A stretch of 64,000 bases of DNA. It comes from Bacteroidia bacterium (GTDB taxonomy: Bacteria; Bacteroidota; Bacteroidia; UKL13-3). The notes under the pieces are model-generated. The model was not told where the DNA came from, ran no database searches, and saw only the letters and a program-made list of their open reading frames with translations. The position numbers were made by a program, and so were the translations under genes. Shown in pieces: positions 1 through 64,000 of this stretch; positions within the stretch are counted from its first letter, which is position 1, and each line of letters begins with the position of its first letter. The stretch is taken from the NCBI GenBank assembly GCA_018058135.1, contig JAGPCK010000001.1, positions 60,617 through 124,616 of the forward strand, read 5' to 3'.

Positions 1-1178
1 GCCATGCCGCTTATCAAGGGCACTACCGACTTTCCGTTCAACCCGAACTGACGCATCAAACGATCCATTATGAAACTTACACGGGCCATGTAGCCGATAT
101 CTTCCAGAAAACTGATGAAGAAAAATAAAATCGCAATCTGAGGAATGAAAACAATCACACCGCTTAATCCTGCTACAATACCATGAATTAATAAATCATT
201 GAGCACACCTCCGGGCAAGGTGCTTTCTAACCAACCGGAGAAAAGAGTCATGCCTGCTTCCATCCACTCCATGGGATAAGAGGCTAAAGAAAAAATGGAT
301 TGAAACAACACAAACAACACCAGCAGAAAGAAAAGCAAACCAAAATACTTGTGTGTAATAACCCTGTCAATGCGATTGCTCCACGATGACCCTATAGAGG
401 CCGTAGCCTTACTACTGGTCTCTTGCAAAATGGCGTCTATCATGCGGTAGCGTACTACTACCTCATCTACCTGTTCTTTCTTTTCGCAAAACAAATGGCG
501 GGTAAGTATCTCCCTGAATTGTGTTAGTCGTTCTCCATCTTTAAATAACAGCAATTGGTTGTGTGTCCACAAAACGGCTGCGTATGTATTGGTAAGGCCA
601 AGAAATTTTTTGCACTCCTCAATCATAGCCGGATTGTATACCTGTGCATCTAAAAAAGGAGCCGTGGCCGAACGTTTAGCAGAAAGTAAAGCCTGCTTTA
701 TTTCTTCCACACCTTTCAGTTTGCGTACATTGGTGGGAATAATTTTTACACCCAACCGGCTCTCCAAGGTTTCATAATTGAAGAGTATCCCTTTACGGTC
801 GGCAATGTCAATCATGTTTAGGGCAAACACAATGGGCAGGCCCAAATCTGCCACCTGAGTAAACAGCAGCAGGTTACGTTTAAGGTTGCTGGCATCTGCA
901 ATAAAGAGCACCACGTCCGGCAAATCAGGATTCTCAGGGTCACACAAGCCACGAAAGGTGACTGCTTCATCTTCTGATTTAGGATACAAACTGTATGTGC
1001 CCGGTAAATCAACCAGACGAACCCGTGTTTTTGAATCAATGTTGAACAACCCGACCTTTTTATCTACGGTTGTACCCGCAAAGTTGCTCACCTTTTGGTT
1101 CAAACCTGTAAGTGCGTTAAACAACGATGTTTTACCGCAGTTCGGATTTCCTACCAAAGCTACTTTAATTTCGTGCAC
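1..1178 (-). CDS. feoB: Ferrous iron transporter FeoB. N-terminal G-domain and membrane part; the 3' end runs off the window.
   Basis: The reverse-strand translation begins VHEIKVALVGNPNCGKTSLFNALTG from a GTG at 1178. That GTG sits 1 nt after the feoA stop codon. The frame stays open to position 1 (..MDRLMRQFGLNGKSVVPLISGMA). The ORF track omits it because it is truncated at the window edge. Confidence 0.85.
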   Translation of the reverse strand, partial: MHEIKVALVGNPNCGKTSLFNALTGLNQKVSNFAGTTVDKKVGLFNIDSKTRVRLVDLPGTYSLYPKSEDEAVTFRGLCDPENPDLPDVVLFIADASNLKRNLLLFTQVADLGLPIVFALNMIDIADRKGILFNYETLESRLGVKIIPTNVRKLKGVEEIKQALLSAKRSATAPFLDAQVYNPAMIEECKKFLGLTNTYAAVLWTHNQLLLFKDGERLTQFREILTRHLFCEKKEQVDEVVVRYRMIDAILQETSSKATASIGSSWSNRIDRVITHKYFGLLFFLLVLFVLFQSIFSLASYPMEWMEAGMTLFSGWLESTLPGGVLNDLLIHGIVAGLSGVIVFIPQIAILFFFISFLEDIGYMARVSFIMDRLMRQFGLNGKSVVPLISGM

Positions 1179-1179
1179 G

Positions 1180-1401
1180 TTAATCGGGTATTATACTTAT
1201 GTAAGCTGCCTCGCTTTTACGAATACACAACTTGTACCCCTGCACTTGTATGGCAATGGGGTCGCCAAAAGGCGCCACATTTTCTACCACTACTTTTTCA
1301 CCCGGAAGGCAACCCATCTCGTAAAGTTTTACGGAGAGTTCCTCGTCTTCGATGAGTTGTATGGTGGCTGTGTGGCCCGGCTTAAGCTGTGATAATTTCA
1401 T
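1180..1401 (-). CDS. feoA: Ferrous iron transport protein FeoA
   Basis: 73 aa, MKLSQLKPGHTATIQLIEDEE..GCLPGEKVVV, a typical FeoA SH3-like sequence. ATG at 1401. Lies immediately upstream of feoB. Confidence 0.85.
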   Translation of the reverse strand: MKLSQLKPGHTATIQLIEDEELSVKLYEMGCLPGEKVVVENVAPFGDPIAIQVQGYKLCIRKSEAAYISIIPD

Positions 1402-1524
1402 GTTAAAAGCCCCGCAATTTAGACTATTTCTAAGGATAGCGCAAGAAGCCTGAATTTATTGGCTCTGATAGCAAAATAATTAATAAATGGGTAACTTCGC
1501 TTACTACCTTAAATACATAAGACT

Positions 1525-1944
1525 ATGACATCAACATCAAGCATTACCGTAGAGGTGAAAGTAAACGCTCCCCTCGAAAAAGTGTGGGACTACTGGACCA
1601 ACCCGCAACACATAGTGAATTGGAACTATGCCTCTGAGGACTGGCATGCCCCAAATGCCAGCAACGATTTACGGGTGGGCGGAAAATTCAATTCACGCAT
1701 GGAAGCCAAAGACGGTTCAATGGGTTTTGATTTTGAAGGCGAATACACCAGGGTGGAACAACACCTCGAAATTGAATATGTGCTGGCAGATGCGCGTAAA
1801 GTAAACATTCGCTTTGACCCTAATGGAAAAGAAACCACAGTTACCGAAACCTTCGACCCTGAAAACGAAAACACACTTGAATTACAACGAGCCGGCTGGC
1901 AAGCTATTCTGGATAATTTTAAGAGGTATACGGAGAGTAACTAG
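1525..1944 (+). CDS. SRPBCC-family protein (AHSA1 / polyketide-cyclase-like fold)
   Basis: 139 aa with the KVWDYWTNPQHIVNWN motif typical of the Aha1/SRPBCC superfamily. ATG start. Confidence 0.6.
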   Translation: MTSTSSITVEVKVNAPLEKVWDYWTNPQHIVNWNYASEDWHAPNASNDLRVGGKFNSRMEAKDGSMGFDFEGEYTRVEQHLEIEYVLADARKVNIRFDPNGKETTVTETFDPENENTLELQRAGWQAILDNFKRYTESN

Positions 1945-2014
1945 CACTTCACTATATCCCAATATTGGCCTTCTTAAAAATGCACAGGTTTGATAAAGCA
2001 ACTTTATTGAATAC

Positions 2015-2704
2015 ATGAAAAGTAGATCGCGTAACATGAATTACAAAAAATTTGTTGAAGCGAAAAAGTATCTCTTCATTGATTACCTTAGCTTAGTTCT
2101 AATTCTATTAGGCCTAACCAGTTTATCTTGTAATAATGATGACAGGACGATTGTGTCCTTTTCTTTTCAGCAAAAAGACACCGTTCCATCCTTTGAAGTA
2201 GTTTTTATCAAATCCGATAATGCTTACCAACTATCTTCCTATTCAAGCAAACAGAAAAAAACGTATGAAATCTCTTATTTGGAAGATGACTTTGGGATAC
2301 ATATTATACAAAAAGATACTAAGAGAAAAACTGCATATAGCTTCTCACAATTGGATACCACTTTCTTACATGAAGTGATTTGTCCTGCATTTTTCGACTA
2401 TTCTTCGACCTTAAAAAGAGTATTCTACATTCCACATAGGCAGCAGAGATTAGTAGTTTACGAGTTTGTTTGCAATTCACGCCAGGGAGAAGATAGTGAA
2501 TTCATGTTATACTATTTAAAGGAACATGGTTTTGTAGCTTTGTTCAATGCAAACTTCGATGCTCTTTTCAGAGTCAAAAAAATACTCAACACTAATGACA
2601 CACACATTAGTTCAAACATTCTTTTTGTATCAAATCATATTGCTGACAGTATTGAAACTACAAGAAAGTTATTGTTTGATAACTTAGGAGGTAAGCTTCC
2701 TTAG
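2015..2704 (+). CDS. Hypothetical AT-rich secreted protein or lipoprotein
   Basis: 229 aa with an N-terminal hydrophobic segment LVLILLGLTSLSC. No recognisable domain. An alternative ATG lies at 2036. Confidence 0.45.
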   Translation: MKSRSRNMNYKKFVEAKKYLFIDYLSLVLILLGLTSLSCNNDDRTIVSFSFQQKDTVPSFEVVFIKSDNAYQLSSYSSKQKKTYEISYLEDDFGIHIIQKDTKRKTAYSFSQLDTTFLHEVICPAFFDYSSTLKRVFYIPHRQQRLVVYEFVCNSRQGEDSEFMLYYLKEHGFVALFNANFDALFRVKKILNTNDTHISSNILFVSNHIADSIETTRKLLFDNLGGKLP

Positions 2705-2724
2705 CCAATCTTAAATTGTGTCCA

Positions 2725-2936
2725 TTGGTTGGCAAGAGAATCCGTCACGCAATGCGAAGAAATGAAACGGAATTTTATGTTGGCCTACGGGAACACGCCC
2801 AGTTGCAGGTAGCTGGTGGCCAGTTTGTCAATACCGTTTACAAAAGCTGCGGTTCGGAGGTCTTTAATTTCGCGGTTGTGGTTACGTATGTCAAACAATT
2901 CATTGGTGGCACCAATCATGGCATCTTCTATACCTG
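2725..2936 (-). pseudogene. Partial diverged copy A of the gdh 3' end (last ~53 codons plus ~95 bp downstream), about 90% identical to 15315..15553
   Basis: Direct alignment to the true gdh terminus. It would encode ..IGATNELFDIRNHNREIKDLRTAAFVNGIDKLATSYLQLGVFP* and shares the downstream string gaagaaatgaaa.ggaattttatgttgg.cctacgggaacac. The ORF track lists the 73-aa remnant at 2785..3006. Confidence 0.8.
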
Positions 2937-3046
2937 ATACATTGGCATTGAACAAATAATTTGTCTTAAAATTAAAGAAAATGTTGGCCATTTGTATGAC
3001 CAACATTTAACTTTTGTGATGATGTGAAAAATCAGGTTCCTTTGGA

Positions 3047-6000
3047 TTACTCTACCAAAAATCTGACAGAGGCCTGTGCAGAATTGCCTAATGTTTTCAC
3101 CCGCATATAATATATACCAGCGGCAGCACCCACTGGCACCATCACCTCTGTTTGGTTGTTGACTGGTTGCGTTGAAATAAGCTGCCCGAGTGCATTGTAG
3201 ATATCTATCTGCTCAACCGGCAATGCTGAAACTACTTTCACCATATTTCTGGCCGGATTAGGGAACAGGTTTACTGTTTGTTGAGATATCTCCGCAACTC
3301 CAGATGAAAGTGCATTCACAGGTTCGCAGGATGACAAGGATGAACAACCATTCAACGTTACCTCCACCTTGTAGCTGCCGCTCACCAGCACTTTCAGGTA
3401 ACTGGAGGTTGCGCCATTCACCGGCTGATTGTTGGCACAATTCATCCACTGATAATTTGCCCCTGTTGTTTCAACTACACGAATGGTATCCTGACTCACT
3501 GAAATGGTAGCTAAGGGCAAAGGAGTTACTCCCATTTCAACCACATTGCTGGTGGCCGTTGAAGTACTTAAGCAACCCGCATTGCTGGTCATGGTGCAAC
3601 TTACCTTATCCTGATTAGCCAGACTACTGCTGCTGAATGTCGCTGCATTATTGCCTGCATTTGTACCATTTATTTTCCATTGATAGGAGGGTAAGGATCC
3701 TCCATTAACAGGGGTGGCTGTAAAGGCAACCAGCGTACCCGCACAAACATCCGAATCAGAAACAGATACAGATACTTCAGGTGTAACTGTTCCTGTGGTG
3801 AAGGTGATGAGGTTGCTTGTAGCGGCATTGGTAGTAACACATCCGGCACTGCTGGTCATGATACAACTCACTTGATCCGTTGCAGTAAGGCCGGATGAGG
3901 AGAATCCCGATGAGTCATTACCCACATTTGCGCTATTGATTCTCCATTGATAGGATGGTGTAGCACCTCCATTAACAGGGGTGGCATTGAAGTACACCGT
4001 TACCCCTGTGCACAGCACCGTTTGACTGGCCGAAATAGTGATTACTGGAGTTGATGGGGCGTTTACCGTAATGGTTACAGCTGTAGAGGTGGCATTTGTG
4101 GGACTTGCACAAGCCGCATTTGAAGTGAGCACACAGGTAACCACATCTCCATTGGCGAGTGTACTTGTTACCAGTGATGCTGCATTACTACTTGTATTAT
4201 TGCCATTTACTTTCCACTGGTAAGCCGGACTACTTCCTTCGTTGGTAACGGTTGCTGTGAAAGTAACCGACTCCCCTTGACAAATATTGGAGGATGAAGC
4301 CGAAACCGATATGGTTGGGGTTACTGCAGAGGTAACACTAACCGTAACGGCATTGCTGGTGGCCGTAGAGGAGGTAAGGCAACTTGCATTGCTCGTCATT
4401 ACACACGTAATCTGGTCGCCATTCGTCAGGTTATTCACCACAAAACTGTCGGCATTGGTGCCTGTGTTGTTGCCATTCACTTTCCATTGATAAGATGGTG
4501 AAGTACCTCCATTGGTTGGGGTAGCATAAAACGCTACGCTTGCGCCAGAACAAATAGTCGTACTTGCTGAGGTGACACTTACCGAAGGTGTGATTGACTG
4601 GGTGGTGAGTGTAATGGCATTGCTGGTGGATGTGGTGGTGGTAACACAAGCTGCGTTGCTGGTCATCACACAGGTTACCTGATCGTTGTTTGAAAAAGTA
4701 TTTGATGCAAAGGTGGCTTGATTGGCGCCTGCATTATTCCCATTTACTTTCCATTGATAAGACGGTGAAGCACCTCCGTTTGATGGTGTTGCTGTAAAAG
4801 TAACCGTTGCACCGCTGCAAATAGAAGTCTGACTGGCTGTAATACTCACCGTTGGTGTAGTAACTGATTGCACCGTCATGGTTACTGCATTTGAAGTAAC
4901 GTTCATAGGGTTTGCACATGCAGCCGAAGAAGTAACCACGCAGGTTACTACCTGACCATTGGTGAGGCTGCTTGTTGTAAAAGAGGCACTGTTTGTTCCC
5001 GCATTCACTGTATCTGTTTTCCATTGATAAGATGGGCTTACTCCTCCATTGGTTACAGTTGCATTAAATGTTGCACTAGCACCACTACAAATAGTGGTCT
5101 GCTGTGTGTTGATACTTACAGAAGGAGTTACATTGGCATTTACAGTAACAGTGATTGTATTGCTGGTGGCGGTAGAGGTGGTAAGGCAACTGGCATTGCT
5201 GGTCATCGCACAAGTTACCTGATCATTATTGGCCAGTGTAGTTGAGGTAAATGTTGCCGAGTTAGTACCAACATTGTTCCCATTCACTTTCCATTGATAA
5301 GAAGGTGCCGTACCTCCATTTGTTGGGGAAGCCGTGAACGTAACAGAGGTACCCGCACACAAAGTAGCACTGCCTGTACTAATGTTTAGTGAAGGTGTTA
5401 TAGACTGGGTGGTCATGGTGATGACATTGCTTGTAGCTGTGGCAGAAGTAACACAACTTGCACTGCTGGTCATTACACAACTTACCTGATCATTATTCGC
5501 TAATGTATTTGTTGAAAATGTAACTGAGTTGGTACCTGCATTGTTCCCGTTAATTTTCCATTGGTAAGATGGGGTTGTTCCTCCGTTGGAAGGTGTAGCT
5601 GTAAACGTAACTGTGACCCCTGAACAAATAGATGTCTGACTTGCCGTAATACTTACCGATGGTGTAACAGGCTGGGAAACTGTTACAGTAATCTGATTTG
5701 AAACAGCCAATGAAGGAATGGGACAAGGCAGGCTCGACACCATGGTACATCTAATGGAATCACCAGTAGCCAGATTTGATGGCGTGTAGGTGGCAGAGTT
5801 GGTGCCAACATTTGTTCCGTTTCGTTTCCACTGAAACACCGGACTCGTTCCTCCATTGGTGGGATTTGCCGTGAAGGTTACCTGACTGCCTGCACATACT
5901 GTAGTTTGTGAAGCACTGATTTGAACGGAAACATTCACGGTAGCCGAAGAAGTAACATTTAAACTGGCTGCAGAGGAGTTTCCACATGAGTTCACTGCAC

Positions 6001-8701
6001 GAACTGTAATGGTACCTCCGCTTGTACCCGGAGTAAGCGTTATGCTGTCGTTGGTAGATGTACCTGTCCACCCGGCAGGTCGTGTCCATGAATAAGAAGA
6101 GGCTCCGTTAACAGGAGTTGTGTAATACAATTTGGGGGAGAGTGCACATGTGCTCGTATCGCCATAAATAGCACCGGGTGCAGCAGGTGTTGTATTAACG
6201 GTGAGGGTAGCAGACGATGATGTGTCTGAACCTTCGGGACTGTAGCCAATACATCGGAATAAATGTCCGCCCATGGCAAGCGTAACTCCCGTAACCACTA
6301 CGCTACTGCTATTGGTTCCGCTGTACACACTCGAATTTTTCAGATGTACAAATCCTCCGCCACTATCAATTTGCCACTGATAAAAAGCAGTGGCGGAAGC
6401 CGTGAGAGTGACACTAAACGTTGCGTTAAGTCCAACACAGGCACTCACCGATGTAGGGTTTCCGATAGAAGGATTAAAATTAGAATAGGTATAACAGCTA
6501 TTATAAGTGCTTGCATTGGTGGTATTGCCTGTACCCAACTGACCGCTGGTATTTAACCCTGAAAGACAATTTTGGTTACGGTTAGTTTTTATTATCCCGC
6601 TAAAACCGGCACCAGCCGTAACGGCCTGTACTTGGGAGGCATTGTTAACCGGAAAAATTCTGCCGGTTGTAGAGTTATCCCCCAACTGACCATAGGTGTT
6701 TGCGCCCCAACCCCAACCACTGCCGGTATTGCGTATGGCGATACAAAAATCAGCTCCGGCATCAACATCCATCCAGCACGTATCATTGGTTGGTGTTTTG
6801 GTTACAATTTTAATTGGTGTGGTTCGGGTTACTGTTGTGCTGTCACCCAATTGTCCATTGCTGTTTAATCCCCAACTCCATAATGAACCATCGCAACGTA
6901 AACCCACAGAATGCGAGTTACCCCCGCTGGCTTTAAGCCATAGTGCTGATGTGCCAATTTGTGCCGGTGCAGTTCTGTCGGTGGTTGCGCCATCGCCCAG
7001 TTGCGAACTGTTGTTGCGTCCCCAGGCCCAGATGGTGCCGTTTGATCTTACTGCGAGACTATGGTCTAATCCTGTAGCAATACTTACCCATGAATTTGCC
7101 GTTCCAATCTGTATAGGTGCAGTGCGGGTGGTAACAGTTCCATCACCCAGTTGTCCATAGGTATTTCTACCCCAGGCCCACAAGGTACCATCTGAACGAA
7201 GTCCCAGGCTATGATTGTCGCCTGCAGCAATGGCTACCCAATTATTTGCTGTTCCAATTTGAAGAGGAACACTCTTATTTACTGTTGTACCATCACCTAA
7301 TTGACCAAATGTATTTTTGCCCCAGGCCCATAAGGTACCATCAGCTCTGATGCCGAGCGAAAAGGAACTTCCTGTTGCTACACATTTCCAATTAGACGCT
7401 GTGCCGATGGTAACACGGGTAAGTCTGTTGGTAGAAGAAGCATCACCCAACTCTCCAGATGAATTTTGCCCCCAGGCCAGCAGCCTGCCACTGTTTGCTA
7501 TCATCAGGTTGTGAGCATAGCCTGAAGCATGTTCTACCCAACCAAAGCTAGTGCTTACCGGAACAAAATATGAAAAACTACTGGTTGATCCTTTACCCAA
7601 TTGACCTACCGCACTGGTGCCTGCTCCATTCAACACACCGTTTGCCTGCAAGGCAAATGAAAAACCATCCCCAATTGTAATGGCTACTACATTTAAAAAA
7701 TTTATTGCTTGAACAAATGAAGTTCTGCCAGCAACCGTTCCATCGGCCAATTGTCCATCGTTGTTGTTACCCGAACCCCACACCGTTCCATCTGCTTTTA
7801 ATGCAAGCGTATGTGAAGCACCTGCCTGCACCATTACCCATGTGCTTAAAGAACCTATCTGATAATAACCGTTGGTTACATTGCCTGTACCCAACTGACC
7901 CCAACTGTTGCTACCCCACCCCCACAAAGTACCATTGCTTTTGATACCCATGCTGTGTTGTTCTCCAGCCGATACTTGTACCCAGTTATTATCTGTACCA
8001 ACCTGCACAGGAGTTACATTTGTTGTAGCCGTGCCTGTGCCGAGTTTATTGAATATATTGTCGCCCCAACCCCATAAGGTACCGTTTGACTTAATGGCAA
8101 GTGAATGTGTATAGCCTGCCGTGATATAAATCCAGTCGTTGGCAGTACCTAAGCGAACCGGTGCATTTCTGTTGGTAGTTGAACCATCACCCACCTGACC
8201 ATTGTTGTTAAATCCCCACCCCCATAAACTGCCGTCAGCTTTTAGTGCAAGCGAGTGCCCATTGCCTGCTGCCACACTAATCCAATCATTGGCGGTACCA
8301 ATGCGCACCGGAAAACTGCGGCTGGTAGTAGAGCCATCACCCACCTGACCGTAGTTGTTTCTTCCCCAACCCCACAAACTGCCATCAGCTCGAACGGCTA
8401 GTGAATGCGAAATGCCCGCACTCACTACACTCCAGTTGGTGGCTGAGCCAATTTTTTTTGGCGCCAGTCTGTTAGTTGTGCTGCTATCTCCCAATTGTCC
8501 AAAGTCGTTTTTACCCCAGGCCCATAACTCGCCTCTGCGCACCTCCAAACAAAAAGCATTACCTGCATCTGCACGCTGTGCTGCCACATTGCAAGAGCCT
8601 GATTTCTGAATATTGCGCCTCGATGCCTGTGCCCACACATCAGTTGTGGCCAGAAACATAAGTAATGTATGCAACAACAAATATTTTCTAATCCCTTTCA
8701 T
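3047..8701 (-). CDS. 1884-aa secreted T9SS cargo. Signal peptide, RCC1-type beta-propeller repeats, about 10 tandem Ig-like repeats (YQW(K/R)xNG ... C ... C), a pre-CTD Ig-like module, and a type A T9SS C-terminal sorting domain.
   Basis: N-terminus MKGIRKYLLLHTLLMFLATTDVWAQ. RCC1 signatures repeat as WGWGxNxxGQLGDGST, e.g. WAWGKNDFGQLGDSST and WGWGRNNYGQVGDGST. Roughly 95-aa repeats such as SPSYQWKVNGNNVGTNSATF...DQVTCxMTSNASC recur at about 70% aa identity. The C-terminus LFPNPARNMVKVV...GIYYMRVK is a Por_Secre_tail. Confidence 0.85.
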   Translation of the reverse strand: MKGIRKYLLLHTLLMFLATTDVWAQASRRNIQKSGSCNVAAQRADAGNAFCLEVRRGELWAWGKNDFGQLGDSSTTNRLAPKKIGSATNWSVVSAGISHSLAVRADGSLWGWGRNNYGQVGDGSTTSRSFPVRIGTANDWISVAAGNGHSLALKADGSLWGWGFNNNGQVGDGSTTNRNAPVRLGTANDWIYITAGYTHSLAIKSNGTLWGWGDNIFNKLGTGTATTNVTPVQVGTDNNWVQVSAGEQHSMGIKSNGTLWGWGSNSWGQLGTGNVTNGYYQIGSLSTWVMVQAGASHTLALKADGTVWGSGNNNDGQLADGTVAGRTSFVQAINFLNVVAITIGDGFSFALQANGVLNGAGTSAVGQLGKGSTSSFSYFVPVSTSFGWVEHASGYAHNLMIANSGRLLAWGQNSSGELGDASSTNRLTRVTIGTASNWKCVATGSSFSLGIRADGTLWAWGKNTFGQLGDGTTVNKSVPLQIGTANNWVAIAAGDNHSLGLRSDGTLWAWGRNTYGQLGDGTVTTRTAPIQIGTANSWVSIATGLDHSLAVRSNGTIWAWGRNNSSQLGDGATTDRTAPAQIGTSALWLKASGGNSHSVGLRCDGSLWSWGLNSNGQLGDSTTVTRTTPIKIVTKTPTNDTCWMDVDAGADFCIAIRNTGSGWGWGANTYGQLGDNSTTGRIFPVNNASQVQAVTAGAGFSGIIKTNRNQNCLSGLNTSGQLGTGNTTNASTYNSCYTYSNFNPSIGNPTSVSACVGLNATFSVTLTASATAFYQWQIDSGGGFVHLKNSSVYSGTNSSSVVVTGVTLAMGGHLFRCIGYSPEGSDTSSSATLTVNTTPAAPGAIYGDTSTCALSPKLYYTTPVNGASSYSWTRPAGWTGTSTNDSITLTPGTSGGTITVRAVNSCGNSSAASLNVTSSATVNVSVQISASQTTVCAGSQVTFTANPTNGGTSPVFQWKRNGTNVGTNSATYTPSNLATGDSIRCTMVSSLPCPIPSLAVSNQITVTVSQPVTPSVSITASQTSICSGVTVTFTATPSNGGTTPSYQWKINGNNAGTNSVTFSTNTLANNDQVSCVMTSSASCVTSATATSNVITMTTQSITPSLNISTGSATLCAGTSVTFTASPTNGGTAPSYQWKVNGNNVGTNSATFTSTTLANNDQVTCAMTSNASCLTTSTATSNTITVTVNANVTPSVSINTQQTTICSGASATFNATVTNGGVSPSYQWKTDTVNAGTNSASFTTSSLTNGQVVTCVVTSSAACANPMNVTSNAVTMTVQSVTTPTVSITASQTSICSGATVTFTATPSNGGASPSYQWKVNGNNAGANQATFASNTFSNNDQVTCVMTSNAACVTTTTSTSNAITLTTQSITPSVSVTSASTTICSGASVAFYATPTNGGTSPSYQWKVNGNNTGTNADSFVVNNLTNGDQITCVMTSNASCLTSSTATSNAVTVSVTSAVTPTISVSASSSNICQGESVTFTATVTNEGSSPAYQWKVNGNNTSSNAASLVTSTLANGDVVTCVLTSNAACASPTNATSTAVTITVNAPSTPVITISASQTVLCTGVTVYFNATPVNGGATPSYQWRINSANVGNDSSGFSSSGLTATDQVSCIMTSSAGCVTTNAATSNLITFTTGTVTPEVSVSVSDSDVCAGTLVAFTATPVNGGSLPSYQWKINGTNAGNNAATFSSSSLANQDKVSCTMTSNAGCLSTSTATSNVVEMGVTPLPLATISVSQDTIRVVETTGANYQWMNCANNQPVNGATSSYLKVLVSGSYKVEVTLNGCSSLSSCEPVNALSSGVAEISQQTVNLFPNPARNMVKVVSALPVEQIDIYNALGQLISTQPVNNQTEVMVPVGAAAGIYYMRVKTLGNSAQASVRFLVE
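3420..6320. repeat. Tandem ~290 bp coding repeats (the Ig-like units) inside the 3047..8701 gene
   Basis: About 10 repeat units are visible at protein level. Several are near-identical at nucleotide level, for example the SPSYQWKVNGNN units. Coordinates are approximate. Confidence 0.7.
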
Positions 8702-8726
8702 GACTTTATATTTTAATCACTTACTA

Positions 8727-10463
8727 TTAATTGCTCACTTTACAAAACCGGATATACGCAATACCATCATTGCCTTTTACTTGCAGGTAATAGACTCCGG
8801 GCTGCAATGCAGACACGTCAATAGATTTTGTGTGGGACATGCTTTTTTCATATGTCCTTCCTTCCATAGTTAAGATGGTAACATGTTGAACAGGAAAATT
8901 GGCCGATACCTGCAACCAATTCGTCACAGGGTTTGGATATACGCTTACGCGAAGGTTTGATGCTTCTGCAATTCCCGTGGCCGGATATGAAATACAAAGG
9001 CTCGTATCAATACAACCGCCCTGATTTATCACAACACAATAAGAACCTATGGTTGGTGGAAGAAATTCTTTAGATGTTGCCCCTGAAACAGGACTATACC
9101 CATTCCCACAATCCAGCCACTGATAGCTTGCCCTGTCCTGTTCTGAAATGAGCCTTCCTGACTGATAACTTACCTGTTTATTATTGATTCCTGTACATGT
9201 GCTGATAATCTGCAAGGCTACCAAATCCATATCCGAATTTTCGAACACATGACCTCCAATGATCAAACGGTTATTGCCAATAGCGTACATTCCTATAGTT
9301 TTTGTAGTCAAAGCGCTTGGAGAATAAATAGCAATAGAGGTATCCCTGAAACCATTGTCGCGGCTACCATCGGGAAGTAGTTTTCCAACGGCCATATAAC
9401 TGTTCCAACCATTAATTTGCTGAATATTTCCTGCATAATAAATATGGCCAGTGGCATCGGAGTGTAAACCATTCACCGCACCTGAATATCCAGATGGGTA
9501 GGTGAATGTCCCGCTATCTGCAAACAATGTATCGAGCGTTCCGTTGTTATTGAATCTTGACACCATCAAGTCATACCCATTTGCAGTGGCCACTCTACCT
9601 CCAACCAATATTTTGCCATCCGCTTGCAACAGCAGGCGATAGGCGTTAGAAGGTAGTGAATGAAATGCATGAAACCCTTTGGCGTTAAATGATGAATCAG
9701 GCTCACCACTTGCATGTAATTGAGCGAGCATCAAGACTTCAATTCCTGAAGTCAAACTTTGATTAATGTCACCAACTACCAGCATCTTACCTGAAGGAAG
9801 CAACTGCACATCATGTATACTTTTCCTTCTGCCTTTTTCTGACATTGGAACATACTTTAAGCCGGCATTCCCAAATGTAGCATCAGGTGTAGCATTGGGT
9901 AGTAAACGTAAAAGAAAAGCCGATGAGTCGGCCCTGCGGCCACCTTCACCGCCAATCAGAATTTTGTTGCCCGGTAATATGCGCAACACCCTATAGTTTG
10001 CATCAGGAACCTGTAACTGGTAATGGCCGCTCCCCTGGTTAAAACTTGTATCTAACGACCCATTAACATGGTACCTGCGTATAAACCATAAAAAAGCACT
10101 CTGCGAAACATAACCTCCCAACACAACAATTTTCCCATCCGATTGTATGCCTATATGACGAAATGAATCGTCATTATCGTTATTATACCTCACCTGTCCG
10201 TTTGTCCCGAAAGCACTGTCTGGTTTTCCATCGCTGGTAAAGCGGGCGAGTACGGCATCCGATCCCAGAACACCATTGTTAATTCTTCCGGCAATTAGCA
10301 CTTTATTATCCTGTTGAACCGCCACACTAAAACACTCATCATACCCCTGCACCTTCAGGTAAGCATAACCCGATTCTCCAAAACCCATATCTGGCAAACC
10401 TGATTGGGCAAACAATGCAATATTGAAAAAAAGTGTACTTAGAATAAATAGAAATGACTTCAT
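8727..10463 (-). CDS. Delta-60 repeat beta-propeller protein with pre-CTD Ig-like module and T9SS type A C-terminal sorting domain
   Basis: Signal peptide MKSFLFILSTLFFNIALFAQ, starting at the ATG at 10463. The track's 10496 start is a TTG. Delta-60-type motifs recur: NGSLDTSFN, PDATFGNAG, PDSSFNAKG, NGTLDTLFADSG. C-terminus VYPNPVTNWLQVS...GVYYLQVK. The gene ends 25 bp upstream of the start of the 1884-aa gene, so the two are probably co-transcribed. Confidence 0.8.
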   Translation of the reverse strand: MKSFLFILSTLFFNIALFAQSGLPDMGFGESGYAYLKVQGYDECFSVAVQQDNKVLIAGRINNGVLGSDAVLARFTSDGKPDSAFGTNGQVRYNNDNDDSFRHIGIQSDGKIVVLGGYVSQSAFLWFIRRYHVNGSLDTSFNQGSGHYQLQVPDANYRVLRILPGNKILIGGEGGRRADSSAFLLRLLPNATPDATFGNAGLKYVPMSEKGRRKSIHDVQLLPSGKMLVVGDINQSLTSGIEVLMLAQLHASGEPDSSFNAKGFHAFHSLPSNAYRLLLQADGKILVGGRVATANGYDLMVSRFNNNGTLDTLFADSGTFTYPSGYSGAVNGLHSDATGHIYYAGNIQQINGWNSYMAVGKLLPDGSRDNGFRDTSIAIYSPSALTTKTIGMYAIGNNRLIIGGHVFENSDMDLVALQIISTCTGINNKQVSYQSGRLISEQDRASYQWLDCGNGYSPVSGATSKEFLPPTIGSYCVVINQGGCIDTSLCISYPATGIAEASNLRVSVYPNPVTNWLQVSANFPVQHVTILTMEGRTYEKSMSHTKSIDVSALQPGVYYLQVKGNDGIAYIRFCKVSN

Positions 10464-10628
10464 AAGCTGTGTTTTTGATAGCAAAATTAAGAGCAAGTAA
10501 GGGCAGGCACTTATACTTGTAATTCAACTTACCATTCGGCACATAAACGAGGACAATAGGTCGTTTTTTTTGTAAATCCGTACTGGTCATTTGAACCGGA
10601 TAATGAAAAACCATTGTTTCTTTGCAAC

Positions 10629-13520
10629 ATGGTGATTACACCGAAGGCTTTTCTTTTCGCAGGTTTGATGCTTTTTGTTTTCAGCACAGCATTGTGCCAG
10701 GTTAACTACAAAAACCTGACACGTGCACACGGACTTTCATCAGACAATGTATATTTTAGTTTATGCGACTCCAAAGGACTAATGTGGTTTGGAACCGATA
10801 ATGGCGTTTGTCGATATGATGGAGCGGAGTTCAAAATTTTTGATATTGATGATGGCATTACCGACAACGAAGTATTCAGAATATTTGAAGACTCCAAAGG
10901 GCGCATCTGGATACTACCTTACAACGGACAACTTTGTTTTATCCTCAATAACCAGGTTTATCATACGGGGAATACACCATGGCTGCGTGGGTTTAATAAC
11001 AAAGACTTCTTTACCGACATGGTTGAAGATGGTGAAGGCAACATCTGGTTTTTTAAGGAACAAAATCAAGAGTTCTGCATATTGGAAAACAATCTACAGG
11101 TAAAATATGGTTCACTGCCATTTAAATCATTCTATAATAACCATGTATTGTTACACGGAATCCACTACATTTTTTACAACACCAAAATCGCTAAGAAAAA
11201 GTGGGTGTACACCGTGGCCATGCTCAACCGGGAACTGAAACCCTTGACAACTTGCAGCACTAATCTATACTGCCGTTACTTTTTTACGCACCAGGATTCA
11301 CTTCGGTTTGGATGCTTTTTCGATGACAAGGAAGAAGACAATCGGATGATAAGCAGCAACAGCATTAACTTTGAAAAGGCCATTCGTGAAAAAGTGAACC
11401 CTATTTCTTTGCTTGGAAGTAGAAAAATAAATGATGCGGCATCCTTATTTCACAACCTTATTTTAACTTCTGAAAATGGCGCAATCTTGATTAAACCTCA
11501 TGAACAAGAAACATGGTTACCCGGAATTTTTGTATCTTCTGTTTCCATTGATAAAGAGAACGGAGTGTGGCTCACCACTAAAAACAATGGCGTATTTTAC
11601 TATCCGGCAAGCCTTACCAAACCCGTTCACTCCATCACCGACCCAATTTACCTGATCAAACAAAATCCGCTAAAACCACAGGAACTTTATGCAGCCAGTA
11701 ATTCCTTTATTTACCGATTGAATGGTAAAAAAACTGAAAAAATAAGTTTACCAGCATTTGTCGGTAAAAATGAACCCATCAGTGATATTATTTTTCTTAA
11801 CAATGGACACTTGGTATTGAGCAACGGAAACGGAGTATATTTTTACAATGGAAAAAAATTCCAACTTTCAGAAGGGAAGGCAGGTACCAAACAAATGTTG
11901 TATATGAACGACACGCTTTACTTTGCTCGTTCAAACAGTATTACCCTACAAGCGGCTGCTACTCTGCTCCAGCCTTACGATTTACACCATCCATTATTTA
12001 TCCAACTACATAACAACCGGGCATTGTGTTTGGTGCCTGCCAATCAGAATGAGTTTCTTTTCGGAAACAATTTTGGCGCATGGCGAATCAGCAAAACTGG
12101 CAAAACGGTTCATATTCCCGGCATTCAAAACCGCATTCACCGCATAGCTGTTTCTCCCAAAAGTTACACCGCTTATTGCTCAGACATTAATGGTGTATAC
12201 ATTCAATACAAAAATGAGCTGCATCATTACACCAACCAAAACGGTTTAACCAGCAACAGCGTTACATCAGCCTGCTTTGATGCCAACAACAACCTTTGGG
12301 TTGCAACGCCTAATGGCATCTCGCGCATTCATACCAAAACCCATAATGTAATCAACTACCACCTGTTCAGTGGAAACCGGGATGAAAAAATATACGACCT
12401 TTATTTAAACTCCGACACCACACTGCTATTGGCCACCGGCAGCGGATTGTTTGAATTTAACACCACACAAAAACCGTCTGATACCAAACCGGATATTATT
12501 ATCACGCAAATCAAAGTAAACGGACAAAACAGGGAACTCTCTACAATGGCTTCCCTTTCATCTGTTGAAAATACTATTGAAATTGCTCTTACTGCCATCT
12601 CCTATGCATTGCCACAACCCGATTTCTTTTACAGAATAGGGGGAAACGGTTCGCAATGGCAGAAAATCAGTGGCCGGGTACTCACCTTTGCCAACCTGCC
12701 TTCGGGGAGCTATGATATTCACATCCGCTGCAAAAGTATAAATGGATTATGGAGCAACACAAGAGCCATACACTTTGAAATTCATGCGCCTATTTATAAA
12801 AAATGGTGGTTTATGTGGAGCACTCTTGCAGTGCTTGCTTCCACCATAGTGCTTATCATTTACCATTGGCAAAAACGCATTCGTAAAAACAAAGAAATTG
12901 AGTTACTCCTGTCGGAAACACGACAGAAAGCCATGAGGGCACAGTTAAATCCGCACTTCGTTTTTAACGCACTCAACTCTATCCAGTTTTTGTACATGAG
13001 TCACCGCGAAGAACAGGCCATTGAATACCTGAATAAATTTTCAGTAGTACTTAGAAATATTCTTAAGCATGCCGAACAAACTTACATCCGCATTGACGAA
13101 GAAATTGAAAACATCAGAAGTTACCTTGACATAGAACAACTTAGGCTGAATGACAGGTTCACCTATTCCATTGAAACAGCCAACGAAATCGACCCCTATG
13201 CATGCCTCATCCCATCCATGCTCCTCCAGCCCTTTATAGAAAATTCCATCTGGCATGGCTTTAAAGGAATCAACTATATAGGTATGATTGATATCCGCAT
13301 CGCAAAACACAATGAACAATACCTTACCATCACCATCAGCGACAACGGTGTAGGTTTCGACACAACAGTGGCTCCCGACCCTTCCGTTTCAAAAGGAAGG
13401 CACCTGATAGAAAACAGAATTGCTGCACTCAACAAACTCAATAAACTGCCCATTCGTGTAAATACAGCAAGCACTAAGTCGGGTACCATCATCCATATTT
13501 TATTCCCTATTCAATACTGA
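10629..13520 (+). CDS. Sensor histidine kinase, LytS/YehU type: periplasmic two-component-regulator propeller repeats plus Y_Y_Y domain, one transmembrane segment, His_kinase (PF06580-like) and HATPase_c
   Basis: Signal MVITPKAFLFAGLMLFVFSTALCQ at the ATG at 10629; the track's 10614 is a TTG. It has the transmembrane segment WWFMWSTLAVLASTIVLIIY, the H-box LNPHFVFNALNSIQFL, the N-box IENSIWHG and the G1 box SDNGVGF. Confidence 0.85.
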   Translation: MVITPKAFLFAGLMLFVFSTALCQVNYKNLTRAHGLSSDNVYFSLCDSKGLMWFGTDNGVCRYDGAEFKIFDIDDGITDNEVFRIFEDSKGRIWILPYNGQLCFILNNQVYHTGNTPWLRGFNNKDFFTDMVEDGEGNIWFFKEQNQEFCILENNLQVKYGSLPFKSFYNNHVLLHGIHYIFYNTKIAKKKWVYTVAMLNRELKPLTTCSTNLYCRYFFTHQDSLRFGCFFDDKEEDNRMISSNSINFEKAIREKVNPISLLGSRKINDAASLFHNLILTSENGAILIKPHEQETWLPGIFVSSVSIDKENGVWLTTKNNGVFYYPASLTKPVHSITDPIYLIKQNPLKPQELYAASNSFIYRLNGKKTEKISLPAFVGKNEPISDIIFLNNGHLVLSNGNGVYFYNGKKFQLSEGKAGTKQMLYMNDTLYFARSNSITLQAAATLLQPYDLHHPLFIQLHNNRALCLVPANQNEFLFGNNFGAWRISKTGKTVHIPGIQNRIHRIAVSPKSYTAYCSDINGVYIQYKNELHHYTNQNGLTSNSVTSACFDANNNLWVATPNGISRIHTKTHNVINYHLFSGNRDEKIYDLYLNSDTTLLLATGSGLFEFNTTQKPSDTKPDIIITQIKVNGQNRELSTMASLSSVENTIEIALTAISYALPQPDFFYRIGGNGSQWQKISGRVLTFANLPSGSYDIHIRCKSINGLWSNTRAIHFEIHAPIYKKWWFMWSTLAVLASTIVLIIYHWQKRIRKNKEIELLLSETRQKAMRAQLNPHFVFNALNSIQFLYMSHREEQAIEYLNKFSVVLRNILKHAEQTYIRIDEEIENIRSYLDIEQLRLNDRFTYSIETANEIDPYACLIPSMLLQPFIENSIWHGFKGINYIGMIDIRIAKHNEQYLTITISDNGVGFDTTVAPDPSVSKGRHLIENRIAALNKLNKLPIRVNTASTKSGTIIHILFPIQY

Positions 13521-13521
13521 T

Positions 13522-14268
13522 ATGATTAAAGCATTGGTTATAGATGATGAACAAATGGCGCGCGACACCATTGAACTGTTCATTAAAAAATATACCCCCG
13601 ACATACAACTCATTGGCAAAGCAGGCTCGGTAACAGAAGGTGTGCGGCTCATACAGCAAACCCCGCCCGACATTTTATTTCTCGATATCAACATGCCTGA
13701 GAAAAAGGGGTTCGCTATATTTGACGAGATTGATCTGAGTCATATCAAAGTAATTTTTACCACTGCATACAGTGAATATGCCATCAAGGCCATCAACCTC
13801 TCAGCAAGTTACTACCTGCTTAAACCCATCTCTCCGGTAGAATTTAAAAAAGCTGTAGAAAAAACACTCGAAAAAATAAATCAACAGGTTTCTGATGTAA
13901 ACACCATTGCTTTTTTGAAAAACCTGATTGGACAAAACCAGCCCCATCCCAAACAACTACTCATCAACATCAGGCAGGGATATGAGCTCATCAAAACAGA
14001 AGAGATCATGTACCTCGAGGGTGAAAAAAATTATACCTGGATTCACCATTCAGATAAAAAACACCTAGTGGCTAAGCCACTCAAAGATTACGAAGAATTC
14101 CTCGACCCAGGTCAATTTTTCCGCATACACCAATCATTTCTCATCAACCGCCATTTCATCAAAAAAATTTACAACACCAAACCCGATCAGGTGGAACTTC
14201 ACAACAACACCCGCATCAACATCTCGCGCGACAAAAAAAGAAAATTTATTGAGTGGCTGGAACGGTAA
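13522..14268 (+). CDS. LytTR-family response regulator (REC + LytTR DNA-binding domain)
   Basis: MIKALVIDDEQ..DILFLDINMP receiver, and a C-terminal LytTR domain (IMYLEGEKNYTWIHHSDKKHLVAKPLKDYEEFLDPGQFFRIHQSFLIN). Its start lies 1 nt after the kinase stop. Confidence 0.9.
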   Translation: MIKALVIDDEQMARDTIELFIKKYTPDIQLIGKAGSVTEGVRLIQQTPPDILFLDINMPEKKGFAIFDEIDLSHIKVIFTTAYSEYAIKAINLSASYYLLKPISPVEFKKAVEKTLEKINQQVSDVNTIAFLKNLIGQNQPHPKQLLINIRQGYELIKTEEIMYLEGEKNYTWIHHSDKKHLVAKPLKDYEEFLDPGQFFRIHQSFLINRHFIKKIYNTKPDQVELHNNTRINISRDKKRKFIEWLER

Positions 14269-14315
14269 AATGAAAGTTACTTAAACAGAAATAAAATCTA
14301 ATTGTATGCCTCCCT

Positions 14316-14393
14316 GCTACGGGAACACACCCAGTTGCATGTAGCTGGTGGCCAGTTTGTCAATACCGTTTACAAAAGCTGCAATGCGCAGGT
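14316..14393 (-). repeat. Partial copy B of the gdh 3' end, ~78 bp
   Basis: ctacgggaacacacccagttgca.gtagctggtggccagtttgtcaataccgtttacaaaagctgc..tgcgcaggtc matches 15391..15470 almost exactly and then diverges. Confidence 0.8.
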
Positions 14394-14460
14394 CGCGGGG
14401 ACGTCAAACACGGGCAATTGTAGCTAATGGTATAACACGCTGCTACAAATATGAACATTA

Positions 14461-15297
14461 CTAAAGGCTAGGTATGCCAGTTTCATCTGTAAAAATACGG
14501 GGTACTACTCTAATTATTTTCTCCTCCTTCCGTTCATTTTTCTCAAACCCTCTTTTTTTTACTTTAGGCTCAATTAAGGTTTCTTCTTCATAAGAATTTG
14601 AAATAAATAAAGGAATACACTCTGGCTCAAACTGTACTGTGTATGTTAAAAAATCAATTTTGCTTGAAGTCAATCTTTTATCATACGCACTAGAGTCAGA
14701 GCATAATATATCTATTGATTTGAATATTGCAACGCGTAAGTTATGATTATTTATTTGAACAGAATCGTAAGTGATTCTTTTTTTTCCCTTAATATGTTTG
14801 AAATCGTATGGATTACATATTTCGATTAAGTTCATTTCTCTGTAGAAATAATTGCAAGATAATCTTACTTCGAATTTATATTGTGAGAATGGCATTACTT
14901 TGACAAACTTATACCAATCAAATGCATCGTAAAGATGCATTATTTTTTTACCTGATGATATATAAAAGTGACCATAGGTTGGTGTAATTGATAAAAAATA
15001 TTCCTTGCTGTAAAAATCATATTGATGAACCACCGGTGAGTAATTATATATTGCTTCATCAATCATTCCTGTATATAGGTAATTTACTTCTTGAGTATTA
15101 TTTACTATTAAAAAAGTGTTAACACTATCATTATTGTCGTCTTTTAAGTAAATAAGATGAACTCCTTCAGTGTAATTTGAATCAAGCCCTTCTTTCGCAA
15201 CTATCGTTTCACATCCATGTGTCTGGGCAAATGCATTTATCCCAAGGCTAATCTGCAGACAACACAAAAAAATATAGACTAATTTATTATACCTCAT
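14461..15297 (-). CDS. Hypothetical secreted protein, very AT-rich (single-gene islet between gdh copies B and C)
   Basis: ATG at 15297 gives MRYNKLVYIFLCCLQISLGINAFAQ, a signal peptide. The track's longer 15447 start runs into the gdh 3' end and is spurious. I recognise no domain. Base composition is sharply lower in GC than the neighbours. Confidence 0.55.
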   Translation of the reverse strand: MRYNKLVYIFLCCLQISLGINAFAQTHGCETIVAKEGLDSNYTEGVHLIYLKDDNNDSVNTFLIVNNTQEVNYLYTGMIDEAIYNYSPVVHQYDFYSKEYFLSITPTYGHFYISSGKKIMHLYDAFDWYKFVKVMPFSQYKFEVRLSCNYFYREMNLIEICNPYDFKHIKGKKRITYDSVQINNHNLRVAIFKSIDILCSDSSAYDKRLTSSKIDFLTYTVQFEPECIPLFISNSYEEETLIEPKVKKRGFEKNERKEEKIIRVVPRIFTDETGIPSL

Positions 15298-15400
15298 GTC
15301 AATAATATTATTGTCTTTGGTTGGCGAAGACGGCAACCACGGACTAAGAAGGGGATCCATCACGCAAACAGAAGAAATGAAATGGAATTTTATGTTGGGC

Positions 15401-16825
15401 CTACGGGAACACACCCAGTTGCAGGTAGCTGGTGGCCAGTTTGTCAATACCGTTTACAAAAGCTGCTGTGCGCAGGTCTTTGATTTCGCGGTTGTGGTTG
15501 CGTATGTCAAACAGTTCATTGGTGGCACCAATCATGGTATCTTCTAAACCTGAGCGCACCAAATCAATTTCATCGGCACCGTGAATGAGTATGCTTTTTT
15601 GTTTTGCATCAACGCTATTGCCGGTTAACTGTTCAATGGTATCTACCAGTCTGCGCATGGCACCTTCTTCAAACCTTCGCTCCATACGTCCGAAACGTAC
15701 GTGCGACAAATTGCGCAACCATTCAAAGTAGGACACCGTTACACCACCTGCATTCAGGTATAAATCGGGCAGCAACATGATGTTACGCTCCAACAGAATT
15801 TTTTCTGCTGCGAAAGTTGTGGGGCCGTTAGCACCCTCAGCAATTACTTTGGCTTTTATGCGGGGCGCATTTTCATGAGTTATCTGGTTTTCCAGGGCAG
15901 CGGGTATTAACACATCGCATTCCTGTTCCAGTAATTCCATCGAATTGGTGAAATTTTTTGCACCCGGAAAATCAAGTATGGAACGTGTGTTTTTGCGGTG
16001 CTGAAATACTTCTTCTACATCCAGGCCATCGGCATTATATATTCCACCTTCATATTCGGCAATGCCTACTATAACGGCACCACCTTCCTGACAAAATTTG
16101 GCTGCGTAGTAACCTACATTACCTAAACCTTGTACTATAATCCGCTTGCCTTCTATGCCCGTGGTGAGACCTATTTTAGTCATCTCTTCCTTGTTGCTCA
16201 GGCACTCGCGAATACCGTAAAAAATACCCAGACCTGTGGCTTCTGTGCGGCCGTTAATTCCGCCTTGTCCAACGGGTTTTCCTGTTACGCAACCCAGCGC
16301 ATTAATATCATCGGGTTTAAAGGCAGCGTAAGTATCGGCAATCCAGGCCATCTCACGTGGTCCGGTGCCATAATCAGGAGCAGGCACATCTACAGCCGGG
16401 CCAATCATGTCTCTGCGAATTAATTCCGTGGCAAACCTGCGGGTTATTTTCTCCAATTGTGCGGGTGAATATTTTTTGGGGTCCACCTTTACTCCACCTT
16501 TGGCACCTCCAAAAGGTACGTTTACAACGGCACATTTAAATGTCATGAGCGTTGCTAAGGCTTTTACCTCGTCCACGTCTACCATTTCGCTGAACCGAAT
16601 ACCGCCTTTTACGGGTGTTTTATGCTGGCTGTGCTGAACGCGGATGCCTTCAAACACTTCAATATTCTCTCCTATTTTTACCGGAAAATTAGTCACGTAA
16701 ACACTGTTGCAGATTTTGATTTGTTCCAGCAAACCCTTGTCGTGCTTAGTATAGCGTGCAGCATTGTCGAAATAGTGCAGTACATCGTTGTAAAAACCAA
16801 GACCTGCATTTTTAGCGTGGCTCAT
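15401..16825 (-). CDS. gdhA: Glutamate dehydrogenase (Glu/Leu/Phe/Val dehydrogenase family)
   Basis: 474 aa, ..VNVPFGGAKGGVKVDPKKYSPAQLEKITRRFATEL.. and GLGNVGYYAAKF (Rossmann fold). ATG at 16825. Confidence 0.9.
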   Translation of the reverse strand: MSHAKNAGLGFYNDVLHYFDNAARYTKHDKGLLEQIKICNSVYVTNFPVKIGENIEVFEGIRVQHSQHKTPVKGGIRFSEMVDVDEVKALATLMTFKCAVVNVPFGGAKGGVKVDPKKYSPAQLEKITRRFATELIRRDMIGPAVDVPAPDYGTGPREMAWIADTYAAFKPDDINALGCVTGKPVGQGGINGRTEATGLGIFYGIRECLSNKEEMTKIGLTTGIEGKRIIVQGLGNVGYYAAKFCQEGGAVIVGIAEYEGGIYNADGLDVEEVFQHRKNTRSILDFPGAKNFTNSMELLEQECDVLIPAALENQITHENAPRIKAKVIAEGANGPTTFAAEKILLERNIMLLPDLYLNAGGVTVSYFEWLRNLSHVRFGRMERRFEEGAMRRLVDTIEQLTGNSVDAKQKSILIHGADEIDLVRSGLEDTMIGATNELFDIRNHNREIKDLRTAAFVNGIDKLATSYLQLGVFP

Positions 16826-16881
16826 AGACTTTTTTAGATTTTAGTATACACGAAATAAGTACAGAAATGCCTAATTTCAAA

Positions 16882-18276
16882 CTACATGTGTAACGGGCGG
16901 TTCTCCGAAGCTGCCAAACAAGCCTCTTTGAACGCTTCAGTATACGTAGGGTGGGCATGGCTCATACGGGCTACATCCTCAGCGCTGGCACGGAATTCCA
17001 TAGCTACTACAGCTTCAGCAATCATATCGGCAGCACGGGCACCTATGATGTGTGCTCCCAGAATTTCATCTGTTTCCGTATCGGCCAGAATTTTTACCAA
17101 TCCGTCTAAATCCATGCTGGCACGCGCTCTGCCAAGTGCACGGAAAGGGAAACTTCCCACTTTATATTTTCGTCCGGCTTTTTTGAGTTCTTCTTCGGTA
17201 TGTCCTACTCCGGCCACTTCAGGCCAGGTGTAAACTACAGAAGGGATAAGCAGGTAGTTGATGTGCGGTTTCTGACCTGAAATGGTTTCGGCAACAAATA
17301 CCCCCTCTTCTTCAGCTTTGTGAGCCAGCATAGCGCCTCGCACTACGTCACCTATGGCGTAAATGTTGGGTACTGCGGTTTGCAAATGATCATCCACGGC
17401 TATACGACCACGTTCATCTGCCTTTAATCCTGCTGCTGCCAGGTTCAGTCCATCCGTATAAGGTTTACGACCAACTGAAACCAAGCAGTAATCACCTTTC
17501 AGTTCCACTTTTTCGCCTTTTTCATTGTCGGCAGTAACCGTTACTTCTTTCCCTTTTGCGGTAGCAGCAGTTACTTTATGGTTAAAGAAAAACTCAAAGC
17601 CCAGTTTCTTTAATACCCTTTGCAGCTCTTTACCCATTGCCCCATCCATCATAGGAATTAATGAACCTGTGTATTCCACCACACTTACTTTAGCACCTAA
17701 ACGGGCATAAACTGAGCCCAGCTCTAAGCCAATTACACCACCACCAATAATGATCAGGTGCTTGGGCACCTCGGTCATTTCCAATGCTTCGGTAGAGGTA
17801 ATGATGCGTTTTTTATCAATGTTTAATCCGGGTAAAGAAGATGGTTTTGAACCGGTAGCAATAATCACTTTATCAGTTTCAATGGTTTGCTCCTTTTCAC
17901 CTGAAACCTTGATGGTGTTTTTATTTACAAATGAACCAACGCCTGTGTACACATCAATTTTATTTTTCTTCATCAGAAAATTGATACCGTCAGTATTTTG
18001 TTTAACCACCTCCGATTTGCGGGAAATCATTTGTTTCAGATTCACTTTTACTTCTTTCACATCAATACCGTGTGTGGCAAAGGTGTGTGTGGCATTGTGG
18101 TAATGTTCTGACGAATCAAGCAATGCCTTGGAAGGAATACAACCCACATTAAGACAGGTACCACCCAGTGTAGGGTACTTTTCTACAATAGCTGTTTTTA
18201 AACCTAACTGCGCGCAACGAATAGCGGCTACATATCCGCCAGGTCCTGAACCAATAATGGTAACATCGTATTTCAT
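16882..18276 (-). CDS. lpdA: Dihydrolipoyl dehydrogenase (E3)
   Basis: MKYDVTIIGSGPGGYVAAIRCAQLGLKTAIVEK..GGTCLNVGCIPSKALL, 464 aa. Classic pyridine-nucleotide disulfide oxidoreductase. Confidence 0.92.
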   Translation of the reverse strand: MKYDVTIIGSGPGGYVAAIRCAQLGLKTAIVEKYPTLGGTCLNVGCIPSKALLDSSEHYHNATHTFATHGIDVKEVKVNLKQMISRKSEVVKQNTDGINFLMKKNKIDVYTGVGSFVNKNTIKVSGEKEQTIETDKVIIATGSKPSSLPGLNIDKKRIITSTEALEMTEVPKHLIIIGGGVIGLELGSVYARLGAKVSVVEYTGSLIPMMDGAMGKELQRVLKKLGFEFFFNHKVTAATAKGKEVTVTADNEKGEKVELKGDYCLVSVGRKPYTDGLNLAAAGLKADERGRIAVDDHLQTAVPNIYAIGDVVRGAMLAHKAEEEGVFVAETISGQKPHINYLLIPSVVYTWPEVAGVGHTEEELKKAGRKYKVGSFPFRALGRARASMDLDGLVKILADTETDEILGAHIIGARAADMIAEAVVAMEFRASAEDVARMSHAHPTYTEAFKEACLAASENRPLHM

Positions 18277-18425
18277 GAATCTTATAATTTATAAAAAGTG
18301 GGACAAAGGTAGGGAAATGATGGGGGTGAAAGCAAGCAGCAATACGCAAGCCCCCGAAAGCAAAAAAAGCGCTTTCAAATAAACAATCAATAGTGGAATA
18401 AGTATATTCGTTGACTCGAAATCAA

Positions 18426-18938
18426 ATGAAAAAATTAAAGTACATCTATTGCTTGCTGGTGTTGATAGGGTTTTCCTCAATTACTCAAGCACAGTATACA
18501 GCCAAACAATTGCAATCAAGGGCTCAGTTTCAGGCTCAGCAAATGATGGATTCTCTTGTAAAAGGGAGGCATACCGGTTATGTCGCTTTTATTTACCCCA
18601 AACTGGCTCAAATGGCCGGGGGAAAAGAATCTATGGTAACTGGCTTAGATAAAGTGCGGGAAAACATGGTTAAAAAGGGAGAACAGTTTGTTCGTATCAA
18701 AGCCGGAAAAGCAGGAACGTGTGTTAAAGAGAAGAATGAGTTGCAATGTGTACTTCAACAAACCACTACTGTCAAAACCCTGCAAGGAGAAAAAAACTTA
18801 CGCACACATATTATCTGCATATCTGTTGACAATGGAAAACGCTGGACCTTTATTGATACCGGTGGAGCAAAGCCAGAGATGATACGGCAGGCTTTCCCCA
18901 ATGTAAGTGCATCATTGGTGTTTCCGACATTGAATTAA
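18426..18938 (+). CDS. Hypothetical secreted protein
   Basis: ATG at 18426 gives MKKLKYIYCLLVLIGFSSITQAQ, a signal peptide; the track's 18411 start is a TTG. No domain recognised. Confidence 0.55.
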   Translation: MKKLKYIYCLLVLIGFSSITQAQYTAKQLQSRAQFQAQQMMDSLVKGRHTGYVAFIYPKLAQMAGGKESMVTGLDKVRENMVKKGEQFVRIKAGKAGTCVKEKNELQCVLQQTTTVKTLQGEKNLRTHIICISVDNGKRWTFIDTGGAKPEMIRQAFPNVSASLVFPTLN

Positions 18939-18941
18939 CTG

Positions 18942-19049
18942 TTATTTCTTTTCCAGAAAATCCATCAGCTCCCGTTTATACGATTCAACACCCAACACAT
19001 CACTCACCTGATAATAATCTCCTGTGTTGGTGGTTACTATATCCCTCGG
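18942..19049 (-). pseudogene. Remnant copy of the DUF4476 gene 3' end (last ~31 codons, ~88% identical to 22608..22700)
   Basis: Reverse-strand reading gives ..IVTTNTGDYYQVSDVLGVESYKRELMDFLEKK*, against ..TTNTGDYYQLSDVLGVESYKRELMEFLEKK* for the intact gene. An in-frame stop 35 codons upstream truncates it. Confidence 0.8.
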
Positions 19050-19132
19050 TTAGCTTGGGAGAGTATTGCCGATTTTAGGCATATAATGAGACCTACCCCC
19101 TTAAGCTGTTTTTGTAAGCTTTTGCTAAATTA

Positions 19133-19834
19133 CTATTGCGGGTGTACATGAAAATCATAGGTTTTAAGGGAAGAAACTCCTATCACATCTGTAGCTGATA
19201 CATTTAGAACATAATGGGCGTGAACTTTTGTTCTGATTCCGTAGATTGTATCAAAATTATGTGTCGTTGTGTTTTTAATGGTGGTAAGATAATTGAACAC
19301 AAGATTATTCTCTTTAGTAATCCATATTCGTGCTGACTTGAGATTTTTAGTATGCTCAATAACTCCTTTAATATTTAGTGTCTCCCCGTCTGCAAATAAA
19401 TCTTTGTAAGGCGAAAGAATCGTAATTTGAGGTTGGGGTTCAATGATGTTGTTTATTACAGAAAATGTTACCGACTTTTCAGCTATGCTTCCGTTATGAT
19501 TCATTGCTTGAACAATCAACTTCATTTGAGTGTACTTCAATACACCTGGCAAAAAATAGAGATTGACTTTGGCCTCTTTGCTATGTGAATGCCCCTCATA
19601 AGAATAAACCATTGAACTATCCTCTGTGTTAATAACCTCAATTTGATAATCATGAATATCATCATCAGAAACAATGTAAACCTGAATACGAGCTGTGTCA
19701 CTTTCATATAGCTCCTGATTGTTAATCGGAGATATAATGTCTATGCTGGTATCTGTTAAACCAATTGACTGATTATCTTTAATGCACCCCAATAGAAGTG
19801 TTACTGCTAAAAAAACTACTGACTGAATTCTCAT
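19133..19834 (-). CDS. Hypothetical lipoprotein
   Basis: MRIQSVVFLAVTLLLGCIKDNQ, a signal peptide with a lipobox-like LLGC. 233 aa, no recognised domain. First gene of the island operon when read from the 3' end. Confidence 0.55.
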   Translation of the reverse strand: MRIQSVVFLAVTLLLGCIKDNQSIGLTDTSIDIISPINNQELYESDTARIQVYIVSDDDIHDYQIEVINTEDSSMVYSYEGHSHSKEAKVNLYFLPGVLKYTQMKLIVQAMNHNGSIAEKSVTFSVINNIIEPQPQITILSPYKDLFADGETLNIKGVIEHTKNLKSARIWITKENNLVFNYLTTIKNTTTHNFDTIYGIRTKVHAHYVLNVSATDVIGVSSLKTYDFHVHPQ

Positions 19835-19846
19835 TTAAACTTTTAA

Positions 19847-20749
19847 TTAAAACAAATAAAGCACCTGCACTGCTGAACGAGATCTGGTACTTGCAAAACC
19901 GCTGTTAAGTTGCTCCTGAATTGGTAAAGTAATACTTACGCCTGCACTTATTCTCCTGAAGTATGCATCAACTCCTGAAGAAATGTAGTATCCATTACCC
20001 CCCGTAAACTTTTGCTCAATACCATACTTTCTGTCTCTTGCTGAATATTCAGATAAACATCCTGCATGAAGCAAAAATGAAGTTGCTTTTGCTTTTCCCC
20101 AATAAAAGAAACGCAAACTTGATATCAACCTGTTGCCATAACTATAGTCACCATTTGAGGTATTGATTCGAAATGTAGCATCTGCATTGGCACCTACTTT
20201 TTTATATCGCAAAGTGTAAATCATGTTTACACTATAGTCCCATGTACCTGTTCCTGTTTGTATTGATGCCGGTTTGTTGTTGCTGAACCTACCCGAAGGG
20301 AACTTTATACCTCCCCCTAACATGAGGGTATTGCGGTAAGTAAACCTTCCACTGTCTCCGGTATTAATAAGAATGAAATGGCCCAAAATTGATAAATCAG
20401 AAAGTCCTTTAGAAGATGATGTATGATCTTGTTCCTTTCTTACATTATATTGATAAGGAACTGATGCATAACCAACAATTCTTCTGGTAAAAAAATATCG
20501 CCCCCACACCTCAAATCTGTTCAGGCTTTCATAATACTTGGAATTTGTCTGTGGAAAAAGCGTGGGGGTATGGCGCATCTTATAACTGCTGCTCATATAC
20601 CTGATGCCTGCAAAATTTCTACTAAACTGGGGTAATATTCCAAAATAGTTCGCATTCACTGAGCATCCGCATACATCACATGCATACAAATTCAAATGAC
20701 TGCAAAAAAATATGGCAAATGCCATAAAAATACCCGCTGGTGCTTTCAT
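19847..20749 (-). CDS. Putative outer-membrane beta-barrel protein with a Cys-rich CDVCGC motif after the signal peptide
   Basis: 300 aa, N-terminus MKAPAGIFMAFAIFFCSHLNLYACDVCGCS. Alternating hydrophobic pattern throughout, and a C-terminal ..VQVLYLF aromatic terminus typical of beta-barrel outer-membrane proteins. Confidence 0.45.
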   Translation of the reverse strand: MKAPAGIFMAFAIFFCSHLNLYACDVCGCSVNANYFGILPQFSRNFAGIRYMSSSYKMRHTPTLFPQTNSKYYESLNRFEVWGRYFFTRRIVGYASVPYQYNVRKEQDHTSSSKGLSDLSILGHFILINTGDSGRFTYRNTLMLGGGIKFPSGRFSNNKPASIQTGTGTWDYSVNMIYTLRYKKVGANADATFRINTSNGDYSYGNRLISSLRFFYWGKAKATSFLLHAGCLSEYSARDRKYGIEQKFTGGNGYYISSGVDAYFRRISAGVSITLPIQEQLNSGFASTRSRSAVQVLYLF

Positions 20750-20755
20750 TCAAGA

Positions 20756-21979
20756 TCAGTTCTTGATAATCTTTGAAAAAAATATACGCCCATCTTTACC
20801 TATTGATTTTAATACAAAAAATCCTGGTCTTACCTTCTGTAAATTTATGCTTCCAGATGAGTTTTCTCCCTCAATCACCAAATCTCCTTTGTTATCGAAT
20901 AACTGATACGAGATACACTGTGAACTTAGTTTGATGTAATCTGTTGCAGGATTAGGATAAACAAGTTGAGATAAATAAGAATACTCACTATCCTTGCTTG
21001 TGCCTAATATCAAAGGTACAGACCAGAGAACAATATCACTCCTTCTATTACCTGTTGCTATTTTATTCCCATTGGGTGACCATGCAATTGTATTAATTGC
21101 CCCGCTGTCCCTAACTCCAAACGTTGATAGTTCAGTACCATCTGATAAGTTCCAAATTTTACAACTACTATCTGATGAAGCAGAGGCAATCATTTTTCCG
21201 TTTGGAGAAATATCAATCCCATTTACGCTACCGGTATGCCCCGAAATTGTTCTAATAAGCATCCCGTTATTAATGTCCCATACCTTTATTGTGCCGTCTT
21301 TAGCAGATGAAATAACAAAGTTATTATCCGGTGTTACTCTCACTTGAGTAATATCTGCTGCATGGCCAGAACATACGTATTTGAGATTACCATTTACATC
21401 CCAAATTTTCACTTTATCATCACTTCCCCCTGAAACAATACTAACCCCGTTAAAAGAATAAGCTATTGTTGTAACCCATGAGGAATGTGCATTACTAATT
21501 TCTTTTATTAATACCCCAGTTAAAATATCATAAATTTTAACTTTACCATTTGAGCAGGCAACTGCAACTTTACTATTGTCGGGCGAAACACAAGTTGCAA
21601 ATCCATAAGATGTGTTTGTAGTTATCGTGTCTTTGATTACCGGCAACAGACCCGAGTTGTTGAAAATCAATATGTTTCCAAACTCTTCAATAGTAACTAT
21701 ATATTGAGAGTTACTGCTGAAGGCAACACCCATAATGCACAAAAATGCAGATCCAACTTCATAATCCCATTTAAGCAATCCATCTGAAGAATTATAAATT
21801 CGAATTGAGGCGGGGTGACAATCTGTTCCACTAAGTACTTGTTCCCCATCTGATTTGAAAGCTACGCTATTTATGGATAGGCTATATGGATTAGCCTTTT
21901 GCGACCAATCAATTGTTTGAGCAGCAACTTTAAATGTCACTGCACAAAGCAACAGTACAATTTGTATTGAATTTCTCAT
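20756..21979 (-). CDS. WD40-repeat beta-propeller protein with T9SS type A C-terminal sorting domain
   Basis: Signal MRNSIQIVLLLCAVTFKVAAQ. WD motifs SGGSDDKVKIWDV, SSAKDGTIKVWDI, SASSDSSCKIWNL. C-terminus LVYPNPATDYIKLSS...GFFVLKSIGKDGRIFFSKIIKN. Confidence 0.8.
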   Translation of the reverse strand: MRNSIQIVLLLCAVTFKVAAQTIDWSQKANPYSLSINSVAFKSDGEQVLSGTDCHPASIRIYNSSDGLLKWDYEVGSAFLCIMGVAFSSNSQYIVTIEEFGNILIFNNSGLLPVIKDTITTNTSYGFATCVSPDNSKVAVACSNGKVKIYDILTGVLIKEISNAHSSWVTTIAYSFNGVSIVSGGSDDKVKIWDVNGNLKYVCSGHAADITQVRVTPDNNFVISSAKDGTIKVWDINNGMLIRTISGHTGSVNGIDISPNGKMIASASSDSSCKIWNLSDGTELSTFGVRDSGAINTIAWSPNGNKIATGNRRSDIVLWSVPLILGTSKDSEYSYLSQLVYPNPATDYIKLSSQCISYQLFDNKGDLVIEGENSSGSINLQKVRPGFFVLKSIGKDGRIFFSKIIKN

Positions 21980-22150
21980 ACATTCTTAATTAAATCTATA
22001 TTCTGAACTTTACTTTAACATTTCAAACACTATAACGAAAGTACACAGTAGTGAAATGACGAACCCTCCTAAAACAGGAAGAAAAGCCTTAAATAGCAAA
22101 GAGGATATCTAAAGGCAGGTAAATAATCTGCATTTAGCGATTAATGAAAA

Positions 22151-22552
22151 TCAAGCTACTTTACTATCAGCAAAAAAAGATGGTGGGTGAAAGATTTTCT
22201 TAAATGGCCCAGATGGAATAAAAAACAAAAGGGGTGAAAAAGGAGTATTTCTGAAACAAAGAAAAATTGAGGGAGTTGTGACTTTGCCTGAATTCAAAAA
22301 TAACAGAAGTTCTTTTAAGTCTTTTGCTTCAAAGGGCAGCTTCTTCTCTTGATTATCTTGTTGTTTTAGTTGTTTTTTCAGATGACACTTTCCTCTACAT
22401 TGCTGCTCAGGTTTGTTCTTATTAATACAAAGTTCTGAAACTATATAATCTTTGTTGATTATATAATAGCCAAAAATGCCTGTCTTAACAAAGCACTGAA
22501 GACTAAATGCACAAATGAGTAATATGACAATAGATTGTCTCACAAAGTGCAA
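22151..22552 (-). CDS. Hypothetical Lys/Cys-rich small protein; existence uncertain
   Basis: 133-aa ORF with a TTG start only, no internal Met, and a signal-like N-terminus. Weak support. Confidence 0.25.
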   Translation of the reverse strand: MHFVRQSIVILLICAFSLQCFVKTGIFGYYIINKDYIVSELCINKNKPEQQCRGKCHLKKQLKQQDNQEKKLPFEAKDLKELLLFLNSGKVTTPSIFLCFRNTPFSPLLFFIPSGPFKKIFHPPSFFADSKVA

Positions 22553-22607
22553 ACTTACTTCATATAAAATAAAAACAAAGGTTAAAATAAAAGATTATTC
22601 AACCAAG

Positions 22608-23702
22608 TTACTTTTTCTCCAGAAACTCCATCAATTCCCGTTTATACGATTCAACACCCAACACATCGCTCAACTGATAATAATCTCCTGTATTAGTGGT
22701 AAAATCATACGCAAACTTAGCCAACTCTAATTTATACGATTCAACCCGCAAAGTATTAACCAAAGCTTTTACCTGATTCACAGTAAAGCACTTTTTACTA
22801 CGCATAATTTGCTTGGCTGTGTTCAATCTGTTGGACTCCACAGTTTGTTTATTCAGTGTGGTTTTAATGCTGTTAAAATCGGCATCACTTACGGTACAGG
22901 GTGGTGGTGTATTGTCTGAAGGGTTTGTTTTGTTTTGCTCATTGTAAAATGCAATCAGGTTATCCTGGTTGGGCTGGTGCTTAAACACCTGAATCATTTT
23001 AAGGTAATTGCCTTGATCATAAGATCGGGCATATGTCTGCTTAAATAAAGCCAGTCGGTTAGATTCCAATTCTAACGAAATACCGATACGCATCAACTGG
23101 GCCACAGTAAGGCAACCGGTATTACTCATGGTGCCTGCTGCACCCATTTTGTCAGCATCATTGCTCATGGCCTGAATGTTTTTGAAATAATAATCAAAAT
23201 CATTATCTGCTAAAGGTGTCTCGCAACCTGTATTGCCTTTGTATGCCCGCCAATCAGGGTAAGTAATATTACTCCATGGGTTGCTTGGTGCAGGAGTTGG
23301 AACAGGTCGTGGTCGTTGTTGAGCAGGCACAGGTTTCTGTTCTTTTACAAAATCATGCAAACGAAATACTGTAGAGAAATAGGCAAAGGCATCATACACC
23401 TCCACAAAATTTTCTTTATCAGCTGTATTGATGTAAGCCGTTTTACATAAATCAAGTCTATCGTAATCATTCTCCAGCAAGGCGGCCATTTCTTTGAGTT
23501 GTGTTGCGCTCACACAGTTATTCTGAACCACACGTTTGGCCTCAGCCAATCGCGACATTTGTTGAGACTGTGCTTGCACATTACGTAACAATTGCTGGAA
23601 AGTAATGTTGGGAACAGCGGTTCCGCATTTGGAGCTTTGGGCTTGGATGTTTGACGTAAAGACAGTCAAAACAACAAGTGTAAGAAGGTATACTTTTCTC
23701 AT
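22608..23702 (-). CDS. DUF4476 domain protein (three DUF4476-like repeats), secreted
   Basis: ATG at 23702 gives MRKVYLLTLVVLTVFTSNIQAQ. Three repeats follow the pattern C.T..Q.......D.L.....AY......N...V.D.F, e.g. CVSATQLKEMAALLENDYDRLDLCKTAY, CLTVAQLMRIGISLELESNRLALFKQTY and CFTVNQVKALVNTLRVESYKLELAKFAY. Confidence 0.7.
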   Translation of the reverse strand: MRKVYLLTLVVLTVFTSNIQAQSSKCGTAVPNITFQQLLRNVQAQSQQMSRLAEAKRVVQNNCVSATQLKEMAALLENDYDRLDLCKTAYINTADKENFVEVYDAFAYFSTVFRLHDFVKEQKPVPAQQRPRPVPTPAPSNPWSNITYPDWRAYKGNTGCETPLADNDFDYYFKNIQAMSNDADKMGAAGTMSNTGCLTVAQLMRIGISLELESNRLALFKQTYARSYDQGNYLKMIQVFKHQPNQDNLIAFYNEQNKTNPSDNTPPPCTVSDADFNSIKTTLNKQTVESNRLNTAKQIMRSKKCFTVNQVKALVNTLRVESYKLELAKFAYDFTTNTGDYYQLSDVLGVESYKRELMEFLEKK

Positions 23703-23725
23703 ATTTCGAATTAATTTCAACCGTT

Positions 23726-25855
23726 TTATTCCATTTTCATACCAAGATTGTAAAACGTAAACGCCCATTGGTCGGTTGCTTCATCAATCAACTTGGAAGT
23801 AGGCTTGCCTGCACCATGACCTGCTTTTTTATCAATGCGAATAAGCACGGGGTTGTTCCCTTTGTGACAGGCCTGTAAACGCGCTGTGAACTTATAGGAG
23901 TGTGCCGGTACTACACGGTCATCATGGTCGGCTGTAGTTACTAATGTGGCCGGGTAGTTTACTCCCTCTTTAAGATTGTGCAAAGGAGAATAGAGCAACA
24001 AGTTTTTAAACATAATGAGTGAATCACTGCTGCCGTATTCGCCTATCCAACCCCAGCCTATGGTAAACTTATGGTAGCGCAACATATCCATTACACCTAC
24101 AGCAGGTAAAGCCACCTTAAACAATTCAGGTCGCTGGCACATTACAGCACCTACCAGGAGTCCACCATTCGAGCCACCTTTGATAGCCAGTTTTTGTGAG
24201 GAGGTGTATTTTTCATTAATCAGAAATTCTGCGCAAGCAATAAGGTCATTAAACACATTCTGTTTTTTCAGCAACATACCTGCTTCATGCCACTCTTCTC
24301 CGTACTCTCCGCCACCACGTAAATTAGCTAAGGCATAAATACCACCCTGCTCTAAAAATACCAGGTTGGAAATACTGAAAGAGGGTGTAAGGCTGATGTT
24401 AAATCCTCCGTAACCGTATAATAAAGCAGGGTTATTACCATCCAGCTTAATGCCTTTTTTGTGAACCAAAAACATAGGTACTTTGGTTCCGTCTATTGAC
24501 TTGGCAAAAACCTGTTTGGTTTCATATTGTTCGAAATCAAATTTGATATCCGGCTTTTTGAAAAGTGTAGTGGCGTTTGTAGTAATATCATATTTATAAA
24601 CACAGGAAGGATAGGTAAACGAAGTAAAAGTAAAATATACTTCTTTATCCTCACGATGGCCGGAGAAACCACTTACAGTTCCCAACGCAGGTAATTGTAC
24701 TTCGGCTTCCTGTTTACCTTTTGCATCAAACACGTACACCCGGCTGGTAGCATCTTTCATGTACACGGCCAATAGCTTTCCACCTGTGTATGAAATGCTC
24801 TCCAGCACTTCATCTTTACGTTCAGCAATTAATTCTTTCCAGTTCTTTTCATTCGGATTGGCCGGGTCAATCAGTACTACTTTTTTGTGAGGGGCATTGC
24901 GGTTAGTAAGAACTATGAGTTGATCGCCCATGTTATCAATCACCACATTCTCACTTTCAAAATCATTGATTAACGGTTTAAGGGATGAACCTGCTTTTGA
25001 TAAATCTCTTACAGATACTGCATTTTTAGATGCCGCACCTTCTGAAATATGCATAAGCATAAAACGCTCGTCTTCGGTTACGCCTATATCATAATAACGT
25101 TGTGGTTTGGAAGCATCATGATATACCAGCTCATCTTTGCTTTGGTCATTACCCAACTGGTGGTAATATATTTTATGGTATTCATTTTTAGCTGAAAGTT
25201 CTTTACCATCCACCGGGGCATCATAACGACAATAGAAAAATCCGTTTTTGTACCAGGAAGCGCCTGAGAATTTAATCCACTGTAAATGGTCGGCAGTTTT
25301 TTTACCGGTGTTCAAATCGAGCACAAAAAACTCGTTCCAGTCACTTCCTCCACTGGATGTGCCGTAAGCAGCAAAATCACCTTTGCGGTCGGGGGTGAAC
25401 ATCGTCAGTGATACTGTTCCGTCAGTCGAAAGTTTGTTGGGGTCAATCAATTCTTTCCCTTCTGCATCGGCTTTGTCCATTTGAAACAATATGCTCTGAT
25501 TCTGCAACCCATTGTTGCGGTACATAAAATATTTACTGCCTGATTTGAATGGAGCGCCAAACTTTGGATAATTCCACAGCTGTGTAAGACGGTCTTTTAT
25601 TTGTTTGCGGAAAGGAATTTTATCTAAGTAAGCAAAGGTAACTTCGTTTTGCTTGTCAACCCACTGCGATGTGGTATCTGAGTTTTCGTTCTCAAGCCAA
25701 TGGTAGGGATCGGCTACTTCTATTCCAAAGTAATTGTCTTTGTGATCTGATTTAATGGAGTACGGATAATTGAGTTGTTCTTGCACAGTCGCTGATTTTT
25801 GATTGCAGGCAGTAGCCAGCAAAATGATGGAAAATAAATATGTAGTCTGTTTCAT
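23726..25855 (-). CDS. Prolyl oligopeptidase (S9A family serine peptidase)
   Basis: ATG at 25855 gives MKQTTYLFSIILLATACNQ; the track's 25876 start is a GTG. S9 catalytic motif GGSNGGLLVGAV. The N-terminal beta-propeller portion is typical of prolyl endopeptidase. Confidence 0.85.
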   Translation of the reverse strand: MKQTTYLFSIILLATACNQKSATVQEQLNYPYSIKSDHKDNYFGIEVADPYHWLENENSDTTSQWVDKQNEVTFAYLDKIPFRKQIKDRLTQLWNYPKFGAPFKSGSKYFMYRNNGLQNQSILFQMDKADAEGKELIDPNKLSTDGTVSLTMFTPDRKGDFAAYGTSSGGSDWNEFFVLDLNTGKKTADHLQWIKFSGASWYKNGFFYCRYDAPVDGKELSAKNEYHKIYYHQLGNDQSKDELVYHDASKPQRYYDIGVTEDERFMLMHISEGAASKNAVSVRDLSKAGSSLKPLINDFESENVVIDNMGDQLIVLTNRNAPHKKVVLIDPANPNEKNWKELIAERKDEVLESISYTGGKLLAVYMKDATSRVYVFDAKGKQEAEVQLPALGTVSGFSGHREDKEVYFTFTSFTYPSCVYKYDITTNATTLFKKPDIKFDFEQYETKQVFAKSIDGTKVPMFLVHKKGIKLDGNNPALLYGYGGFNISLTPSFSISNLVFLEQGGIYALANLRGGGEYGEEWHEAGMLLKKQNVFNDLIACAEFLINEKYTSSQKLAIKGGSNGGLLVGAVMCQRPELFKVALPAVGVMDMLRYHKFTIGWGWIGEYGSSDSLIMFKNLLLYSPLHNLKEGVNYPATLVTTADHDDRVVPAHSYKFTARLQACHKGNNPVLIRIDKKAGHGAGKPTSKLIDEATDQWAFTFYNLGMKME

Positions 25856-25981
25856 GTATGCATTAACTAAGTACACAAAAGTAATAAAACAAGGTGATTA
25901 TGTGTAGCACATACAAAATAGACGAGGCGCTCATTTTGTGCTTCGGGTTTTCAAGGGTTATGTGCACCTTTGCGTTCAGAA

Positions 25982-26827
25982 ATGTTGCGCATCTATCAAC
26001 TGATTTCTTACCTTAATCTGGATGTAGTAGCCGGAGCAATTTGCTGCTCCCTGTTTGCCGGACAAGTGCTTCACCTTACAGAAGACAGAACCATTATGCA
26101 TTGGTGCTTAGGCTTAAGCATCTGGTTAATTTACACGGCCGACCGTTTGCTTGATGTTAACCAAAAGGGGTATCAGCCAAACAGTCGCAGGCATCTATTT
26201 GCGAAACGGCACATCAAAATATTAACTGTTTTGTGTATCGCAGTATTTTTAGCGGACACTTACCTTGCCTTATTTGTGCTGCAACATACACTTATTGTTT
26301 ACGGATTTTTAGTGCTATCCGTTGTGGCCGCCTATTACATTTTACTTAAAATGCTGCAAGCTAAGCGGGCCATATGGTTTCAAAAAGAACCGGTTATTGC
26401 GGTAGTATACACTATGGGTGTATGGGGTAGCAACGTTTGGTTAAGCGGAAGCATGTCCGCACATCACTTTTTTTACCTGTTACTTCCTTTCTATTGTCTG
26501 GCGCTCATGAATCTGCTCTTGTTCTCCTACTTTGAAACAGAACGTGATGAGGAAAATGCAGAAAGATCCATTGCAATAATGTTGGGTCAAAAGCTCACCG
26601 GCAGAATAATCATGGTTTGTTTTGCTCTAATACTAACTTTTAGTGTTACCCTTTTGCAGGTTGAACCCAACCGCGAGAATCTGATTATTTGTGTAACACG
26701 AACAGCTATGGGTTTTATTCTATTCTCCCTTTACTACCGCAATGAATATTTTTACGAAAAGGAGCGGTACCGTTTTGTTGGAGACGGAGTGTTTATGTTG
26801 CCCTATCTGGCTATCTCTTTGCTGTAA
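25982..26827 (+). CDS. Polytopic membrane protein, possibly a UbiA-like prenyltransferase
   Basis: ATG at 25982; the track's 25970 start is a TTG. It has 8-9 hydrophobic helices and Asp-rich segments (TADRLLDVN, ETERDEENAE). It is convergent with, and overlaps by 25 bp, an FAD oxidoreductase gene. Function is tentative. Confidence 0.35.
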   Translation: MLRIYQLISYLNLDVVAGAICCSLFAGQVLHLTEDRTIMHWCLGLSIWLIYTADRLLDVNQKGYQPNSRRHLFAKRHIKILTVLCIAVFLADTYLALFVLQHTLIVYGFLVLSVVAAYYILLKMLQAKRAIWFQKEPVIAVVYTMGVWGSNVWLSGSMSAHHFFYLLLPFYCLALMNLLLFSYFETERDEENAERSIAIMLGQKLTGRIIMVCFALILTFSVTLLQVEPNRENLIICVTRTAMGFILFSLYYRNEYFYEKERYRFVGDGVFMLPYLAISLL

Positions 26828-28284
26828 CCTCTATCGTCTTTCAATAACTTGTGGGCGGCAATTATTCCGCTCAGCGTAACCCCGGGAATACCCTGGCCGG
26901 GATAGGCAGAATCTCCGCACAAATATGCTCCCTGTTTATCCAGCCGTGCTTCAGGCATTTGCCAGGGCTTGATATTTTTGTATTGAGGATAACCTCCTAC
27001 AAAACCGTATTTACGACCCGTCCATTTTTCCCAATCAGAGGTTACCGAAGAATGACGGTAAATAATTTCTTCTTTACGAATGAGTTCTTTTTGATGCAGC
27101 AGGTTCAACACAGCTTCGTCTATAGCTGCTTTATCTGCTTTGAACTGATGCGGGTGGCGGATGTGTGTGGTGACGGATGCAATAAGTTCATTTTCTTGAC
27201 AACGTAACTCATCATGCGGATGTGAAAGACTCAGAAAGACTGTTGCTGCATCTATTCCGGGCAATGGCGCATGTAAATGAATCTGCTGATGTATGGCTTT
27301 GTACGTTCGAACACGTTTGGCGGCAATATTAAGTTGATAAGCGCTGTACAATTGTTCAGGTGGCAATACTTTTTTGCTGTGACGTTGTGTTAGTTCTTCA
27401 TCAAATATTTCCACCACGTTATTCAATGGAATAGCAGCAATAACTTTTCTGCACGTGTAGGTTGCCTTATTGGTGTCAACCAAATAACCGTCTTTTTGCC
27501 GGCTCACACCAAGCACCCTTTCACGCAATACCAATTCTCCTTTGTGCTCACATATAAAATCAACAAACGGTTTTACCAGCTGTGCATTTCCACCGGGAAT
27601 GTAGTGATTAGTATAATTGGTATAGCACAATGCAGCTGCACCAAACAATACGTTTACTTCTGCTGCATAATTTTGTGCCGAAATAATCAACTGCTCGTTT
27701 ACAAAATCAACAAAGCGATTGTTGTTCCAAAGATTGTGCTGCTGTAGGAGCTGTTTCATTGTAACAAAACTGTAAGGAACATAGCGCAATTGTTTTAGTG
27801 AAACATTGGCCGCAATATCCAGCAGGTCGCTCAAATTTGCCGGAGGAAAACTGAGTTGCTGCAAAGAATTCTCCCACACAAAATTGCTGATACGGTAACA
27901 TTGTTGCCAAAAACCGCGTTGATTTTCCGCTCCAAAAACCCGCTCAGCCTCCGTTATCCATTGCTCTAAATTCTGGTAACGGGTAACCTGAGTTCCGTTT
28001 GCCAAATGAATCACCATGGGTACATCCAAGGGTAATGTATTGAGTTGAATACCTAATTTATTGCATACATAATGCAAGGGCATGTGCTCATTCAAACCTA
28101 CCAATGTAGTAGCACCCGATTCAAACCAATATCCTTTGCGTTGGTAAGATGTGGTGCAACCTCCGGCTATATAATTTTGCTCAATTACTTTTACACGCAA
28201 TCCTTTATTCACCAACAAGGCTGCAGCTGTTAAACCGCCCATGCCGCTGCCAATTACGATTACGTCTGCATCAGGTGTATCCAT
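26803..28284 (-). CDS. FAD-dependent oxidoreductase, phytoene-desaturase (CrtI/CrtD-like) family
   Basis: MDTPDADVIVIGSGMGGLTAAALLVNKGLRVKVIEQNYIAGGCTTSY, a dinucleotide-binding GxGxxG motif. C-terminal ..GDSAYPGQGIPGV. Confidence 0.7.
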   Translation of the reverse strand: MDTPDADVIVIGSGMGGLTAAALLVNKGLRVKVIEQNYIAGGCTTSYQRKGYWFESGATTLVGLNEHMPLHYVCNKLGIQLNTLPLDVPMVIHLANGTQVTRYQNLEQWITEAERVFGAENQRGFWQQCYRISNFVWENSLQQLSFPPANLSDLLDIAANVSLKQLRYVPYSFVTMKQLLQQHNLWNNNRFVDFVNEQLIISAQNYAAEVNVLFGAAALCYTNYTNHYIPGGNAQLVKPFVDFICEHKGELVLRERVLGVSRQKDGYLVDTNKATYTCRKVIAAIPLNNVVEIFDEELTQRHSKKVLPPEQLYSAYQLNIAAKRVRTYKAIHQQIHLHAPLPGIDAATVFLSLSHPHDELRCQENELIASVTTHIRHPHQFKADKAAIDEAVLNLLHQKELIRKEEIIYRHSSVTSDWEKWTGRKYGFVGGYPQYKNIKPWQMPEARLDKQGAYLCGDSAYPGQGIPGVTLSGIIAAHKLLKDDRGYSKEIAR

Positions 28285-28323
28285 TACTGAATAGTGACAC
28301 CTGAACCTCGGAAATGTTTGTTG

Positions 28324-30498
28324 TTAGTGCTGAATAAGTAATTTTCCTGCTGTTGTTCCTTCTGCTGTAGTGAGACGATAAACATACAAACCCTCGCGTA
28401 AAAAGGATACATCAAACAAGGGCTGAGGATTGGTTTGCTGCAACACCACTCTTCCCTGCAGGTCAACCAATTGCATGGTTACTGCACCTTCAGATACCAA
28501 CTGAAAAGATACGGAAGTATTGGCCGGGTTAGGATAAGCGGTAGTGTGAAAAACAAAGGGGGTATTTTTTTCTTCCACACCCACCTGCAAACTGTTGCGG
28601 TATAAACCATTGTTTTCTGTTGCTACAAAAAGGTATTGGCTATTGGCCAAAAACCGATTAATAGCCGCTCCGGCACCCGGAGGATTGTCGACAAACACCC
28701 AACTGTAACCTGTATTGCTGGAAACATATACACCGCGGTTGGTGAGTGCAAAAAATCTGTTACCTATTTTATCTACTGTGTACAAACGTGGTTGCTCCGG
28801 CAGGTTTTGGCCTTTACCACCCACCCAAGAGCCTTCATCAAAATATTTTAAAGAGTCATTAACATTACGAACCACCGCCACAAAAAATGAATCACCGGCC
28901 AATATTTTCATTACCGTTGAACCTACCACATTCGGAATACCTGAGTTAACTTCGGTGTAAGTATCTCCGTTGTCTTTAGAGATGTAAATTTTACTCAGCT
29001 TAAACGCATCCATACCCAAAGCCATAACCGTGTCTCTTGCCCCTACAATACTTTGCAGCACTCCGCTACCCTGTGTAAATACGGTAGGCAAATTGGAGTT
29101 TACGTTTACAAACGTGTCCCCATGATTTATTGAGCGGTATACAAACAAGTTGCTGCCAGTGCGGTTACGAATAAAAATGGTGGAATCGGCAGCTCCTATA
29201 AAATCAAAACTCTCCACACCCGTTGGCAGATTACAACGTTGCCAGTTCAATCCTCCGTTGGCTGAACGGTAGAGTTTCATGCTATCGCCAATGTGCAAAC
29301 GAAGTGAAGCATAAATATGAGTAGAGGATTGATTTAATGATTCCGTAAAAATAAACGGACTGTCAATACCTGCATTTGATGGTGACCAGTTCAATCCGTT
29401 ATCCGTAGAACGCAACACACCCTGATAACCTAATGCCGTGAGTAATGAACTGCCTACTCCAATGGTTTGTGAAGAACGGCTGGCATACATACCGCTGGCC
29501 CGTTTGCCCCAGTTTAATCCGCCATTGTCACTGAAATAATTCTCGTAATAGTACGTAGCCATCAGGTTAGTCCCGCCCATCCAAACAGCTTTTTGCAGCA
29601 GCGGATATTTTACTCCGAACGGGGCCGGCATCTTCAACCATGATTTTCCTTTATCATACGTAATAAACAGTTCAGGGTTAAAATGCGGAGTATAGTCAAC
29701 TCCACACACAATTAATTTGCCGTCAAAATAATAAAGTCCGTACAACTCACGCTGCGGAGAGATGGTATTGCAGGAATCTTCCCACTGCAATGTAGTGAGG
29801 TTGAGCCTGCGGATATTGCTGTAGTTAATAATGGCATATATGTAATTGGAAGATGCTGCACTATCACCACACAGGTTGTCAATGATATGTCCGTTGGGCA
29901 GATTGTTGGTGGTGTTCATGGTATTAAACAACAACCCGTCAGTAGTGTAATAGAGAGTGTCTGCACGGTCAATATAGATTCTATCGTTTTTAATTTTGTA
30001 TATATGCGGACGTTTGGTAAATGTATGTCCCCCATTCTGCCAGGTTTTACCGTAATCAAACGAGCGGTACATTTTCCATTCATTAGAAAAAGACTTGGCT
30101 GTAACCACTACATAATTTCCCAATGTTACTACCCGGTCAATATATTGCCTTACTCCACCAGGATCAGTACAGGCTGTCCAGGATTGTCCACCGTCACTTG
30201 ATTTGGCCAAACCATACACGGTAGCGGCAAAAATAGTATCGTTAAGCACCGCCAGCCCGTTAATCTCCACAGCATTGTTTTGAGCAATGTTGTTATTCAT
30301 GTTTACCCAACTTATACCGTTATTGGTAGTTTTGAAAACACCACCACGTGAACCGGCATATACGGTATTGTTATGATACAGATAATCACGAACGTCTCCG
30401 CCTTCCAGTTCTGTAGCCAATAGTTGAGTCCAGTTGCTGAACTGGGCATGGACCGAAAAAAGAGTGAACGCGAGTAAAAAAGTAAGTGTAAATCTCAT
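28324..30498 (-). CDS. BNR/Asp-box repeat (sortilin/Vps10-like) beta-propeller protein with T9SS type A C-terminal sorting domain
   Basis: ATG at 30498 gives MRFTLTFLLAFTLFSVHAQ. Repeated SxDxGxTW boxes: SSDGGQSW, SFDYGKTW, TYDKGKSW, SDNGGLNW, STDNGLNW, SANGGLNW, SINHGDTF, SKDNGDTY. C-terminus YPNPANTSVSFQL...GLYVYRLTT. Confidence 0.8.
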   Translation of the reverse strand: MRFTLTFLLAFTLFSVHAQFSNWTQLLATELEGGDVRDYLYHNNTVYAGSRGGVFKTTNNGISWVNMNNNIAQNNAVEINGLAVLNDTIFAATVYGLAKSSDGGQSWTACTDPGGVRQYIDRVVTLGNYVVVTAKSFSNEWKMYRSFDYGKTWQNGGHTFTKRPHIYKIKNDRIYIDRADTLYYTTDGLLFNTMNTTNNLPNGHIIDNLCGDSAASSNYIYAIINYSNIRRLNLTTLQWEDSCNTISPQRELYGLYYFDGKLIVCGVDYTPHFNPELFITYDKGKSWLKMPAPFGVKYPLLQKAVWMGGTNLMATYYYENYFSDNGGLNWGKRASGMYASRSSQTIGVGSSLLTALGYQGVLRSTDNGLNWSPSNAGIDSPFIFTESLNQSSTHIYASLRLHIGDSMKLYRSANGGLNWQRCNLPTGVESFDFIGAADSTIFIRNRTGSNLFVYRSINHGDTFVNVNSNLPTVFTQGSGVLQSIVGARDTVMALGMDAFKLSKIYISKDNGDTYTEVNSGIPNVVGSTVMKILAGDSFFVAVVRNVNDSLKYFDEGSWVGGKGQNLPEQPRLYTVDKIGNRFFALTNRGVYVSSNTGYSWVFVDNPPGAGAAINRFLANSQYLFVATENNGLYRNSLQVGVEEKNTPFVFHTTAYPNPANTSVSFQLVSEGAVTMQLVDLQGRVVLQQTNPQPLFDVSFLREGLYVYRLTTAEGTTAGKLLIQH

Positions 30499-30692
30499 GG
30501 GCGTGGTTTCAATTGGCAACGAAATTAGGGGGGCTAAGCGGCAAAAAATAAAAACTGAGCGAAAATGATGATAAAAATCAATGCCATCAATGACAATAAT
30601 CAGCCCCTATCTGCTTAAATTTAACCATATTTGTATGGTTTTACTTTAAATTAACAACCGCCTCTTTTATTTGAAACATAAATAGTGTTGCC

Positions 30693-31523
30693 ATGATTAA
30701 GAAAATACTTGTACCTACTGATTTCTCTGCTTGTGCTGAAAATGCAGCAAAGTTTGCCGGTAAACTGGCTGAACAGTTTAAAGCTGAAGTAACCCTGTAC
30801 CACATTTACGCTATCCCTGTAGTAGATCCTGTGGTGCCTTCAGGCAGCATGGAGTTGTACCTGAAAGAAACAGAACTGGCTGCCAAAGCCGGATTAAAAA
30901 AATCCATTGATAAATTCCAAAAAGCTTTTCCTGCTGTGGTGGTGAAAGGCAAAACCAAAACCGGATTTGCTATTCAGGAAATCATCGGCCACGCTAAAAA
31001 ATCAAGCATTGATTTGATTGTGATGGGTACCACCGGAGCCAGTGGCTTTGAAGAGTTACTGGTAGGCAGCAATACCGCCAGTATATTGGAAAAAGCTGAT
31101 TGCCCTGTGTTAGCTGTACCTGCCAAATCTAAATTCAGTGATATCAAAAACATTCTTTACACCACTGATTTAACCATGCCGGAAAGCAGAACTTTCTCCC
31201 GACTGCTGGAACTGGGTAAAGCTTTTAGTGCCACCATTACGGTGTTGCATGTAAAAAGCGAAATGGACCGCTACTTTAAACTGAGTGATATACGCTTCGA
31301 AAATTACGGCAAAATGGCCGGTTACAACAAGGTGAAGTACGATGAAATAAGCAGCGAGAAGGTTTTTGATGCCATTAACCGCTACATCGCCAAAGGCAAT
31401 TTTGATGTGGTGGCCATGGCTACTCACTCACGTGGCTTTTTTGATAAACTGTTCCACCGCAGTTTAACCAAACGCATGGCTTACCATACTAAAATTCCGT
31501 TATTGAGCTTTAAGAAAGACTAA
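30693..31523 (+). CDS. Universal stress protein, tandem UspA domains
   Basis: MIKKILVPTDFSACAENAAKFAGKLA.. followed by a second ..ILYTTDLTMPESRTFS..LHV unit. 276 aa. Confidence 0.8.
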   Translation: MIKKILVPTDFSACAENAAKFAGKLAEQFKAEVTLYHIYAIPVVDPVVPSGSMELYLKETELAAKAGLKKSIDKFQKAFPAVVVKGKTKTGFAIQEIIGHAKKSSIDLIVMGTTGASGFEELLVGSNTASILEKADCPVLAVPAKSKFSDIKNILYTTDLTMPESRTFSRLLELGKAFSATITVLHVKSEMDRYFKLSDIRFENYGKMAGYNKVKYDEISSEKVFDAINRYIAKGNFDVVAMATHSRGFFDKLFHRSLTKRMAYHTKIPLLSFKKD

Positions 31524-31636
31524 GTTTTAAGCTAAAACTGTCAGATTTTCTTCAGGTTAAATTATTTTTAAAAATAATTTGTTTTAATCTCAAAAGCTCC
31601 TTTACTTCGTATTGCAGACAGATAGGTTTTTCATAG

Positions 31637-31672
31637 TTTACCCCGGGAAGCGAAAGCATTCCGGGGTTTTTC
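31637..31672 (+). terminator. Rho-independent terminator downstream of usp
   Basis: ccccgg-gaagcgaaagcatt-ccgggg hairpin followed by tttttctttg. Confidence 0.6.
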
Positions 31673-31745
31673 TTTGTATAAAATATCGGGTGTTTTAAGT
31701 GTTGAGCAATGTAATGACCTGCACAGAAGCAGTAATGTGGCTCAT

Positions 31746-32105
31746 TTATTTTTTTGCATAAGGAACAAACACAAAGCTTGCCCCATCTGTAGTTACCCAA
31801 AAAACGCAGGCTTGTTTTTGCGGGTCTTTGTAGGCTTTTTCAAATGCTTCGCGCTTGTGTTCATGAATCACTTTTTTCTCTACCAGCTCTTCTAAAACAG
31901 TTGCATTAAATGTCCAGGTACGTTGGTATTCTTCTTTATCAAATAACACCTCGCCTATTTTTACTTCATGTTGGTGGGCAACAAATACGGGGTACTGCGA
32001 AAAACCCTCGTTTATCACATCGGTCACTACCTCCTTCATCTGCTCGCTGAAAAACTGCACATCAGCTTTCAGGCTGTTGAGTTCTTTTTCAAATGCATCG
32101 TTCAT
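31746..32105 (-). CDS. Hypothetical cytoplasmic protein
   Basis: 119-aa ORF with an ATG start, translationally coupled to rlmD through an ATGA overlap. No domain recognised. Confidence 0.5.
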   Translation of the reverse strand: MNDAFEKELNSLKADVQFFSEQMKEVVTDVINEGFSQYPVFVAHQHEVKIGEVLFDKEEYQRTWTFNATVLEELVEKKVIHEHKREAFEKAYKDPQKQACVFWVTTDGASFVFVPYAKK

Positions 32106-33508
32106 ATTTTTTCCAATAAAGCAATATTTTCCACGTGGTGTGTATGGGGGAACATATCAACAGGCTGTACGTATGTAACCCTGTACTTCTCCTGCATCAG
32201 GGCAATGTCGCGGGCTTGCGTGGCGGGGTTACAACTCACATACACTATGCGTTGGGGAGCAATTTCAAGTATCTTTTTCACTACATCTTCATGCATGCCT
32301 GCACGTGGCGGATCAGTAACTATTACATCGGGTTTTCCTTGCTCAGCTATAAAGGCATCATTAAGTACATCCTTCATATCCCCTGAAAAAAAAGACACAT
32401 TGTTCAACTGATTAATAGCCGCATTTCTTTTCGCATCGTCAATGGCCTGTGCAACATATTCAATGCCTACTACTTTTGCTGCTTTCTTAGCCAGAAATGA
32501 AGCAATGCTGCCCACACCGGTATATAAATCATACACTAACTCCGTACCGTTTAATGCAGCCAGTTCGCGTGTTTTGCGATACAGCTCCAGTGTTTGTAAG
32601 GCATTTGTTTGAAAAAATGATTTAGGCCCGATGATAAATTTCAAATCTTCCAACTCTTCTACCAAATGGTCTTCTCCGGCATAACACATAATATCCAAAT
32701 CATAAATAGAATCGTTGCGTTTGTTATTGATGGTGTACAACCAGCTTTTCACCTGAGGGAACTGCGGCATAATGGCCTCAAACAACTCTTTTATACCGGC
32801 CTCATCGTATGAGGTAACAGCCAGCATTACCATCCACTCTCCTTTGCGGTTATTTCGTAATAACAATTGACGCAACCAACCTTCTTGTGCACGAAGTTTA
32901 AAGAAAGGAAGACCTTTTTCAGCACCGTATGTTTTAAATGCTTTCCGAATGTTATTGCCCAAATCATCCTGCAGGTAACAGGTATCCAAATCAATTACTT
33001 TATCCCAGCGACCCGGAACGTGAAAGCCCAGTCCGGCATGTTCTGCTTCAGAAAGTTCATCTTTATTCTCTAACGTAGTGAGCCATTTACGGTCAGTAAA
33101 AGCATACTCCATTTTATTGCGGTAAAACGTAACATGAGACGAGCCCATAATAGGCTGCAAAAGTGGAAAAGGAAATTTACCTATGCGTTCAAAAGCGTCT
33201 TGTACTTGTTGCTGTTTGTATTTAAGCTGAGTAGGGTAAGCCATGTTTTGCCACTTGCAACCACCACACACACCGAAGTGGGCACAAAAAGCATCAATAC
33301 GCTCAGGTGAAGGCTCCAGCAAACGATCAATGCAGGCCGTCATGTAACTGCTCTTTACCTGTGTAATGCGCACATCGGCCACATCACCCGGAACGGCATA
33401 CTCTACAAAAACTACTTTGTTGTTGTAGCGTGCTACACATTTCCCCTCGGCCCCTGCATTTTCAATGTGCAAAGCCGGAATGTGACGAATAAGATTTTTT
33501 TTACCCAT
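32102..33508 (-). CDS. rlmD: 23S rRNA (uracil-5-)-methyltransferase RlmD/RumA (TRAM domain, 4Fe-4S cluster, SAM-dependent methyltransferase)
   Basis: ..GKCVARYNNKVVFVEYAVPGDVADVRI (TRAM domain), CAHFGVCGGCKWQ (iron-sulfur cluster), and a C-terminal methyltransferase fold ..DLYTGVGSIASFLA..PPRAG. Start placed at MGKK (33508); an alternative ATG lies at 33544. Confidence 0.85.
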   Translation of the reverse strand: MGKKNLIRHIPALHIENAGAEGKCVARYNNKVVFVEYAVPGDVADVRITQVKSSYMTACIDRLLEPSPERIDAFCAHFGVCGGCKWQNMAYPTQLKYKQQQVQDAFERIGKFPFPLLQPIMGSSHVTFYRNKMEYAFTDRKWLTTLENKDELSEAEHAGLGFHVPGRWDKVIDLDTCYLQDDLGNNIRKAFKTYGAEKGLPFFKLRAQEGWLRQLLLRNNRKGEWMVMLAVTSYDEAGIKELFEAIMPQFPQVKSWLYTINNKRNDSIYDLDIMCYAGEDHLVEELEDLKFIIGPKSFFQTNALQTLELYRKTRELAALNGTELVYDLYTGVGSIASFLAKKAAKVVGIEYVAQAIDDAKRNAAINQLNNVSFFSGDMKDVLNDAFIAEQGKPDVIVTDPPRAGMHEDVVKKILEIAPQRIVYVSCNPATQARDIALMQEKYRVTYVQPVDMFPHTHHVENIALLEKI

Positions 33509-33564
33509 AAATTCAAGAGGGCGAAAATAGATAAATTCCCGCATTTGCTTTACTTCGCAGTGTA

Positions 33565-34209
33565 TTGAAACCGTATATCCTGATATTCATCTTTTTTATT
33601 ACCTGCGGGGCTTTTGCACAAAATCAGCCTCCGGTTTTTGTACAACCCAATTACACGGATACAGCATTGGAGGCAGAACTGGATACCTGCCTCAGTATTG
33701 TTATTGATGCACCCGAGGTTGGCGACAGCGTAATATTCTGGATAGAAGGAGAACTGGTGAACAAAGACAGTAATGCCTTCATTCCTTTAAATATTGACCG
33801 TTCGACAGGTACACTAACTACTCAACTCTGTTTAAAAAATGTGTGCCGTAAGGTGCGTGGCGAACCATACGCATTTAAGTTGTTTGCCCGTGACTCCTCT
33901 TTTGACACCAGTGTTTATACGCTAAACATTTATCTAACCAACAGCCTTTCGCAGGAAATGCGCAAATTACCCAATGTGTTTACACCCAACGGTGATGGCA
34001 TAAACGATGAATTTAAACTGATAGATTCCAAAGCACAATGCGCCAACCTGTTTAGTATAACCGTGTTTAACCGGTGGGGGCAAAAGGTGTACGAAAACAA
34101 TCGGGTAAGTTTTAGCTGGGATGGCGGAAAAAGCCCTGACGGAGTGTATTTTTATATTATAGAAGCAGGCGGTGACGGGGTAAACGGAATACTGAACTTA
34201 ATTAGGTGA
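33565..34209 (+). CDS. Small secreted protein with T9SS type B (gliding-motility-associated, CHU_C-like) C-terminal domain
   Basis: Signal KPYILIFIFFITCGAFAQ. C-terminal region LPNVFTPNGDGINDEFKL...FNRWGQKVYE...DGVYFYIIEA matches the type B sorting domain. Only a TTG start is available. The 3' end overlaps the convergent thioredoxin gene by 12 bp. Confidence 0.7.
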   Translation: MKPYILIFIFFITCGAFAQNQPPVFVQPNYTDTALEAELDTCLSIVIDAPEVGDSVIFWIEGELVNKDSNAFIPLNIDRSTGTLTTQLCLKNVCRKVRGEPYAFKLFARDSSFDTSVYTLNIYLTNSLSQEMRKLPNVFTPNGDGINDEFKLIDSKAQCANLFSITVFNRWGQKVYENNRVSFSWDGGKSPDGVYFYIIEAGGDGVNGILNLIR

Positions 34210-34668
34210 CTTTGACTCCTGAATAATGGAGTTAAGCAACTGCATAAAATCTTCCGGCTTTAGGTACCCGGGTTGAACAATTAACCTGTTTTTTACTGTA
34301 ATAATAAAGTAGGTGGTAGGATAACCATATCGTTGGTTGTTGGAAATCATCATGTGCAACTCCACTCCGCTGTAGGTTTGTCCGTTGAGTTCATACTTTA
34401 TATTAGGTATCTCAGGATTGAACTTGATGGGTACAAAATATTTATTCAGCGTTTTTACCACCTCAGGATTAGTGTAGGTATCACGGTCCATTTTTTTGCA
34501 CCAGCCGCACCATTCCGTGTAGGCATCAATGAGTGCAATCTTCTTTTCGCTCACCGCTTTGGGGTAACCATCGTTCCAGGTTTCCCATTTAAGTGATTCT
34601 GCCTGTGGTGTTTGCGAAAGGGCAAACAACGGTAATGCCAGCAATACCGATACAATTAATTTTTGCAT
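34198..34668 (-). CDS. Thioredoxin-fold protein (secreted thiol:disulfide oxidoreductase-like)
   Basis: Signal MQKLIVSVLLALPLFALSQ and the WCGWCKKMD CxxC motif. Confidence 0.75.
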   Translation of the reverse strand: MQKLIVSVLLALPLFALSQTPQAESLKWETWNDGYPKAVSEKKIALIDAYTEWCGWCKKMDRDTYTNPEVVKTLNKYFVPIKFNPEIPNIKYELNGQTYSGVELHMMISNNQRYGYPTTYFIITVKNRLIVQPGYLKPEDFMQLLNSIIQESKSPN

Positions 34669-34815
34669 GTCAGGTTTGTTTCAAAAACTATTCCAATGCG
34701 CAATATAAAAGAATAGGGCATATATTTCACATGGAAAAAGCGCCAGGCAAACTGATATGGAACAAAGGAAAGACTTACTTTTAAAACAAATGCACCAACA
34801 GCCCTGAAAGGGCGC

Positions 34816-34858
34816 CCTACCCATGCGAGGGGTGATAGCCCCTCGGCACGGAAGACAA
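34816..34858 (+). repeat. R1 hairpin repeat, copy 1 (ccctacccatgcgaggggtgatagcccctcggcacggaagacaa)
   Basis: Nearly identical to 36267..36310. Contains the perfect stem cgagggg / cccctcg. Confidence 0.75.
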
Positions 34859-34955
34859 ATAATAAGTGGAGTGTAACAGCAGGTTCTCGTACTTACGACA
34901 CATAGCTTGTCGCTAATGTATAAATTTATCTTTAAATTGTCAATAACGAGAAGAA

Positions 34956-34988
34956 CGGCACAAGCTACAAGCTCGCGCCAGCGAGGGG
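34956..34988 (+). repeat. R2 hairpin repeat, copy 1 (cggcacaagctacaagctcgcgccagcgagggg)
   Basis: Nearly identical to 35499..35528. Stem ctcgc/gcgag. Ends 8 bp from the stop codon of the 34996..35430 gene. Confidence 0.75.
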
Positions 34989-34995
34989 AAGGCTG

Positions 34996-35430
34996 CTACT
35001 CAACGGTAAAATAATAATTTGAATAAATTACTTTCCATTGAGATCCAACTATTGTTACAGCTAACATCTTATATCCACTTTGAATTGGCATTTCAAAACA
35101 AGTACTTCTAGTTAAATTAATAATTTTCAATTTATCTCCTCTTTTTCTTCTTTTTAGTATTAAGGATTGTTTAGTATGCCCATTGTCACTGCTTTTTAAT
35201 ACTAATGTTTTTACTAACTTTTTATTTTGATATACTAAAACACTATCTCCTTTAAATCCATTAAAGAAGCTTATTAATATTTGATTAGAATCTATCCCAA
35301 CAATTTCCCTTCTTTTTTCACCTTGCCTTAGTTTAATGAATTCTGGTACAATTTCACATGAAATTGTTTGTGAAAATATATGGCAATTTGTAAAGACAAA
35401 AAATACTAGAAATATCAAACGTATAAGCAT
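34996..35430 (-). CDS. Hypothetical small secreted protein, very AT-rich
   Basis: ATG start and signal peptide MLIRLIFLVFFVFTNCHIFSQ. 144 aa. No recognised domain. Confidence 0.55.
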   Translation of the reverse strand: MLIRLIFLVFFVFTNCHIFSQTISCEIVPEFIKLRQGEKRREIVGIDSNQILISFFNGFKGDSVLVYQNKKLVKTLVLKSSDNGHTKQSLILKRRKRGDKLKIINLTRSTCFEMPIQSGYKMLAVTIVGSQWKVIYSNYYFTVE

Positions 35431-35498
35431 ATTTTAATTATTATTCATCGAGACCAATTGTTTTAGTCATATGTAGAAGCTTATCAGGCGTGGAAGTA

Positions 35499-35528
35499 CG
35501 GCACGAGCTACAAGCTCGCGCCAGCGAG
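35499..35528 (+). repeat. R2 hairpin repeat, copy 2
   Basis: cggcacgagctacaagctcgcgccagcgag, ending 7 bp from the stop codon of the 35535..36098 gene. Confidence 0.75.
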
Positions 35529-35534
35529 AGCATG

Positions 35535-36098
35535 TTAAATTTCAAAATTTAATATGTATCGATTAGATTTTAAACATTTACATTTTATTCTTTTTCCCTT
35601 ACAATAAGAAATTTTTTGAGTTATCATTATTAATTCATTAATCGTCAAAGGATGCTTCGATCTTAAAATTGGTTTCAATAGATCAAAAGATTTTCCTAGC
35701 ACTATAGTTACCTCATTCACTCTTCTATTCCAATCCATTGGAATAAAAACGCTTATACCGCTGTATGAAGGGTGGAAAACTTCAATTTTAAATCCATTTA
35801 GTGATAAAGGAATTTTTATTACAGCAGTATCGATTGTAAAGAATTTCAAACAATTTGAATCTGTTATCACAGAAAAATTAACAAACTCAATCGGTTTAGA
35901 ATCCTCATCAACTACATTAATTTTAACCCATTGAATAGAAGAATCTGTTAATTGAGTGTGATTTGTATCAATTGAGTAAAAGTAATAACTAGGCCTATCA
36001 TTTAATCGCAATCTATACTCGTATTTATAAACATTAGTTTGGGCTATTAAACTATGAATAAAAGATAGAACAAATAATATAATGAATGTGTACCTCAT
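35535..36098 (-). CDS. Hypothetical small secreted protein, very AT-rich
   Basis: ATG start and signal MRYTFIILFVLSFIHSLIAQ. 187 aa. Confidence 0.55.
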   Translation of the reverse strand: MRYTFIILFVLSFIHSLIAQTNVYKYEYRLRLNDRPSYYFYSIDTNHTQLTDSSIQWVKINVVDEDSKPIEFVNFSVITDSNCLKFFTIDTAVIKIPLSLNGFKIEVFHPSYSGISVFIPMDWNRRVNEVTIVLGKSFDLLKPILRSKHPLTINELIMITQKISYCKGKRIKCKCLKSNRYILNFEI

Positions 36099-36266
36099 TG
36101 GGATAGATAATTAATTGCTTTTTGCCTTTCTTCTTGTGTTAGTCTATTAATGTCTCACCTGATACTCGTTTGCAATGAGTACCCTCTTTTTGTTTTGCGT
36201 TTGTAACTCTCCCTTCAGAAATTGCCATTTTACTCAAAAGTATGAAATTGTTTCCAAACCTTTGCT

Positions 36267-36310
36267 CCCTACCCATGCGAGGGGTGATAGCCCCTCGGTA
36301 AGGAAGACAA
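36267..36310 (+). repeat. R1 hairpin repeat, copy 2
   Basis: ccctacccatgcgaggggtgatagcccctcggtaaggaagacaa, located 7 bp upstream of the ATG at 36317. Confidence 0.75.
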
Positions 36311-36430
36311 TGAAAAATGAATAAAATAACTTCGCCATTAAACGAAAAAAACTGCCGATTAACAGGAAAAGACACCCATTACAAAGATGAACGCTATGTT
36401 AAACGAAGTAAAATATGCAACTTTACCTTC

Positions 36431-36796
36431 ATGAGCCAAACCAAAATACTAGTAGTTGATGACGAAATAATTTTACGGGAGTACCTTACAGAGCTTTTAG
36501 AGCTTGAAGGGTTTTCCACCCTTTCTGCAGGGAGCGCGGCTGAAGCTATAGGGCTATTGAAAAATAACCAATCCGCACTGGTAATTAGCGACTTATTTCT
36601 TGGCCAAAGCAGCGGTATGGAAATTTTGGAACACCTCAAACTTACACAAGCAAACACCCCCTGCTATATTATGTCGGCTGATTTAACGGAGGAAATTAGA
36701 GGAAAATGCATGCAGGCAGGTGCAAAGGGATTGATAAAAAAACCTTTTGATAACAGTGATATCATCTCTCTTATCAAAAATAATTTTTCAAAGTGA
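36431..36796 (+). CDS. Stand-alone response-regulator receiver (CheY-like) protein
   Basis: MSQTKILVVDDEIILREYL..ALVISDL..KKPF carries the conserved DD, the phospho-acceptor D and the K of REC domains. The track's ORF begins 38 codons earlier, at 36317 directly after repeat R1; which start is used is unresolved. Confidence 0.75.
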   Translation: MSQTKILVVDDEIILREYLTELLELEGFSTLSAGSAAEAIGLLKNNQSALVISDLFLGQSSGMEILEHLKLTQANTPCYIMSADLTEEIRGKCMQAGAKGLIKKPFDNSDIISLIKNNFSK

Positions 36797-36871
36797 GCTG
36801 AAACAGGCCTCTTTCTTTTACATATATTCATTAGGTTTTATATATTCGTAATCCTAAACACGTACTTCGTT

Positions 36872-38764
36872 TTGAATAAGAGAAGCCTAATTATTATCTG
36901 GTTAATACTTGCATTATCCCTTGGGGCTACAAAAACTGTGTCGGCAGAAAATAACCCCGTAGTAGATAGTTTGAATGCCGTTATAGAAGCCACAGAAAAT
37001 GACACCACTAAAGTTGACCTGCTGATTGCTCTTAGCGAAGAGTTTAAAGACAACGATAAAGTAAAGGCGATTGAGATACTAAACTCAGCAATGAAATTTG
37101 CTAAAACAGCCAATTCAAAAATAAGACAAGCTTCTATTCTGAGAGCAATGGGAAGTGTGTACATCGGCCAGGCTGATTTAGATAAAGCCACTCAGGTATT
37201 GTTCTCATCCATAAAAATAAGTGAGGACATTAAAGAGTGGGAAGGTGCAGCTTCAGCATACATTCTATTGGGCCGACTACATATGGAAAAGGGGTTGGAT
37301 GACAATGCCTCCAAAAATGCCCTCAAATATTTTATAAAATCTCTTGACGCACTGGAGAAGGCAGGGAACAAAAAAAGAATTGCCGCAGTACTTAACAACA
37401 TTGGAACAGCATATGGCTCCATGAATGATTATTCAACAGCCATTGTATATTTATTGAAAAGCCTGAAAATACGGGAAGAAATAAAAGATGATGCTGGTAT
37501 TGCCTCTACACTCAGCAATATAGGCTTAATATATTCCCATCAAAATGACTATGATAAAGCACTGGTTTATCAAATGAAAAGTCTGGTTATTCGGGAGCGC
37601 ATTGGCGACAAAAAAATGATTGCCAACTCCTTGAACAATATAGGTGATGTTTATGCGGCTAAGGGTGATTATGACAAAGCCATTGAATGGTTAAAAAAAG
37701 GTTTAGAAAGTGCATTAGAAACAGGCAATAAATATTTTGAAAAGAACAGTTATAACGGTCTAACAGAGGTATATGAGGCAAAAAATGATTTTGCAAATGC
37801 ACTTATTTATGCCAGAAAATATGAAGAATTAAAGGACATGATGCTGAACGCAGAAAGCGATGAGCAAATACAGGAACTTGAAACAAAATATGAGACCGAA
37901 AAGAAAGAAAAAACCATACAGAATTTAACCAAAGAACAACTGGCTAAAGAAACTGAAATAGTAAGAAGAAGAACAGTAAACACCTTTGTACTTATTGGTG
38001 CTTCTGTCATTGCTTTAGTGTTGCTTTTTACTTACCGTACCTACAGACAAAAGCAAGAAGCCAATGAATTACTCACTAAATTGGACAAAGAGAAAAATGA
38101 ATTTCTGGGCATTGCAGCGCATGACTTAAAAAATCCTCTACAAACAATTATTGGTTATTGCCAAATGCAAACAAGTTACTTTGATAAACTGAGTAAAGAA
38201 AAAATTCTTAAACAAACCAATAACATTGAAATTACTTCAGCACGTATGCTTGATTTGGTGAGCAATCTGCTGGATATAAATGCTATTGAAGAAGGTCTGA
38301 TAAAGGTTAATAAAGAAAAAACAGCGTTATTACCCCTGCTGGAAAAAATTACTGATGGTATAGAAAATCAGGCCTCCCACAAAGGGATTAAAGTACATTT
38401 GGAAACTACAGAAAAGAATATTGAGGTAATTACTGACGCATTATTGCTCAGACAAATTATTGAAAATTTATTAAGCAATGGCATAAAATACTCACCCGAA
38501 TCATCTGAAGTAGTGCTGCGTTGTGCAAAAACAAACGGCAGAATTGAAATTGCTATAATAGACAGCGGACCAGGTATTCCGGTAGACGAACAAGAGCTTT
38601 TATTTAAAAAGTTTTCCAGGTTAAGTACCCGCCCTACTGCTGGAGAATCTTCTCATGGCTTAGGCTTATCTATCGTAAAAAAACTGTCTGACCTGCTGAG
38701 TATTGAAGTGAGTTTCGAAAGTGAGCAAGGTAAAGGTTCCACATTTAAACTTTTACTGCCATGA
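36872..38764 (+). CDS. TPR-repeat sensor histidine kinase (signal peptide, periplasmic TPR repeats, transmembrane segment, HisKA, HATPase_c)
   Basis: TPR motifs A..L..G.VY...D.A are repeated. Transmembrane segment FVLIGASVIALVLLF. H-box LGIAAHDLKNPLQ. G-boxes IIDSGPGI and GLGLSIV. Only a TTG start is available at 36872. Confidence 0.8.
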   Translation: MNKRSLIIIWLILALSLGATKTVSAENNPVVDSLNAVIEATENDTTKVDLLIALSEEFKDNDKVKAIEILNSAMKFAKTANSKIRQASILRAMGSVYIGQADLDKATQVLFSSIKISEDIKEWEGAASAYILLGRLHMEKGLDDNASKNALKYFIKSLDALEKAGNKKRIAAVLNNIGTAYGSMNDYSTAIVYLLKSLKIREEIKDDAGIASTLSNIGLIYSHQNDYDKALVYQMKSLVIRERIGDKKMIANSLNNIGDVYAAKGDYDKAIEWLKKGLESALETGNKYFEKNSYNGLTEVYEAKNDFANALIYARKYEELKDMMLNAESDEQIQELETKYETEKKEKTIQNLTKEQLAKETEIVRRRTVNTFVLIGASVIALVLLFTYRTYRQKQEANELLTKLDKEKNEFLGIAAHDLKNPLQTIIGYCQMQTSYFDKLSKEKILKQTNNIEITSARMLDLVSNLLDINAIEEGLIKVNKEKTALLPLLEKITDGIENQASHKGIKVHLETTEKNIEVITDALLLRQIIENLLSNGIKYSPESSEVVLRCAKTNGRIEIAIIDSGPGIPVDEQELLFKKFSRLSTRPTAGESSHGLGLSIVKKLSDLLSIEVSFESEQGKGSTFKLLLP

Positions 38765-40656
38765 GGAAGAACGTGTGTATTTTTCTTTTCCTGCTTACTA
38801 CTGCGATTACTCACAAGTGCTTGGCCACAACAGAAGACCCGGAACTAATACACTTGATTGACAGCCTCAAAAAGCGCAGTGAAATGAACCTTCATGATAC
38901 AGAGAAGATGAAGGTGTACTATGATTTGGGTGACTATCTGGTAAAAGCAGAACCCGAGGCAGCTAAGAAATACCTTGATCTTTCTTTGGCACTCAGCGAA
39001 AAATATGATAACCTCAAACTGAAGAAAAGAAATCTTGAGCGCATTGGTGTATATTTCAAAGACAAAGGCAAATATGGTATTGCTCTAAGCTACCAGATAA
39101 ATGCACTGAAAATAGCTGAAAAACAGCAGGACACTTTCGGAATTGCGGTGTGCTGTAACAACATTGGTGTAATATATAAGAGTCTACATAAGTACGATAA
39201 AGCGCTTGAGTATTATTTACGCTCTAATAAATTGTGTGAACTGGCCAATAAAACACAGGGATACATTATGACCCTGAACAACATTGGTACTGCTTACAAT
39301 GACCAAGGTGATTATAAAAGAGCTAAACCATATTATGAAAAGGCCTTAACAAAAGCCAAAGAAACCGGTGATAATAGCGCCATAAGTGTTGCATTAAATA
39401 ACTTAGGAGAAGTTTATGCTCTGGAGCAAAATCATGATAAAGCCTTGCTGTATTTTAAACAGTGCCTCGAAATTGACAGAAACTTAGGTGATCAGTTTGG
39501 CGAGTTACTTTCTATGATTAACATAGCAGGTTCTTATGTTAACCTCCAGCAATATAAACAAGCTGAAAGTGAATATTACCGTGCTTATGAATTGGCACAT
39601 AAACTAAACGGAAATTATTATCTGAGCGATATACACAAAAACCTTTCAGAGCTATACACTAAAAACGCTAATCACAAAAAAGCTTTTGAACATTATAAGC
39701 TACATGTAAGCTATAAAGACAGCATTTTTAACGAAGAGAACAACAAAAATCTGACAGATTTACAACTGCAGTACGAAACAGAAAAAAAAGAACAGGCCAT
39801 TGTATCACTAAACAACGAAAAAGAGTACAAAAACGCCAAAATAAAAATGCAGAAATCAGTACAGGTGGTGAGTATTTCCATTGGTCTGCTGCTATTACTC
39901 TCTCTTCTTTCGCTATATAATTTGTATCGCCTTAAATCAAAAACAAATGAACAACTTATACTACTGAACAAGGAGAAAAATGAATTTCTGAGTATTGCTG
40001 CACATGACTTAAAAAACCCTTTGCAAACCATTAAAGGGTATTGCCGCATGCAAAAAGATTATTTCGATAAACTGAGCAAAGAAAAAATGTTGCACTATAC
40101 GCATAACATTGAAATAGCCGCACGCAACATGGTTGAATTAATCAGCAATCTGCTCGACATTAACGCCATTGAATCAGGGCACATCAAAAACCAAACTGAA
40201 GACATTAATCTGAATGAATTTATGGAAAAGGCAGTAGTTAATTTCAGGTTAGCTGCCAATCAGAAAAGCATTCGGCTGATATTTATTCCTCACAAAGAAA
40301 TCACCATTGTGAATGCTGATGCCGCCTGGTTAAAACAAATTACCGACAATCTAATGAGCAATGCCATCAAATACTCACCTATAAACAGTGAGGTTACACT
40401 GGCAATTATAAATGATAGCAAAACCTGTGGCTTTTATGTACAAGACCATGGCGAAGGAATAAGTAAAGCTGATCAAAAGCAACTCTTTAATAAATTTACC
40501 CGCCTATCGTCAAAACCAACAGCTGGTGAAAGCAGCAATGGATTAGGGCTTTCAATCGTTAAAAAACTCGCTGATGTTATAGGTGCTGAAATTATTTGCG
40601 ACTCTGACAAAGGCAAAGGATGTAGGTTTACTGTTGTAAAAACTAATGAAAAATAA
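38761..40656 (+). CDS. TPR-repeat sensor histidine kinase, tandem paralog of the preceding gene
   Basis: Same architecture. H-box LSIAAHDLKNPLQTIKGYCRMQ, G-boxes VQDHGEGI and GLGLSIV. An ATGA overlap with the upstream gene. Confidence 0.8.
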   Translation: MRKNVCIFLFLLTTAITHKCLATTEDPELIHLIDSLKKRSEMNLHDTEKMKVYYDLGDYLVKAEPEAAKKYLDLSLALSEKYDNLKLKKRNLERIGVYFKDKGKYGIALSYQINALKIAEKQQDTFGIAVCCNNIGVIYKSLHKYDKALEYYLRSNKLCELANKTQGYIMTLNNIGTAYNDQGDYKRAKPYYEKALTKAKETGDNSAISVALNNLGEVYALEQNHDKALLYFKQCLEIDRNLGDQFGELLSMINIAGSYVNLQQYKQAESEYYRAYELAHKLNGNYYLSDIHKNLSELYTKNANHKKAFEHYKLHVSYKDSIFNEENNKNLTDLQLQYETEKKEQAIVSLNNEKEYKNAKIKMQKSVQVVSISIGLLLLLSLLSLYNLYRLKSKTNEQLILLNKEKNEFLSIAAHDLKNPLQTIKGYCRMQKDYFDKLSKEKMLHYTHNIEIAARNMVELISNLLDINAIESGHIKNQTEDINLNEFMEKAVVNFRLAANQKSIRLIFIPHKEITIVNADAAWLKQITDNLMSNAIKYSPINSEVTLAIINDSKTCGFYVQDHGEGISKADQKQLFNKFTRLSSKPTAGESSNGLGLSIVKKLADVIGAEIICDSDKGKGCRFTVVKTNEK

Positions 40657-41263
40657 GTCACAATTACATCTTGACGGACTTAAATATCAGCTTAGCCAGC
40701 ACTTCATTTTTAATGTAATGAATACCCTGCGTGTTCTTATACGCAAGGAACCTGAGCAAGCCACAACAATGCTGAATACCTTCAGCGAATATCTTCGTTT
40801 TGCTCTGCATAAAACAACCGAATTCACTTCAACACTGGAAAATGAGCTTGCCGGAATTGAACTGTTCATTCGTTTGCAGGAGTTGCGTTTTAAAAAGCAA
40901 ATCCTTCTCGTTAAAACTATTTCTCCCGAAACACTTTGTAAAGAAATACCCGCATTTATTCTACAGCCTTTTGTTGAACAATTACTCAAGTTTTCTCAAC
41001 CTGAAAAAGAAATTAATATTACTTACATCAACTTTGCTGCTGAAACTATCGACAACAGGTTTGAAATTAAACTTTCCTGTAGGCCGGTTCCCGTCAAAAA
41101 CAACACTTCTGATCGTGTAACTTTTTCACCTAAAAGTGATGCAGAGCAAGGCGTAGAAAAAGCGCTGGAGTTGTGTAGGACAATATTTGGTGACACGTTC
41201 GGGTATGATTCAGTACAGGGAAAAAACGAGCATATAATAACCTTCACATTACCTATAAAATAA
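40646..41263 (+). CDS. Membrane-less LytS-type His_kinase-domain protein with degenerate ATP-binding boxes (possible pseudokinase or phosphotransfer partner)
   Basis: 205 aa with the H-box LSQHFIFNVMNTL (PF06580-like). The N-box reads VEQLLKF instead of the expected ENxxxHG, and no DNGxG G1 box is present. No transmembrane segment. Its start overlaps the upstream kinase by 11 bp, and its stop overlaps the LytTR regulator start (TAATG). Confidence 0.65.
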   Translation: MKNKSQLHLDGLKYQLSQHFIFNVMNTLRVLIRKEPEQATTMLNTFSEYLRFALHKTTEFTSTLENELAGIELFIRLQELRFKKQILLVKTISPETLCKEIPAFILQPFVEQLLKFSQPEKEINITYINFAAETIDNRFEIKLSCRPVPVKNNTSDRVTFSPKSDAEQGVEKALELCRTIFGDTFGYDSVQGKNEHIITFTLPIK

Positions 41264-42003
41264 TGAAAAATACGACATTAAAAGCACTGATAGTTGATGA
41301 TGAACCTTATGCTCGCGGAGAGTTAGCTGAAATGCTTTTACCATACACTAACGTTGAACTGGTGGGCGATGCGGGAAATCTTACTGATGCCATTGCACTT
41401 ATTGAACAATACCACCCCGATGTAGTTTTTCTGGACATTGAAATGAATGGTGAAAACGGCTTTGAACTACTGGACAAAACAGAATACGAATTCAAGACGG
41501 TTTTTGTAACCGCTTATAATCAATATGCTATAAGAGCTTTTGAGGTGAATGCTATAGATTATTTGCTAAAACCTGTAATGCCTGAGCGTTTATCCAAAAC
41601 TATACAGAAATTATCTGAACAACTTGCTGCGGATAAAGAGCAGGAATCAACCCTAACTGCTCTTACTATGGACGACCGATTGTTGTTGACACTTAACCGG
41701 AAAATGAGTTTTATTAAGCTCGATGACATTAAGTGCATACTGGCTGCTGGTGATTACTCCGAAATTATAACTGTGCAAAACGATAAGGCCCTGGTACAGA
41801 AAAAGATGAAGGACTGGGAAGTACAATTGCCTGAAAAACATTTTCAACGTATACACCGAACTGCTATTGTTAATCTCGATTATGTAGATAAAATTGAGCG
41901 GTACGGTAAAGAAAATGCAATTGCCTTTATGAAAGGCATGGATAAACCTCTCGATATCAGCAAAAATTTTCTCGCTGAGTTAAAGAGTAAGTTTAAAGTC
42001 TAA
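41263..42003 (+). CDS. LytTR-family response regulator
   Basis: MKNTTLKALIVDDEPYARGEL..VVFLDIEMNG receiver, and a C-terminal LytTR domain (..FIKLDDIKCILAAGDYSEIITVQNDKALVQKKMKDWE..FQRIHRTAIVNL). Confidence 0.9.
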   Translation: MKNTTLKALIVDDEPYARGELAEMLLPYTNVELVGDAGNLTDAIALIEQYHPDVVFLDIEMNGENGFELLDKTEYEFKTVFVTAYNQYAIRAFEVNAIDYLLKPVMPERLSKTIQKLSEQLAADKEQESTLTALTMDDRLLLTLNRKMSFIKLDDIKCILAAGDYSEIITVQNDKALVQKKMKDWEVQLPEKHFQRIHRTAIVNLDYVDKIERYGKENAIAFMKGMDKPLDISKNFLAELKSKFKV

Positions 42004-42112
42004 AACACCCCGTTTAAAGATTTTATTCTTCATTCACATATATGTGAGGTAACACCAGTTTTGGTTTCGTTTACTTTGATTATCCATACGAACAAGTAAA
42101 CTATCACATTAT

Positions 42113-45100
42113 ATGAACACCAAAAAATTTACAATTACACTTGAAACAGCATTTTTTATTGCTGTTTTCCTGTTTGGTATTACCGGCCGGTCCTATGCCC
42201 AGTGCGGTACTGCCTCTGCTTTAAGTCCTGTGGCTTCGGCAACACAAATCTGTAGCGGTACAACGTTAAAACTATCCGTTCAAGGCTTACAGGTTGTTAA
42301 CTGGATATACAGAGACAACAGCGGGAGTTGGCAAAACACCTTCTCTGGCAATCAGTCTACTTATTCTGTAACAATAAACGTTTCGTCCAATACCAGCAGG
42401 GAGTATCGTGCCATTATAAACCACTCTACCTGTAATAACGACACAACGGCTGGTGTAACAGTAAGTTTGCAGGCTGCAGGTTACGGCAATATCAATTCGC
42501 TGGTGCCGATAAGTTCATCTGCTTCTTCTTGTTCCAACAGCAATGTAATAGTTTCGATTCCTGCACAGTACACCGTAAAAGAGTGGTTGTACCGCGATAA
42601 CAACAGCGGGAATTGGTTTGTATACAGCACAGGAAACTCCAGCACTCTCAACGTAAGCGGCTTTACCTCCACCACACCACTTATCCGGTCTTTACGCGCC
42701 ATTGTTGCAAGCGGTAGTGGTTGTAATTATGATACCTCAGCAGCTGTGAACTTGACTTTTAATCCTCAAAGCGCAGGTTATCGAGCTGACATTGTTCCAA
42801 TACCTACTGCAACAAATGTATGTGCTGGCACAAACACTCAGGTTTCAGTTTCTAATTTACTTTCTGTGCAAAACTGGATTTACCGAGACAATAACGGCAG
42901 TTGGCAGAGCAGTTTCTCCGGTAGCAGTATCAATGTTAGCAGCAGTTCTATTACAACCAATACCACAAGAGATTTCAGAGTATTGATTAATGACAATGAT
43001 AATTGCCGCTTAGATACATCAGCAATGTCAAGTGTTAGCATTGTTTTGAACCGCGGAAACGACAATAATATTGTACCTACTTCAGTTAATCCTGTTGTGT
43101 GCAGTGGCAATACCGCAACTGTTGCTGTTCCCAATAATTTATCTTCACAGGTTACCGGATGGTTACGCAGAGATAACAATACCGGCAACTGGACGCTGAT
43201 TTCTTCAACAAGTGTAACCTACAATGATTTCTCAACTACGATTTCAGTACCTACCTCACGAAGCTATCGTGCGCTTATACGCAACATACAGTCGTGCAGT
43301 ATTGACACTACTGCTGAAGTAGTAATTAATATTAAGCCTAATACCAATGGCAATAACAACAGCCTTGTTCCTTTGGCCTATAGCAATACTGTATGTAGCG
43401 GATCTCAGGCAACCGTTACTTTTAACGGAAACGGAGCAACCGTACAAAACTGGATTTACCGAAACAACAATACCGGCAACTGGTTTTCTGGGGGTAGCGG
43501 AACAAGCTATACTGACTTTAACACAACCGTTACTGCCAATACACAACGCAGTTACCGTGCAGTACTTCGTGATAATCTGAATTGCCGCATTGATACAACT
43601 GCCGAGGTTGCCATTTCCATTAAAATAAAATCATACAGCGGAAATACCATACAGATTCAGCCCGTAAATACCAACCCAGTTATTTGTGCAAACGCTACCT
43701 CTCAAGCAAGCATTACTTACAACGGAAATTACACCACCGAAAAATGGGTTTACACTGACGGCAGCAACTGGAGTGATGTATCAGGTTCTAGCAGTAATAG
43801 CATGTTTGATTACAATACCAATGTTACTTCAACTACCACCCGCACATATAAAGCGCTGTTGAGAAACAACGAAACCTGTTTGATTGATTCCACTTTGAGT
43901 ACCACCACTACCATAACTCCAAGAACTTATGGTGTAAACAACTCTGTTACGATTCAACCTGTACAAAACACCTATTGCAGCGGGGCCTCTGTTTTCCAAA
44001 TATCAGCAAGCAATATTCCTAATGGATATAGTGCTCAAAACTGGATCTATCGGAACAACAACACCGGCAGCTGGATTCAGACAAGCAGCGGAACTACTTT
44101 ATATGATTACAGCACAACTGTATCGTCAACAACAGTTCGCAGCTACCGCTTACTTATATTTAACTCGGCCATGTGCAAAGTAGATACAAGTGTTGAAACC
44201 AGTATCACTATCAATACACGAAATACAGGAAATAATAACTCATTGATTCCGGTAACTTCAACAACTGCAATATGTAATGGAAGCAACCTCTTCGCCAACA
44301 TCACTTTAAACAGCGGGCAAACTGTCGCACGTTGGTTGTGGAGAGACAATAACGGTGCCTGGAACATAATCAGTACAACAAGTACAAGCATATCACAAAG
44401 TAACACCTATGTGCTTACCTCCACTACACGTCAGATTAGAACAATCATTAATGACAATAATACCTGCAGCACGGATACTTCTGCAGTATTAAGTGTTACC
44501 ATCAATCCGGTTACTGGCGGAACGGTAAGTTCCATTACACCTTCAGCATCACAAACGGCCGTGTGTGCCGGAAATACCATCAATGTAAATCTGGGTTCAG
44601 GTTCTTCTACCACCTTTTTACGCTGGTACTACAGCAATAACGGTACACAATGGTTAGAGCCATCCGTATACAGTCAGGGTACTTCTATGTCTGACAACGA
44701 TACTCGCGTTACTTCATCTACCTCTCGTAGATATAGGTATGTGTACTACCGTAACCAAGGCTCGTGCATTATAGATACTACACAAAATATCACCGTCAAT
44801 ATTACTCCGTTGGGCGGAGGTGGTATGCTGAGCAAATCGGTGAGTGTATCGAACAGCAGTATATGTGCCGGAGGTTCAGTTACCGTAAGTGTTTCACTCG
44901 CATCGGGTGAGCAGGTGAGCCGTTGGTTGTACCGCAATAACAACGGACCTTGGCTGGTGCTTTCTACCTCCACCTCAAGTGCGGTGTCTGACAATAACAT
45001 TCGTGTAAACACAACCACCACACGTGAATACAGAGCTGTATTGTATAACACCAACGGATGCAGTTATGATACTACACAAAGCAGTTCACTTACCGTTAAC

Positions 45101-48100
45101 CCGCTTACAAACGGTAACAATCCTTCGGTAACACCAACAGCTGCTGCATCAAGCGTGTGTGGTGATGGCACACTCAGTATCAATGTAAATCCCGGAACAG
45201 GGAACTCCTTGCGCCAATGGTTGTACAACAACAATAATGGCAGCTGGTTACTGCTCAACACCAATAACTCTACCAATTATAACCACGCCAACACAACAGT
45301 TCCTAACGGAGTAACCTCACGCGGCTACAGAGTATTATTAACTGATGCTGTAAACTGTAACATTGATACTTCTGCCTCCTTGATTTTAACTATCCAACCT
45401 TTACAAACCGGAAATCACTCTGCAACTCCTTCGGGAAATACAACGGTGTGCGCTTCGGCTACCAGCAACAATATTTCTTTGTCCACCCCATCAGGATATA
45501 CTGTCAGCAAGTGGATATACAACAACAACGGTGGAGCATGGGATGATTTTCCTTTCAACACATCCGGCTCTAGTACTATCAGTGACCTTAATTTAAATAC
45601 AGCTAACACCACCAACCGGGGTTATCGTGTAATTATTCGCAACAGTTCAACATGCCGTATTGATACATCAGCAACATTCTCATCTACCATATACAAAAAT
45701 ATAGGAGGTGTGTTAACTACTTCGGTTCCTGTTGCATTAAACAGTACAGTATGTTTTGGTGCTACATCACAACTCAGTTTAAACGTACCATCAGGGTACA
45801 GCGTAACCAAATGGATGTACAGCGATAATGGCGGAGCACTGAAAGATTTTACCAACTCTACCTCTAGTTCTGTATTGAATGAAAACCATACACAGGTGAG
45901 TGCAACAGTAAGTCGCTCCTATGTAGTTATTCTCAGTAATTCTTCAAGTTGCAGAAGAGATACTACCGCAGGTACCAGCGTTACCATCAACCCCAGAAAT
46001 AATTTTGGTAACAGCACCGCTAATCCAACTGCTAACCCAACAGGAGGTATTTGCAATGGCGGTTCAGTACAGTTAAGTATAAATCAAGGTGCAGGCAACA
46101 CGGTTGAACGCTGGATATACAGTGATAATAACGGGCCATGGACCAACATACTGTCATCTAATTCTTCTTCAGTAACTCACCAAAACACCTATATCAACGC
46201 TACAGTGAACAGACAGTACCGCGCGATGATAAACAATGTTACACAGTGCCGTTTAGATACCTCTAATGCCGTTAATGTAAACATCAGCATGTTGGGCTAC
46301 GGAACTGATACTACCATGGTGATTACTTCGCCCGATACAATTTGCGGAGGAACTACAGCAAATATATCTGTTGGCAGCAGCCCTGTGCGCAAGTGGATAT
46401 ATCGCGATAATAACGGTGCCTGGATGGATATAAACAACAGCGCTTCGAGCAGTATAAACGAAACCAACACCAACGTAACATCCACCGTAACGCGTACATA
46501 TGCAGCATTGGTTTTCAAAACAGCCTTCTGCCGTATTGATACCAGCAAATTACGTACAGTAGTACTTAAACCCTACTCACAAGGAAACAGCACAGTAAAA
46601 GCGAATATCTTTACCGATTCTGTTTGTATTGGAACGAGCAGTGTGTTTATGAGTGTTCCCACAGGAACAGTAAAAACATGGATTTACAGAGATAACTTTA
46701 CCGGAATATGGACAAGTATACCGTTTTCTGCTTCCACAGGTTTCAACCATTCGTTAAGCGGATTAACCCTCAACACTCCTCGTGTATACCGCGCCATACT
46801 TACTTCTACAGGCTGCTCTGAAGATACTACTGCAGGCGATACTGTAGTAATTAAAGCCTTCAGCAAAGGGAACAACAACAGCGTTACACCTACTATAAGC
46901 AATGCAACAATTTGCAACGGAGCACCTGCTTTTGTAAGTATCAATCCGGGTTCAGGCAATAGTGTGATTAAATGGATATACCGTAATAACAACACGGGCC
47001 CTTGGCTTGACTACCAAACAGGGGGTAACTCCATCAGTGATTACAACACTTACGTTACCACCCCGCAAACAAGAGTGTACCGTGCCATTTTACGTAACAA
47101 CACACTTTGCAGTGAAGATACCAGTGCGTTGCTTACACTTTCGTTATTACCGATAGGCAACGGAAACACCACTACAACACCAACAGCAAATAACAGCACT
47201 GTGTGTACCGGAAGTTCAGCTATTATCAGTGTAAATCCCGGATCGGGCAACAGTGTTCAACGCTGGATTTACCGTAACGGTACTACCGGCAACTGGATTG
47301 ATTTAGCTTACAGCGGAAACTCTGTTACCGATAATAACACCATTACCGGAGTAACACTTGTTCGTAATTACCGCGCCATTATATATAACCCTTCTACTTG
47401 TAGCAGAGACACTACTCCGGCAGTAAGTGTGACTATCACCCCTGTTACTGTGGGTGTAAATACATCTATAACACCAACGGCCAGTAACTCCTCAGTATGT
47501 GCCGGTGGGTTTGCGCAAATCACTACCACCACCTCTGGCGGAAGTGTAGTGGGCTGGGTATACAACATTAACGGAAGTGCGTGGATGAATTTTGGGTACA
47601 CTACCAGTACAAGCATCTCCGACTATCAAACTTCGTATACTTCAACAACAACTAAAGCTTACCGTGCTTTAATTTACACATCAAGCACCTGCCGTATAGA
47701 TACTACGAACAGTGTAACGGTAACTATTAGTCCGCGCACGTATGGCAACGACAACAGTTACACCTTTACATCTCCGTCTTCAGCCTGCTCAGGAAGCAGC
47801 TACAACGTTCAGATAAGTTCATTGGGAAGTGGCAACAGCATTGCCCGCTGGATATACAGAGACAATAGCGGTGCGTGGATGAACATCAGCAGCAGTTCAA
47901 CTGCTTTTACTGAAAGCAACACCAATGTGAGCTCAACCACTACGCGAGTTTACAGAGCACTTATAGTGAAAGGAAATGCCTGTACCATTGATACTAGCAA
48001 TGCCTGCACAGTTACCATCAACCCGGTAACTAACGGAAACGATAATAGCATTACACCTTCAGGTCCTTCATCGGTATGCTCTGGTGCAACAGCTAATGTG

Positions 48101-50494
48101 AGCGTATCTCCAGGAAGCGGCAACACCGTTCAACGCTGGATTTACAGAATCAACAATACCGGAGCATGGATGGTATACACCTATTCCTCTACTACCTCGT
48201 TCACTGAATACAACACTTCTGTAAGCAGTACCACATCACGTTCGTACCGTGCACTCATTTATAAATCTGCTTTATGCAAATTAGATACGTCTGCTGAATA
48301 TACACTTACCATGAGTCCGCGTACATACGGTAACTTATCAGCAACGCCAAGTGCAGGTAACAGCAGCATCTGTACAGGGTCATCGGTTAACATCAGTGTT
48401 ACACTTTCAGGTGGAACAATTCAAAGCTGGATATACCGTGATAATAACGGAGCATGGAATACCCTCTCCTACACCAGCAGCACTTCCATCACTGATTACA
48501 ACACCTCTGTAAGCGCCACAACAACACGCCAGTACCGTGCTTTAGTAACCAGCAATACCGGTTGTACCATTGATACCACCAATGCTGCAACTGTTACCGT
48601 TAACCCGCGTACCTATGGCAACATCAGCAATACGCCAAACTTGAGTAGCAACAATGTATGCAGCGGCTCATCAGTAACTGCCGGAGTAACCGTTTCAGGC
48701 AGTGTAATAGGTTGGTTGTACCGCGACAACAATACCGGTAATTGGATTAACTGGAACATTGCTTCCAACAATGTAACAGACTACAACACGACCACCTCTG
48801 CCACACTTATTCGCTCATACCGTGCATTGGTACAAAGCAGTGGTTGTTCTATTGATACCACCCAGCAGGCAAGCGTAACCATTAATCCTATAGGAAGAGG
48901 AAATAATACCATGCAGCCAACCGCAAACACCTCAACAGTGTGTGCTGGTAATGTGGCAGGAGTGAATATAACTCCGGGAACATCTACCGTTTTAGGCTGG
49001 ATGTACCGTGACAACAATACCGGAAGCTGGACCCCTATTTCTTTCAGCGGCTCCTCTTCCTACTACGATTATGCCACCGGTGTAAGTGCCACTACCGTTC
49101 GTTCATACCGTGCATTGGTTTACACTGCTGCAGCTTGTAGTTACGATACATCACTGGCGGTGAGTGTGACCATTAATCCTATCACCAAAGGTAACCTCAA
49201 CACATTAACCCCTACTGCACTAAACGGAACCGTATGCAGCGGAGAACCTGCATTTATTTCTGTAAGCACTCCCTTGCAAGTACTATATTGGATTTACCGT
49301 ACTGATGGTGGCGCATGGCAGGTGTACAACAGCGGCTCAACTTCATACAGCGACTATGCAACTAGTACAACAGCACAACAAATAAGAGAGTACAGAGCCA
49401 TCGTTCGTAACACCTCCAATTGCAGTGATGACACAACACTTTCAGTTGCTGTAACTTTAAAACCTTACAGTAATGGAAACAGCACAGCTACCCCAACGGT
49501 AAATCAGAGCATGATTTGTTCAGGTAACAGCATTACAGCCAGCATTGGGGGAAATGTATTGTATTGGATTTACCGCAACAACAACGGCACCTGGCTTACT
49601 GCCTCAGGTGGTAACACACTAATCCAGAACAACACCTCTGTTGGTCAGGTAACTCTTCGTAGCATACGTGCCATTCTCATTAATACATCATCTTGCAGCT
49701 ACGATACATCAGCTCAGGTGGATGTTACCATCAATCCAAACAGCACTGGCAATGTAAGTTTACAACCAGCCACTGAAGATGTTACTATTTGCAGCAACAA
49801 TCCTGCTGTTGTAAAAGTAAACGGATACATAGGTAATGTTGTGCGTTGGATATACCGCGACAACAGCGGACAGTGGAATAATATCTCCTTTAGTGCAGTG
49901 GATTCTTTCATTCACAACGCTACCACCGTTACTGCTTTAACCACACGTGAATACCGCGCCATTCTGTACACAGGTTGCAGCACAGATACTACTCTGGCCA
50001 TCGCAGTAACCATTGATGTATTCCCTGTTACTCCTTTAGTTTCTCAATCAGGTGATACACTTATCTGCTCTATTGCTTCAGGAGTTACTTACAAATGGAT
50101 ACGCAACGGATTAGACATTCCGGGTGCTAATGCCCAGAAATATGTTCCTACTCAAAGCGGAAATTATGTAGTGGAAGTAGGGAATAGTAATGATTGTAAA
50201 ACTGCCTCAGTTCCGTTTAACTATGTAAAAAGCAGTGTAGCATCAATGCAGTTGCTTGATGTGGTGGTTTATCCTAACCCTACACACAGTGGCGAAGTAC
50301 ACATCAACTTCACTCCTGTAACAAGCAGCATCCGCATTACTGTGATGAATGCTATGGGCCAGGTGGTAAAACAAAAACAAGTTGAAGCAACTGATAAACT
50401 AACCCTTGACTTAAGTGCTTTTGCACAGGGACTATATTTCATACACTTGGAAGCTGACGGAAAACAAGCTACCAAACAGGTATTGTTCAGATAA
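42113..50494 (+). CDS. 2793-aa secreted T9SS cargo built from about 27 tandem ~95-aa repeats of an unassigned family, followed by an Ig-like pre-CTD module and a type A C-terminal sorting domain
   Basis: Signal MNTKKFTITLETAFFIAVFLFGITGRSYAQ. Each repeat has the form C.G.......V......V..W(I/L)YRDNNG.W.....(S/T).....(Y/F)N..V.....R.YRA.......C..DT(S/T)A. C-terminus LDVVVYPNPTHSGEVHINF...GLYFIHLEADGKQ. Confidence 0.85.
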   Translation: MNTKKFTITLETAFFIAVFLFGITGRSYAQCGTASALSPVASATQICSGTTLKLSVQGLQVVNWIYRDNSGSWQNTFSGNQSTYSVTINVSSNTSREYRAIINHSTCNNDTTAGVTVSLQAAGYGNINSLVPISSSASSCSNSNVIVSIPAQYTVKEWLYRDNNSGNWFVYSTGNSSTLNVSGFTSTTPLIRSLRAIVASGSGCNYDTSAAVNLTFNPQSAGYRADIVPIPTATNVCAGTNTQVSVSNLLSVQNWIYRDNNGSWQSSFSGSSINVSSSSITTNTTRDFRVLINDNDNCRLDTSAMSSVSIVLNRGNDNNIVPTSVNPVVCSGNTATVAVPNNLSSQVTGWLRRDNNTGNWTLISSTSVTYNDFSTTISVPTSRSYRALIRNIQSCSIDTTAEVVINIKPNTNGNNNSLVPLAYSNTVCSGSQATVTFNGNGATVQNWIYRNNNTGNWFSGGSGTSYTDFNTTVTANTQRSYRAVLRDNLNCRIDTTAEVAISIKIKSYSGNTIQIQPVNTNPVICANATSQASITYNGNYTTEKWVYTDGSNWSDVSGSSSNSMFDYNTNVTSTTTRTYKALLRNNETCLIDSTLSTTTTITPRTYGVNNSVTIQPVQNTYCSGASVFQISASNIPNGYSAQNWIYRNNNTGSWIQTSSGTTLYDYSTTVSSTTVRSYRLLIFNSAMCKVDTSVETSITINTRNTGNNNSLIPVTSTTAICNGSNLFANITLNSGQTVARWLWRDNNGAWNIISTTSTSISQSNTYVLTSTTRQIRTIINDNNTCSTDTSAVLSVTINPVTGGTVSSITPSASQTAVCAGNTINVNLGSGSSTTFLRWYYSNNGTQWLEPSVYSQGTSMSDNDTRVTSSTSRRYRYVYYRNQGSCIIDTTQNITVNITPLGGGGMLSKSVSVSNSSICAGGSVTVSVSLASGEQVSRWLYRNNNGPWLVLSTSTSSAVSDNNIRVNTTTTREYRAVLYNTNGCSYDTTQSSSLTVNPLTNGNNPSVTPTAAASSVCGDGTLSINVNPGTGNSLRQWLYNNNNGSWLLLNTNNSTNYNHANTTVPNGVTSRGYRVLLTDAVNCNIDTSASLILTIQPLQTGNHSATPSGNTTVCASATSNNISLSTPSGYTVSKWIYNNNGGAWDDFPFNTSGSSTISDLNLNTANTTNRGYRVIIRNSSTCRIDTSATFSSTIYKNIGGVLTTSVPVALNSTVCFGATSQLSLNVPSGYSVTKWMYSDNGGALKDFTNSTSSSVLNENHTQVSATVSRSYVVILSNSSSCRRDTTAGTSVTINPRNNFGNSTANPTANPTGGICNGGSVQLSINQGAGNTVERWIYSDNNGPWTNILSSNSSSVTHQNTYINATVNRQYRAMINNVTQCRLDTSNAVNVNISMLGYGTDTTMVITSPDTICGGTTANISVGSSPVRKWIYRDNNGAWMDINNSASSSINETNTNVTSTVTRTYAALVFKTAFCRIDTSKLRTVVLKPYSQGNSTVKANIFTDSVCIGTSSVFMSVPTGTVKTWIYRDNFTGIWTSIPFSASTGFNHSLSGLTLNTPRVYRAILTSTGCSEDTTAGDTVVIKAFSKGNNNSVTPTISNATICNGAPAFVSINPGSGNSVIKWIYRNNNTGPWLDYQTGGNSISDYNTYVTTPQTRVYRAILRNNTLCSEDTSALLTLSLLPIGNGNTTTTPTANNSTVCTGSSAIISVNPGSGNSVQRWIYRNGTTGNWIDLAYSGNSVTDNNTITGVTLVRNYRAIIYNPSTCSRDTTPAVSVTITPVTVGVNTSITPTASNSSVCAGGFAQITTTTSGGSVVGWVYNINGSAWMNFGYTTSTSISDYQTSYTSTTTKAYRALIYTSSTCRIDTTNSVTVTISPRTYGNDNSYTFTSPSSACSGSSYNVQISSLGSGNSIARWIYRDNSGAWMNISSSSTAFTESNTNVSSTTTRVYRALIVKGNACTIDTSNACTVTINPVTNGNDNSITPSGPSSVCSGATANVSVSPGSGNTVQRWIYRINNTGAWMVYTYSSTTSFTEYNTSVSSTTSRSYRALIYKSALCKLDTSAEYTLTMSPRTYGNLSATPSAGNSSICTGSSVNISVTLSGGTIQSWIYRDNNGAWNTLSYTSSTSITDYNTSVSATTTRQYRALVTSNTGCTIDTTNAATVTVNPRTYGNISNTPNLSSNNVCSGSSVTAGVTVSGSVIGWLYRDNNTGNWINWNIASNNVTDYNTTTSATLIRSYRALVQSSGCSIDTTQQASVTINPIGRGNNTMQPTANTSTVCAGNVAGVNITPGTSTVLGWMYRDNNTGSWTPISFSGSSSYYDYATGVSATTVRSYRALVYTAAACSYDTSLAVSVTINPITKGNLNTLTPTALNGTVCSGEPAFISVSTPLQVLYWIYRTDGGAWQVYNSGSTSYSDYATSTTAQQIREYRAIVRNTSNCSDDTTLSVAVTLKPYSNGNSTATPTVNQSMICSGNSITASIGGNVLYWIYRNNNGTWLTASGGNTLIQNNTSVGQVTLRSIRAILINTSSCSYDTSAQVDVTINPNSTGNVSLQPATEDVTICSNNPAVVKVNGYIGNVVRWIYRDNSGQWNNISFSAVDSFIHNATTVTALTTREYRAILYTGCSTDTTLAIAVTIDVFPVTPLVSQSGDTLICSIASGVTYKWIRNGLDIPGANAQKYVPTQSGNYVVEVGNSNDCKTASVPFNYVKSSVASMQLLDVVVYPNPTHSGEVHINFTPVTSSIRITVMNAMGQVVKQKQVEATDKLTLDLSAFAQGLYFIHLEADGKQATKQVLFR
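42200..49970. repeat. About 27 tandem ~285 bp coding repeats inside the 42113..50494 gene
   Basis: Periodicity of the WxYRDNNGxW / YRA / CxxDT motifs in the translation. Coordinates approximate. Confidence 0.75.
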
Positions 50495-50506
50495 TATTAC
50501 ATTCTA

Positions 50507-50553
50507 ACCTAAACCCAAAGAGCCCGGAGCGCAGCAATGCCTTCGGGTTTCTT
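50507..50553 (+). terminator. Rho-independent terminator after the giant gene
   Basis: aaaccc..ccggag-cgcagcaatgc-cttcgg-gttt stem-loop followed by ctttttgtc. Confidence 0.55.
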
Positions 50554-50835
50554 TTTGTCTTAAATAGTCTGTCGGCTGTAACAACTTATAGTACAGGGTG
50601 ATGTTGGTCAGACACATTAAGCGTCAGACCACTGAGGTGCGCATAAACGAAAGCATTTTTTGTTTGTATTGTAAAAACTATTGTTTACTATTGCATACGA
50701 ATTCTGTTCTGAATTCCTCCAGCAATAAAATCTCACCCCATTTACCGGAACATTTTACGCAGCGAGAATTCAAACAACATACCCAAGTATTTTTATTCAA
50801 CCAAACATATTCACTCATTTTGATATTGTGCTGAC

Positions 50836-52545
50836 ATGGCAGAAAACGAGAATGATTTAAACACGCCCCCTTCTACCGAAGGAGAGGCTCCCAAGCGCAG
50901 AGGCCGTCCCAAAGCTACAACAGTAAAGAAAAAAGAAACCCCAGAGGAAAAAGAAGCTCCTGCTGAGGAGAAAGTTGTTCCTCAAGTTGTGGCAGAGAAA
51001 CAACCGATTGCTGAAGAGCCTAAAAGAGAAGAACAGCGAAGAGAACATCGGCCGGTAAGGGAAAAAACACCCGTTTCAGAAAATACACCGGTAACCAAAG
51101 ACGAGGACAAAAAAGATCTTCCGCAGGAAAATAGTCAACAGCAAAACCCGAATCCCAACCCGCAGTTTCGCAAACCTCATCACCCGCAACAACATAATCG
51201 CCCCAATCCCAACAATCCTAACCAGGGAAACAACAACCCCGGTAACGGAGGAAATGGAAACAACCCCAACAATGGTGGAGATAACAGGAACAATAATGAC
51301 AACCGTGGTAACACTAACGATAATCGTGGAAATGTTGAAAACAGAGGGAATGGAGACAACAGAGGCAATAACGAAAATCGTGGCAACTGGAACCAGAATC
51401 AACAACAGCAACAAAACCTTTATGCTGAATTAGACAGCATAGTAAGCAGCGAAGGGGTACTGGAAATGATTCAGGACGGATACGGTTTTTTACGTAGCAG
51501 CGACTACAATTATATGCCTTCCCCAGATGATGTATATGTAGCTCCATCGCAGATAAAAACCTTCGGTTTAAAAACCGGTGATACAGTTAAATGTGCTGTG
51601 CGTCCTCCTAAAGAAGGTGAAAAATATTTTGCACTCACACGCGTAGAATCCATAAACGGACGTACGCCTGCTGAGGTACGCGACCGTGTTTCTTTCGAAC
51701 ACCTTACTCCGCTTTTCCCTGATGAAAAGTTAAATCTGGGAGGGAAAAACAGCACCTATGCTACCCGCATTATTGACTTGTTAGCCCCCATTGGAAAAGG
51801 TCAGCGTGGTTTAATTGTGGCGCAACCAAAAACAGGTAAAACTGTTTTGTTAAAAGAAATTGCCAATGTAATTGCAGCAAATCATCCCGAAGTTTATCTG
51901 ATTATTTTATTGATTGATGAACGTCCGGAAGAGGTAACCGATATGGCCCGCAGTGTGAATGCCGAAGTAGTGGCTTCTACCTTTGATGAAGCGGCTGATA
52001 AACACGTAAAACTGGCCAATATTGTTTTGGAAAAAGCTAAACGTATGGTAGAATGCGGACATGATGTAGTGATTTTATTGGACTCCATCACCCGTATGGC
52101 GCGTGCGTTTAACACCGCCCAACCTGCATCAGGTAAAGTACTCTCCGGTGGAGTAGATGCTAATGCATTGCACAAACCGAAAAGATTCTTTGGTGCAGCC
52201 CGTAAAATTGAAAAAGGTGGCTCACTTACTATTGTTGCTACCGCCTTAATTGATACCGGCTCAAAAATGGACGAGGTAATTTTTGAAGAGTTTAAAGGTA
52301 CGGGTAACATGGAATTGCAACTCGACCGTAAGCTTTCTAACAAACGTATTTTCCCTGCTATTGATATTGTTTCATCCAGCACCCGCAGAGAAGATTTGTT
52401 GTTAGACAAAAACACCCTGCAAAAGATTTGGGTACTACGCAATCACATCTCTGATATGAATGCGGAAGAGGCCATGAATCTGGTATTGAAATACATGAAA
52501 GACACCAAGAGCAACGAAGAGTTTCTGGTGTCTATGAACGGATAA
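50836..52545 (+). CDS. rho: Transcription termination factor Rho with a long N/G/Q/R-rich N-terminal insertion
   Basis: C-terminal RecA-like core ..[25 protein letters not shown]..; the primary RNA-binding OB fold ..[15 protein letters not shown]..; a low-complexity block [46 protein letters not shown]. Confidence 0.92.
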
Positions 52546-52551
52546 TATTCA

Positions 52552-52597
52552 CCACTGATTACATTAAGTTGGTGTAATCAGTGGTCTTTCTCTTTCC
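52552..52597 (+). terminator. Rho-independent terminator after rho
   Basis: Perfect 12 bp stem ccactgattaca / tgtaatcagtgg with a 9 nt loop, followed by tctttctctttcc. Confidence 0.7.
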
Positions 52598-52645
52598 TCT
52601 TGCTGCTTCCCCTTTTTTTTTGCAGATTCGCAGTAATTATTCAAC

Positions 52646-53668
52646 ATGCCTTATCCAAAAGTAGCTGTAGTAATTATTCACTGGAACCGTAAGCACCTGC
52701 TGAAAAATTTTCTTCCTTCAGTTGTGGCTTCTACTTACCCCAATCTGGAAATTGTATTGGCAGATAATGCTTCTGACGATGGCTCGGTTGAGTATGTGCA
52801 ACAGCATTTCCCTTCGGTAACTGTTGTGCGTAACGATGCCAATTACGGATATGCAGGTGGATATAACCACGCACTTAAACACGTTCAAGCGGATTACTAT
52901 GTTTTGCTTAACAACGACATTGAGGTTCCTGCCAACTGGATAGAACCGGTAATAGAAGCCATGGAAAAAAACAAGGCCATTGCCGCTGCTCAACCCAAGA
53001 TGCTCGACTTCCACAACAAAGGAAGTTTTGAATATGCCGGTGCCAGCGGAGGTATGCTTGATGCTTTCGGCTTTCCATTTTGCAGGGGAAGAATTTTCAA
53101 CACCCTGGAAACCGATTTGAATCAGTATGATGAAGCTACTTCTGTATTTTGGGCAACTGGCGCCTGTCTGTTTATACGCACAGAGTTGTTTCATGCTGCC
53201 GGTGGATTTGACGAACACTTTTTCGCACACATGGAAGAGATTGACTTGTGCTGGCGCCTGCAACTAATGGGGCACGAGATTTGGGCTATTCCCCAATCGC
53301 AGGTGTACCATGTGGGTGGAGGAACTTTGGATAAAATAAATGCACACAAAACCTACCTCAACTTTCGCAATTCGCTGATTATGCTTTACAAAAATCTGCC
53401 TGCACAAAAACTATGGTGGGTAATTTTTGTACGCTCCTGGCTTGACCTGTTGGCTTCCATACATTTTCTTTCAAAAGGTGAGCGCGACCACAGTTGGGCC
53501 ATACACCGCGCTCATGCTGATTTTTTCTTTCAACTGAAAAAGTGGCAACAACTGAGAAAAAAAATACGCCCGCTTAAAAAAAGGTCTGCTCCATTATCAG
53601 GGTTATACCAATTCAGTATTGTGTTCCGTTATTTTATTCTTAAAAAACATACATTTAAAAGTTTATGA
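52646..53668 (+). CDS. Family 2 glycosyltransferase
   Basis: VAVVIIHWNRKHLLKNFLPSVVAS..LADNASDDGS..YGYAGGYN..LLNNDIEV, DxD-type GT-A motifs. Confidence 0.8.
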   Translation: MPYPKVAVVIIHWNRKHLLKNFLPSVVASTYPNLEIVLADNASDDGSVEYVQQHFPSVTVVRNDANYGYAGGYNHALKHVQADYYVLLNNDIEVPANWIEPVIEAMEKNKAIAAAQPKMLDFHNKGSFEYAGASGGMLDAFGFPFCRGRIFNTLETDLNQYDEATSVFWATGACLFIRTELFHAAGGFDEHFFAHMEEIDLCWRLQLMGHEIWAIPQSQVYHVGGGTLDKINAHKTYLNFRNSLIMLYKNLPAQKLWWVIFVRSWLDLLASIHFLSKGERDHSWAIHRAHADFFFQLKKWQQLRKKIRPLKKRSAPLSGLYQFSIVFRYFILKKHTFKSL

Positions 53669-54399
53669 AATATTTTTTTCTGTTGCTGTTAGGTATAACT
53701 GTGTCTGCTAAAATAAAGGCACAGGAGGCACCTACTGCTGATACCACCGTATTGTTGCTGGTAGAAAATATGCCGGAGTTTCCAGGAGGATCAGAAGCTA
53801 TGATGAAATTCATTTCCTCCAATATCCGCTACCCCAAAGCAGCTATTGAAAACTCGGTGCAGGGTCGTGTGGTAGCTTCTTTTATTGTAAACACCGATGG
53901 AAGTTTGAGCGATATTAAACTACTGAAAAAACTAGGATGGGGTTGTGATGAGGAAGTAGAACGCGTGTTGCTGAAAATGCCGTTGTGGCAACCGGGCAAA
54001 CAAAACGGAAAACTGGTGCGTGTACAGTTTAACTTGCCTGTTGCCTTTCAATTGCAGGGAGAAGACAGTAATGCATCAAAAGACAATTTCATTGGTCCGA
54101 AGTTTATCGGAGGGGAGACCGCTCTGGCACATTACATAGATGACCACCTCAAGTATCCTAAAAAAGCCCGTAAAGACAGTACAGAAGGAACTGTTATCGC
54201 CAATGCAGTAATTGATGCTAAGGGTAAGGTGGTAAAAATTGAGATTCTCAAGGGGATAAGCAAAGAGTGCGACAAAGAAGCCATGCGTCTGATAAAATCG
54301 CTCCCTCCTTTTGAGCCCGCTAAAAGAAACCGCATTCAGGTAGAGTCAACCTATTTTATCTCGGTCAAGTTCAGGTTACCCTCAGAAAATAAAAAGTAG
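53665..54399 (+). CDS. Secreted protein with two TonB C-terminal (energy-transducer) domains
   Basis: Two units of the form MPEFPGG..A...F....YP..A.E....G.V...F.V...G (first MPEFPGGSEAMMKFISSNIRYPKAAIENSVQGRVVASFIVNTDG; second FIGGETALAHYIDDHLKYPKKARKDSTEGTVIANAVIDAKG). Overlaps the GT2 stop (ATGA). Confidence 0.7.
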   Translation: MKYFFLLLLGITVSAKIKAQEAPTADTTVLLLVENMPEFPGGSEAMMKFISSNIRYPKAAIENSVQGRVVASFIVNTDGSLSDIKLLKKLGWGCDEEVERVLLKMPLWQPGKQNGKLVRVQFNLPVAFQLQGEDSNASKDNFIGPKFIGGETALAHYIDDHLKYPKKARKDSTEGTVIANAVIDAKGKVVKIEILKGISKECDKEAMRLIKSLPPFEPAKRNRIQVESTYFISVKFRLPSENKK

Positions 54400-54400
54400 T

Positions 54401-55087
54401 TTATTTTTTCAGCGCTGGGCCTTTAGGCAGTTTGGGCTTAATGTGGTAGCTGAGGCCAAACTCTGTTGCATATCCTTTAATGTTGGTATTGTATGCTTTT
54501 CCTGCAGTGGTTTCAGTGCTGTATTTTGCTGTAGCAGATGAAGTGAACGTGCTGAACATAAACATGACAGCTAAACCTTTGTAAACATACACTCTGGCTC
54601 GTGTACCGGCACGGGCAATACCTCCGGTACTTTTGTTTTTGTTGTTGCCCATTGTTTTGTCTTCAAATGAAGTGTTGAACAATCCCAGAGAACCGTAGCA
54701 GGAAAGGTCAATTACATTGCTGGTAAAAAAATGATAGTTTACATCTCCGGTAATTTCTTTAGTGGCTATTCTCACTTTTTCATGTGCAGATTGAAAACCA
54801 TAAAAGGCAACAGGGTCAACTTTATAATAATCCACTCCTGAACTGAAACCAATCCCTATCTGGTCGGTAATACCATATTCAATAATCAAAGGGTCACGTA
54901 TACCATCCATGTTCTGATTGTCCCCTTTAATTTCACCGTTACCTCTATTGCAGGTGCTAAAGTTGGCATACGTATCGCCTCCGGATATACTCACCAACAA
55001 GGAACCCTTACGAAAAGCCTGCGCAAATGCTGCAGAGAAACTGAAAAGCATACAGCTTAAAGCTAGGAACAAGTATCTGTTTAACAT
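54401..55087 (-). CDS. Outer-membrane beta-barrel protein
   Basis: ATG at 55087 gives MLNRYLFLALSCMLFSFSAAFAQ. Alternating amphipathic strands. The C-terminal segment ..EFGLSYHIKPKL is typical of OmpA-like or porin barrels. Confidence 0.6.
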   Translation of the reverse strand: MLNRYLFLALSCMLFSFSAAFAQAFRKGSLLVSISGGDTYANFSTCNRGNGEIKGDNQNMDGIRDPLIIEYGITDQIGIGFSSGVDYYKVDPVAFYGFQSAHEKVRIATKEITGDVNYHFFTSNVIDLSCYGSLGLFNTSFEDKTMGNNKNKSTGGIARAGTRARVYVYKGLAVMFMFSTFTSSATAKYSTETTAGKAYNTNIKGYATEFGLSYHIKPKLPKGPALKK

Positions 55088-55134
55088 AGACTTGAGATTT
55101 AGTATATCAAAAATAGTGTAATCTGTTGAAATTC

Positions 55135-55557
55135 CTACTTTAAGGAAATAAAATATTGCAAGGCACACAGGTAACCGTTTAAACCCAACCCGCTGATAAT
55201 GCCTATGCAGTGTTTAGACAACAAGGAAATATGGCGGTATTCTTCCCGCGCAAAAATGTTACTGATGTGCACCTCAATAACGGGGGTGGAAATAGCCGCT
55301 ACGGCATCGGCTAAAGCAACTGAAGTGTGGGTATATCCGCCTGCATTCAGAATAATGCCGTCATAGCTGAAACCTGTTGCATGCAATTGGTTGATGAGCT
55401 CCCCCTCTACATTACTTTGGTAGTACTCCAATGTTACACCGCTGAATTCTTTGCTGAGTTTTTCAAAAAAAGACTCAAAAGTTTCGTTACCGTAAATGTC
55501 CGGTTCACGTTTACCCAATAAATTGAGGTTGGGTCCGTTGATGATTATTATCTTCAT
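55135..55557 (-). CDS. aroQ: Type II 3-dehydroquinate dehydratase
   Basis: MKIIIINGPNLNLLGKREPDIYG...IILNAGGYTHTSVALADA...EVHISNIFAREEYRHIS, the canonical AroQ sequence. Confidence 0.92.
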   Translation of the reverse strand: MKIIIINGPNLNLLGKREPDIYGNETFESFFEKLSKEFSGVTLEYYQSNVEGELINQLHATGFSYDGIILNAGGYTHTSVALADAVAAISTPVIEVHISNIFAREEYRHISLLSKHCIGIISGLGLNGYLCALQYFISLK

Positions 55558-55625
55558 TATCGTTAAACAATAGTACTGAAAAACCCGAACTTCGCATACA
55601 CGTTACAAAAATAATCACCTTTACA

Positions 55626-56525
55626 TTGAACTGGCAAAGTTACCTCAAAGGTTACCGCTCCTGGTTGCAGCTGGAGAAATCGCTTTCACACAACAGCATG
55701 GAAGCTTACCTGCATGATGTAGAAAAACTATTGCAATTTTTTGCTCACAAAAAACTGGAACGCACGCCTGAGAATGTAACCTACGAAGACCTTACCGAAT
55801 TTATACGATGGATTAATGAACTGGGCATGACAGCTACCTCGCAAGCGCGTATCATCAGCGGACTGAAATCTTTTTATAAATACCTTTTGATTGAAGACGT
55901 GCTCAAAAAAACACCCACTGAATTGCTGGAAGCACCAAAAACCATCCGGCACTTACCAGATGTGCTGGCCGTAAGTGAAATTGACGCGCTGATTGCTGCC
56001 ATTGATTTGAGCAAGCCGGAAGGCATGCGCAACAAGGCTATTTTAGAAACCATGTTCAGCTGCGGATTGCGAGTGAGTGAAACCGTGAACCTGCACATAA
56101 GTCACATTTTTTTTGATGATGAATTTGTGAAGGTAACCGGAAAAGGTGACAAGGAACGTTTGGTGCCCATTGGCCAATCAGCTATTAAGGCTATACGTTT
56201 ATACAAAGACAACGTGCGCAATCACCTGGAAATAAAAGCAGGGAACTCCGACATTCTTTTTCTTAACCGCAGAGGAAGTAAAATGAGCCGGGGAATGATT
56301 TTTTACATCATTAAAGAACTGGCTAAAAACATCGGGTTAAAGAAAAATATCAGTCCGCACACGTTCAGGCATTCTTTTGCTACAGCTCTGGTAGAAGGCG
56401 GTGCCGACCTGCGTGCCGTACAACAAATGCTGGGACACGAAAGCATAACCACTACCGAAATTTACACGCATCTTGACCGCGAGTACCTGCGCGAAACCCT
56501 GATGCAGTTTCACCCGAGGGCATGA
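55626..56525 (+). CDS. xerD: Tyrosine site-specific recombinase XerD
   Basis: ..SPHTFRHSFATALVEGGADLRAVQQMLGHESITTTEIYTHL.. carries the R..H..R..Y catalytic signature. The N-terminal SAM-like domain aligns with XerD. The exact start is uncertain: the track's start is a TTG at 55626 and the first ATG is at 55698. Confidence 0.8.
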   Translation: MNWQSYLKGYRSWLQLEKSLSHNSMEAYLHDVEKLLQFFAHKKLERTPENVTYEDLTEFIRWINELGMTATSQARIISGLKSFYKYLLIEDVLKKTPTELLEAPKTIRHLPDVLAVSEIDALIAAIDLSKPEGMRNKAILETMFSCGLRVSETVNLHISHIFFDDEFVKVTGKGDKERLVPIGQSAIKAIRLYKDNVRNHLEIKAGNSDILFLNRRGSKMSRGMIFYIIKELAKNIGLKKNISPHTFRHSFATALVEGGADLRAVQQMLGHESITTTEIYTHLDREYLRETLMQFHPRA

Positions 56526-56980
56526 AATACAATACAACCATGAATACAACTGCTTTAACAGAAATTTACCTCAACGGCCTTCAGCAACTGGAAACAGAAA
56601 TTGCCGCTTACACCAGCGATGAACAACTTTGGTTAACAACGGATGGCATCAGCAATTCAGGTGGCAACCTTTGCCTGCACCTACTGGGTAACCTCAACCA
56701 TTACATCGGGGCAACACTTGGCCACACAGCTTATGTGCGCAACCGTGATGCAGAGTTCAGCAACAAGAATATTCCGCGGGCTGAGTTACTTTCTGCTCTT
56801 GCAGCCACCAAAACAATGGTGGAGCAAGTACTTCCCTCCCTAACAGCTGAACAACTGAAACAAGAATACCCTTTCGATTTTAAAGGCAAACAAACTACCG
56901 AATGGTACCTGTTGCTTTTGGTGTCGCACTTCAACTACCACTTGGGACAAATTAACTACCACCGCAGGTTGGTGAGGTAA
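56522..56980 (+). CDS. DinB/YfiT-like (DinB_2, DUF1572-type) four-helix-bundle metal-dependent protein
   Basis: ..LCLHLLGNLNHYIG..LLLLVSHFNYHLGQINYHRR, His-rich helix motifs of the DinB_2 superfamily. Start codon overlaps the xerD stop (ATGA). Confidence 0.6.
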   Translation: MKYNTTMNTTALTEIYLNGLQQLETEIAAYTSDEQLWLTTDGISNSGGNLCLHLLGNLNHYIGATLGHTAYVRNRDAEFSNKNIPRAELLSALAATKTMVEQVLPSLTAEQLKQEYPFDFKGKQTTEWYLLLLVSHFNYHLGQINYHRRLVR

Positions 56981-57064
56981 CACTTGAACTTAAAATGTCA
57001 CATTTGAATTAACAAGCAACCTATAAAATCATTCTTGTATCTTTGAATTAACTGTTGCCCTGTT

Positions 57065-58408
57065 ATGAGAAAAAATCATCTTGTATTTCTGTTAATACTT
57101 TTGTTTTATAATAACAAGAGTGTATCGGCTCAAGTTTTATCTGGCCAGTTAATTACGAACAATTACGTCTGTTCCAATCAGCGCTTCAATCCATCGCCTG
57201 ATAAGTTCCCCCATCCTCTGGATTCTATTGTAAACTCGTTTATACCTTACAAAAATGTGGTTGTTTTAAAAACTAATTATAAACTCAAAAACAATCAGCA
57301 ATGGGCTCCTCTCTTTGAAAATATTTACTACTACGACAATCAGTCACACATAACACTATCTAAAGCTAATATCAACAACTCTTTATATGATAGTACAATT
57401 TATACGTGGAGCGGAAACCGATTAATAAATGAGCATCGATTGGCCAAATTCCCTCAATATACAGAGGAGTATAAAGCAAATTACACCTACACAAACAACC
57501 GTTTAAAAACTCGCTCCATTTTTAGTGCATCACTTTTCCCTGGCGCCCCTTTGAATTACTCTGTGACTCTATTCAAAGCAGACACATTCTATTATTACCT
57601 TAGTAACTTTACCGCTGCTATTAAAAGTGAAAGCAGAGTTTACTCACGTTTTGCAGATACTATAAATGAAAACATAATTTATCACTATAATTCCGATAAA
57701 ACCGTTGAGCGAATAGACTCAGAAAGACAGAGAGAAAGTTATATTTATAATTCAGAGGGGCGAATAATTTATCTGCAAATAACCACTAAGCCATTTAGTG
57801 AAAATTGGCTTTCAAATCATTATACATTCAAGTATGATGAGAGTGGACGATTATCGGCCTATCAGTATTTCCGTTTTAACAATCAAACTAATGATACTTT
57901 TTATTTCGAATCAATTTGGGGATTATCATACGCCCCAACATCCAGTGGCTGGCATATAGCAAACCATTCCTTTCTATCTAGAAGAAAAGTTGATAGTGTA
58001 TTTGTGAACTTCAATGACCGGGTAAATTACCAATATGACAGCATTACGGGTTATTTAAAACAGGTTACCTATTCTCAGCCTGATAATAACGGTGAATATA
58101 AAGACTACTATAAAATCGAACTTCGTTATTTGCAAAATCCATTGCTGCTAAATAAAATTCCAGAAGCACTAAGCTGTCGAATTTACCCTAATCCAGCAAA
58201 TGACATTTTAGTTATTGAAAATACACAAGACATGTTTAAAGTAGAATGGTACAATTCATCTGGAGCAATAGTAGGTGTTCCAACAAAAGAAAAGACTACA
58301 AGCTATACTTCGTTTGACACCTCTGCGCTACCTGATGGACTTTACTTACTTAAAGGGTCACACGAAAAAACATCATTAAGTTTAATGAAAGTTCTTGTTA
58401 AACACTAA
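57065..58408 (+). CDS. YD-repeat (RHS-like) protein with T9SS type A C-terminal sorting domain
   Basis: Signal MRKNHLVFLLILLFYNNKSVSAQ. YD-type repeats IYYYDNQSHI, YTYTNNRLKT, YIYNSEGRIIYL, FKYDESGRLSAY, YQYDSITGYLKQVTY. C-terminus CRIYPNPANDILVIEN...GLYLLKGSHEK. Confidence 0.7.
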   Translation: MRKNHLVFLLILLFYNNKSVSAQVLSGQLITNNYVCSNQRFNPSPDKFPHPLDSIVNSFIPYKNVVVLKTNYKLKNNQQWAPLFENIYYYDNQSHITLSKANINNSLYDSTIYTWSGNRLINEHRLAKFPQYTEEYKANYTYTNNRLKTRSIFSASLFPGAPLNYSVTLFKADTFYYYLSNFTAAIKSESRVYSRFADTINENIIYHYNSDKTVERIDSERQRESYIYNSEGRIIYLQITTKPFSENWLSNHYTFKYDESGRLSAYQYFRFNNQTNDTFYFESIWGLSYAPTSSGWHIANHSFLSRRKVDSVFVNFNDRVNYQYDSITGYLKQVTYSQPDNNGEYKDYYKIELRYLQNPLLLNKIPEALSCRIYPNPANDILVIENTQDMFKVEWYNSSGAIVGVPTKEKTTSYTSFDTSALPDGLYLLKGSHEKTSLSLMKVLVKH

Positions 58409-58419
58409 ATGCCAACAAC

Positions 58420-60396
58420 TCAAAAACTCATCAATTCCAGCAAGTCTTTCTTAAAGCGTTCTTTGGGTAAAAAGTTTTGTTCCAATGAAACAGCAAAAGG
58501 TACAGGAGTATCCAAACTACCGGTGCGGTATACCGGAGCATCTAATTTTTTGAAGCAATGTTTACCAATGTGTGCGGCAATCTCGGCACCTATGCCGCCT
58601 GTTTCGCAGTCTTCATGAAACACTATGGCCTTACCTGTTTTGTTCACACTGGCTTCTACGGCTGTTTTATCCCAGGGCAATAAAGAACGCAGGTCAATTA
58701 TATCAGCATCAATGCTCAACTCTTTACATACTTCCATGGCCCAATGCACGGCTGCTCCGTAAGTGATTATGCTTACTTCATTTCCTTCCTTTACAGTTTT
58801 AGCTTTACCTATTTCAATGGTGTAGTAGTCATCGAACACGTCTTCTTCAAAACTTCTGTACATGGCTTTGTGCTCGAAAAAAAGCACCGGGTTGGGATCT
58901 TCAAAAGCAGCCAGCAACAAACCTTTGGCATCAGAAGGGGTAGAAGGATAAAGTACTTTTAATCCGGGAGTGTGAAAGAACCAGGCTTCGTTACTTTGCG
59001 AATGAAAAGGGCCTGCACCCACGCCAGCCCCTGTAGGCATACGCACCACCACATCAGCAGGTTGTGCCCAGCGGTAATGTGATTTAGCGAGGTTGTTAAT
59101 TATCTGATTAAATCCGCAGGTTACAAAATCTGCAAACTGCATTTCCACCATGGCCTTCATGCCTTTGATGGAAAGTCCGTAGGCCGAACCAATGATGGCA
59201 CTTTCACACAAGGGAGTATTACGCACCCGTCCTTTGCCAAACTGCTCAACAAATCCTTGCGTGGCTTTAAACACACCACCGTATTCCGCAATGTCTTGTC
59301 CCATTAACACCAGGTTATTGTGCTTTTCCATAGCCTGTCGTAAACCGTCAGACACTGCGTCAATCAACCGTTTAGGACTCTTTTTATCAGTAGCCGGTTC
59401 ACTCACCACCTGCACATGTGGGGCATACACATCGGCCATCTCATAGGCAGTATCCGGTATAATATCGGGTTGTGCAAACACTTCTTCTACCGCGTGGTCA
59501 ATTTCATTTTTAATTTCGTTGCGGTAGGTTTCTATCAGTTCAGGTGTAAGAATATTTTGTTCCAGTAAGTATGCTTCAAAGTTGCTGAGCGGGTCTTTTT
59601 TTCCCCATTCATCAAACAACTCCTGCGGAACATATTTGGTACCTGAAGCCTCTTCATGTCCGCGCATACGGAAAGTCATGCACTCCAGCAACACCGGGCG
59701 AGGTTTGTGACGCATGGATACTGCGAGATTTTTTACGGCATCGTAAACAGCCAGCACATTGTTGCCATCTACTTGCGACACTTCCATCCCGTAACCAATA
59801 CCTTTATCAATAAAACGTTTGCACCTGAACTGTTCATTGCTGGGTGTAGATAATCCATAGCCGTTGTTCTCTACTAAAAATATTACCGGCAGTTCCCATA
59901 CCGCAGCTGTATTTAACGCTTCATGAAAATCTCCTTCGCTTGCTCCACCATCACCGGAAAAAACCAGCGCCACCTTTTTTTCTTCTTTGAGTAGGCCTGC
60001 GAGTGCAATACCATCGGCCACACCCAACATAGCACCCAAATGAGATATCATACCCACAATGTGATACTCGTTAGTACCAAAGTGAAAAGAACGTTCACGC
60101 CCTTTACTGAAACCGCTGAACTTGCCTTGCCATTGTGCAAGCAATTTGGTTAACGGAATATCGCGGTTGGTAAATACACCCAGATTGCGGTGCAATGGCA
60201 AAATGTATTCTTCTTTTTCCAAAGCCAACGTAGCTCCCGCAGAGATAGCTTCCTGGCCTATACCTGAAAACCATTTGCTCACTTTACCCTGACGCAGCAG
60301 GATGAGCATTTTTTCTTCAATCATGCGTGGCTTCAGAATGCCCTTGTATAAACGCAACAACAACTCGTTGTCGTAATATTTCTTTTGAAAATCCAT
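58420..60396 (-). CDS. Thiamine-diphosphate-dependent 2-oxoacid dehydrogenase E1 component, fused alpha/beta subunits
   Basis: ATG at 60396 (MDFQKKYYDNELL). N-terminal half carries the alpha-subunit TPP motif ..GDGGASEGDFHEALN..; C-terminal half is the beta/transketolase-like part ..MGQDIAEYGGVFKATQGF... 659 aa. Confidence 0.8.
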   Translation of the reverse strand: MDFQKKYYDNELLLRLYKGILKPRMIEEKMLILLRQGKVSKWFSGIGQEAISAGATLALEKEEYILPLHRNLGVFTNRDIPLTKLLAQWQGKFSGFSKGRERSFHFGTNEYHIVGMISHLGAMLGVADGIALAGLLKEEKKVALVFSGDGGASEGDFHEALNTAAVWELPVIFLVENNGYGLSTPSNEQFRCKRFIDKGIGYGMEVSQVDGNNVLAVYDAVKNLAVSMRHKPRPVLLECMTFRMRGHEEASGTKYVPQELFDEWGKKDPLSNFEAYLLEQNILTPELIETYRNEIKNEIDHAVEEVFAQPDIIPDTAYEMADVYAPHVQVVSEPATDKKSPKRLIDAVSDGLRQAMEKHNNLVLMGQDIAEYGGVFKATQGFVEQFGKGRVRNTPLCESAIIGSAYGLSIKGMKAMVEMQFADFVTCGFNQIINNLAKSHYRWAQPADVVVRMPTGAGVGAGPFHSQSNEAWFFHTPGLKVLYPSTPSDAKGLLLAAFEDPNPVLFFEHKAMYRSFEEDVFDDYYTIEIGKAKTVKEGNEVSIITYGAAVHWAMEVCKELSIDADIIDLRSLLPWDKTAVEASVNKTGKAIVFHEDCETGGIGAEIAAHIGKHCFKKLDAPVYRTGSLDTPVPFAVSLEQNFLPKERFKKDLLELMSF

Positions 60397-60438
60397 ACAG
60401 GGCAAAGGTAAGAAAAGCGGGTATTTAAACGCGCCTTA

Positions 60439-61830
60439 TTACTTGAATTCGTAGCAGCCTATATCCGGCTGTGCATCGCGGGTTTCTCCGTCAAAATCAA
60501 TTGGTACACCAACGTTGGTTCCTTTGTTGATGCAGGGTGAGGCCGCTGAGAGTTTAAAATCGTTTTTATTGAAATTTTTATACAACGGGTCGAGGTTAAA
60601 CAGGTTATTGGCATTGGTGGGTACAACACCCTCTTTGGTTTGTTTAATCAGGCAAAAACGCAGGTTTCTGGTGATTATACCCTGCCCTTCGGTATTTAAC
60701 TCTACCTCATCTTCTTCACTGCCGTCAATAATGCAGTTGGCAACATCATACGTAAGGTTGTTGATGGTAACCGGACCTCCTTCGGGTTCAAAGTTGGCAT
60801 TGCTTAAATAAAATGAAGGGTCTGTTCTTCCCTGAAAATTATTGTAGGCTGAAAACGTACAATGGTAAAGGGTGTAGTTGCCTCCCAACTCTCCCACAAA
60901 AGAGTAGGTTCCCATGTTATACACCAAACAATTGGTGGCTTTAATGGTGGAAGTATAACCCACCATGCCCGCACCGCTCATGTTGCGGATAATGGTGTGT
61001 GAAATGTTCAGGTTTTCTATTCCGTTAAGAGGGATGGAATCGGCTTCTACACCAACAATCCCGTTTTTAATAACCGCATACGTAATTTTATTGTTAATGC
61101 TTCGCGGTAAAAAACGAATGCCTACCCACTGCGAAGGAATTTCTTTGTAAGCATCTTCCAAACGGTCGCCTTCAAACGTTACCGGATTCGCTTTAGTACC
61201 GTTTACCTCCAAAGTTCCGCCTACATAAAATGTTGACCCGATGTGGGAGTGTATACGAACACCTTCCTGAATAGTGAGTTTACAGCCTTGCGGCACCAGA
61301 ACCGAGTTGTAAATTACATAGGGTTTATCGTTGGTCCACGTAGTGTTACAGGCTATTTCTTCTCCGTTAAAATAATGGGCGTTTTGTCCCCAGCCTACCA
61401 ATTGTACATCCTGAATATTGCCATTGGTTTCAAAGATGAGTGAGTCATTAATGACAAACGGATTCAGTGCATTATCGGGGTTAATGTAAATCTGAACAAA
61501 AAGAAAGATGCTGTCTTTGCCGCGTATTTCATAGTCCCTCACCTCAGGACCGGCTATTCCGTCAATATTAATTTTGAAATAGGAGCTGAACATATTGGCC
61601 ACACGAATGGTGGTACGTACCGCATTTTTATTTCGGTTGTATATGCGCAGTTGTTTGGTAACGGAAGCTGGCTTTTGTGTACCGAATCCTGTGAACACGG
61701 TATCAAACAACACCGTATCCAGTGAGAACTCCAGCTTTGCTGAAGGATCAGTGGTTACATCCTCTTCTTTTCTACAAGCAGAAAATGCTGCCAGTATAAT
61801 CAGAAAATATATGATCCGTATGGATTTCAT
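60439..61830 (-). CDS. Lipoprotein with right-handed parallel beta-helix repeats
   Basis: MKSIRIIYFLIILAAFSACRKEE (lipobox). Repeated ..N.I..N.....G..V motifs, e.g. NGIVGVEADSIPLNGIENLNISHTIIRNMSGAGMVGY. Confidence 0.55.
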   Translation of the reverse strand: MKSIRIIYFLIILAAFSACRKEEDVTTDPSAKLEFSLDTVLFDTVFTGFGTQKPASVTKQLRIYNRNKNAVRTTIRVANMFSSYFKINIDGIAGPEVRDYEIRGKDSIFLFVQIYINPDNALNPFVINDSLIFETNGNIQDVQLVGWGQNAHYFNGEEIACNTTWTNDKPYVIYNSVLVPQGCKLTIQEGVRIHSHIGSTFYVGGTLEVNGTKANPVTFEGDRLEDAYKEIPSQWVGIRFLPRSINNKITYAVIKNGIVGVEADSIPLNGIENLNISHTIIRNMSGAGMVGYTSTIKATNCLVYNMGTYSFVGELGGNYTLYHCTFSAYNNFQGRTDPSFYLSNANFEPEGGPVTINNLTYDVANCIIDGSEEDEVELNTEGQGIITRNLRFCLIKQTKEGVVPTNANNLFNLDPLYKNFNKNDFKLSAASPCINKGTNVGVPIDFDGETRDAQPDIGCYEFK

Positions 61831-61933
61831 GGGTACAATAATAGGCTAAAACGCAGAAACGGACCGGATAGTATAGTGCAAAGTAAAAAGCGACACACCG
61901 GATGATGTTGCTCTGATGTGTTTTATGGCGAAC

Positions 61934-62920
61934 TTATTCAACGTCTTCAAGAAACTCTTTGAGGGAAGAAATGTTGGGTACCTCTACCGCGTTTACATTA
62001 CGTAAATCGGCCAGCTTAAGTGTGAAGGCATCTAAGCGGTAAATCAGCGCAAACATGGAACCCAAATCATATTCATCAAAGGCAATGTTAAGTACCTTGT
62101 GGTATTCCACCTCCAGCAAAGATGTGAGAAAATCGAAACGAGCTTCTACACGATCATTTTTCCCGCTACGCAAAAAGAAAAATACAGACGGCACATTACC
62201 ATAGTAAGTTTCAATGACGTTGTGATTGGCTTCTGGTAAGGTGTGTTGAAATGCTTCGTGTTTGGCATTTTCCTGTATTTGCTGTGCAAAACGAATACCG
62301 ACCCCTTCAAGTGCTGCATCAGTTACAATGATTACTTTGTTGGAAATCTGTTTCTGTACCTGATTCAAAAGATTCTCTGCTTCCGATTCATAGTGAGCTG
62401 CGCGTTCACGAATGCGGGAAGCAATGGTAGACAATTCTGTTTTTGCTGCATCAAGTTCGTTTAAAAATTCCGAAAAAATGAGCAAGAGGAAGGTTAGCGG
62501 ATAACAAAGTGCCATGCGGGGTTGAAAGCCTTTTTCCGCAATTAAATGATACATTCCATCGGCTTGTGCTTTCTCCAGAATTTTCCCACCGGTAGTGAGC
62601 ACAAGCGGCTTTAATCCTTTGGCAATTGCTTCATTGTACATGGTGAGCGTTTCTTCTGTATTGCCTGAATAGGAGCATAACAGCAACAACGTTTTCGAAT
62701 CAGCATAAAAAGGCAGGTGATAGTCACTCACAATTTCAACTGGTAGTGGAAGTTTTTCAGCAAACCAAATTCTGGTAATTCTGCCACCAATGCCTGAGCC
62801 TCCCAAACCACCAATAACTACATTGGTATAATCGGAAATTTTCAGTCCGTGGTTTTTATAGTTGTTTAGAGAGAATTCTATCTGATCCGGAAACTTACGC
62901 AATGCTTCTTCTTTTGTCAT
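61934..62920 (-). CDS. Bifunctional phosphoglucose/phosphomannose isomerase (SIS domain)
   Basis: ..NVVIGGLGGSGIGGRI.....LLLLCSYSGNTEETL..; 328 aa. Lies 18 bp downstream of the rfbA start, so both are on the same strand and probably in one operon. Confidence 0.75.
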   Translation of the reverse strand: MTKEEALRKFPDQIEFSLNNYKNHGLKISDYTNVVIGGLGGSGIGGRITRIWFAEKLPLPVEIVSDYHLPFYADSKTLLLLCSYSGNTEETLTMYNEAIAKGLKPLVLTTGGKILEKAQADGMYHLIAEKGFQPRMALCYPLTFLLLIFSEFLNELDAAKTELSTIASRIRERAAHYESEAENLLNQVQKQISNKVIIVTDAALEGVGIRFAQQIQENAKHEAFQHTLPEANHNVIETYYGNVPSVFFFLRSGKNDRVEARFDFLTSLLEVEYHKVLNIAFDEYDLGSMFALIYRLDAFTLKLADLRNVNAVEVPNISSLKEFLEDVE

Positions 62921-62938
62921 ATCGTCCTTTTCTGTTCT

Positions 62939-63799
62939 TTATTTAATTAGTTTAATGAGGTAGGTTCCATAACCGCTCTTCATTAGTTTTTCTGCTTGTT
63001 GAGTGAGTTCTGTTTTGTTTATCCAGCCGTTCTTGTAGGCTATTTCTTCAATGCAACCAATCTTCAATCCTTGTCTTTCTTCTATTACCTGAACAAACTG
63101 ACCCGCCTGCATCAGCGAGGCAAAGGTACCCGTATCTAACCAGGCTGTGCCGCGTTGCAAAACCCCCACTTTTAATTTACCCCGCTCAAGATAAACGCGG
63201 TTTACATCAGTAATCTCCAACTCACCCCGTGGCGAAGGTTGAATGTTTTTAGCGATGTTCACCACTTCATTGTCATAAAAATATAACCCCGGAACAGCAT
63301 AGTTTGATTTGGGATGGGTCGGTTTTTCTTCAATACTTTTGGCATTCATGTGCTCATCAAATTCAACCACGCCATAACGTTCAGGATCACTAACGTGGTA
63401 AGCGAATACTACACCTCCGTCAGGATTATTGTTTTCCTGAAGCAATTTACTCAAACCTGAACTGAAGAAAATATTGTCTCCGAGAATGAGTGCCACTTTA
63501 TCATTACCAATAAATTTCTCTCCGATAATGAAGGCTTGTGCCAGTCCATCCGGACTAGGTTGCTCTGCATATTCAAAACGGCATCCTACCTGTGAACCGT
63601 CACCTAATAGTTTCTTAAAACCGGGCAAATCATGTGGTGTTGAAATAATCAATATCTCCCGAATACCGGCCAACATCAGCGTTGAAAGCGGATAATAAAT
63701 CATGGGTTTATCGTACACCGGCATCAACTGTTTGCTTACAGCAAGTGTTAAGGGGTGTAATCGGGTGCCGCTTCCTCCGGCTAAAATGATGCCTTTCAT
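62939..63799 (-). CDS. rfbA: Glucose-1-phosphate thymidylyltransferase
   Basis: ATG at 63799 gives [54 protein letters not shown]; the track's 63808 start is a TTG. Confidence 0.92.
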
Positions 63800-63830
63800 G
63801 GTGTGCAAAATACGTTTAGTTCATCAAAAA

Positions 63831-64000
63831 TCAGCGATTGCTGTACATGGCTTGGTAATAATTCTGGTAAACTCCGCTGGTTACATCATCCATCCACTGC
63901 TGATTACTCAGGTACCAGTCAACTGTTTTTTCTATACCTTCTTCAAACTGCAGTGATGGTTTCCAGCCTAACTCGTTCATTATTTTGTTGGCATCAATAG
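63831..64000 (-). CDS. rfbB: dTDP-glucose 4,6-dehydratase, C-terminal end only (the 5' end lies beyond the window)
   Basis: Reverse-strand translation ..MNELGWKPSLQFEEGIEKTVDWYLSNQQWMDDVTSGVYQNYYQAMYSNR* matches the RfbB C-terminus. Truncated at the window edge. Confidence 0.8.
   Translation of the reverse strand, partial: IDANKIMNELGWKPSLQFEEGIEKTVDWYLSNQQWMDDVTSGVYQNYYQAMYSNR

Follow-up and report, generated by a model that had tools for sequence, protein, structure and literature searches.

Copies of the gdh 3' end as probable scars of repeated accessory-gene exchange between related Bacteroidia strains

Chromosomal integration hot spots lie between core genes, where cargo is swapped by homologous recombination in the flanks, mostly without mobility genes. 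Double homologous crossovers are normally scarless. Tandem accretion of ICE/CIME elements at a gene 3' end, as by streptococcal elements in fda, depends on identical att cores and on one or more integrase-bearing partners. The e14 and phage 21 elements insert within the 3' end of the metabolic gene icd, supply a substitute end, and leave a C-terminal pseudogene fragment (icdC) at the distal edge (PMC13626634); the system for site-specific recombination is carried by e14 itself, and SOS induction triggers its excision. In the displacement arrays proposed to arise by homology-facilitated illegitimate recombination (HFIR), in the T6SS of Vibrio cholerae and in Rhs, a conserved stretch serves as anchor and the other end joins non-homologously. 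The resident 3' part is driven downstream and kept as an orphan fragment, arrays are nested, and no integrase takes part (PMC5361080; PMC3240628).

Here we describe a locus at the 3' end of gdh in a 64-kb window (the whole stretch of Bacteroidia DNA analyzed, 64,000 nucleotides). It shares with core-gene hot spots many alternative contents at one site and recombination tracts that end in the flanks. With ICE/CIME accretion it shares blocks in series, separated by gene-end direct repeats. The insertion within a metabolic gene 3' end, the substitute end and the distal C-terminal fragment recall e14, and all of the HFIR array features listed above appear to recur. The features of the locus are given in Table 1.

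Table 1. Coordinates of features at the gdh and DUF4476 gene ends, in window positions.
Feature	Coordinates	Strand	Remarks
SRPBCC/AHSA1 gene	1525..1944	+	Pfam; convergent core gene, other side of hot spot
229-aa ORF (222 aa per NCBI)	2015..2704	+	AT-rich ORFan; hydrophobic N-terminal segment; no Pfam match
Copy A, displaced gdh end	2734..2937	-	153 coding nt + stop (2785-2937), ~51 nt native-type spacer
Island 1 (11.4 kb)	2938..14286	both	between B and A; Pfam on contents
RCC1/PKD T9SS cargo protein	3047-8701	-	Pfam; T9SS tail
DUF5122 T9SS cargo protein	8727-10496	-	Pfam; T9SS tail
Reg_prop/Y_Y_Y/His_kinase propeller sensor kinase	10614-13520	+	Pfam
Response_reg-LytTR regulator	13522-14268	+	Pfam
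Copy B, displaced gdh end	14287..14394	-	78 coding nt (14317-14394), ~30 nt diverged post-stop spacer
44-nt junction segment between V5-colinear islet block and B	14395..14438	-	ends in truncated gdh-spacer hairpin copy (14395-14415)
Islet gene, 278 aa	14461..15297	-	AT-rich ORFan; apparent N-terminal hydrophobic leader; no Pfam match
Hairpin GTCCGTGGTTGCCGTCTTCGCCAACC, probable gdh terminator	15319..15344	-	behind gdh spacer, just upstream of islet start codon; kept after gdh in V4, V5
Copy C	15349..15553	-	final 153 nt of gdh, ~52 nt post-stop spacer; counterpart of A
Intact gdh, glutamate dehydrogenase, 474 aa	15401..16825	-	Pfam ELFV_dehydrog_N + ELFV_dehydrog; core gene, one side of hot spot
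Displaced 94-nt DUF4476 3' end	18941..19034	-	89% identical to intact end
Island 2 (3.6 kb), four-gene operon	19035..22606	-	Pfam; 133 aa, WD40 407 aa, Phenol_MetA_deg-like OMP 300 aa, 233 aa
Intact DUF4476 3' end, repeat copy next to island DNA	22607..22700	-	
Intact DUF4476 gene	22608-23768	-	

BLAST and alignment recovered three copies of the gdh 3' end, all in the same orientation and essentially where the first-pass annotation had placed them. Copy A was 91.7% identical to copy C over 205 bp (15349-15553; BLAST E = 2e-78), in agreement with the ~90% first given, and extended ~51 nt beyond the stop codon (2784 to 2734) instead of the ~95 nt once assigned to it. In the NCBI annotation it forms the C-terminal part of a 68-aa ORF. 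The coding part of copy B matched C at 75/78 positions (96%) and A at 92%; the ~95% match first reported held, and its coordinates moved by 1 nt, to 14317-14394. Gapped alignment lengthened B to 14287-14394 (87% over 108 bp, E = 5e-30), and its post-stop sequence was identical at 18/22 positions at the same offset from the stop, a value matched by 2/2000 shuffles. Because no further gdh-end copy was found in the 64-kb window, the repeat is not a dispersed family, a possibility that had been raised against the link to the islands.

Among strain-level relatives, the space between gdh and the SRPBCC gene, which lies beside feoAB in all variants, held at least seven different contents and is a hypervariable recombination hot spot. 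We observed only 190 bp in L002, one small gene in L001, a different sequence in L009, a 118-aa gene in V1 and an ExoX_C and DnaJ pair in V4. V5 (contigs L132/L133) carried the islet alone, V2 carried the island alone with a truncated copy A, and the window carried the nested islet and island plus the 229-aa gene. Downstream contents varied even among the contigs (at least 23) that encode an identical gdh protein. The repeat was single-copy in relatives: L002, V1, V4 and V5 each had one gdh end, and V2 had a single one where the window has C-islet-B, its intact gdh ending at the position of B. V2 and the window differed in precisely one repeat unit and the islet, and loss of the islet from the window arrangement could have given V2.

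The blocks had been read as a serial insertion by an att/integrase mechanism. The first part of that claim stands: the blocks are separate acquisitions at the gdh end with partial ends at their borders (island without islet in V2, islet without island in V5, neither in L002, V1 and V4). The mechanism is not supported. An empty site had been expected to show gdh directly followed by the 229-aa gene; that gene was missing from every relative spanning the site and found only beside this SRPBCC allele, so it is more variable cargo outside the conserved flank, and L002, for example, has just 190 bp at the site. Gene order without a gdh-end duplication, named beforehand as evidence against the footprint, occurred in V5, where the islet gene comes after gdh and no gdh fragment is present.

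The contents of the blocks were as first described: an AT-rich one-gene islet of ~1 kb between C and B, and an 11.4-kb island with two T9SS cargo genes and a LytTR two-component pair. GC content was 0.29 in the islet (14501-15000) and 0.38-0.50 in the island. Among 5.8 billion proteins, the sole homologue of the islet protein was one 95% identical cluster, encoded directly behind gdh in V5. There, the series gdh, spacer, hairpin and islet is colinear with window positions 14439-17772. Colinearity ends at 14439, and the islet/B junction reads CCCCGC/GACCTG. Island 1 was missing from L001, L002, V1, V4 and V5. V2 contigs had the same island/A junction as the window, with A trimmed to ~60 nt and fused to the native spacer, clearly a deletion product. 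We found no donor for island 1, whose kinase had one 99% identical cluster and, beyond it, a homologue at 36%. A single feature, the diverged gdh-type spacer, suggests that island 1 already lay beside gdh in a donor.

Identity between lineages was mosaic. Compared with a JGI lineage, island 1 was 98.0-98.9% and island 2 was 99.86% identical, whereas the core flanks were 95-97% identical. The islet was 97.5% identical to that of V5, whose gdh body was 93.6% identical. Overall, cargo (97.5-99.9%) exceeded flanking core genes (94-97%), and on these values it is younger than its flanks. The gdh-lpd sequences of V1 and V2 were identical, but across more than 8 kb their right flanks differed by 5%; V4 differed from V1 for 4 kb right of the hot spot and then matched it over 7 kb with 0 mismatches. 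Tracts of homologous recombination terminate within the flanking genes. The terminal 144 nt of the window gdh were identical to V1 and V2, though the gene body differed by 3.9%.

Copy A belonged to another gdh allele. It was nearest to V4 (95.6%, vs 91.7% to C), its allele states were common to V4, L002 and L009, and its spacer was 52/54 identical to the spacer behind the intact gdh of V4. Since A is a different allele, its greater divergence gives no date, and the earlier view that this divergence marks an older event and an order of accretion is not supported. The V4-type spacer of A and the diverged homologous spacer of B imply that homologous loci gave rise to the copies, their non-coding part as well.

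The DUF4476 gene end carries the same footprint as the gdh end. The displaced DUF4476 end was still joined to its native flank, the convergent gene at 18411-18938, as in L001 and V5. In L001, L002 and V5, which lack island 2, only 3 bp separate the two convergent genes. Homologues of island 2 were ~55% identical and lay in a Fur/CobW context; a donor-type locus, with this cargo behind its anchor gene and no fragment, was not found. The derived changes in the DUF4476 repeat were split, three falling in the 5' portion of the intact copy and about five in the 3' portion of the fragment. This split (chance ~0.04) could reflect a reciprocal crossover within the repeat.

We propose, with a probability of about 0.62, that the gdh-end copies are scars of repeated accessory-gene swapping between related strains, through a homologous crossover in the gene end and an illegitimate join (HFIR-type 3'-end displacement). 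Between gdh and SRPBCC, accessory cargo differs among related lineages of this Bacteroidia species, and cargo would pass among them as ordinary chromosomal DNA. The incoming piece would be the same locus of a related strain, comprising its gdh end, post-stop spacer and cargo. Homologous crossover within or at the gdh end and a non-homologous join on the far side would fix this piece; a circularised fragment entering through a single Campbell-type crossover would be equivalent. The non-homologous join would have fallen twice inside the resident gdh, at -155 (island) and at -78 (islet event), so that the resident end was pushed downstream as a dead fragment (A, B); the incoming end would have kept gdh intact. 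The same process may have acted at the DUF4476 gene end. Once formed, the direct repeats would permit loss by homologous recombination. Observed directly are the repeats, the recombination tracts, the mosaic identity, the absence of recombinase genes and the presence/absence polymorphism that every block displays, whereas the order of events, a linear or a circular substrate, and the uptake route are parts of this proposal that we infer.

Several observations are consistent with displacement. At 2937/2938, 14394/14395 and 19034/19035, unrelated DNA switches abruptly into mid-gene sequence. The displaced fragments A and DUF4476 stay contiguous with the resident flank, and A is not the allele of the functional end. 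V5 shows the donor-type arrangement that displacement predicts for the islet. The scars are irregular on both sides: displaced fragments start at -78 (B), -155 (A) and -92 (DUF4476), A is trimmed in V2, the hairpin at B is truncated, and in V5 the 3' end of SRPBCC, with the terminator region, is present in three direct copies.

An alternative that we consider unlikely is that the blocks are integrative elements of a site-specific (tyrosine) recombinase, with an attP carrying a replacement gdh 3' end and the recombinase lost or acting in trans, as in CIME-like tandem accretion. The direct repeats do consist of a gene 3' end that remains intact, the V2 difference of exactly one repeat unit plus islet would fit, and icd/icdC around e14 is a precedent with a long duplicated coding end (PMC13626634). 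The 42-nt block identical in A, B and C could act as a site-specific core, although a mismatch-free run this long is compatible with chance (~10 differences per 155 nt), and the DUF4476 split hints at a crossover within the repeat. However, Pfam searches of the island, islet and flank proteins gave no recombinase in any block, and in no variant did one lie less than 10 kb from the hot spot; a housekeeping XerD equivalog 40 kb away (55626-56525) was the sole tyrosine recombinase of the 64-kb window. No island protein had an integrase or transposase domain (Pfam), and no tRNA was found in the window, as the first-pass annotation had noted for the islands and their borders. Neither the identical att cores nor the integrase-bearing partner of ICE/CIME accretion was seen in the window or in the 10-kb flanks of the variants.

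The repeats themselves also argue against a tyrosine-integrase attL/attR footprint, as originally suggested, and set the locus apart from e14. Fragment lengths are unequal (78, 155 and 92 nt), and the gdh and DUF4476 ends have no shared motif, the best common string being a 7-mer no better than shuffles. Homology past the stop into non-coding DNA, with a V4-like spacer at A, fits a homologous chromosomal locus and not an element-borne mimic of a coding end. In the sister lineage V5 the islet lies behind gdh without a repeat, so cargo is not always repeat-bounded. The islet is one gene whose protein has no recognisable domain, and the blocks had no matches in viral contigs.

It is also improbable that the repeat-flanked blocks are integrase-free mobile cassettes, which would loop out between repeats, travel as circles or fragments and re-enter by a single crossover at the gdh or DUF4476 end, or that an unrecognised trans recombinase targets gene 3' ends. 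If true, the cassette reading would explain why the islands are 98-99.9% identical though their flanks differ by 3-5%, and why the island/A junction is identical in V2 and the window.

Still less credible is an old nested window form from which the simpler variants arose by deletion, with repeats made by local duplication instead of import. V2 is the window less one repeat unit, its A fragment is a deletion product, and direct repeats of 78-205 bp lend themselves well to RecA-mediated deletion. However, local duplication would yield one allele, whereas A differs and has a V4-type spacer and the B spacer matches at 18/22 only. The lower divergence of cargo than of flanks requires transfer, and the unrelated cargo of V1, V4, L001 and L009 could not be produced by deletion.

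We regard it as very improbable that a metagenome assembler stitched co-occurring strain haplotypes in series. The sequence comes from a MAG, the sampled metagenome assemblies contain several hot-spot alleles, Logan short-read contigs break within A and B, and one JGI contig carries the region twice in opposite orientation. The window was nevertheless 100% identical to NCBI contigs of two assemblies (including the Bacteroidia MAG GCA_018061185.1), a third (L100) spanned gdh, islet, B and island with 4 mismatches in 11.5 kb, and the island/A junction was present in many independent JGI contigs, which together make a one-off misassembly unlikely. The islet/B and island/A junctions are novel joins with no shared k-mer to mislead the graph, and the copies differ mutually by 4-8%. 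Transposon or IS insertion was rejected (no transposase, no inverted repeats at any block border, repeats of 78-205 bp diverged by 4-13%), and an integron-like cassette array or Xer-dependent element (IMEX) is not supported (no IntI, XerD 40 kb off, repeats that are gene ends without a common motif, and a hairpin that recurs at other cargo borders yet not at A, B or C).

HFIR-type displacement thus accounts best for the locus, and an explanation along the same lines has been put forward for T6SS effector/immunity arrays and Rhs C-terminal displacement (PMC5361080). The cases differ in that the anchor there is the constant 5' part of a toxin gene, whereas here it is a housekeeping 3' end (gdh, and also DUF4476). 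The cargo here consists of unrelated accessory genes. In contrast to immunity genes, the pieces displaced at this locus serve no obvious function. The recombination proposed for the gdh hot spot is itself inferred.

Under HFIR-type displacement, the apparent targeting of gene 3' ends would be survivorship, because joins inside a gene would persist only if the incoming DNA restores that gene. At the gdh and DUF4476 sites, three events appear to have left displaced gene ends, so that individual events can be traced, unlike at ordinary hot spots.

Repeat finding, MAFFT alignment and BLAST self-comparison of the window were used to define the copies of the gdh 3' end, and the three methods agreed. 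We observed three same-orientation copies in the 64-kb window, two displaced (A and B) and one within the intact gene (C), as the first-pass annotation had reported. Its coordinates essentially held, with B shifted by 1 nt; copy A, which it had extended ~95 nt past the stop codon, was measured to run ~51 nt beyond it. Aligned with gaps, copy B reached 14287 (87% over 108 bp, E = 5e-30) and still included ~30 nt beyond the stop, diverged but matching at 18/22 positions for that offset, a score reached by 2/2000 shuffles. A 42-nt block was common to all copies. The BLAST self-comparison showed no further gdh-end match in the 64 kb, and thus the gdh end is not a dispersed repeat. The contents of the islet (between C and B) and of island 1 (between B and A) were as previously described. 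We observed no tRNA in the window. An Rfam search of 1-24000 gave no match, and the conserved post-stop spacer is therefore not a known RNA. The NCBI-annotated 68-aa ORF at 2785-2991 ends in 51 residues that are the displaced gdh end of copy A; it is a gene fragment that would carry the label hypothetical protein.

Features of the gdh locus in the window, and hot-spot variants with their contents in gdh orientation, from gdh to the convergent SRPBCC gene
Feature	Position or loci	Description
gdh, intact	15401-16825	minus strand
Copy C	15349-15553	part of intact gdh plus ~52 nt after the stop
Copy A	2734-2937	91.7% identity to C over 205 bp, E = 2e-78
Copy B	14317-14394	75/78 identical to C
Islet gene	14461-15297	AT-rich, single gene, GC 0.29
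Island 1		11.4 kb; two T9SS-tail proteins, propeller/His_kinase sensor, LytTR regulator
Hot spot, L002		just 190 bp
Hot spot, L001		single small gene
Hot spot, L009		another, different sequence
Hot spot, V1	L122/L089	118-aa gene
Hot spot, V4	L124	ExoX_C-like and DnaJ genes
Hot spot, V5	L132/L133	islet gene only
Hot spot, V2	L090-L098, L126-L131	island 1 only
Hot spot, window		islet, B, island 1, A, 229-aa ORFan

The window was 100% identical to JAGOUS010000001.1 (GCA_018061185.1) and to a contig of GCA_020049755.1. A GCA_020050275.1 contig independently spanned gdh, the islet, B and the island with 4 mismatches in 11.5 kb, and the island/A junction was seen again in many JGI contigs. The joins between blocks are novel sequences without shared k-mers. 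Because of these novel joins and the recurrence in other assemblies, an assembly chimera is unlikely. In one JGI contig (Ga0558126_00190, 357 kb), a 20-kb region is present twice in opposite orientation (L122 and L123). The two copies show small differences: in one of them feoB is split and the SRPBCC gene truncated. The doubling probably arose during assembly, as a fold-back or from two haplotypes.

Exact matches to the gdh, FeoA, SRPBCC and cargo proteins served to retrieve the loci of relatives, which share about 94-98% nucleotide identity and belong to the same species or to sister lineages. Variant V2 has a single gdh end at the position of C-islet-B and differs from the window by precisely one unit. 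It shares the island/A junction with the window, and its copy A is shortened to ~60 nt (-155 to about -95; L127/L129 ~9270-9345) and joined directly to the native SRPBCC-proximal hairpin spacer. A was thus shortened by a secondary illegitimate deletion. Colinearity of V5 with window 14439-17772 covers gdh, the spacer, the hairpin and the islet gene, and there is no second gdh end. In V5 the SRPBCC 3' end/terminator region is present as three direct copies, interleaved with two hairpin copies (L132 3363-3744, and L133), which are scars on the opposite flank of the hot spot. The 2015-2704 gene, previously taken as conserved flank, was missing from every relative that spans the site and is itself cargo. 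An exact-protein look-up of the 229-aa ORF gave a single 1-kb contig because annotators call a 222-aa version. The small cargo proteins showed no mutual homology, which excludes a paralogous cassette family.

A hairpin, CGCTGGCGCGAGCTTGTAGCT(C/T)GTGC, adjoins the SRPBCC gene at the hot spot in L001, L002, L009, V2, V4 and V5, and is missing there in the window. The same hairpin follows both AT-rich small genes (34996-35430 and 35535-36098; products with a hydrophobic N-terminal leader) of a cassette-like block at 34812-36310, which has a 47-nt direct repeat at its borders (34812-34858 / 36264-36310). The region 36872-42003 holds two tandem paralogues encoding TPR-HisKA-HATPase kinases (36872-38764 and 38761-40656), which match at 77% over 210 bp, followed by a His_kinase/LytTR pair and a 2793-aa T9SS-tail protein. 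It echoes the island 1 theme of a LytTR two-component system with giant T9SS cargo.

We compared the gdh-end copies with the ends found in relatives. The post-stop spacer of A was 52/54 identical to the spacer after the intact V4 gdh, and the coding part of A had states in common with V4, L002, L009 and L001 as well as private changes. The spacer and hairpin of C matched those of V5 and V4. The spacer of B was that of V2, a diverged homologue of the same post-stop spacer. Tested with outgroups, A versus C showed no pattern indicating a crossover switch point. From these alignments, the copies are alleles of a homologous locus, non-coding part included. The retained spacer homology fits another lineage's copy of the locus; an element-borne mimic of the coding end has no reason to keep it. 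A transposon-type target duplication was ruled out, since the copies are different alleles and the divergence of the spacer greatly exceeds that of the coding part.

A second hot spot lies at the end of the DUF4476 gene. A 94-bp direct repeat of its 3' end (18941-19034 / 22607-22700, 89% identical) brackets a 3.6-kb four-gene block, island 2. This block is absent in L001, L002 and V5, where the two convergent genes are 3 bp apart, and the displaced DUF4476 copy is still attached to its native flank. The gdh and DUF4476 ends had nothing better in common than a 7-mer. The displaced fragments measured 78, 155 and 92 nt, plus other short pieces. The gene-end footprint is thus not specific to gdh, and scars occur at several gene ends. 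The island 2 module encodes a small protein, a WD40 protein, a Phenol_MetA_deg-like OMP and a DUF4625/Big_7-like protein. A search for an island 2 donor adjoining DUF4476 found none. Homologues with 48-59% identity form a conserved four-gene operon in other Bacteroidia (L139-L141, about 55% aa identity), which adjoins Fur, CobW GTPase, SCO1/SenC and cytochrome c; this neighbourhood suggests a metal-related function.

Segment identities between the window and the JGI lineage (relatives in JGI contigs) were 95-97% in the core flanks (gdh body 96.1%, lpd 96.7%, feo flank 95.5-96.5%), compared to 98.0-98.9% in island 1 and 99.86% in island 2. The islet was 97.5% identical to that of V5, and the gdh body just 93.6%. 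V1 and V2 were identical across gdh-lpd and 5% different over >8 kb of the opposite flank; V1 and V4 differed over 4 kb and were identical over the next 7 kb. The last 144 nt of gdh were identical in the window, V1 and V2, with the gene body 3.9% diverged. The identity contrast between cargo and flanks, together with these recombination tracts, indicates that lineages exchange cargo by homologous recombination, the breakpoints falling within the flanking genes or close to them. Scanning metagenomes with the last 52 aa of gdh yielded no orphan fragments elsewhere, only L009 and L010, both close relatives, and 78 distant gdh genes. An island 1 donor, sought via its sensor kinase, was not found: the only matches were a cluster at 99% identity and, on a 7-kb contig that lacks flanks, a homologue at 36%. 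In L138, from another organism, a 36% identical kinase is paired with a T9SS cargo gene.

Our best explanation (probability roughly 0.6) is that same-locus DNA from relatives recombined by homology within the gdh end on one side and was attached by an illegitimate join on the other. The incoming substrate could be a linear fragment or a circle. A join inside the resident gene end would leave that end as a displaced fragment, with the donor end keeping the gene whole. Joins destroying gdh would be lost, which would give an apparent preference for gene 3' ends. Once formed, the repeats would allow deletion by homologous recombination, and V2 may therefore be an ancestor or a descendant of the window arrangement.

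A trans-acting integrase, or one that has been lost, is an unlikely source of these repeats. The precise one-unit difference of V2 and the 42-nt block in all gdh-end copies are in keeping with it. So is a weak hint from the DUF4476 repeat: relative to outgroups, the intact copy has three derived changes within its first 28 nt and the fragment ~five within its last 60 nt, the pattern expected from a reciprocal crossover inside the repeat (chance ~0.04 by our count). However, no recombinase gene was present in any block or within 10 kb of the hot spot in any variant, no boundary was constant, and cargo also occurred without repeats. Of the att-like serial integration first proposed, serial insertion was partly right and the integrase reading is unsupported. 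The outcome resembles e14 in icd/icdC (PMC13626634); the gdh case departs from an integrative element on the same three points. The only tyrosine recombinase among window ORFs of at least 140 aa was a XerD equivalog (55626-56525; TIGR02225, 336.8 bits against a cutoff of 329.6), adjoining a type II dehydroquinase gene 40 kb from the hot spot. A trans-acting role for it was set aside on the grounds that the two repeated gene ends are unrelated and differ in length. We found no terminal inverted repeats, and the islet and 229-aa proteins matched nothing in viral contigs.

Displacement arrays have been proposed for V. cholerae T6SS effector/immunity loci and Rhs C-terminal tips (PMC5361080). The gdh hot spot follows their logic together with that of homology-facilitated illegitimate recombination (PMC5361080; PMC3240628). 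The process is of a kind already known, and this uncultured Bacteroidia lineage illustrates it clearly in nature; no new mechanism emerges from the window. Att-like gene-end duplications around islands need not mean an integrase, a caution for island and prophage prediction pipelines in which such repeats count as evidence. The window is an unusually legible natural record of accessory-gene turnover in an uncultured Bacteroidia population without mobile-element machinery, in which each event left a scar and intermediate alleles still co-exist.

What the first reader, a model, noticed from the sequence alone, without database searches (positions are those of the whole stretch)
3047..14268. Parallel module on the gdh island: a LytS-type Y_Y_Y/propeller kinase and LytTR regulator transcribed divergently from an operon of two T9SS cargo proteins
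Both large cargo loci in this window are paired with a LytS-type kinase plus a LytTR regulator (10629..14268 and 40646..42003). Here the sensor is a periplasmic propeller/Y_Y_Y type. The pair shares the 10464..10628 intergenic region with the delta-60-protein and RCC1/Ig-protein operon. This suggests LytTR regulators are the dedicated switches for giant adhesin-like T9SS cargo in this organism.

The 1884-aa protein is itself unusual: it fuses eukaryote-like RCC1 propellers to about 10 Ig-like repeats and a T9SS tail.
Basis: inference. Interest (0 to 1): 0.55.

Follow-up and report, generated by a model that had tools for sequence, protein, structure and literature searches.

The report
Mobile sensor-regulator and T9SS cargo cassette
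In an uncultured Bacteroidia bacterium, an ordinary sensor kinase and regulator pair sits back-to-back with two genes for large secreted surface proteins, and all four genes are present or absent together between strains as one 11-kb block, which suggests but does not prove that the pair controls those proteins.

Summary
Genes 3047-8701(-) and 8727-10463(-) encode T9SS cargo. The first has 14 RCC1 blades, 10 Ig/PKD repeats and a type A CTD. The second is a delta-60 propeller with a CTD. They are transcribed divergently, across 165 bp, from a Reg_prop/Y_Y_Y + PF06580 kinase (10629-13520) and a REC-LytTR regulator (13522-14268).

The proposed motif test fails: the two promoter regions share nothing above shuffles, and 10464-10628 has no LytTR-type direct repeats.

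Three other lines favour a real local link:
- The kinase's only close homolog (36% identity) is also divergent from a propeller/PKD cargo gene.
- In 81 loci of this kinase family, CTD genes fill 14/137 adjacent positions against 13/459 distant ones (odds ratio 3.9, p=8e-4).
- The four genes lie exactly between two copies of the gdh 3' end. Two related lineages lack the block; eight strain contigs place it directly next to gdh.

The claim that LytTR regulators are the dedicated cargo switches is not supported. Four other cargo genes in the window have no LytTR neighbour, about 80% of family members have no adjacent cargo, and the best RCC1-cargo homolog sits by a NarL-type system. The RCC1/Ig/T9SS fusion is not unusual.

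Overall this is a new member of known kinds, of modest interest.

The parts
2734..2937 (-). Copy A of the gdh 3' end: last 51 codons, stop, and a 52-nt tail. Left boundary of the module.
   Evidence: Direct repeat of 15349-15553 (94% over 156 nt, 86% over 50 nt). Also matches the single gdh end of the empty-site contigs.
2979..3008 (-). Terminator-like hairpin (13-bp stem then a T-rich tail), 39 nt after the stop of the RCC1 gene.
3047..8701 (-). T9SS cargo 2, 1884 aa: signal peptide, 14 RCC1 blades, 10 Ig/PKD-like repeats, type A CTD.
   Evidence: Pfam, repeat count, TIGR04183 at 40.9 bits, DNA-level periodicities of 150 and 267-270 bp.
8727..10463 (-). T9SS cargo 1, 578 aa: signal peptide, DUF5122/delta-60 propeller, Cys-rich segment, type A CTD. 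It lies 25 bp upstream of cargo 2, so the two are probably one operon.
   Evidence: No terminator was found between the genes.
10464..10628 (.). Shared divergent control region, 165 bp. Contains a Bacteroidota-type -7 box, TAATTTTG, at 10489..10482 on the - strand, 19-26 nt before the cargo ATG. No LytTR-type direct repeat was detected.
10629..13520 (+). Sensor histidine kinase, 963 aa: periplasmic Reg_prop/Y_Y_Y sensor, one TM, PF06580 dimerisation/His domain, and an ATPase domain with intact H, N and G1 boxes.
   Evidence: PDB matches are 4A2L/3V9F for the sensor and 6SWJ for the kinase core.
13522..14268 (+). Response regulator, 248 aa: REC + LytTR. Its start lies 2 nt after the kinase stop.
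   Evidence: Pfam. Receiver residues are invariant in alignment A5. Best NCBIfam matches are BtsR and LytR, both below the equivalog cut-offs.
14317..14394 (-). Copy B of the gdh 3' end: last 26 codons and stop. Right boundary of the module. In eight strain contigs this copy is the actual end of gdh.
14461..15297 (-). Second small cassette: a 278-aa exported protein of unknown function, lying between copies B and C. It is absent from eight strain contigs that carry the module.
15349..15553 (-). Copy C: the functional 3' end of gdh (stop at 15401-15403) plus a 52-nt tail.
   Evidence: The gdh gene is 15401-16825(-).

Best explanation
The region is a self-contained, strain-variable cassette of about 11.4 kb (2938-14316), inserted at the 3' end of gdh. 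It carries an orthodox two-component system and a two-gene operon of T9SS-secreted surface proteins.

Shown:
- The kinase has a periplasmic double-propeller/Y_Y_Y sensor of the kind that binds glycans in Bacteroides hybrid sensors, fused to an intact LytS/YehU-type kinase core.
- Its partner is a REC-LytTR regulator.
- The two operons diverge from a 165-bp region that holds a Bacteroidota -7 box for the cargo operon.
- The four genes are bounded by duplicated gdh 3' ends. The block is absent from two related lineages and adjoins gdh directly on eight strain contigs.

Inferred:
- An extracytoplasmic ligand, possibly a polymer or glycan, activates the kinase.
- The kinase phosphorylates the LytTR regulator.
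- The regulator binds in 10490-10628 and switches on the delta-60/RCC1 cargo operon, and probably its own operon.
- The products are then exported by the T9SS and displayed on the cell surface.

The link is local to this cassette and to a minority subset of this kinase family. It is not a general rule for LytTR regulators or for T9SS cargo.
For: 1. Anatomy and intact catalytic residues.
2. The operon is bounded by a -7 box at 10489..10482(-) and a terminator at 3008..2979(-).
3. The module lies exactly between gdh 3' copies A and B.
   - Contigs L171 (97-98% identity) and L184 (93-94%) are empty sites: gdh, a small ORF, AHSA1, then FeoAB.
   - Eight contigs carry regulator, kinase and cargo directly after gdh.
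4. The only close kinase homolog (P0002, 36% identity) is likewise divergent from a BNR-propeller + 7x PKD_6 + CTD gene. The next-best relatives lie beside FG-GAP+CTD, S41+CTD and PKD/Ig proteins.
5. Family-wide enrichment in 81 loci:
   - CTD genes fill 14/137 positions next to the kinase/regulator unit against 13/459 at four or more genes away (odds ratio 3.9, p=8e-4).
   - The rate decays with distance: 10%, 8%, 4%, then 3%.
   - Pfam recovered the same 14 adjacent hits, and PF18962 was the only recurrent C-terminal family (14 members against 3 or fewer for any other). The distant sample gave 9/150.
6. Both layouts seen in the window recur elsewhere: divergent, and kinase-regulator-cargo on one strand.
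7. One sister locus (L021) has an exact 14-bp repeat, CTGCCACCTGCACA, twice at 21-bp spacing in front of its cargo gene. This is the classic LytTR operator geometry.
Against: - No LytTR-type direct repeat exists in 10464-10628: 0 pairs at 7/9 or better for spacings of 17-24 bp, against a shuffle mean of 2.4.
- No motif is shared with the second locus or with L007.
- Cargo genes are dense here (7 of 45 ORFs), so adjacency alone is weak evidence.
- 67 of 81 family loci have no CTD gene at a flanking position. Large non-CTD neighbours are heterogeneous and include TonB-dependent receptors and alpha-2-macroglobulins.
- Being transferred together does not prove regulation.
- The ligand, the operator and the direction of control are all inferred.
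Confidence: 0.55

Rival explanations
1. The adjacency has no regulatory meaning. The two-component system controls itself or distant genes, and it sits next to cargo genes only because T9SS cargo genes are very dense in this genome and because variable cassettes pile up at the same hot spot.
For: - 7 of 45 ORFs in the window carry a CTD, which gives roughly a 0.1 chance that both LytTR units have a cargo neighbour.
- No LytTR box and no shared motif were found.
- About 80% of family members have no adjacent cargo gene.
- The gdh-AHSA1 gap holds unrelated cassettes in different strains, with ORFs of 118, 154, 229 and 278 aa.
- Cargo homologs sit by other regulator types or by none.
Against: - Enrichment of CTD genes at flanking positions is 3- to 4-fold, with decay over distance.
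- The nearest kinase homolog keeps the divergent layout although its cargo is different.
- The repeats enclose exactly these four genes, not the cargo alone or the two-component system alone.
Confidence: 0.3
2. One reading: LytTR regulators as a class are the dedicated switches for giant adhesin-like T9SS cargo in this organism.
For: - Two of two LytTR regulators in the window flank large cargo genes.
- The trend in the sample found with the second regulator points the same way (3/49 against 2/143).
Against: - The CTD genes at 20756-21979, 28324-30519, 33565-34209 and 57065-58408 have no LytTR neighbour.
- The second regulator's three closest relatives (L090-L092, 42-44% identity) have no adjacent CTD cargo.
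- Enrichment in that sample is not significant (p=0.11).
- The same-architecture RCC1 cargo P0215 is paired with a HisKA_3 kinase and a NarL-type regulator.
- There is no shared operator.
Confidence: 0.1
3. The cargo is an input rather than an output. One of the secreted propeller proteins, or its CTD, is sensed by the periplasmic propeller domain of the kinase, as the CTD protein PorA signals to PorY in Porphyromonas gingivalis.
For: - Precedent in PMC12152298 and PMC7712824, found.
- The sensor and both cargo proteins are beta-propeller proteins exposed to the periplasm during export.
Against: There is no direct evidence. The kinase family is mostly found without adjacent cargo, and PorY is an unrelated kinase type.
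Confidence: 0.05

Closest known systems
Bacteroides hybrid two-component systems with Reg_prop/Y_Y_Y periplasmic sensors (e.g. BT4663; PDB 4A2L/4A2M, 3V9F, 3OTT/3VA6)
   Same: The periplasmic sensor is of the same fold family, with direct sequence matches (E=1e-25 to 1e-15). A single TM links it to a cytoplasmic kinase. It sits next to the genes it presumably controls.
   Different: This is not a hybrid system. It has no fused receiver or AraC output. The kinase core is PF06580 (LytS/YehU type), not HisKA. The output is a separate LytTR regulator. The neighbours are T9SS cargo genes, not a SusC/SusD polysaccharide utilisation locus.
LytS/LytR, BtsS/BtsR (YehU/YehT) and YpdA/YpdB two-component systems, and the AgrA/ComE class of LytTR regulators
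   Same: The PF06580 kinase core is paired with a REC-LytTR regulator. The best NCBIfam matches of the regulator are BtsR and LytR.
   Different: Scores are far below the equivalog cut-offs (122 against 246; 108 against 375). The sensor is a large periplasmic propeller, not a 5TM-LYT or GAF membrane domain. The direct-repeat operator at about 21-bp start-to-start spacing, typical of AgrA, ComE and BtsR (from my own knowledge), is absent from the local promoter region.
PorXY-SigP cascade of Porphyromonas gingivalis
   Same: A two-component system tied to type IX secretion. A CTD protein (PorA) takes part in the signalling (PMC7712824, PMC12152298).
   Different: PorXY controls genes of the secretion machinery, not an individual cargo operon. 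PorX is not a LytTR regulator, and PorY has no propeller sensor. No papers linking LytTR regulators to T9SS cargo were found.
RCC1-repeat and delta-60-repeat T9SS cargo proteins of Bacteroidota
   Same: The architectures match: RCC1 + Ig/PKD + PF18962 in P0215 (1900 aa, 42% identity over 74%), P0142, P0237 and Chryseobacterium P0184, and DUF5122 + PF18962 in dozens of the best 120 of 2398 hits.
   Different: There are no orthologs above 42% (RCC1) or 33% (delta-60) identity outside the species, so these are lineage-specific paralogs. No function is known for any of them.
Genomic islands integrated at the 3' end of a conserved gene with duplication of that end
   Same: Direct repeats of the target gene's 3' end flank the insert. 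Two inserts lie in tandem. Related strains show occupied and empty sites.
   Different: No integrase or other recombinase gene lies inside 2734-15553. The empty sites carry their own unrelated small ORFs rather than a clean att site. Cassette exchange by homologous recombination is therefore an equally good mechanism.

Membership tests
LytS/YehU-type histidine kinases (PF06580 core) | His_kinase (PF06580) domain with the conserved phospho-acceptor His | tested here: met
   PF06580 at E=2e-21. H776 in NPHF is invariant in a 24-sequence alignment.
LytS/YehU-type histidine kinases (PF06580 core) | ATP-binding domain with N box and G1 box | tested here: met
   N872, D905, G907 and G909 are invariant. 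The HATPase_c match is weak (E=0.007). The core matches PDB 6SWJ.
LytS/YehU-type histidine kinases (PF06580 core) | Polytopic membrane sensor (5TM-LYT) as in LytS, BtsS and YpdA proper | tested here: not met
   The sensor is a periplasmic region of about 700 aa with Reg_prop/Y_Y_Y between two TM segments. 'LytS-type' therefore applies to the kinase core only.
LytTR response regulators | Receiver domain with phospho-acceptor Asp, plus a C-terminal LytTR domain | tested here: met
   PF00072 at 3e-19 and PF04397 at 1e-19. The acidic pocket, Thr and Lys columns are invariant in A5, which includes this protein.
LytTR response regulators | Operator made of two 9-10 bp direct repeats about 12 bp apart in the controlled promoter | tested here: not met
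   In 10464-10628 there are 0 pairs at 7/9 or better for spacings of 17-24 bp, and the best 10-mer pair matches 6/10. Binding sites of Bacteroidota LytTR proteins are unknown, so this weakens the regulatory link but does not exclude it.
Bacteroides hybrid two-component systems (HTCS) | Periplasmic Reg_prop propellers plus Y_Y_Y domain | tested here: met
   PF07494 at 1e-19 and PF07495 at 1e-7. Matches 4A2L and 3V9F.
Bacteroides hybrid two-component systems (HTCS) | Fused receiver and AraC-type DNA-binding output in the same polypeptide | tested here: not met
   The protein ends after the ATPase domain, and the output is a separate LytTR protein.
T9SS type A cargo | N-terminal signal peptide and a C-terminal sorting domain above the curated threshold | tested here: met
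   TIGR04183 scores 40.9 and 43.9 bits against a cut-off of 23. PF18962 scores 27.8 and 38.3 against 27. The signal peptides were read from the translations.
T9SS type A cargo | A T9SS machinery (PorK/L/M/N, Sov, PorU/V) in the same genome | not tested
   No such genes lie in the 64-kb window, and the rest of the MAG could not be read. It is inferred from the seven CTD genes in the window.
RCC1-like propeller proteins | Seven-fold repeats of the ~50-aa RCC1 blade | tested here: met
   14 blades with a 50-aa period at residues 56-752. PF25390 at 2.5e-142 and PF00415 at 7e-119.
Site-specifically integrated genomic island | Insert flanked by direct repeats of the target gene's 3' end | tested here: met
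   Copies A, B and C of the gdh end.
Site-specifically integrated genomic island | Occupied and empty sites among close relatives | tested here: met
   L171 and L184 are empty. L172-L180 are occupied.
Site-specifically integrated genomic island | An integrase or recombinase encoded on the element | tested here: not met
   No recombinase domain was found in any ORF of 2015-15447. The nearest Phage_integrase gene is at 55626-56525.

The most novel reading that the evidence does not exclude
Propeller-sensor kinase/LytTR pairs form portable, self-regulated cassettes with T9SS surface proteins. In such a cassette, a sensor, a regulator and the adhesin-like cargo they control move together between strains into hot spots such as the gdh 3' end. 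This would give Bacteroidota a plug-in way to acquire conditionally expressed surface proteins. The 3- to 4-fold enrichment of CTD genes next to this kinase family would then mark a previously undescribed, phylum-wide class of cargo-specific regulators, distinct from PorXY.
Probability: 0.3. Interest if true: 0.5.

Novelty: new member of a known kind. Interest (0 to 1): 0.3.

Why it matters
Regulation of individual T9SS cargo genes is poorly known; the literature I could search deals with the PorXY-SigP control of the machinery. If the local link holds, this kinase family (more than 1400 members found) would offer candidate cargo-specific switches in many environmental Bacteroidota. The cassette structure would show how surface-protein repertoires vary between strains of one species. 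As it stands, every component belongs to a large, already annotated family and the regulatory step is inferred, so the practical value is a testable hypothesis plus a well-defined natural presence/absence polymorphism.

Tried and rejected
1. Shared operator between the two promoter regions. The best shared 8- to 14-mers are no better than shuffles. Rejected.
2. LytTR-type direct repeats in 10464-10628. None found. At the second locus, GTTTAAAG occurs twice at 21-bp spacing (41991 and 42012), but this is not significant (P about 0.15).
3. Footprinting against the closest kinase homolog's intergenic region (L007). Nothing above shuffles.
4. Footprinting in the sister pair L015/L035. The intergenic regions are 98% identical, so they are uninformative.
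5. Strain comparison (L170). There are only three intergenic differences, clustered at 10556-10562, so it is uninformative as a footprint.
6. Family-wide motif search.
   - A peak of 10-mer direct repeats at exactly 21-bp spacing exists, but it appears in control intergenic regions too: 7.5%, against 11% upstream of the two-component operons and 15% upstream of cargo genes.
   - It is therefore not specific.
7. Ortholog synteny from the cargo side. Neither cargo has an ortholog outside the species.
8. Horizontal-transfer signature by base composition. No anomaly.
9. Apparent pseudogenes of the kinase and the RCC1 gene in L176. These are single-base homopolymer indels and are most likely sequencing errors.
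10. Strain variation at the second locus, looked up through Rho. Only short contigs were returned.
It was repeated with 13 sequences.
12. Large non-CTD neighbours of the kinase family. They are heterogeneous, with no second recurrent partner class.
Full report
**1. What is there**

On the minus strand there are two genes, 25 bp apart.
- 8727-10463 encodes a 578-aa protein. Its real ATG is at 10463, and it begins with the signal peptide MKSFLFILSTLFFNIALFAQ. It has DUF5122 (delta-60) propeller repeats and a type A T9SS sorting domain.
- 3047-8701 encodes an 1884-aa protein with a signal peptide, 14 RCC1 blades (two 7-bladed propellers), ten Ig/PKD-like repeats of about 90 aa, and a type A sorting domain.

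A hairpin followed by a T-run sits 39 nt after the second gene. A Bacteroidota-type -7 box (TAATTTTG) lies 19-26 nt before the first ATG.

On the plus strand, 165 bp away, there are two more genes.
- 10629-13520 encodes a 963-aa kinase: signal/TM segment, about 700 periplasmic residues with Reg_prop repeats and a Y_Y_Y domain, one TM segment, a PF06580 His domain and an ATPase domain. The phospho-acceptor His, the N-box Asn and the G1 box fall in invariant columns of a family alignment.
- 13522-14268 encodes a REC-LytTR regulator with intact receiver residues.

The organism is an uncultured Bacteroidia bacterium known only from MAGs and metagenomes.

**2. The second locus cited as the parallel case**

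It exists: 40646-41263, 41263-42003 and 42113-50494. Its 'kinase', however, is a 205-aa cytoplasmic protein.
- It has a PF06580 His domain but no HATPase match.
- Gln replaces the N-box Asn, and there is no DxGxG motif.
- It is preceded by two tandem TPR-HisKA kinases.

The two LytTR regulators are only 33% identical.

**3. Is the pairing more than chance within the window?**

No. Seven of the 45 ORFs I called carry a T9SS sorting domain. The chance that both LytTR units have a cargo gene at a flanking position is therefore about 0.1. Four cargo genes (20756-21979, 28324-30519, 33565-34209 and 57065-58408) have no LytTR neighbour.

**4.

The best k-mers shared by 10464-10628 and 42004-42112 are no better than in shuffled sequences. 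The 165-bp region contains no pair of 9-mers matching at 7/9 or better at spacings of 17-24 bp, against a shuffle mean of 2.4. The exact repeat finder reports none either. The second region has GTTTAAAG twice, 21 bp apart, which is not significant (P about 0.15).

With regulators this divergent, though, a common box was not to be expected.

**5. Comparative evidence from the kinase side**

The kinase family is large: 1422 proteins at E<=1e-10. Outside the species there is only one close homolog, P0002, at 36% identity.
- Its contig shows the same divergent layout, with a different cargo protein: a BNR-type propeller, seven PKD_6 repeats and a CTD.
- Three other loci among the best-scoring relatives lie within two genes of an FG-GAP+CTD protein, an S41 peptidase+CTD protein, and a divergent 1278-aa PKD/Ig protein.

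I then took 80 family loci from species-representative genomes, plus the P0002 contig. I called ORFs, built a CTD profile from the window's cargo tails and iterated it.
- Relative to the kinase/regulator unit, CTD genes occupy 14 of 137 flanking positions, 10 of 120 at distance 2, 4 of 107 at distance 3, and 13 of 459 at distance 4 or more.
- Flanking against distant gives an odds ratio of 3.9 (p=8e-4).
- Fourteen of 81 loci have a CTD gene at a flanking position, where about 4 would be expected. Twenty of 81 have one within two genes.
- Pfam found the same 14 among the flanking C-termini, where PF18962 was the only recurrent family. It found 9 among a random 150 of the distant set, against my 8.
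- Caveats: the ORF calling is crude, one pair of loci (L015/L035) is nearly identical, and there is no phylogenetic correction.
- Both layouts seen in the window recur: divergent, and kinase-regulator-cargo on one strand.
- Large neighbours without a CTD are heterogeneous.

**6. Comparative evidence from the other sides**

The RCC1 cargo has more than 6500 relatives.
- Several combine RCC1 repeats with PF18962, including P0215 (1900 aa, 42% identity over 74% of the query, same domain order) and an annotated Chryseobacterium protein.
- P0215 is preceded by a TPR/HisKA_3 kinase and a NarL-type regulator, not a LytTR pair.
- The Chryseobacterium gene has no two-component system nearby.

The delta-60 cargo has thousands of relatives but none above 33% identity outside the species.

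Eighty metagenome loci found with the second regulator come from many phyla. In the low-GC subset, CTD genes occupy 3/49 flanking positions against 2/143 distant ones (p=0.11). The three closest relatives of that regulator have no adjacent cargo.

**7. An unexpected structural result**

The repeat finder shows three direct copies of the 3' end of gdh (gdh is 15401-16825 on the minus strand).
- Copy C, the real end, is at 15349-15553.
- Copy B, 78 bp, is at 14317-14394.
- Copy A, 204 bp, is at 2734-2937.

Copies A and B enclose exactly the terminator, the two cargo genes, the kinase and the regulator. Copies B and C enclose a single 278-aa exported protein of unknown function.

Looking up contigs that encode the identical Gdh protein gave the following.
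- Eight contigs have gdh running straight into the regulator side of the module, so copy B is their gdh end.
- One 357-kb contig (L171, 97-98% identical in the flanks) has no module at all: gdh, a 566-bp segment with a 118-aa lipoprotein-like ORF, AHSA1, FeoA and FeoB.

A contig with a different Gdh allele (L184, 93-94% identical) is also empty and has its own 154-aa ORF.

The four genes are therefore gained or lost as one block at a hypervariable spot between gdh and AHSA1. No recombinase gene lies inside the block, and base composition is unremarkable. The mechanism, site-specific integration or cassette exchange, remains open.

**8. Most likely mechanism**

I think the block is a self-contained cassette. 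The propeller/Y_Y_Y sensor detects an extracytoplasmic ligand and the PF06580 kinase phosphorylates the LytTR regulator. The regulator then activates the divergent cargo operon from the 165-bp region, and the products are exported by the T9SS.
- Shown: the anatomy, intact catalytic residues, the operon limits, absence of the block from two related lineages, the nearest homolog's layout, and the family-wide enrichment.
- Inferred: the ligand (by analogy with BT4663-type sensors), the binding site, and the direction of control.
- Confidence is 0.55.

The main rival is adjacency without a regulatory meaning in a cargo-dense, cassette-rich region (0.3). A PorA-like 'cargo as signal' reading gets 0.05 (papers found).

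**9. Comparison with known systems**

- The sensor belongs with the Bacteroides hybrid two-component sensors, but the protein is not hybrid and has a different kinase core and output.
- The kinase core and regulator belong with LytS/LytR and BtsS/BtsR. The sensor is different and the regulator scores far below the equivalog cut-offs.
- The cargo proteins are ordinary members of very large families.
- I found no paper connecting LytTR regulators with T9SS cargo. The PorXY-SigP cascade is the described T9SS regulator.

**10. Verdict**

This is a new member of known kinds. It has two modestly new aspects: a statistical association of this kinase family with T9SS cargo, and a cleanly bounded strain-variable cassette. 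Interest is 0.3.

Noticed in passing
window 2734-2937, 14317-14394, 15349-15553: Three direct copies of the gdh 3' end bound two tandem cassettes: the four-gene module, and a 278-aa exported protein. Related contigs show empty sites (L171, L184) and single-cassette sites (L172-L180).
   Followed up: yes
window 18941-19034 and 22607-22700, enclosing 19035-22606: A second block is flanked by 94-bp direct repeats (89% identical) and is absent from the 93-94% identical relative L184. It holds a WD40 propeller with a T9SS tail (20756-21979, TIGR04183 26.9 bits), a Phenol_MetA_deg-like protein and two unknowns. T9SS cargo again sits in a strain-variable cassette.
   Followed up: partly
window 36872-41263: The 'kinase' of the second locus (40646-41263, 205 aa) has the PF06580 His domain but lacks the N-box Asn and the G1 box, and it has no sensor. 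It follows two tandem TPR-HisKA kinases (36872-38764 and 38761-40656). It may be a phosphotransfer or connector protein rather than an autokinase.
   Followed up: partly
L088 461-8855: The closest same-architecture relative of the RCC1 cargo (P0215) lies directly behind a TPR/HisKA_3 kinase and a NarL/GerE regulator. Large T9SS cargo may often have a private two-component system, but of varying family.
   Followed up: partly
L021, about 109 bp upstream of its first cargo gene (between kinase and cargo): An exact 14-bp direct repeat, CTGCCACCTGCACA, occurs twice with 21-bp start-to-start spacing in front of a CTD gene that lies between the kinase and the LytTR gene. This is a good candidate LytTR operator in a sister system.
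   Followed up: partly
L007-L087, all intergenic regions: 10-mer direct repeats (9/10 or better) show a sharp peak at exactly 21-bp spacing in every class of intergenic region. In controls the count is 37 of 495, against 4-19 at any other spacing from 12 to 31. The cause is unknown; widespread LytTR sites or promoter architecture are possibilities.
   Followed up: no
window 10556-10562: The only three intergenic differences from strain L170 cluster here. They change an in-frame TAG (10557-10559) to TTG. This may explain why the kinase is called as 987 aa in several JGI contigs and 963 aa here.
   Followed up: partly
window 8727-10463 compared with L170: Between strains, the delta-60 cargo has 13 nonsynonymous and 9 synonymous codon differences. 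The kinase has 12 and 22, and the RCC1 gene has 29 and 56. This may reflect relaxed or diversifying selection, but the counts are small.
   Followed up: no
window 1944-2877: This 934-bp stretch, holding the 229-aa membrane-anchored ORF (2015-2704) and most of repeat copy A, is replaced by 118 bp in strain L170. The left edge of the module is therefore also polymorphic.
   Followed up: partly
window 41991-41998 and 42012-42019: GTTTAAAG occurs twice at 21-bp spacing, straddling the stop codon of the second LytTR gene and about 100 bp upstream of the giant cargo gene. The geometry is right for a LytTR site, but it is not significant by shuffling (P about 0.15).
   Followed up: partly
L176 7501-17578: The kinase and RCC1 genes appear fragmented on this contig. 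All breaks are single-base indels in homopolymer runs, so they are most likely sequencing errors rather than pseudogenes.
   Followed up: yes
window 3537-8536: The RCC1 gene carries DNA-level periodicities of 150 bp (RCC1 blades) and 267-270 bp (Ig/PKD repeats) at 60-76% identity. These are old internal duplications, not recent ones.
   Followed up: no

What the first reader, a model, noticed from the sequence alone, without database searches (positions are those of the whole stretch)
18942..22700. Second instance of the same architecture: a 3.6 kb island flanked by a truncated copy of the DUF4476 gene 3' end
18942..19033 is about 88% identical to 22608..22700, the last ~31 codons of the DUF4476 gene. 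The remnant is in the same orientation as the intact gene and has an in-frame stop 35 codons upstream, so it is a dead remnant rather than a paralogue.

The 3.6 kb between the two copies encodes a lipoprotein, a Cys-motif beta-barrel protein, a WD40 T9SS cargo and a small Lys-rich ORF. All are on one strand, and again there is no integrase.

Two independent loci in one window show the layout gene-3'-end remnant, then cargo island, then intact gene. That points to a recurrent site-selecting insertion process that delivers cell-surface cargo modules.
Basis: seen in the sequence. Interest (0 to 1): 0.7.

Follow-up and report, generated by a model that had tools for sequence, protein, structure and literature searches.

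The report
Integrase-free island displacing a gene's end
A four-gene outer-membrane operon was recently inserted into the last 94 bases of a DUF4476 gene in a Bacteroidia bacterium; it brought its own copy of the gene's end, pushed the original end 3.7 kb downstream, and carries no integrase, so it shows how new genes can be added using only short homology.

Summary
18941-19034 and 22607-22700 are a 94-nt direct repeat, 89% identical, ending at the DUF4476 stop codon. It occurs nowhere else in the collections searched.

The insertion reading is also right. Sister strains have a precise empty site in which DUF4476 abuts the converging 170-aa gene.

The downstream remnant is the resident gene end. 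The copy that now finishes the gene came in with the island: 8 of its 10 differences are synonymous, and several are alleles found in a relative's gene.

The island has lower GC (0.35) than its flanks. It is 99.4-99.9% identical between strains whose flanking core genes differ by 2.4-5.3%, so it spread recently.

The cargo is a conserved operon: small ORF, WD40/T9SS protein, barrel, lipoprotein. In other Bacteroidota it sits beside Fur, CobW, SCO1 and imelysin genes, which suggests metal acquisition.

No integrase, inverted repeats or tRNA are present. The 1-kb gdh island is a fragment of a relative's own gdh locus, and the two gdh events have different boundaries.

My best explanation is a Campbell-type single crossover in short gene-end homology, using host recombination. 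A recombinase acting in trans is not excluded. "Site-selecting" therefore most likely means "homology-anchored".

The parts
22607..22700 (-). Copy A: the incoming (foreign) version of the last 30 codons plus stop of DUF4476. It now terminates the functional gene.
   Evidence: It differs from the empty-site sequence at 9 of 94 positions, against 2.5% in the gene body. Foreign alleles are fixed from repeat position 28 onward. It is 99-100% identical in all island-bearing strains.
22608..23768 (-). DUF4476 gene with three DUF4476 repeats. Other assemblies call the start at 23702, giving 364 aa.
   Evidence: Pfam PF14771, E = 1.8e-32. Orthologues P0001 (98%) and P0002 (75%).
19035..22606 (-). Inserted island of 3,572 nt, GC 0.354. 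It is absent from sister strains.
   Evidence: Precise absence in L002-L007 and L117. GC. It is 99.4-99.9% identical among strains whose flanks differ by 2.4-5.3%.
22151..22552 (-). Cargo gene 1: a small Lys-rich membrane-anchored ORF (130-133 aa). It is the conserved first gene of the module in other Bacteroidota.
   Evidence: No Pfam hit. A 115-130 aa ORF sits in the same position in L098-L104.
20756..21979 (-). Cargo gene 2: a WD40 beta-propeller protein with a T9SS C-terminal sorting domain.
   Evidence: PF00400, E = 2e-42. TIGR04183, E = 4e-7, at residues 340-407.
19847..20749 (-). Cargo gene 3: an outer-membrane barrel (Phenol_MetA_deg-like) with an N-terminal CDVCGC motif.
   Evidence: PF13557, E = 1.2e-6. 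44 homologues were found; the nearest non-identical one is 59% identical.
19133..19834 (-). Cargo gene 4: a lipoprotein with faint DUF4625/Big_7 similarity.
   Evidence: Weak Pfam hits only. Positional homologues in L098-L102 carry the same faint families.
18941..19034 (-). Copy B: the displaced resident 3' end of DUF4476, now a non-coding remnant. Its first 6-9 nt are donor-type and the rest is host-type.
   Evidence: It matches the empty site at 8 of the 10 positions where A and B differ. It has two host haplotypes, B1 and B2, that track the flanks. All copies share the left edge ACCACCAAC.
18411..18938 (+). Converging 170-175 aa gene of unknown function. Its stop lies 4 nt from the resident DUF4476 stop.
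   Evidence: In L002 the genes are at 6302-7396 and 7400-7912.
14395..15400 (-). Parallel event at gdh: a 1-kb island (GC 0.32) with one secreted orphan ORF (278 aa from MRYNK). It begins with a gdh-downstream flank X' of the ancestral type.
   Evidence: Absent in L002, L090 and others. The same ORF lies natively between gdh and AHSA1 in L116/L117. X' resembles X.
14287..14394 (-). Displaced resident gdh 3' end (78 nt) plus its own 30-nt flank.
   Evidence: The flank is identical to the gdh flank of strains lacking the 1-kb island.
2734..2937 (-). Oldest displaced gdh 3' end (156 nt, 7 synonymous and 2 non-synonymous differences) plus the ancestral downstream flank X. It lies beyond the 11.4-kb island that carries the response regulator, histidine kinase and T9SS genes.

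Best explanation
A DNA molecule from a related Bacteroidia lineage recombined with the resident DUF4476 gene end.

The molecule carried about 94 nt of that lineage's own DUF4476 3' end, followed by a four-gene outer-membrane operon that is probably a metal-acquisition module. A single reciprocal crossover took place between repeat positions 7 and 23. This is Campbell-type, additive integration.

The whole molecule was thereby inserted:
- The gene is now completed by the incoming end (copy A).
- The resident end (copy B) was moved 3,666 nt downstream and is non-coding.
- Neither DUF4476 nor the converging gene 4 nt away was damaged.

No element-encoded integrase is involved. Host recombination functions act on short gene-end homology. 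The island then spread among strains 3-5% diverged, into the same site.

Shown here: the insertion, its polarity, the foreign origin of copy A, the chimeric repeat pattern, the recent spread, and the lack of mobility genes.

Inferred: a circular intermediate, dependence on host recombination, and the function of the cargo.
For: 1. Precise empty sites exist in sister strains.
2. The empty-site sequence equals copy B at 8 of 10 diagnostic positions.
3. Copies A and B differ by 8 synonymous and 2 conservative changes. P(at least 8 synonymous | neutral) = 0.0003, so both evolved as ends of working genes.
4. A-type alleles (GAG, GAG, AAA) and B's left-edge allele ACCACC occur in the functional DUF4476 gene of relative L117.
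5. The repeats are reciprocally chimeric. Copy A is host-like on the left (position 9 varies as in empty sites) and donor on the right. Copy B is constant donor-type on the left and variable host-type on the right, with haplotypes B1 and B2.
6. The foreign tract does not run upstream of the repeat. There is 1 fixed difference in the 200 nt upstream, against 7-8 in the 94 nt. The incoming DNA therefore carried only about 94 nt of homology.
7. Island GC is 0.354, against 0.41-0.44 in the flanks.
8. Island identity between strains is 99.4-99.9%, against 94.7-97.6% for the flanks. All four combinations of island haplotype and B haplotype occur.
9. There is no recombinase, inverted terminal repeat, tRNA or Rfam hit in or near the island. 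The only recombinase in the 64 kb is a XerC/D-like gene 33 kb away.
10. The gdh 1-kb island consists of a gdh end, a native-type flank and an ORF that in L116/L117 lies natively after gdh without flanking repeats.
11. Repeat lengths differ between events (94, 78, 156; and 46 and 13 nt of coding sequence for AHSA1) and there is no shared junction motif.
12. There is an experimental precedent. In E. coli, single-crossover integration of circular molecules with truncated homology gave 109-950 bp duplications of the target locus (PMC3240628).
Against: - No circular or attP-type junction was found in JGI metagenome contigs. Assemblies rarely capture such molecules, so this is weak evidence.
- Homology of 78-156 nt, with exact blocks of only 27-37 nt, is a poor substrate for RecA.
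- The crossover maps to the same left-hand 7-23 nt interval in two host backgrounds. The low-diversity tract ends within the first 23 nt of copy B in one background and at the end of B in another. That would also fit a fixed site-specific core.
- The donor lineage of the DUF4476 island is unsampled. The next barrel homologue is 59% identical.
- The donor-type left edge of copy B rests on only one or two nucleotides.
- The left edge of the gdh remnant (CATT) is not a known gdh allele.
Confidence: 0.55

Rival explanations
1. The island is a non-autonomous site-specific integrative element, like a CIME or a satellite. Its 94-nt gene-end mimic is an attP/att site. A tyrosine or serine recombinase encoded elsewhere in the genome, or on a helper element, inserts and excises it.
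For: - Direct repeats made of the target gene's 3' end, with the gene restored, are the classical signature of such elements (review PMC5704250; tycheposon islands).
- The crossover maps to the same narrow interval at the 5' edge of the repeat in different host backgrounds.
- The island's low-diversity tract stops at or within copy B.
- The island spread recently into diverged strains at exactly the same site.
Against: - No integrase or remnant of one is present in any of the three islands, and the genes are tightly packed.
- No integrase-bearing relative was seen at DUF4476 or gdh in about 30 contigs.
- The two gdh events use different boundaries and the junctions share no motif.
- The incoming gdh pieces carry 30-65 nt of native-type downstream flank. 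The cargo ORF of the 1-kb island sits in a relative without att-like repeats.
- No attP junction was found.
Confidence: 0.28
2. A linear fragment of a relative's chromosome was inserted. One end recombined homologously. The other end joined illegitimately a little upstream in the recipient gene, either by homology-facilitated illegitimate recombination or by replication template switching, so the resident end was re-copied rather than lost.
For: - For the gdh 1-kb island the donor is an orthologous chromosomal locus. The distal junction contains a 44-nt filler of unknown origin and junction-proximal scars (CATT).
- All events lie at tail-to-tail gene pairs.
Against: - HFIR normally deletes recipient DNA rather than duplicating it (PMC3240628).
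- For DUF4476 the homologous switch and the illegitimate joint would have to fall within about 20 nt of each other.
- Copy B's left edge carries a natural donor-type allele. That argues for a reciprocal exchange.
- The identical junction is present in several host backgrounds.
Confidence: 0.12
3. There was no insertion. The remnant is what is left of a tandem DUF4476 paralogue, or the island is ancestral and the 'empty' strains simply lost it.
For: - The synonymous pattern would also fit two once-functional paralogues.
- Loss by recombination between A and B would regenerate a single copy.
Against: - The remnant equals the orthologous end of empty-site strains and keeps its 4-nt spacing to the converging gene.
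- The outgroup L008 and the 94.5% lineage L117 lack the island.
- Island GC is low.
- The island is 10-30 times less diverged than its flanks.
- No empty-site strain carries A-type alleles, which deletion with a crossover to the right of position 28 would leave.
- The same layout at gdh and AHSA1 would need three coincident paralogue decays.
Confidence: 0.03

Closest known systems
Cis-mobilizable elements (CIMEs) and tandem accretion at gene 3' ends, for example ICESt1-related elements at fda in Streptococcus thermophilus (review PMC5704250)
   Same: An integrase-less island bounded by direct repeats that include the 3' end of a protein-coding target gene. The gene stays intact. Several islands stack at one gene, as at gdh.
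   Different: CIMEs are decayed ICEs or IMEs, and their att sites are used by a related element's integrase. Here no mobility-gene remnants and no integrase-bearing relatives were found. The boundaries at one gene differ. The incoming DNA carries native chromosomal flank.
Campbell-type single-crossover integration of circular DNA with short or truncated homology (the E. coli lacZ duplications in PMC3240628)
   Same: The insert is flanked by a duplication of roughly 100 bp to 1 kb of the homologous segment. The repeats are reciprocally chimeric. No dedicated recombinase is needed.
   Different: This is known as a laboratory outcome with plasmids. Here it would be a natural, repeated route of gene gain, with homology of only 78-156 nt. 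The origin of the circles is unknown.
Tycheposons and tRNA-flanked flexible islands of Prochlorococcus (bioRxiv 10.1101/2020.12.28.424599)
   Same: Cargo, including metal and nutrient modules, is added at a fixed gene end. Older insertions are pushed outward and leave partial target copies as a trail.
   Different: Tycheposons encode tyrosine or serine recombinases and target tRNA genes. Here the targets are protein-coding genes and no recombinase is present.
Homology-facilitated illegitimate recombination
   Same: Foreign DNA is anchored by one-sided homology to a conserved gene. The donor is a related chromosome.
   Different: HFIR typically deletes recipient DNA. Here the recipient DNA is duplicated and the repeat looks reciprocally exchanged.

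Membership tests
CIME / non-autonomous site-specific integrative element | Bounded by direct repeats (attL/attR) that contain the 3' end of the target gene, with the gene restored | tested here: met
   94-nt repeat ending at the stop codon; the gene is intact.
CIME / non-autonomous site-specific integrative element | Lacks its own integration and transfer genes | tested here: met
   Pfam and NCBIfam scans of all four ORFs and of the flanking ORFs find no recombinase.
CIME / non-autonomous site-specific integrative element | Derived from, or mobilised by, a related integrase-encoding element that uses the same att site | tested here: inconclusive
   No such element was seen at DUF4476 or gdh in about 30 related contigs, in plasmids, phages or IMG/VR. 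No attP junction was found. The whole genome was not available to search.
CIME / non-autonomous site-specific integrative element | Independent events at one target gene use the same crossover core | tested here: not met
   The gdh remnants begin at -78 and -156. The three junction regions share no motif.
Campbell-type single-crossover (additive) integration through homology | The insert is flanked by a duplication of the homologous segment | tested here: met
Campbell-type single-crossover (additive) integration through homology | Repeats are reciprocal chimeras: proximal copy host-left/donor-right, distal copy donor-left/host-right | tested here: met
   The donor-left part rests on only 1-2 diagnostic bases.
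Campbell-type single-crossover (additive) integration through homology | The incoming homologous segment is genuine orthologous DNA from a relative | tested here: met
   Synonymous-biased divergence. A-type alleles occur in L117's gene. Native gdh flank and native ORF context for the gdh island.
Campbell-type single-crossover (additive) integration through homology | A circular intermediate and dependence on host homologous recombination | not testable with these tools
   The attP-pattern scan was negative. Logan contigs of 3,696 and 3,690 nt end inside the 32-nt block shared by both copies, so they say nothing about circles.
Transposon / insertion sequence | Transposase, terminal inverted repeats, and a short identical target-site duplication | tested here: not met
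   No transposase and no terminal inverted repeats. The repeats are 94 nt and 11% diverged, with a synonymous bias. Copy B is unchanged relative to the empty site, which rules out in-situ duplication.
Homology-facilitated illegitimate recombination | One homologous junction, one microhomology junction, usually with deletion of recipient DNA | tested here: not met
   Recipient DNA is duplicated, not deleted. The distal copy has a donor-type left edge (definition from PMC3240628).
Tycheposon / tRNA-targeting island | A tyrosine or serine recombinase in the element and a tRNA target | tested here: not met
   No recombinase in the island and no tRNA in the window.

The most novel reading that the evidence does not exclude
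In this Bacteroidia lineage, cassettes flanked by short repeats of a conserved gene's 3' end act as integrase-free mobile units. Host recombination loops them out as circles. The circles re-enter the orthologous gene end of diverged relatives. This repeatedly builds flexible islands at tail-to-tail gene pairs (DUF4476, gdh, AHSA1). It would be a systematic, homology-addressed way of gaining genes that needs no mobile-element enzyme.
Probability: 0.28. Interest if true: 0.7.

Novelty: new variant of a known kind. Interest (0 to 1): 0.5.

Why it matters
Most hotspots of gene gain in bacterial chromosomes contain no recognisable mobile-element genes, and how DNA gets in is usually inferred rather than seen. 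This locus preserves the footprint of the entry event:
- a displaced resident gene end;
- an incoming gene end with alleles found in a relative;
- a precise empty site;
- for the neighbouring gdh event, the donor-type locus itself.

If the route proves to be host-recombination-driven and general, it would explain how integrase-free accessory cassettes are added next to conserved genes without damaging them. Short gene-end remnants would then become a searchable marker of such events in any genome.

Tried and rejected
- Chance or generic repeat: rejected (E = 1e-23; the core occurs in a single other metagenome contig, which has the same two copies).
- In-situ long target-site duplication followed by divergence: rejected. 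Copy B is essentially unchanged relative to the empty site, while copy A carries 8-9% mostly synonymous differences.
- Transposon: rejected (no inverted terminal repeats, no transposase).
- Decayed paralogue: rejected.
- Assembly artefact: rejected (at least 12 independent assemblies).
- Logan contigs of 3,696 and 3,690 nt looked like circles (island period plus k-1). They simply break inside the 32-nt block shared by both copies, so they are uninformative.
- The genome-contig scan with the lpd protein gave no useful comparators. The best species representative is 80% identical and synteny is lost.
- The scan for an attP or circle junction found nothing.
- Island DNA and the barrel protein have no match in plasmids, phages or IMG/VR.
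- I first placed the crossover between repeat positions 6 and 9. Position 9 proved polymorphic in both island-bearing and island-free strains, so the interval was widened to 7-23.
- Cargo function could not be sharpened. There are no PDB sequence matches and only faint Pfam hits for the lipoprotein.
- The contig look-up with ORF229 returned only a 1-kb contig, so no empty site was recovered for the 11.4-kb gdh island.


Full report
**Observation**

Window 18941-19034 and 22607-22700 form a gap-free 94-nt direct repeat with 84/94 identical bases. Self-blastn gives E = 1e-23.

The upstream copy (A) is the last 30 codons, the stop and one further base of the minus-strand DUF4476 gene 22608-23768 (PF14771). 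The downstream copy (B) has an in-frame TAA five codons before homology begins and no start codon.

Between the copies lie 3,572 nt with four co-directional genes:
- a 130-133 aa Lys-rich ORF;
- a WD40 protein with a T9SS sorting tail;
- a Phenol_MetA_deg-like barrel that starts CDVCGC;
- a lipoprotein with faint DUF4625/Big_7 similarity.

There is no recombinase, tRNA, Rfam family or terminal inverted repeat. In the rest of the 64 kb the only recombinase is a 299-aa XerC/D-like gene next to aroQ, 33 kb away. The window is 100% identical to a MAG contig, GCA_018061185.1 JAGOUS010000001.1, labelled Bacteroidia bacterium.

**It is an insertion, and the empty site exists**

Contigs from sister strains about 96% identical in DNA (L002-L007) have the DUF4476 stop followed 4 nt later by the stop of the converging 170-aa gene, which corresponds to window 18411-18938. 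A 94.5% lineage (L116/L117) shows the same.

The alignment to the window jumps from 22607 to 19028, with the 88-94 nt matching both copies. A more distant relative (L008, 75% protein identity) also lacks the island.

Island GC is 0.354, against 0.41-0.44 in the flanks. At least twelve independent assemblies carry identical junctions.

**Which copy is original**

At the ten positions where A and B differ, the empty site agrees with B at eight. B keeps the 4-nt spacing and the host flank. So B is the resident end, and A arrived with the island.

The ten differences are 8 synonymous and 2 conservative (L/V, E/D). Under neutral mutation, P(at least 8 synonymous) = 0.0003. Both copies therefore diverged while serving as ends of working genes.

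A-type alleles (GAG, GAG, AAA) and B's left-edge allele ACCACC occur in the functional DUF4476 gene of L117. An in-situ duplication followed by divergence is excluded: B is nearly unchanged while A differs by 9%.

**Anatomy of the exchange**

Across 14 island-bearing contigs the pattern is as follows:
- Copy A is constant from repeat position 28 onward, but varies at position 9 in the same way the empty sites do.
- Copy B always starts ACCACCAAC. From position 24 it falls into two haplotypes, B1 and B2, that go with the downstream host flank.

This is the pattern of a reciprocal single crossover between positions 7 and 23.

The foreign tract does not extend upstream. Island-bearing and island-free strains show 1 fixed difference in the 200 nt before the repeat, against 7-8 within it. 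The incoming DNA therefore carried only about 94 nt of DUF4476.

**Recent spread**

The island and copy A are 99.4-99.9% identical between the window and other island-bearing strains. Flanking genes differ far more: prolyl oligopeptidase (POP) 97.6%, DUF4476 body 97.2%, converging gene 94.7%, lpd 96.6%, gdh 96.5%. That is as much as between the window and island-free strains.

Two island haplotypes and two B haplotypes occur in all four combinations. The island is therefore 10-30 times younger than the strains that carry it, and it has moved among them.

**The parallel loci**

gdh (15401-16825) has two displaced ends.

*The 1-kb island.* The 78-nt remnant at 14317-14394 and its flank are identical to the gdh end and flank of strains that lack the 1-kb island 14395-15400.
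- That island starts with about 65 nt homologous to the ancestral gdh downstream flank.
- Its single ORF lies natively between gdh and AHSA1 in L116/L117, with no distal gdh repeat.
- Homology to that locus ends 22 nt after the ORF. A 44-nt filler of unknown origin follows, and then the remnant.

The incoming DNA was thus a fragment of a relative's own gdh locus.

*The 11.4-kb island.* The 156-nt remnant at 2782-2937, with its ancestral flank, lies beyond the 11.4-kb island carrying the two-component system and T9SS genes. It differs from all extant gdh ends by 7 synonymous and 2 non-synonymous changes (P = 0.0012).

*A third gene.* In L117 the spacer before AHSA1 holds two extra copies of the AHSA1 3' end (46 and 13 nt), each with its 37-nt flank.

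Boundaries differ at every event and no motif is shared.

**Cargo**

The barrel has 44 homologues; the nearest non-identical one is 59% identical. In other Bacteroidota the same module (small ORF, optional WD40 protein, barrel, lipoprotein) sits beside Fur, CobW, SCO1 and cytochrome c genes, or beside imelysin, Rieske and di-haem oxidoreductase genes.

A role in metal acquisition is an inference from this context only. PDB sequence searches gave nothing.

**Mechanism**

The evidence fits additive integration by one reciprocal crossover in a short gene-end homology. The incoming DNA came from a relative in which the cargo lay directly downstream of the orthologous gene.

Laboratory work in E. 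coli shows that circular molecules with truncated homology integrate by a single crossover and leave duplications of 109-950 bp (PMC3240628).

I put 0.55 on this host-recombination route. I put 0.28 on a recombinase acting in trans, as for CIMEs (PMC5704250) or tycheposon-type islands. The trans-recombinase rival is favoured by the narrow crossover interval. It is disfavoured by the differing gdh boundaries, the native flanks, the non-repeat-flanked donor context and the absence of any integrase. One-sided illegitimate joining gets 0.12 and non-insertion readings 0.03.

All events lie between tail-to-tail genes, where only insertions that preserve both gene ends would survive.

**Verdict**

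The insertion interpretation is confirmed with an empty site. The 'site-selecting process' is better read as homology-anchored addition. This is a new variant of a known kind, namely integrase-less islets bounded by target-gene-end repeats. It is well documented at the population level, and the enzymology is open.

Noticed in passing
window 34660-36330; loci L122, L124, L125, L127: The slot between the thioredoxin-like gene (34198-34668, minus strand) and the receiver-domain gene (36317-36796, plus strand) holds different pairs of small orphan ORFs in different strains: 187+144 aa here, 216+217 aa in L124, and 135+172 aa in L125/L127. A 54-nt segment is duplicated at both ends of the slot (34812-34865 and 36264-36317, 89% identical; it contains the hairpin CGAGGGG-TGATAG-CCCCTCG).
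   Followed up: partly
window 34958-34983 and 35501-35526; L117 8767-8792 and 8898-8923; L124 731-756; L125 633-658: A conserved 26-nt motif, CGCTGGCGCGAGCTTGTAGCTYGTGC, with a quasi-palindromic start, lies just downstream of unrelated small cassette ORFs in two different variable slots and in several strains. It could be a shared terminator or a cassette-associated site. It is absent from the DUF4476 and gdh islands.
   Followed up: partly
L117 8641-9053 (also L116 3332-3744): The spacer between the island-2-type ORF and AHSA1 contains two extra copies of the AHSA1 3' end (46 nt and 13 nt), each with its 37-nt downstream flank and each followed by a roughly 72-nt unit carrying the motif above. 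This is the same 'gene-end remnant' layout at a third gene, with almost no cargo.
   Followed up: partly
window 1944-2781; L089 13352-13917; L117 7682-9007: The stretch between gdh (or its oldest remnant) and AHSA1 holds three mutually unrelated low-GC cassettes in three strains: ORF229 here (GC 0.335), a 118-aa ORF in L089, and the 278-aa ORF in L116/L117. These were swapped without leaving duplications.
   Followed up: partly
window 2938-14286: The 11.4-kb segment between the two gdh remnants carries a LytTR response regulator, a Reg_prop/Y_Y_Y histidine kinase, a delta-60-repeat T9SS protein and a 1,884-aa RCC1-repeat protein. It is absent from L089/L105 and L116/L117 and is less diverged between strains (98.5%) than gdh and lpd (96.5%). 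No empty site with the matching gdh-end allele was recovered.
   Followed up: partly
window 55626-56525: A 299-aa tyrosine recombinase (Phage_integrase plus SAM_1) lies next to aroQ (55135-55557). By size and context it looks like housekeeping XerC/D. It is the only recombinase in the window.
   Followed up: no
window 14395-14438: A 44-nt filler (GTGTTATACCATTAGCTACAATTGCCCGTGTTTGACGTCCCCGC) sits between the end of homology to the L117-type locus and the 78-nt gdh remnant. It matches nothing else in the window or in any fetched locus.
   Followed up: yes
window 36872-40656 and 42113-50494: Two tandem paralogous TPR histidine-kinase genes (about 60% identical in DNA) and a 2,793-aa protein built of about 290-nt repeats account for most of the other repeat families in the window.
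   Followed up: no
L091 4734-6142; L093 2890-5020: In some JGI contigs of island-bearing strains the DUF4476 or prolyl-oligopeptidase genes are split into two ORFs. These may be frameshift errors of the assemblies or real pseudogenes.
   Followed up: no
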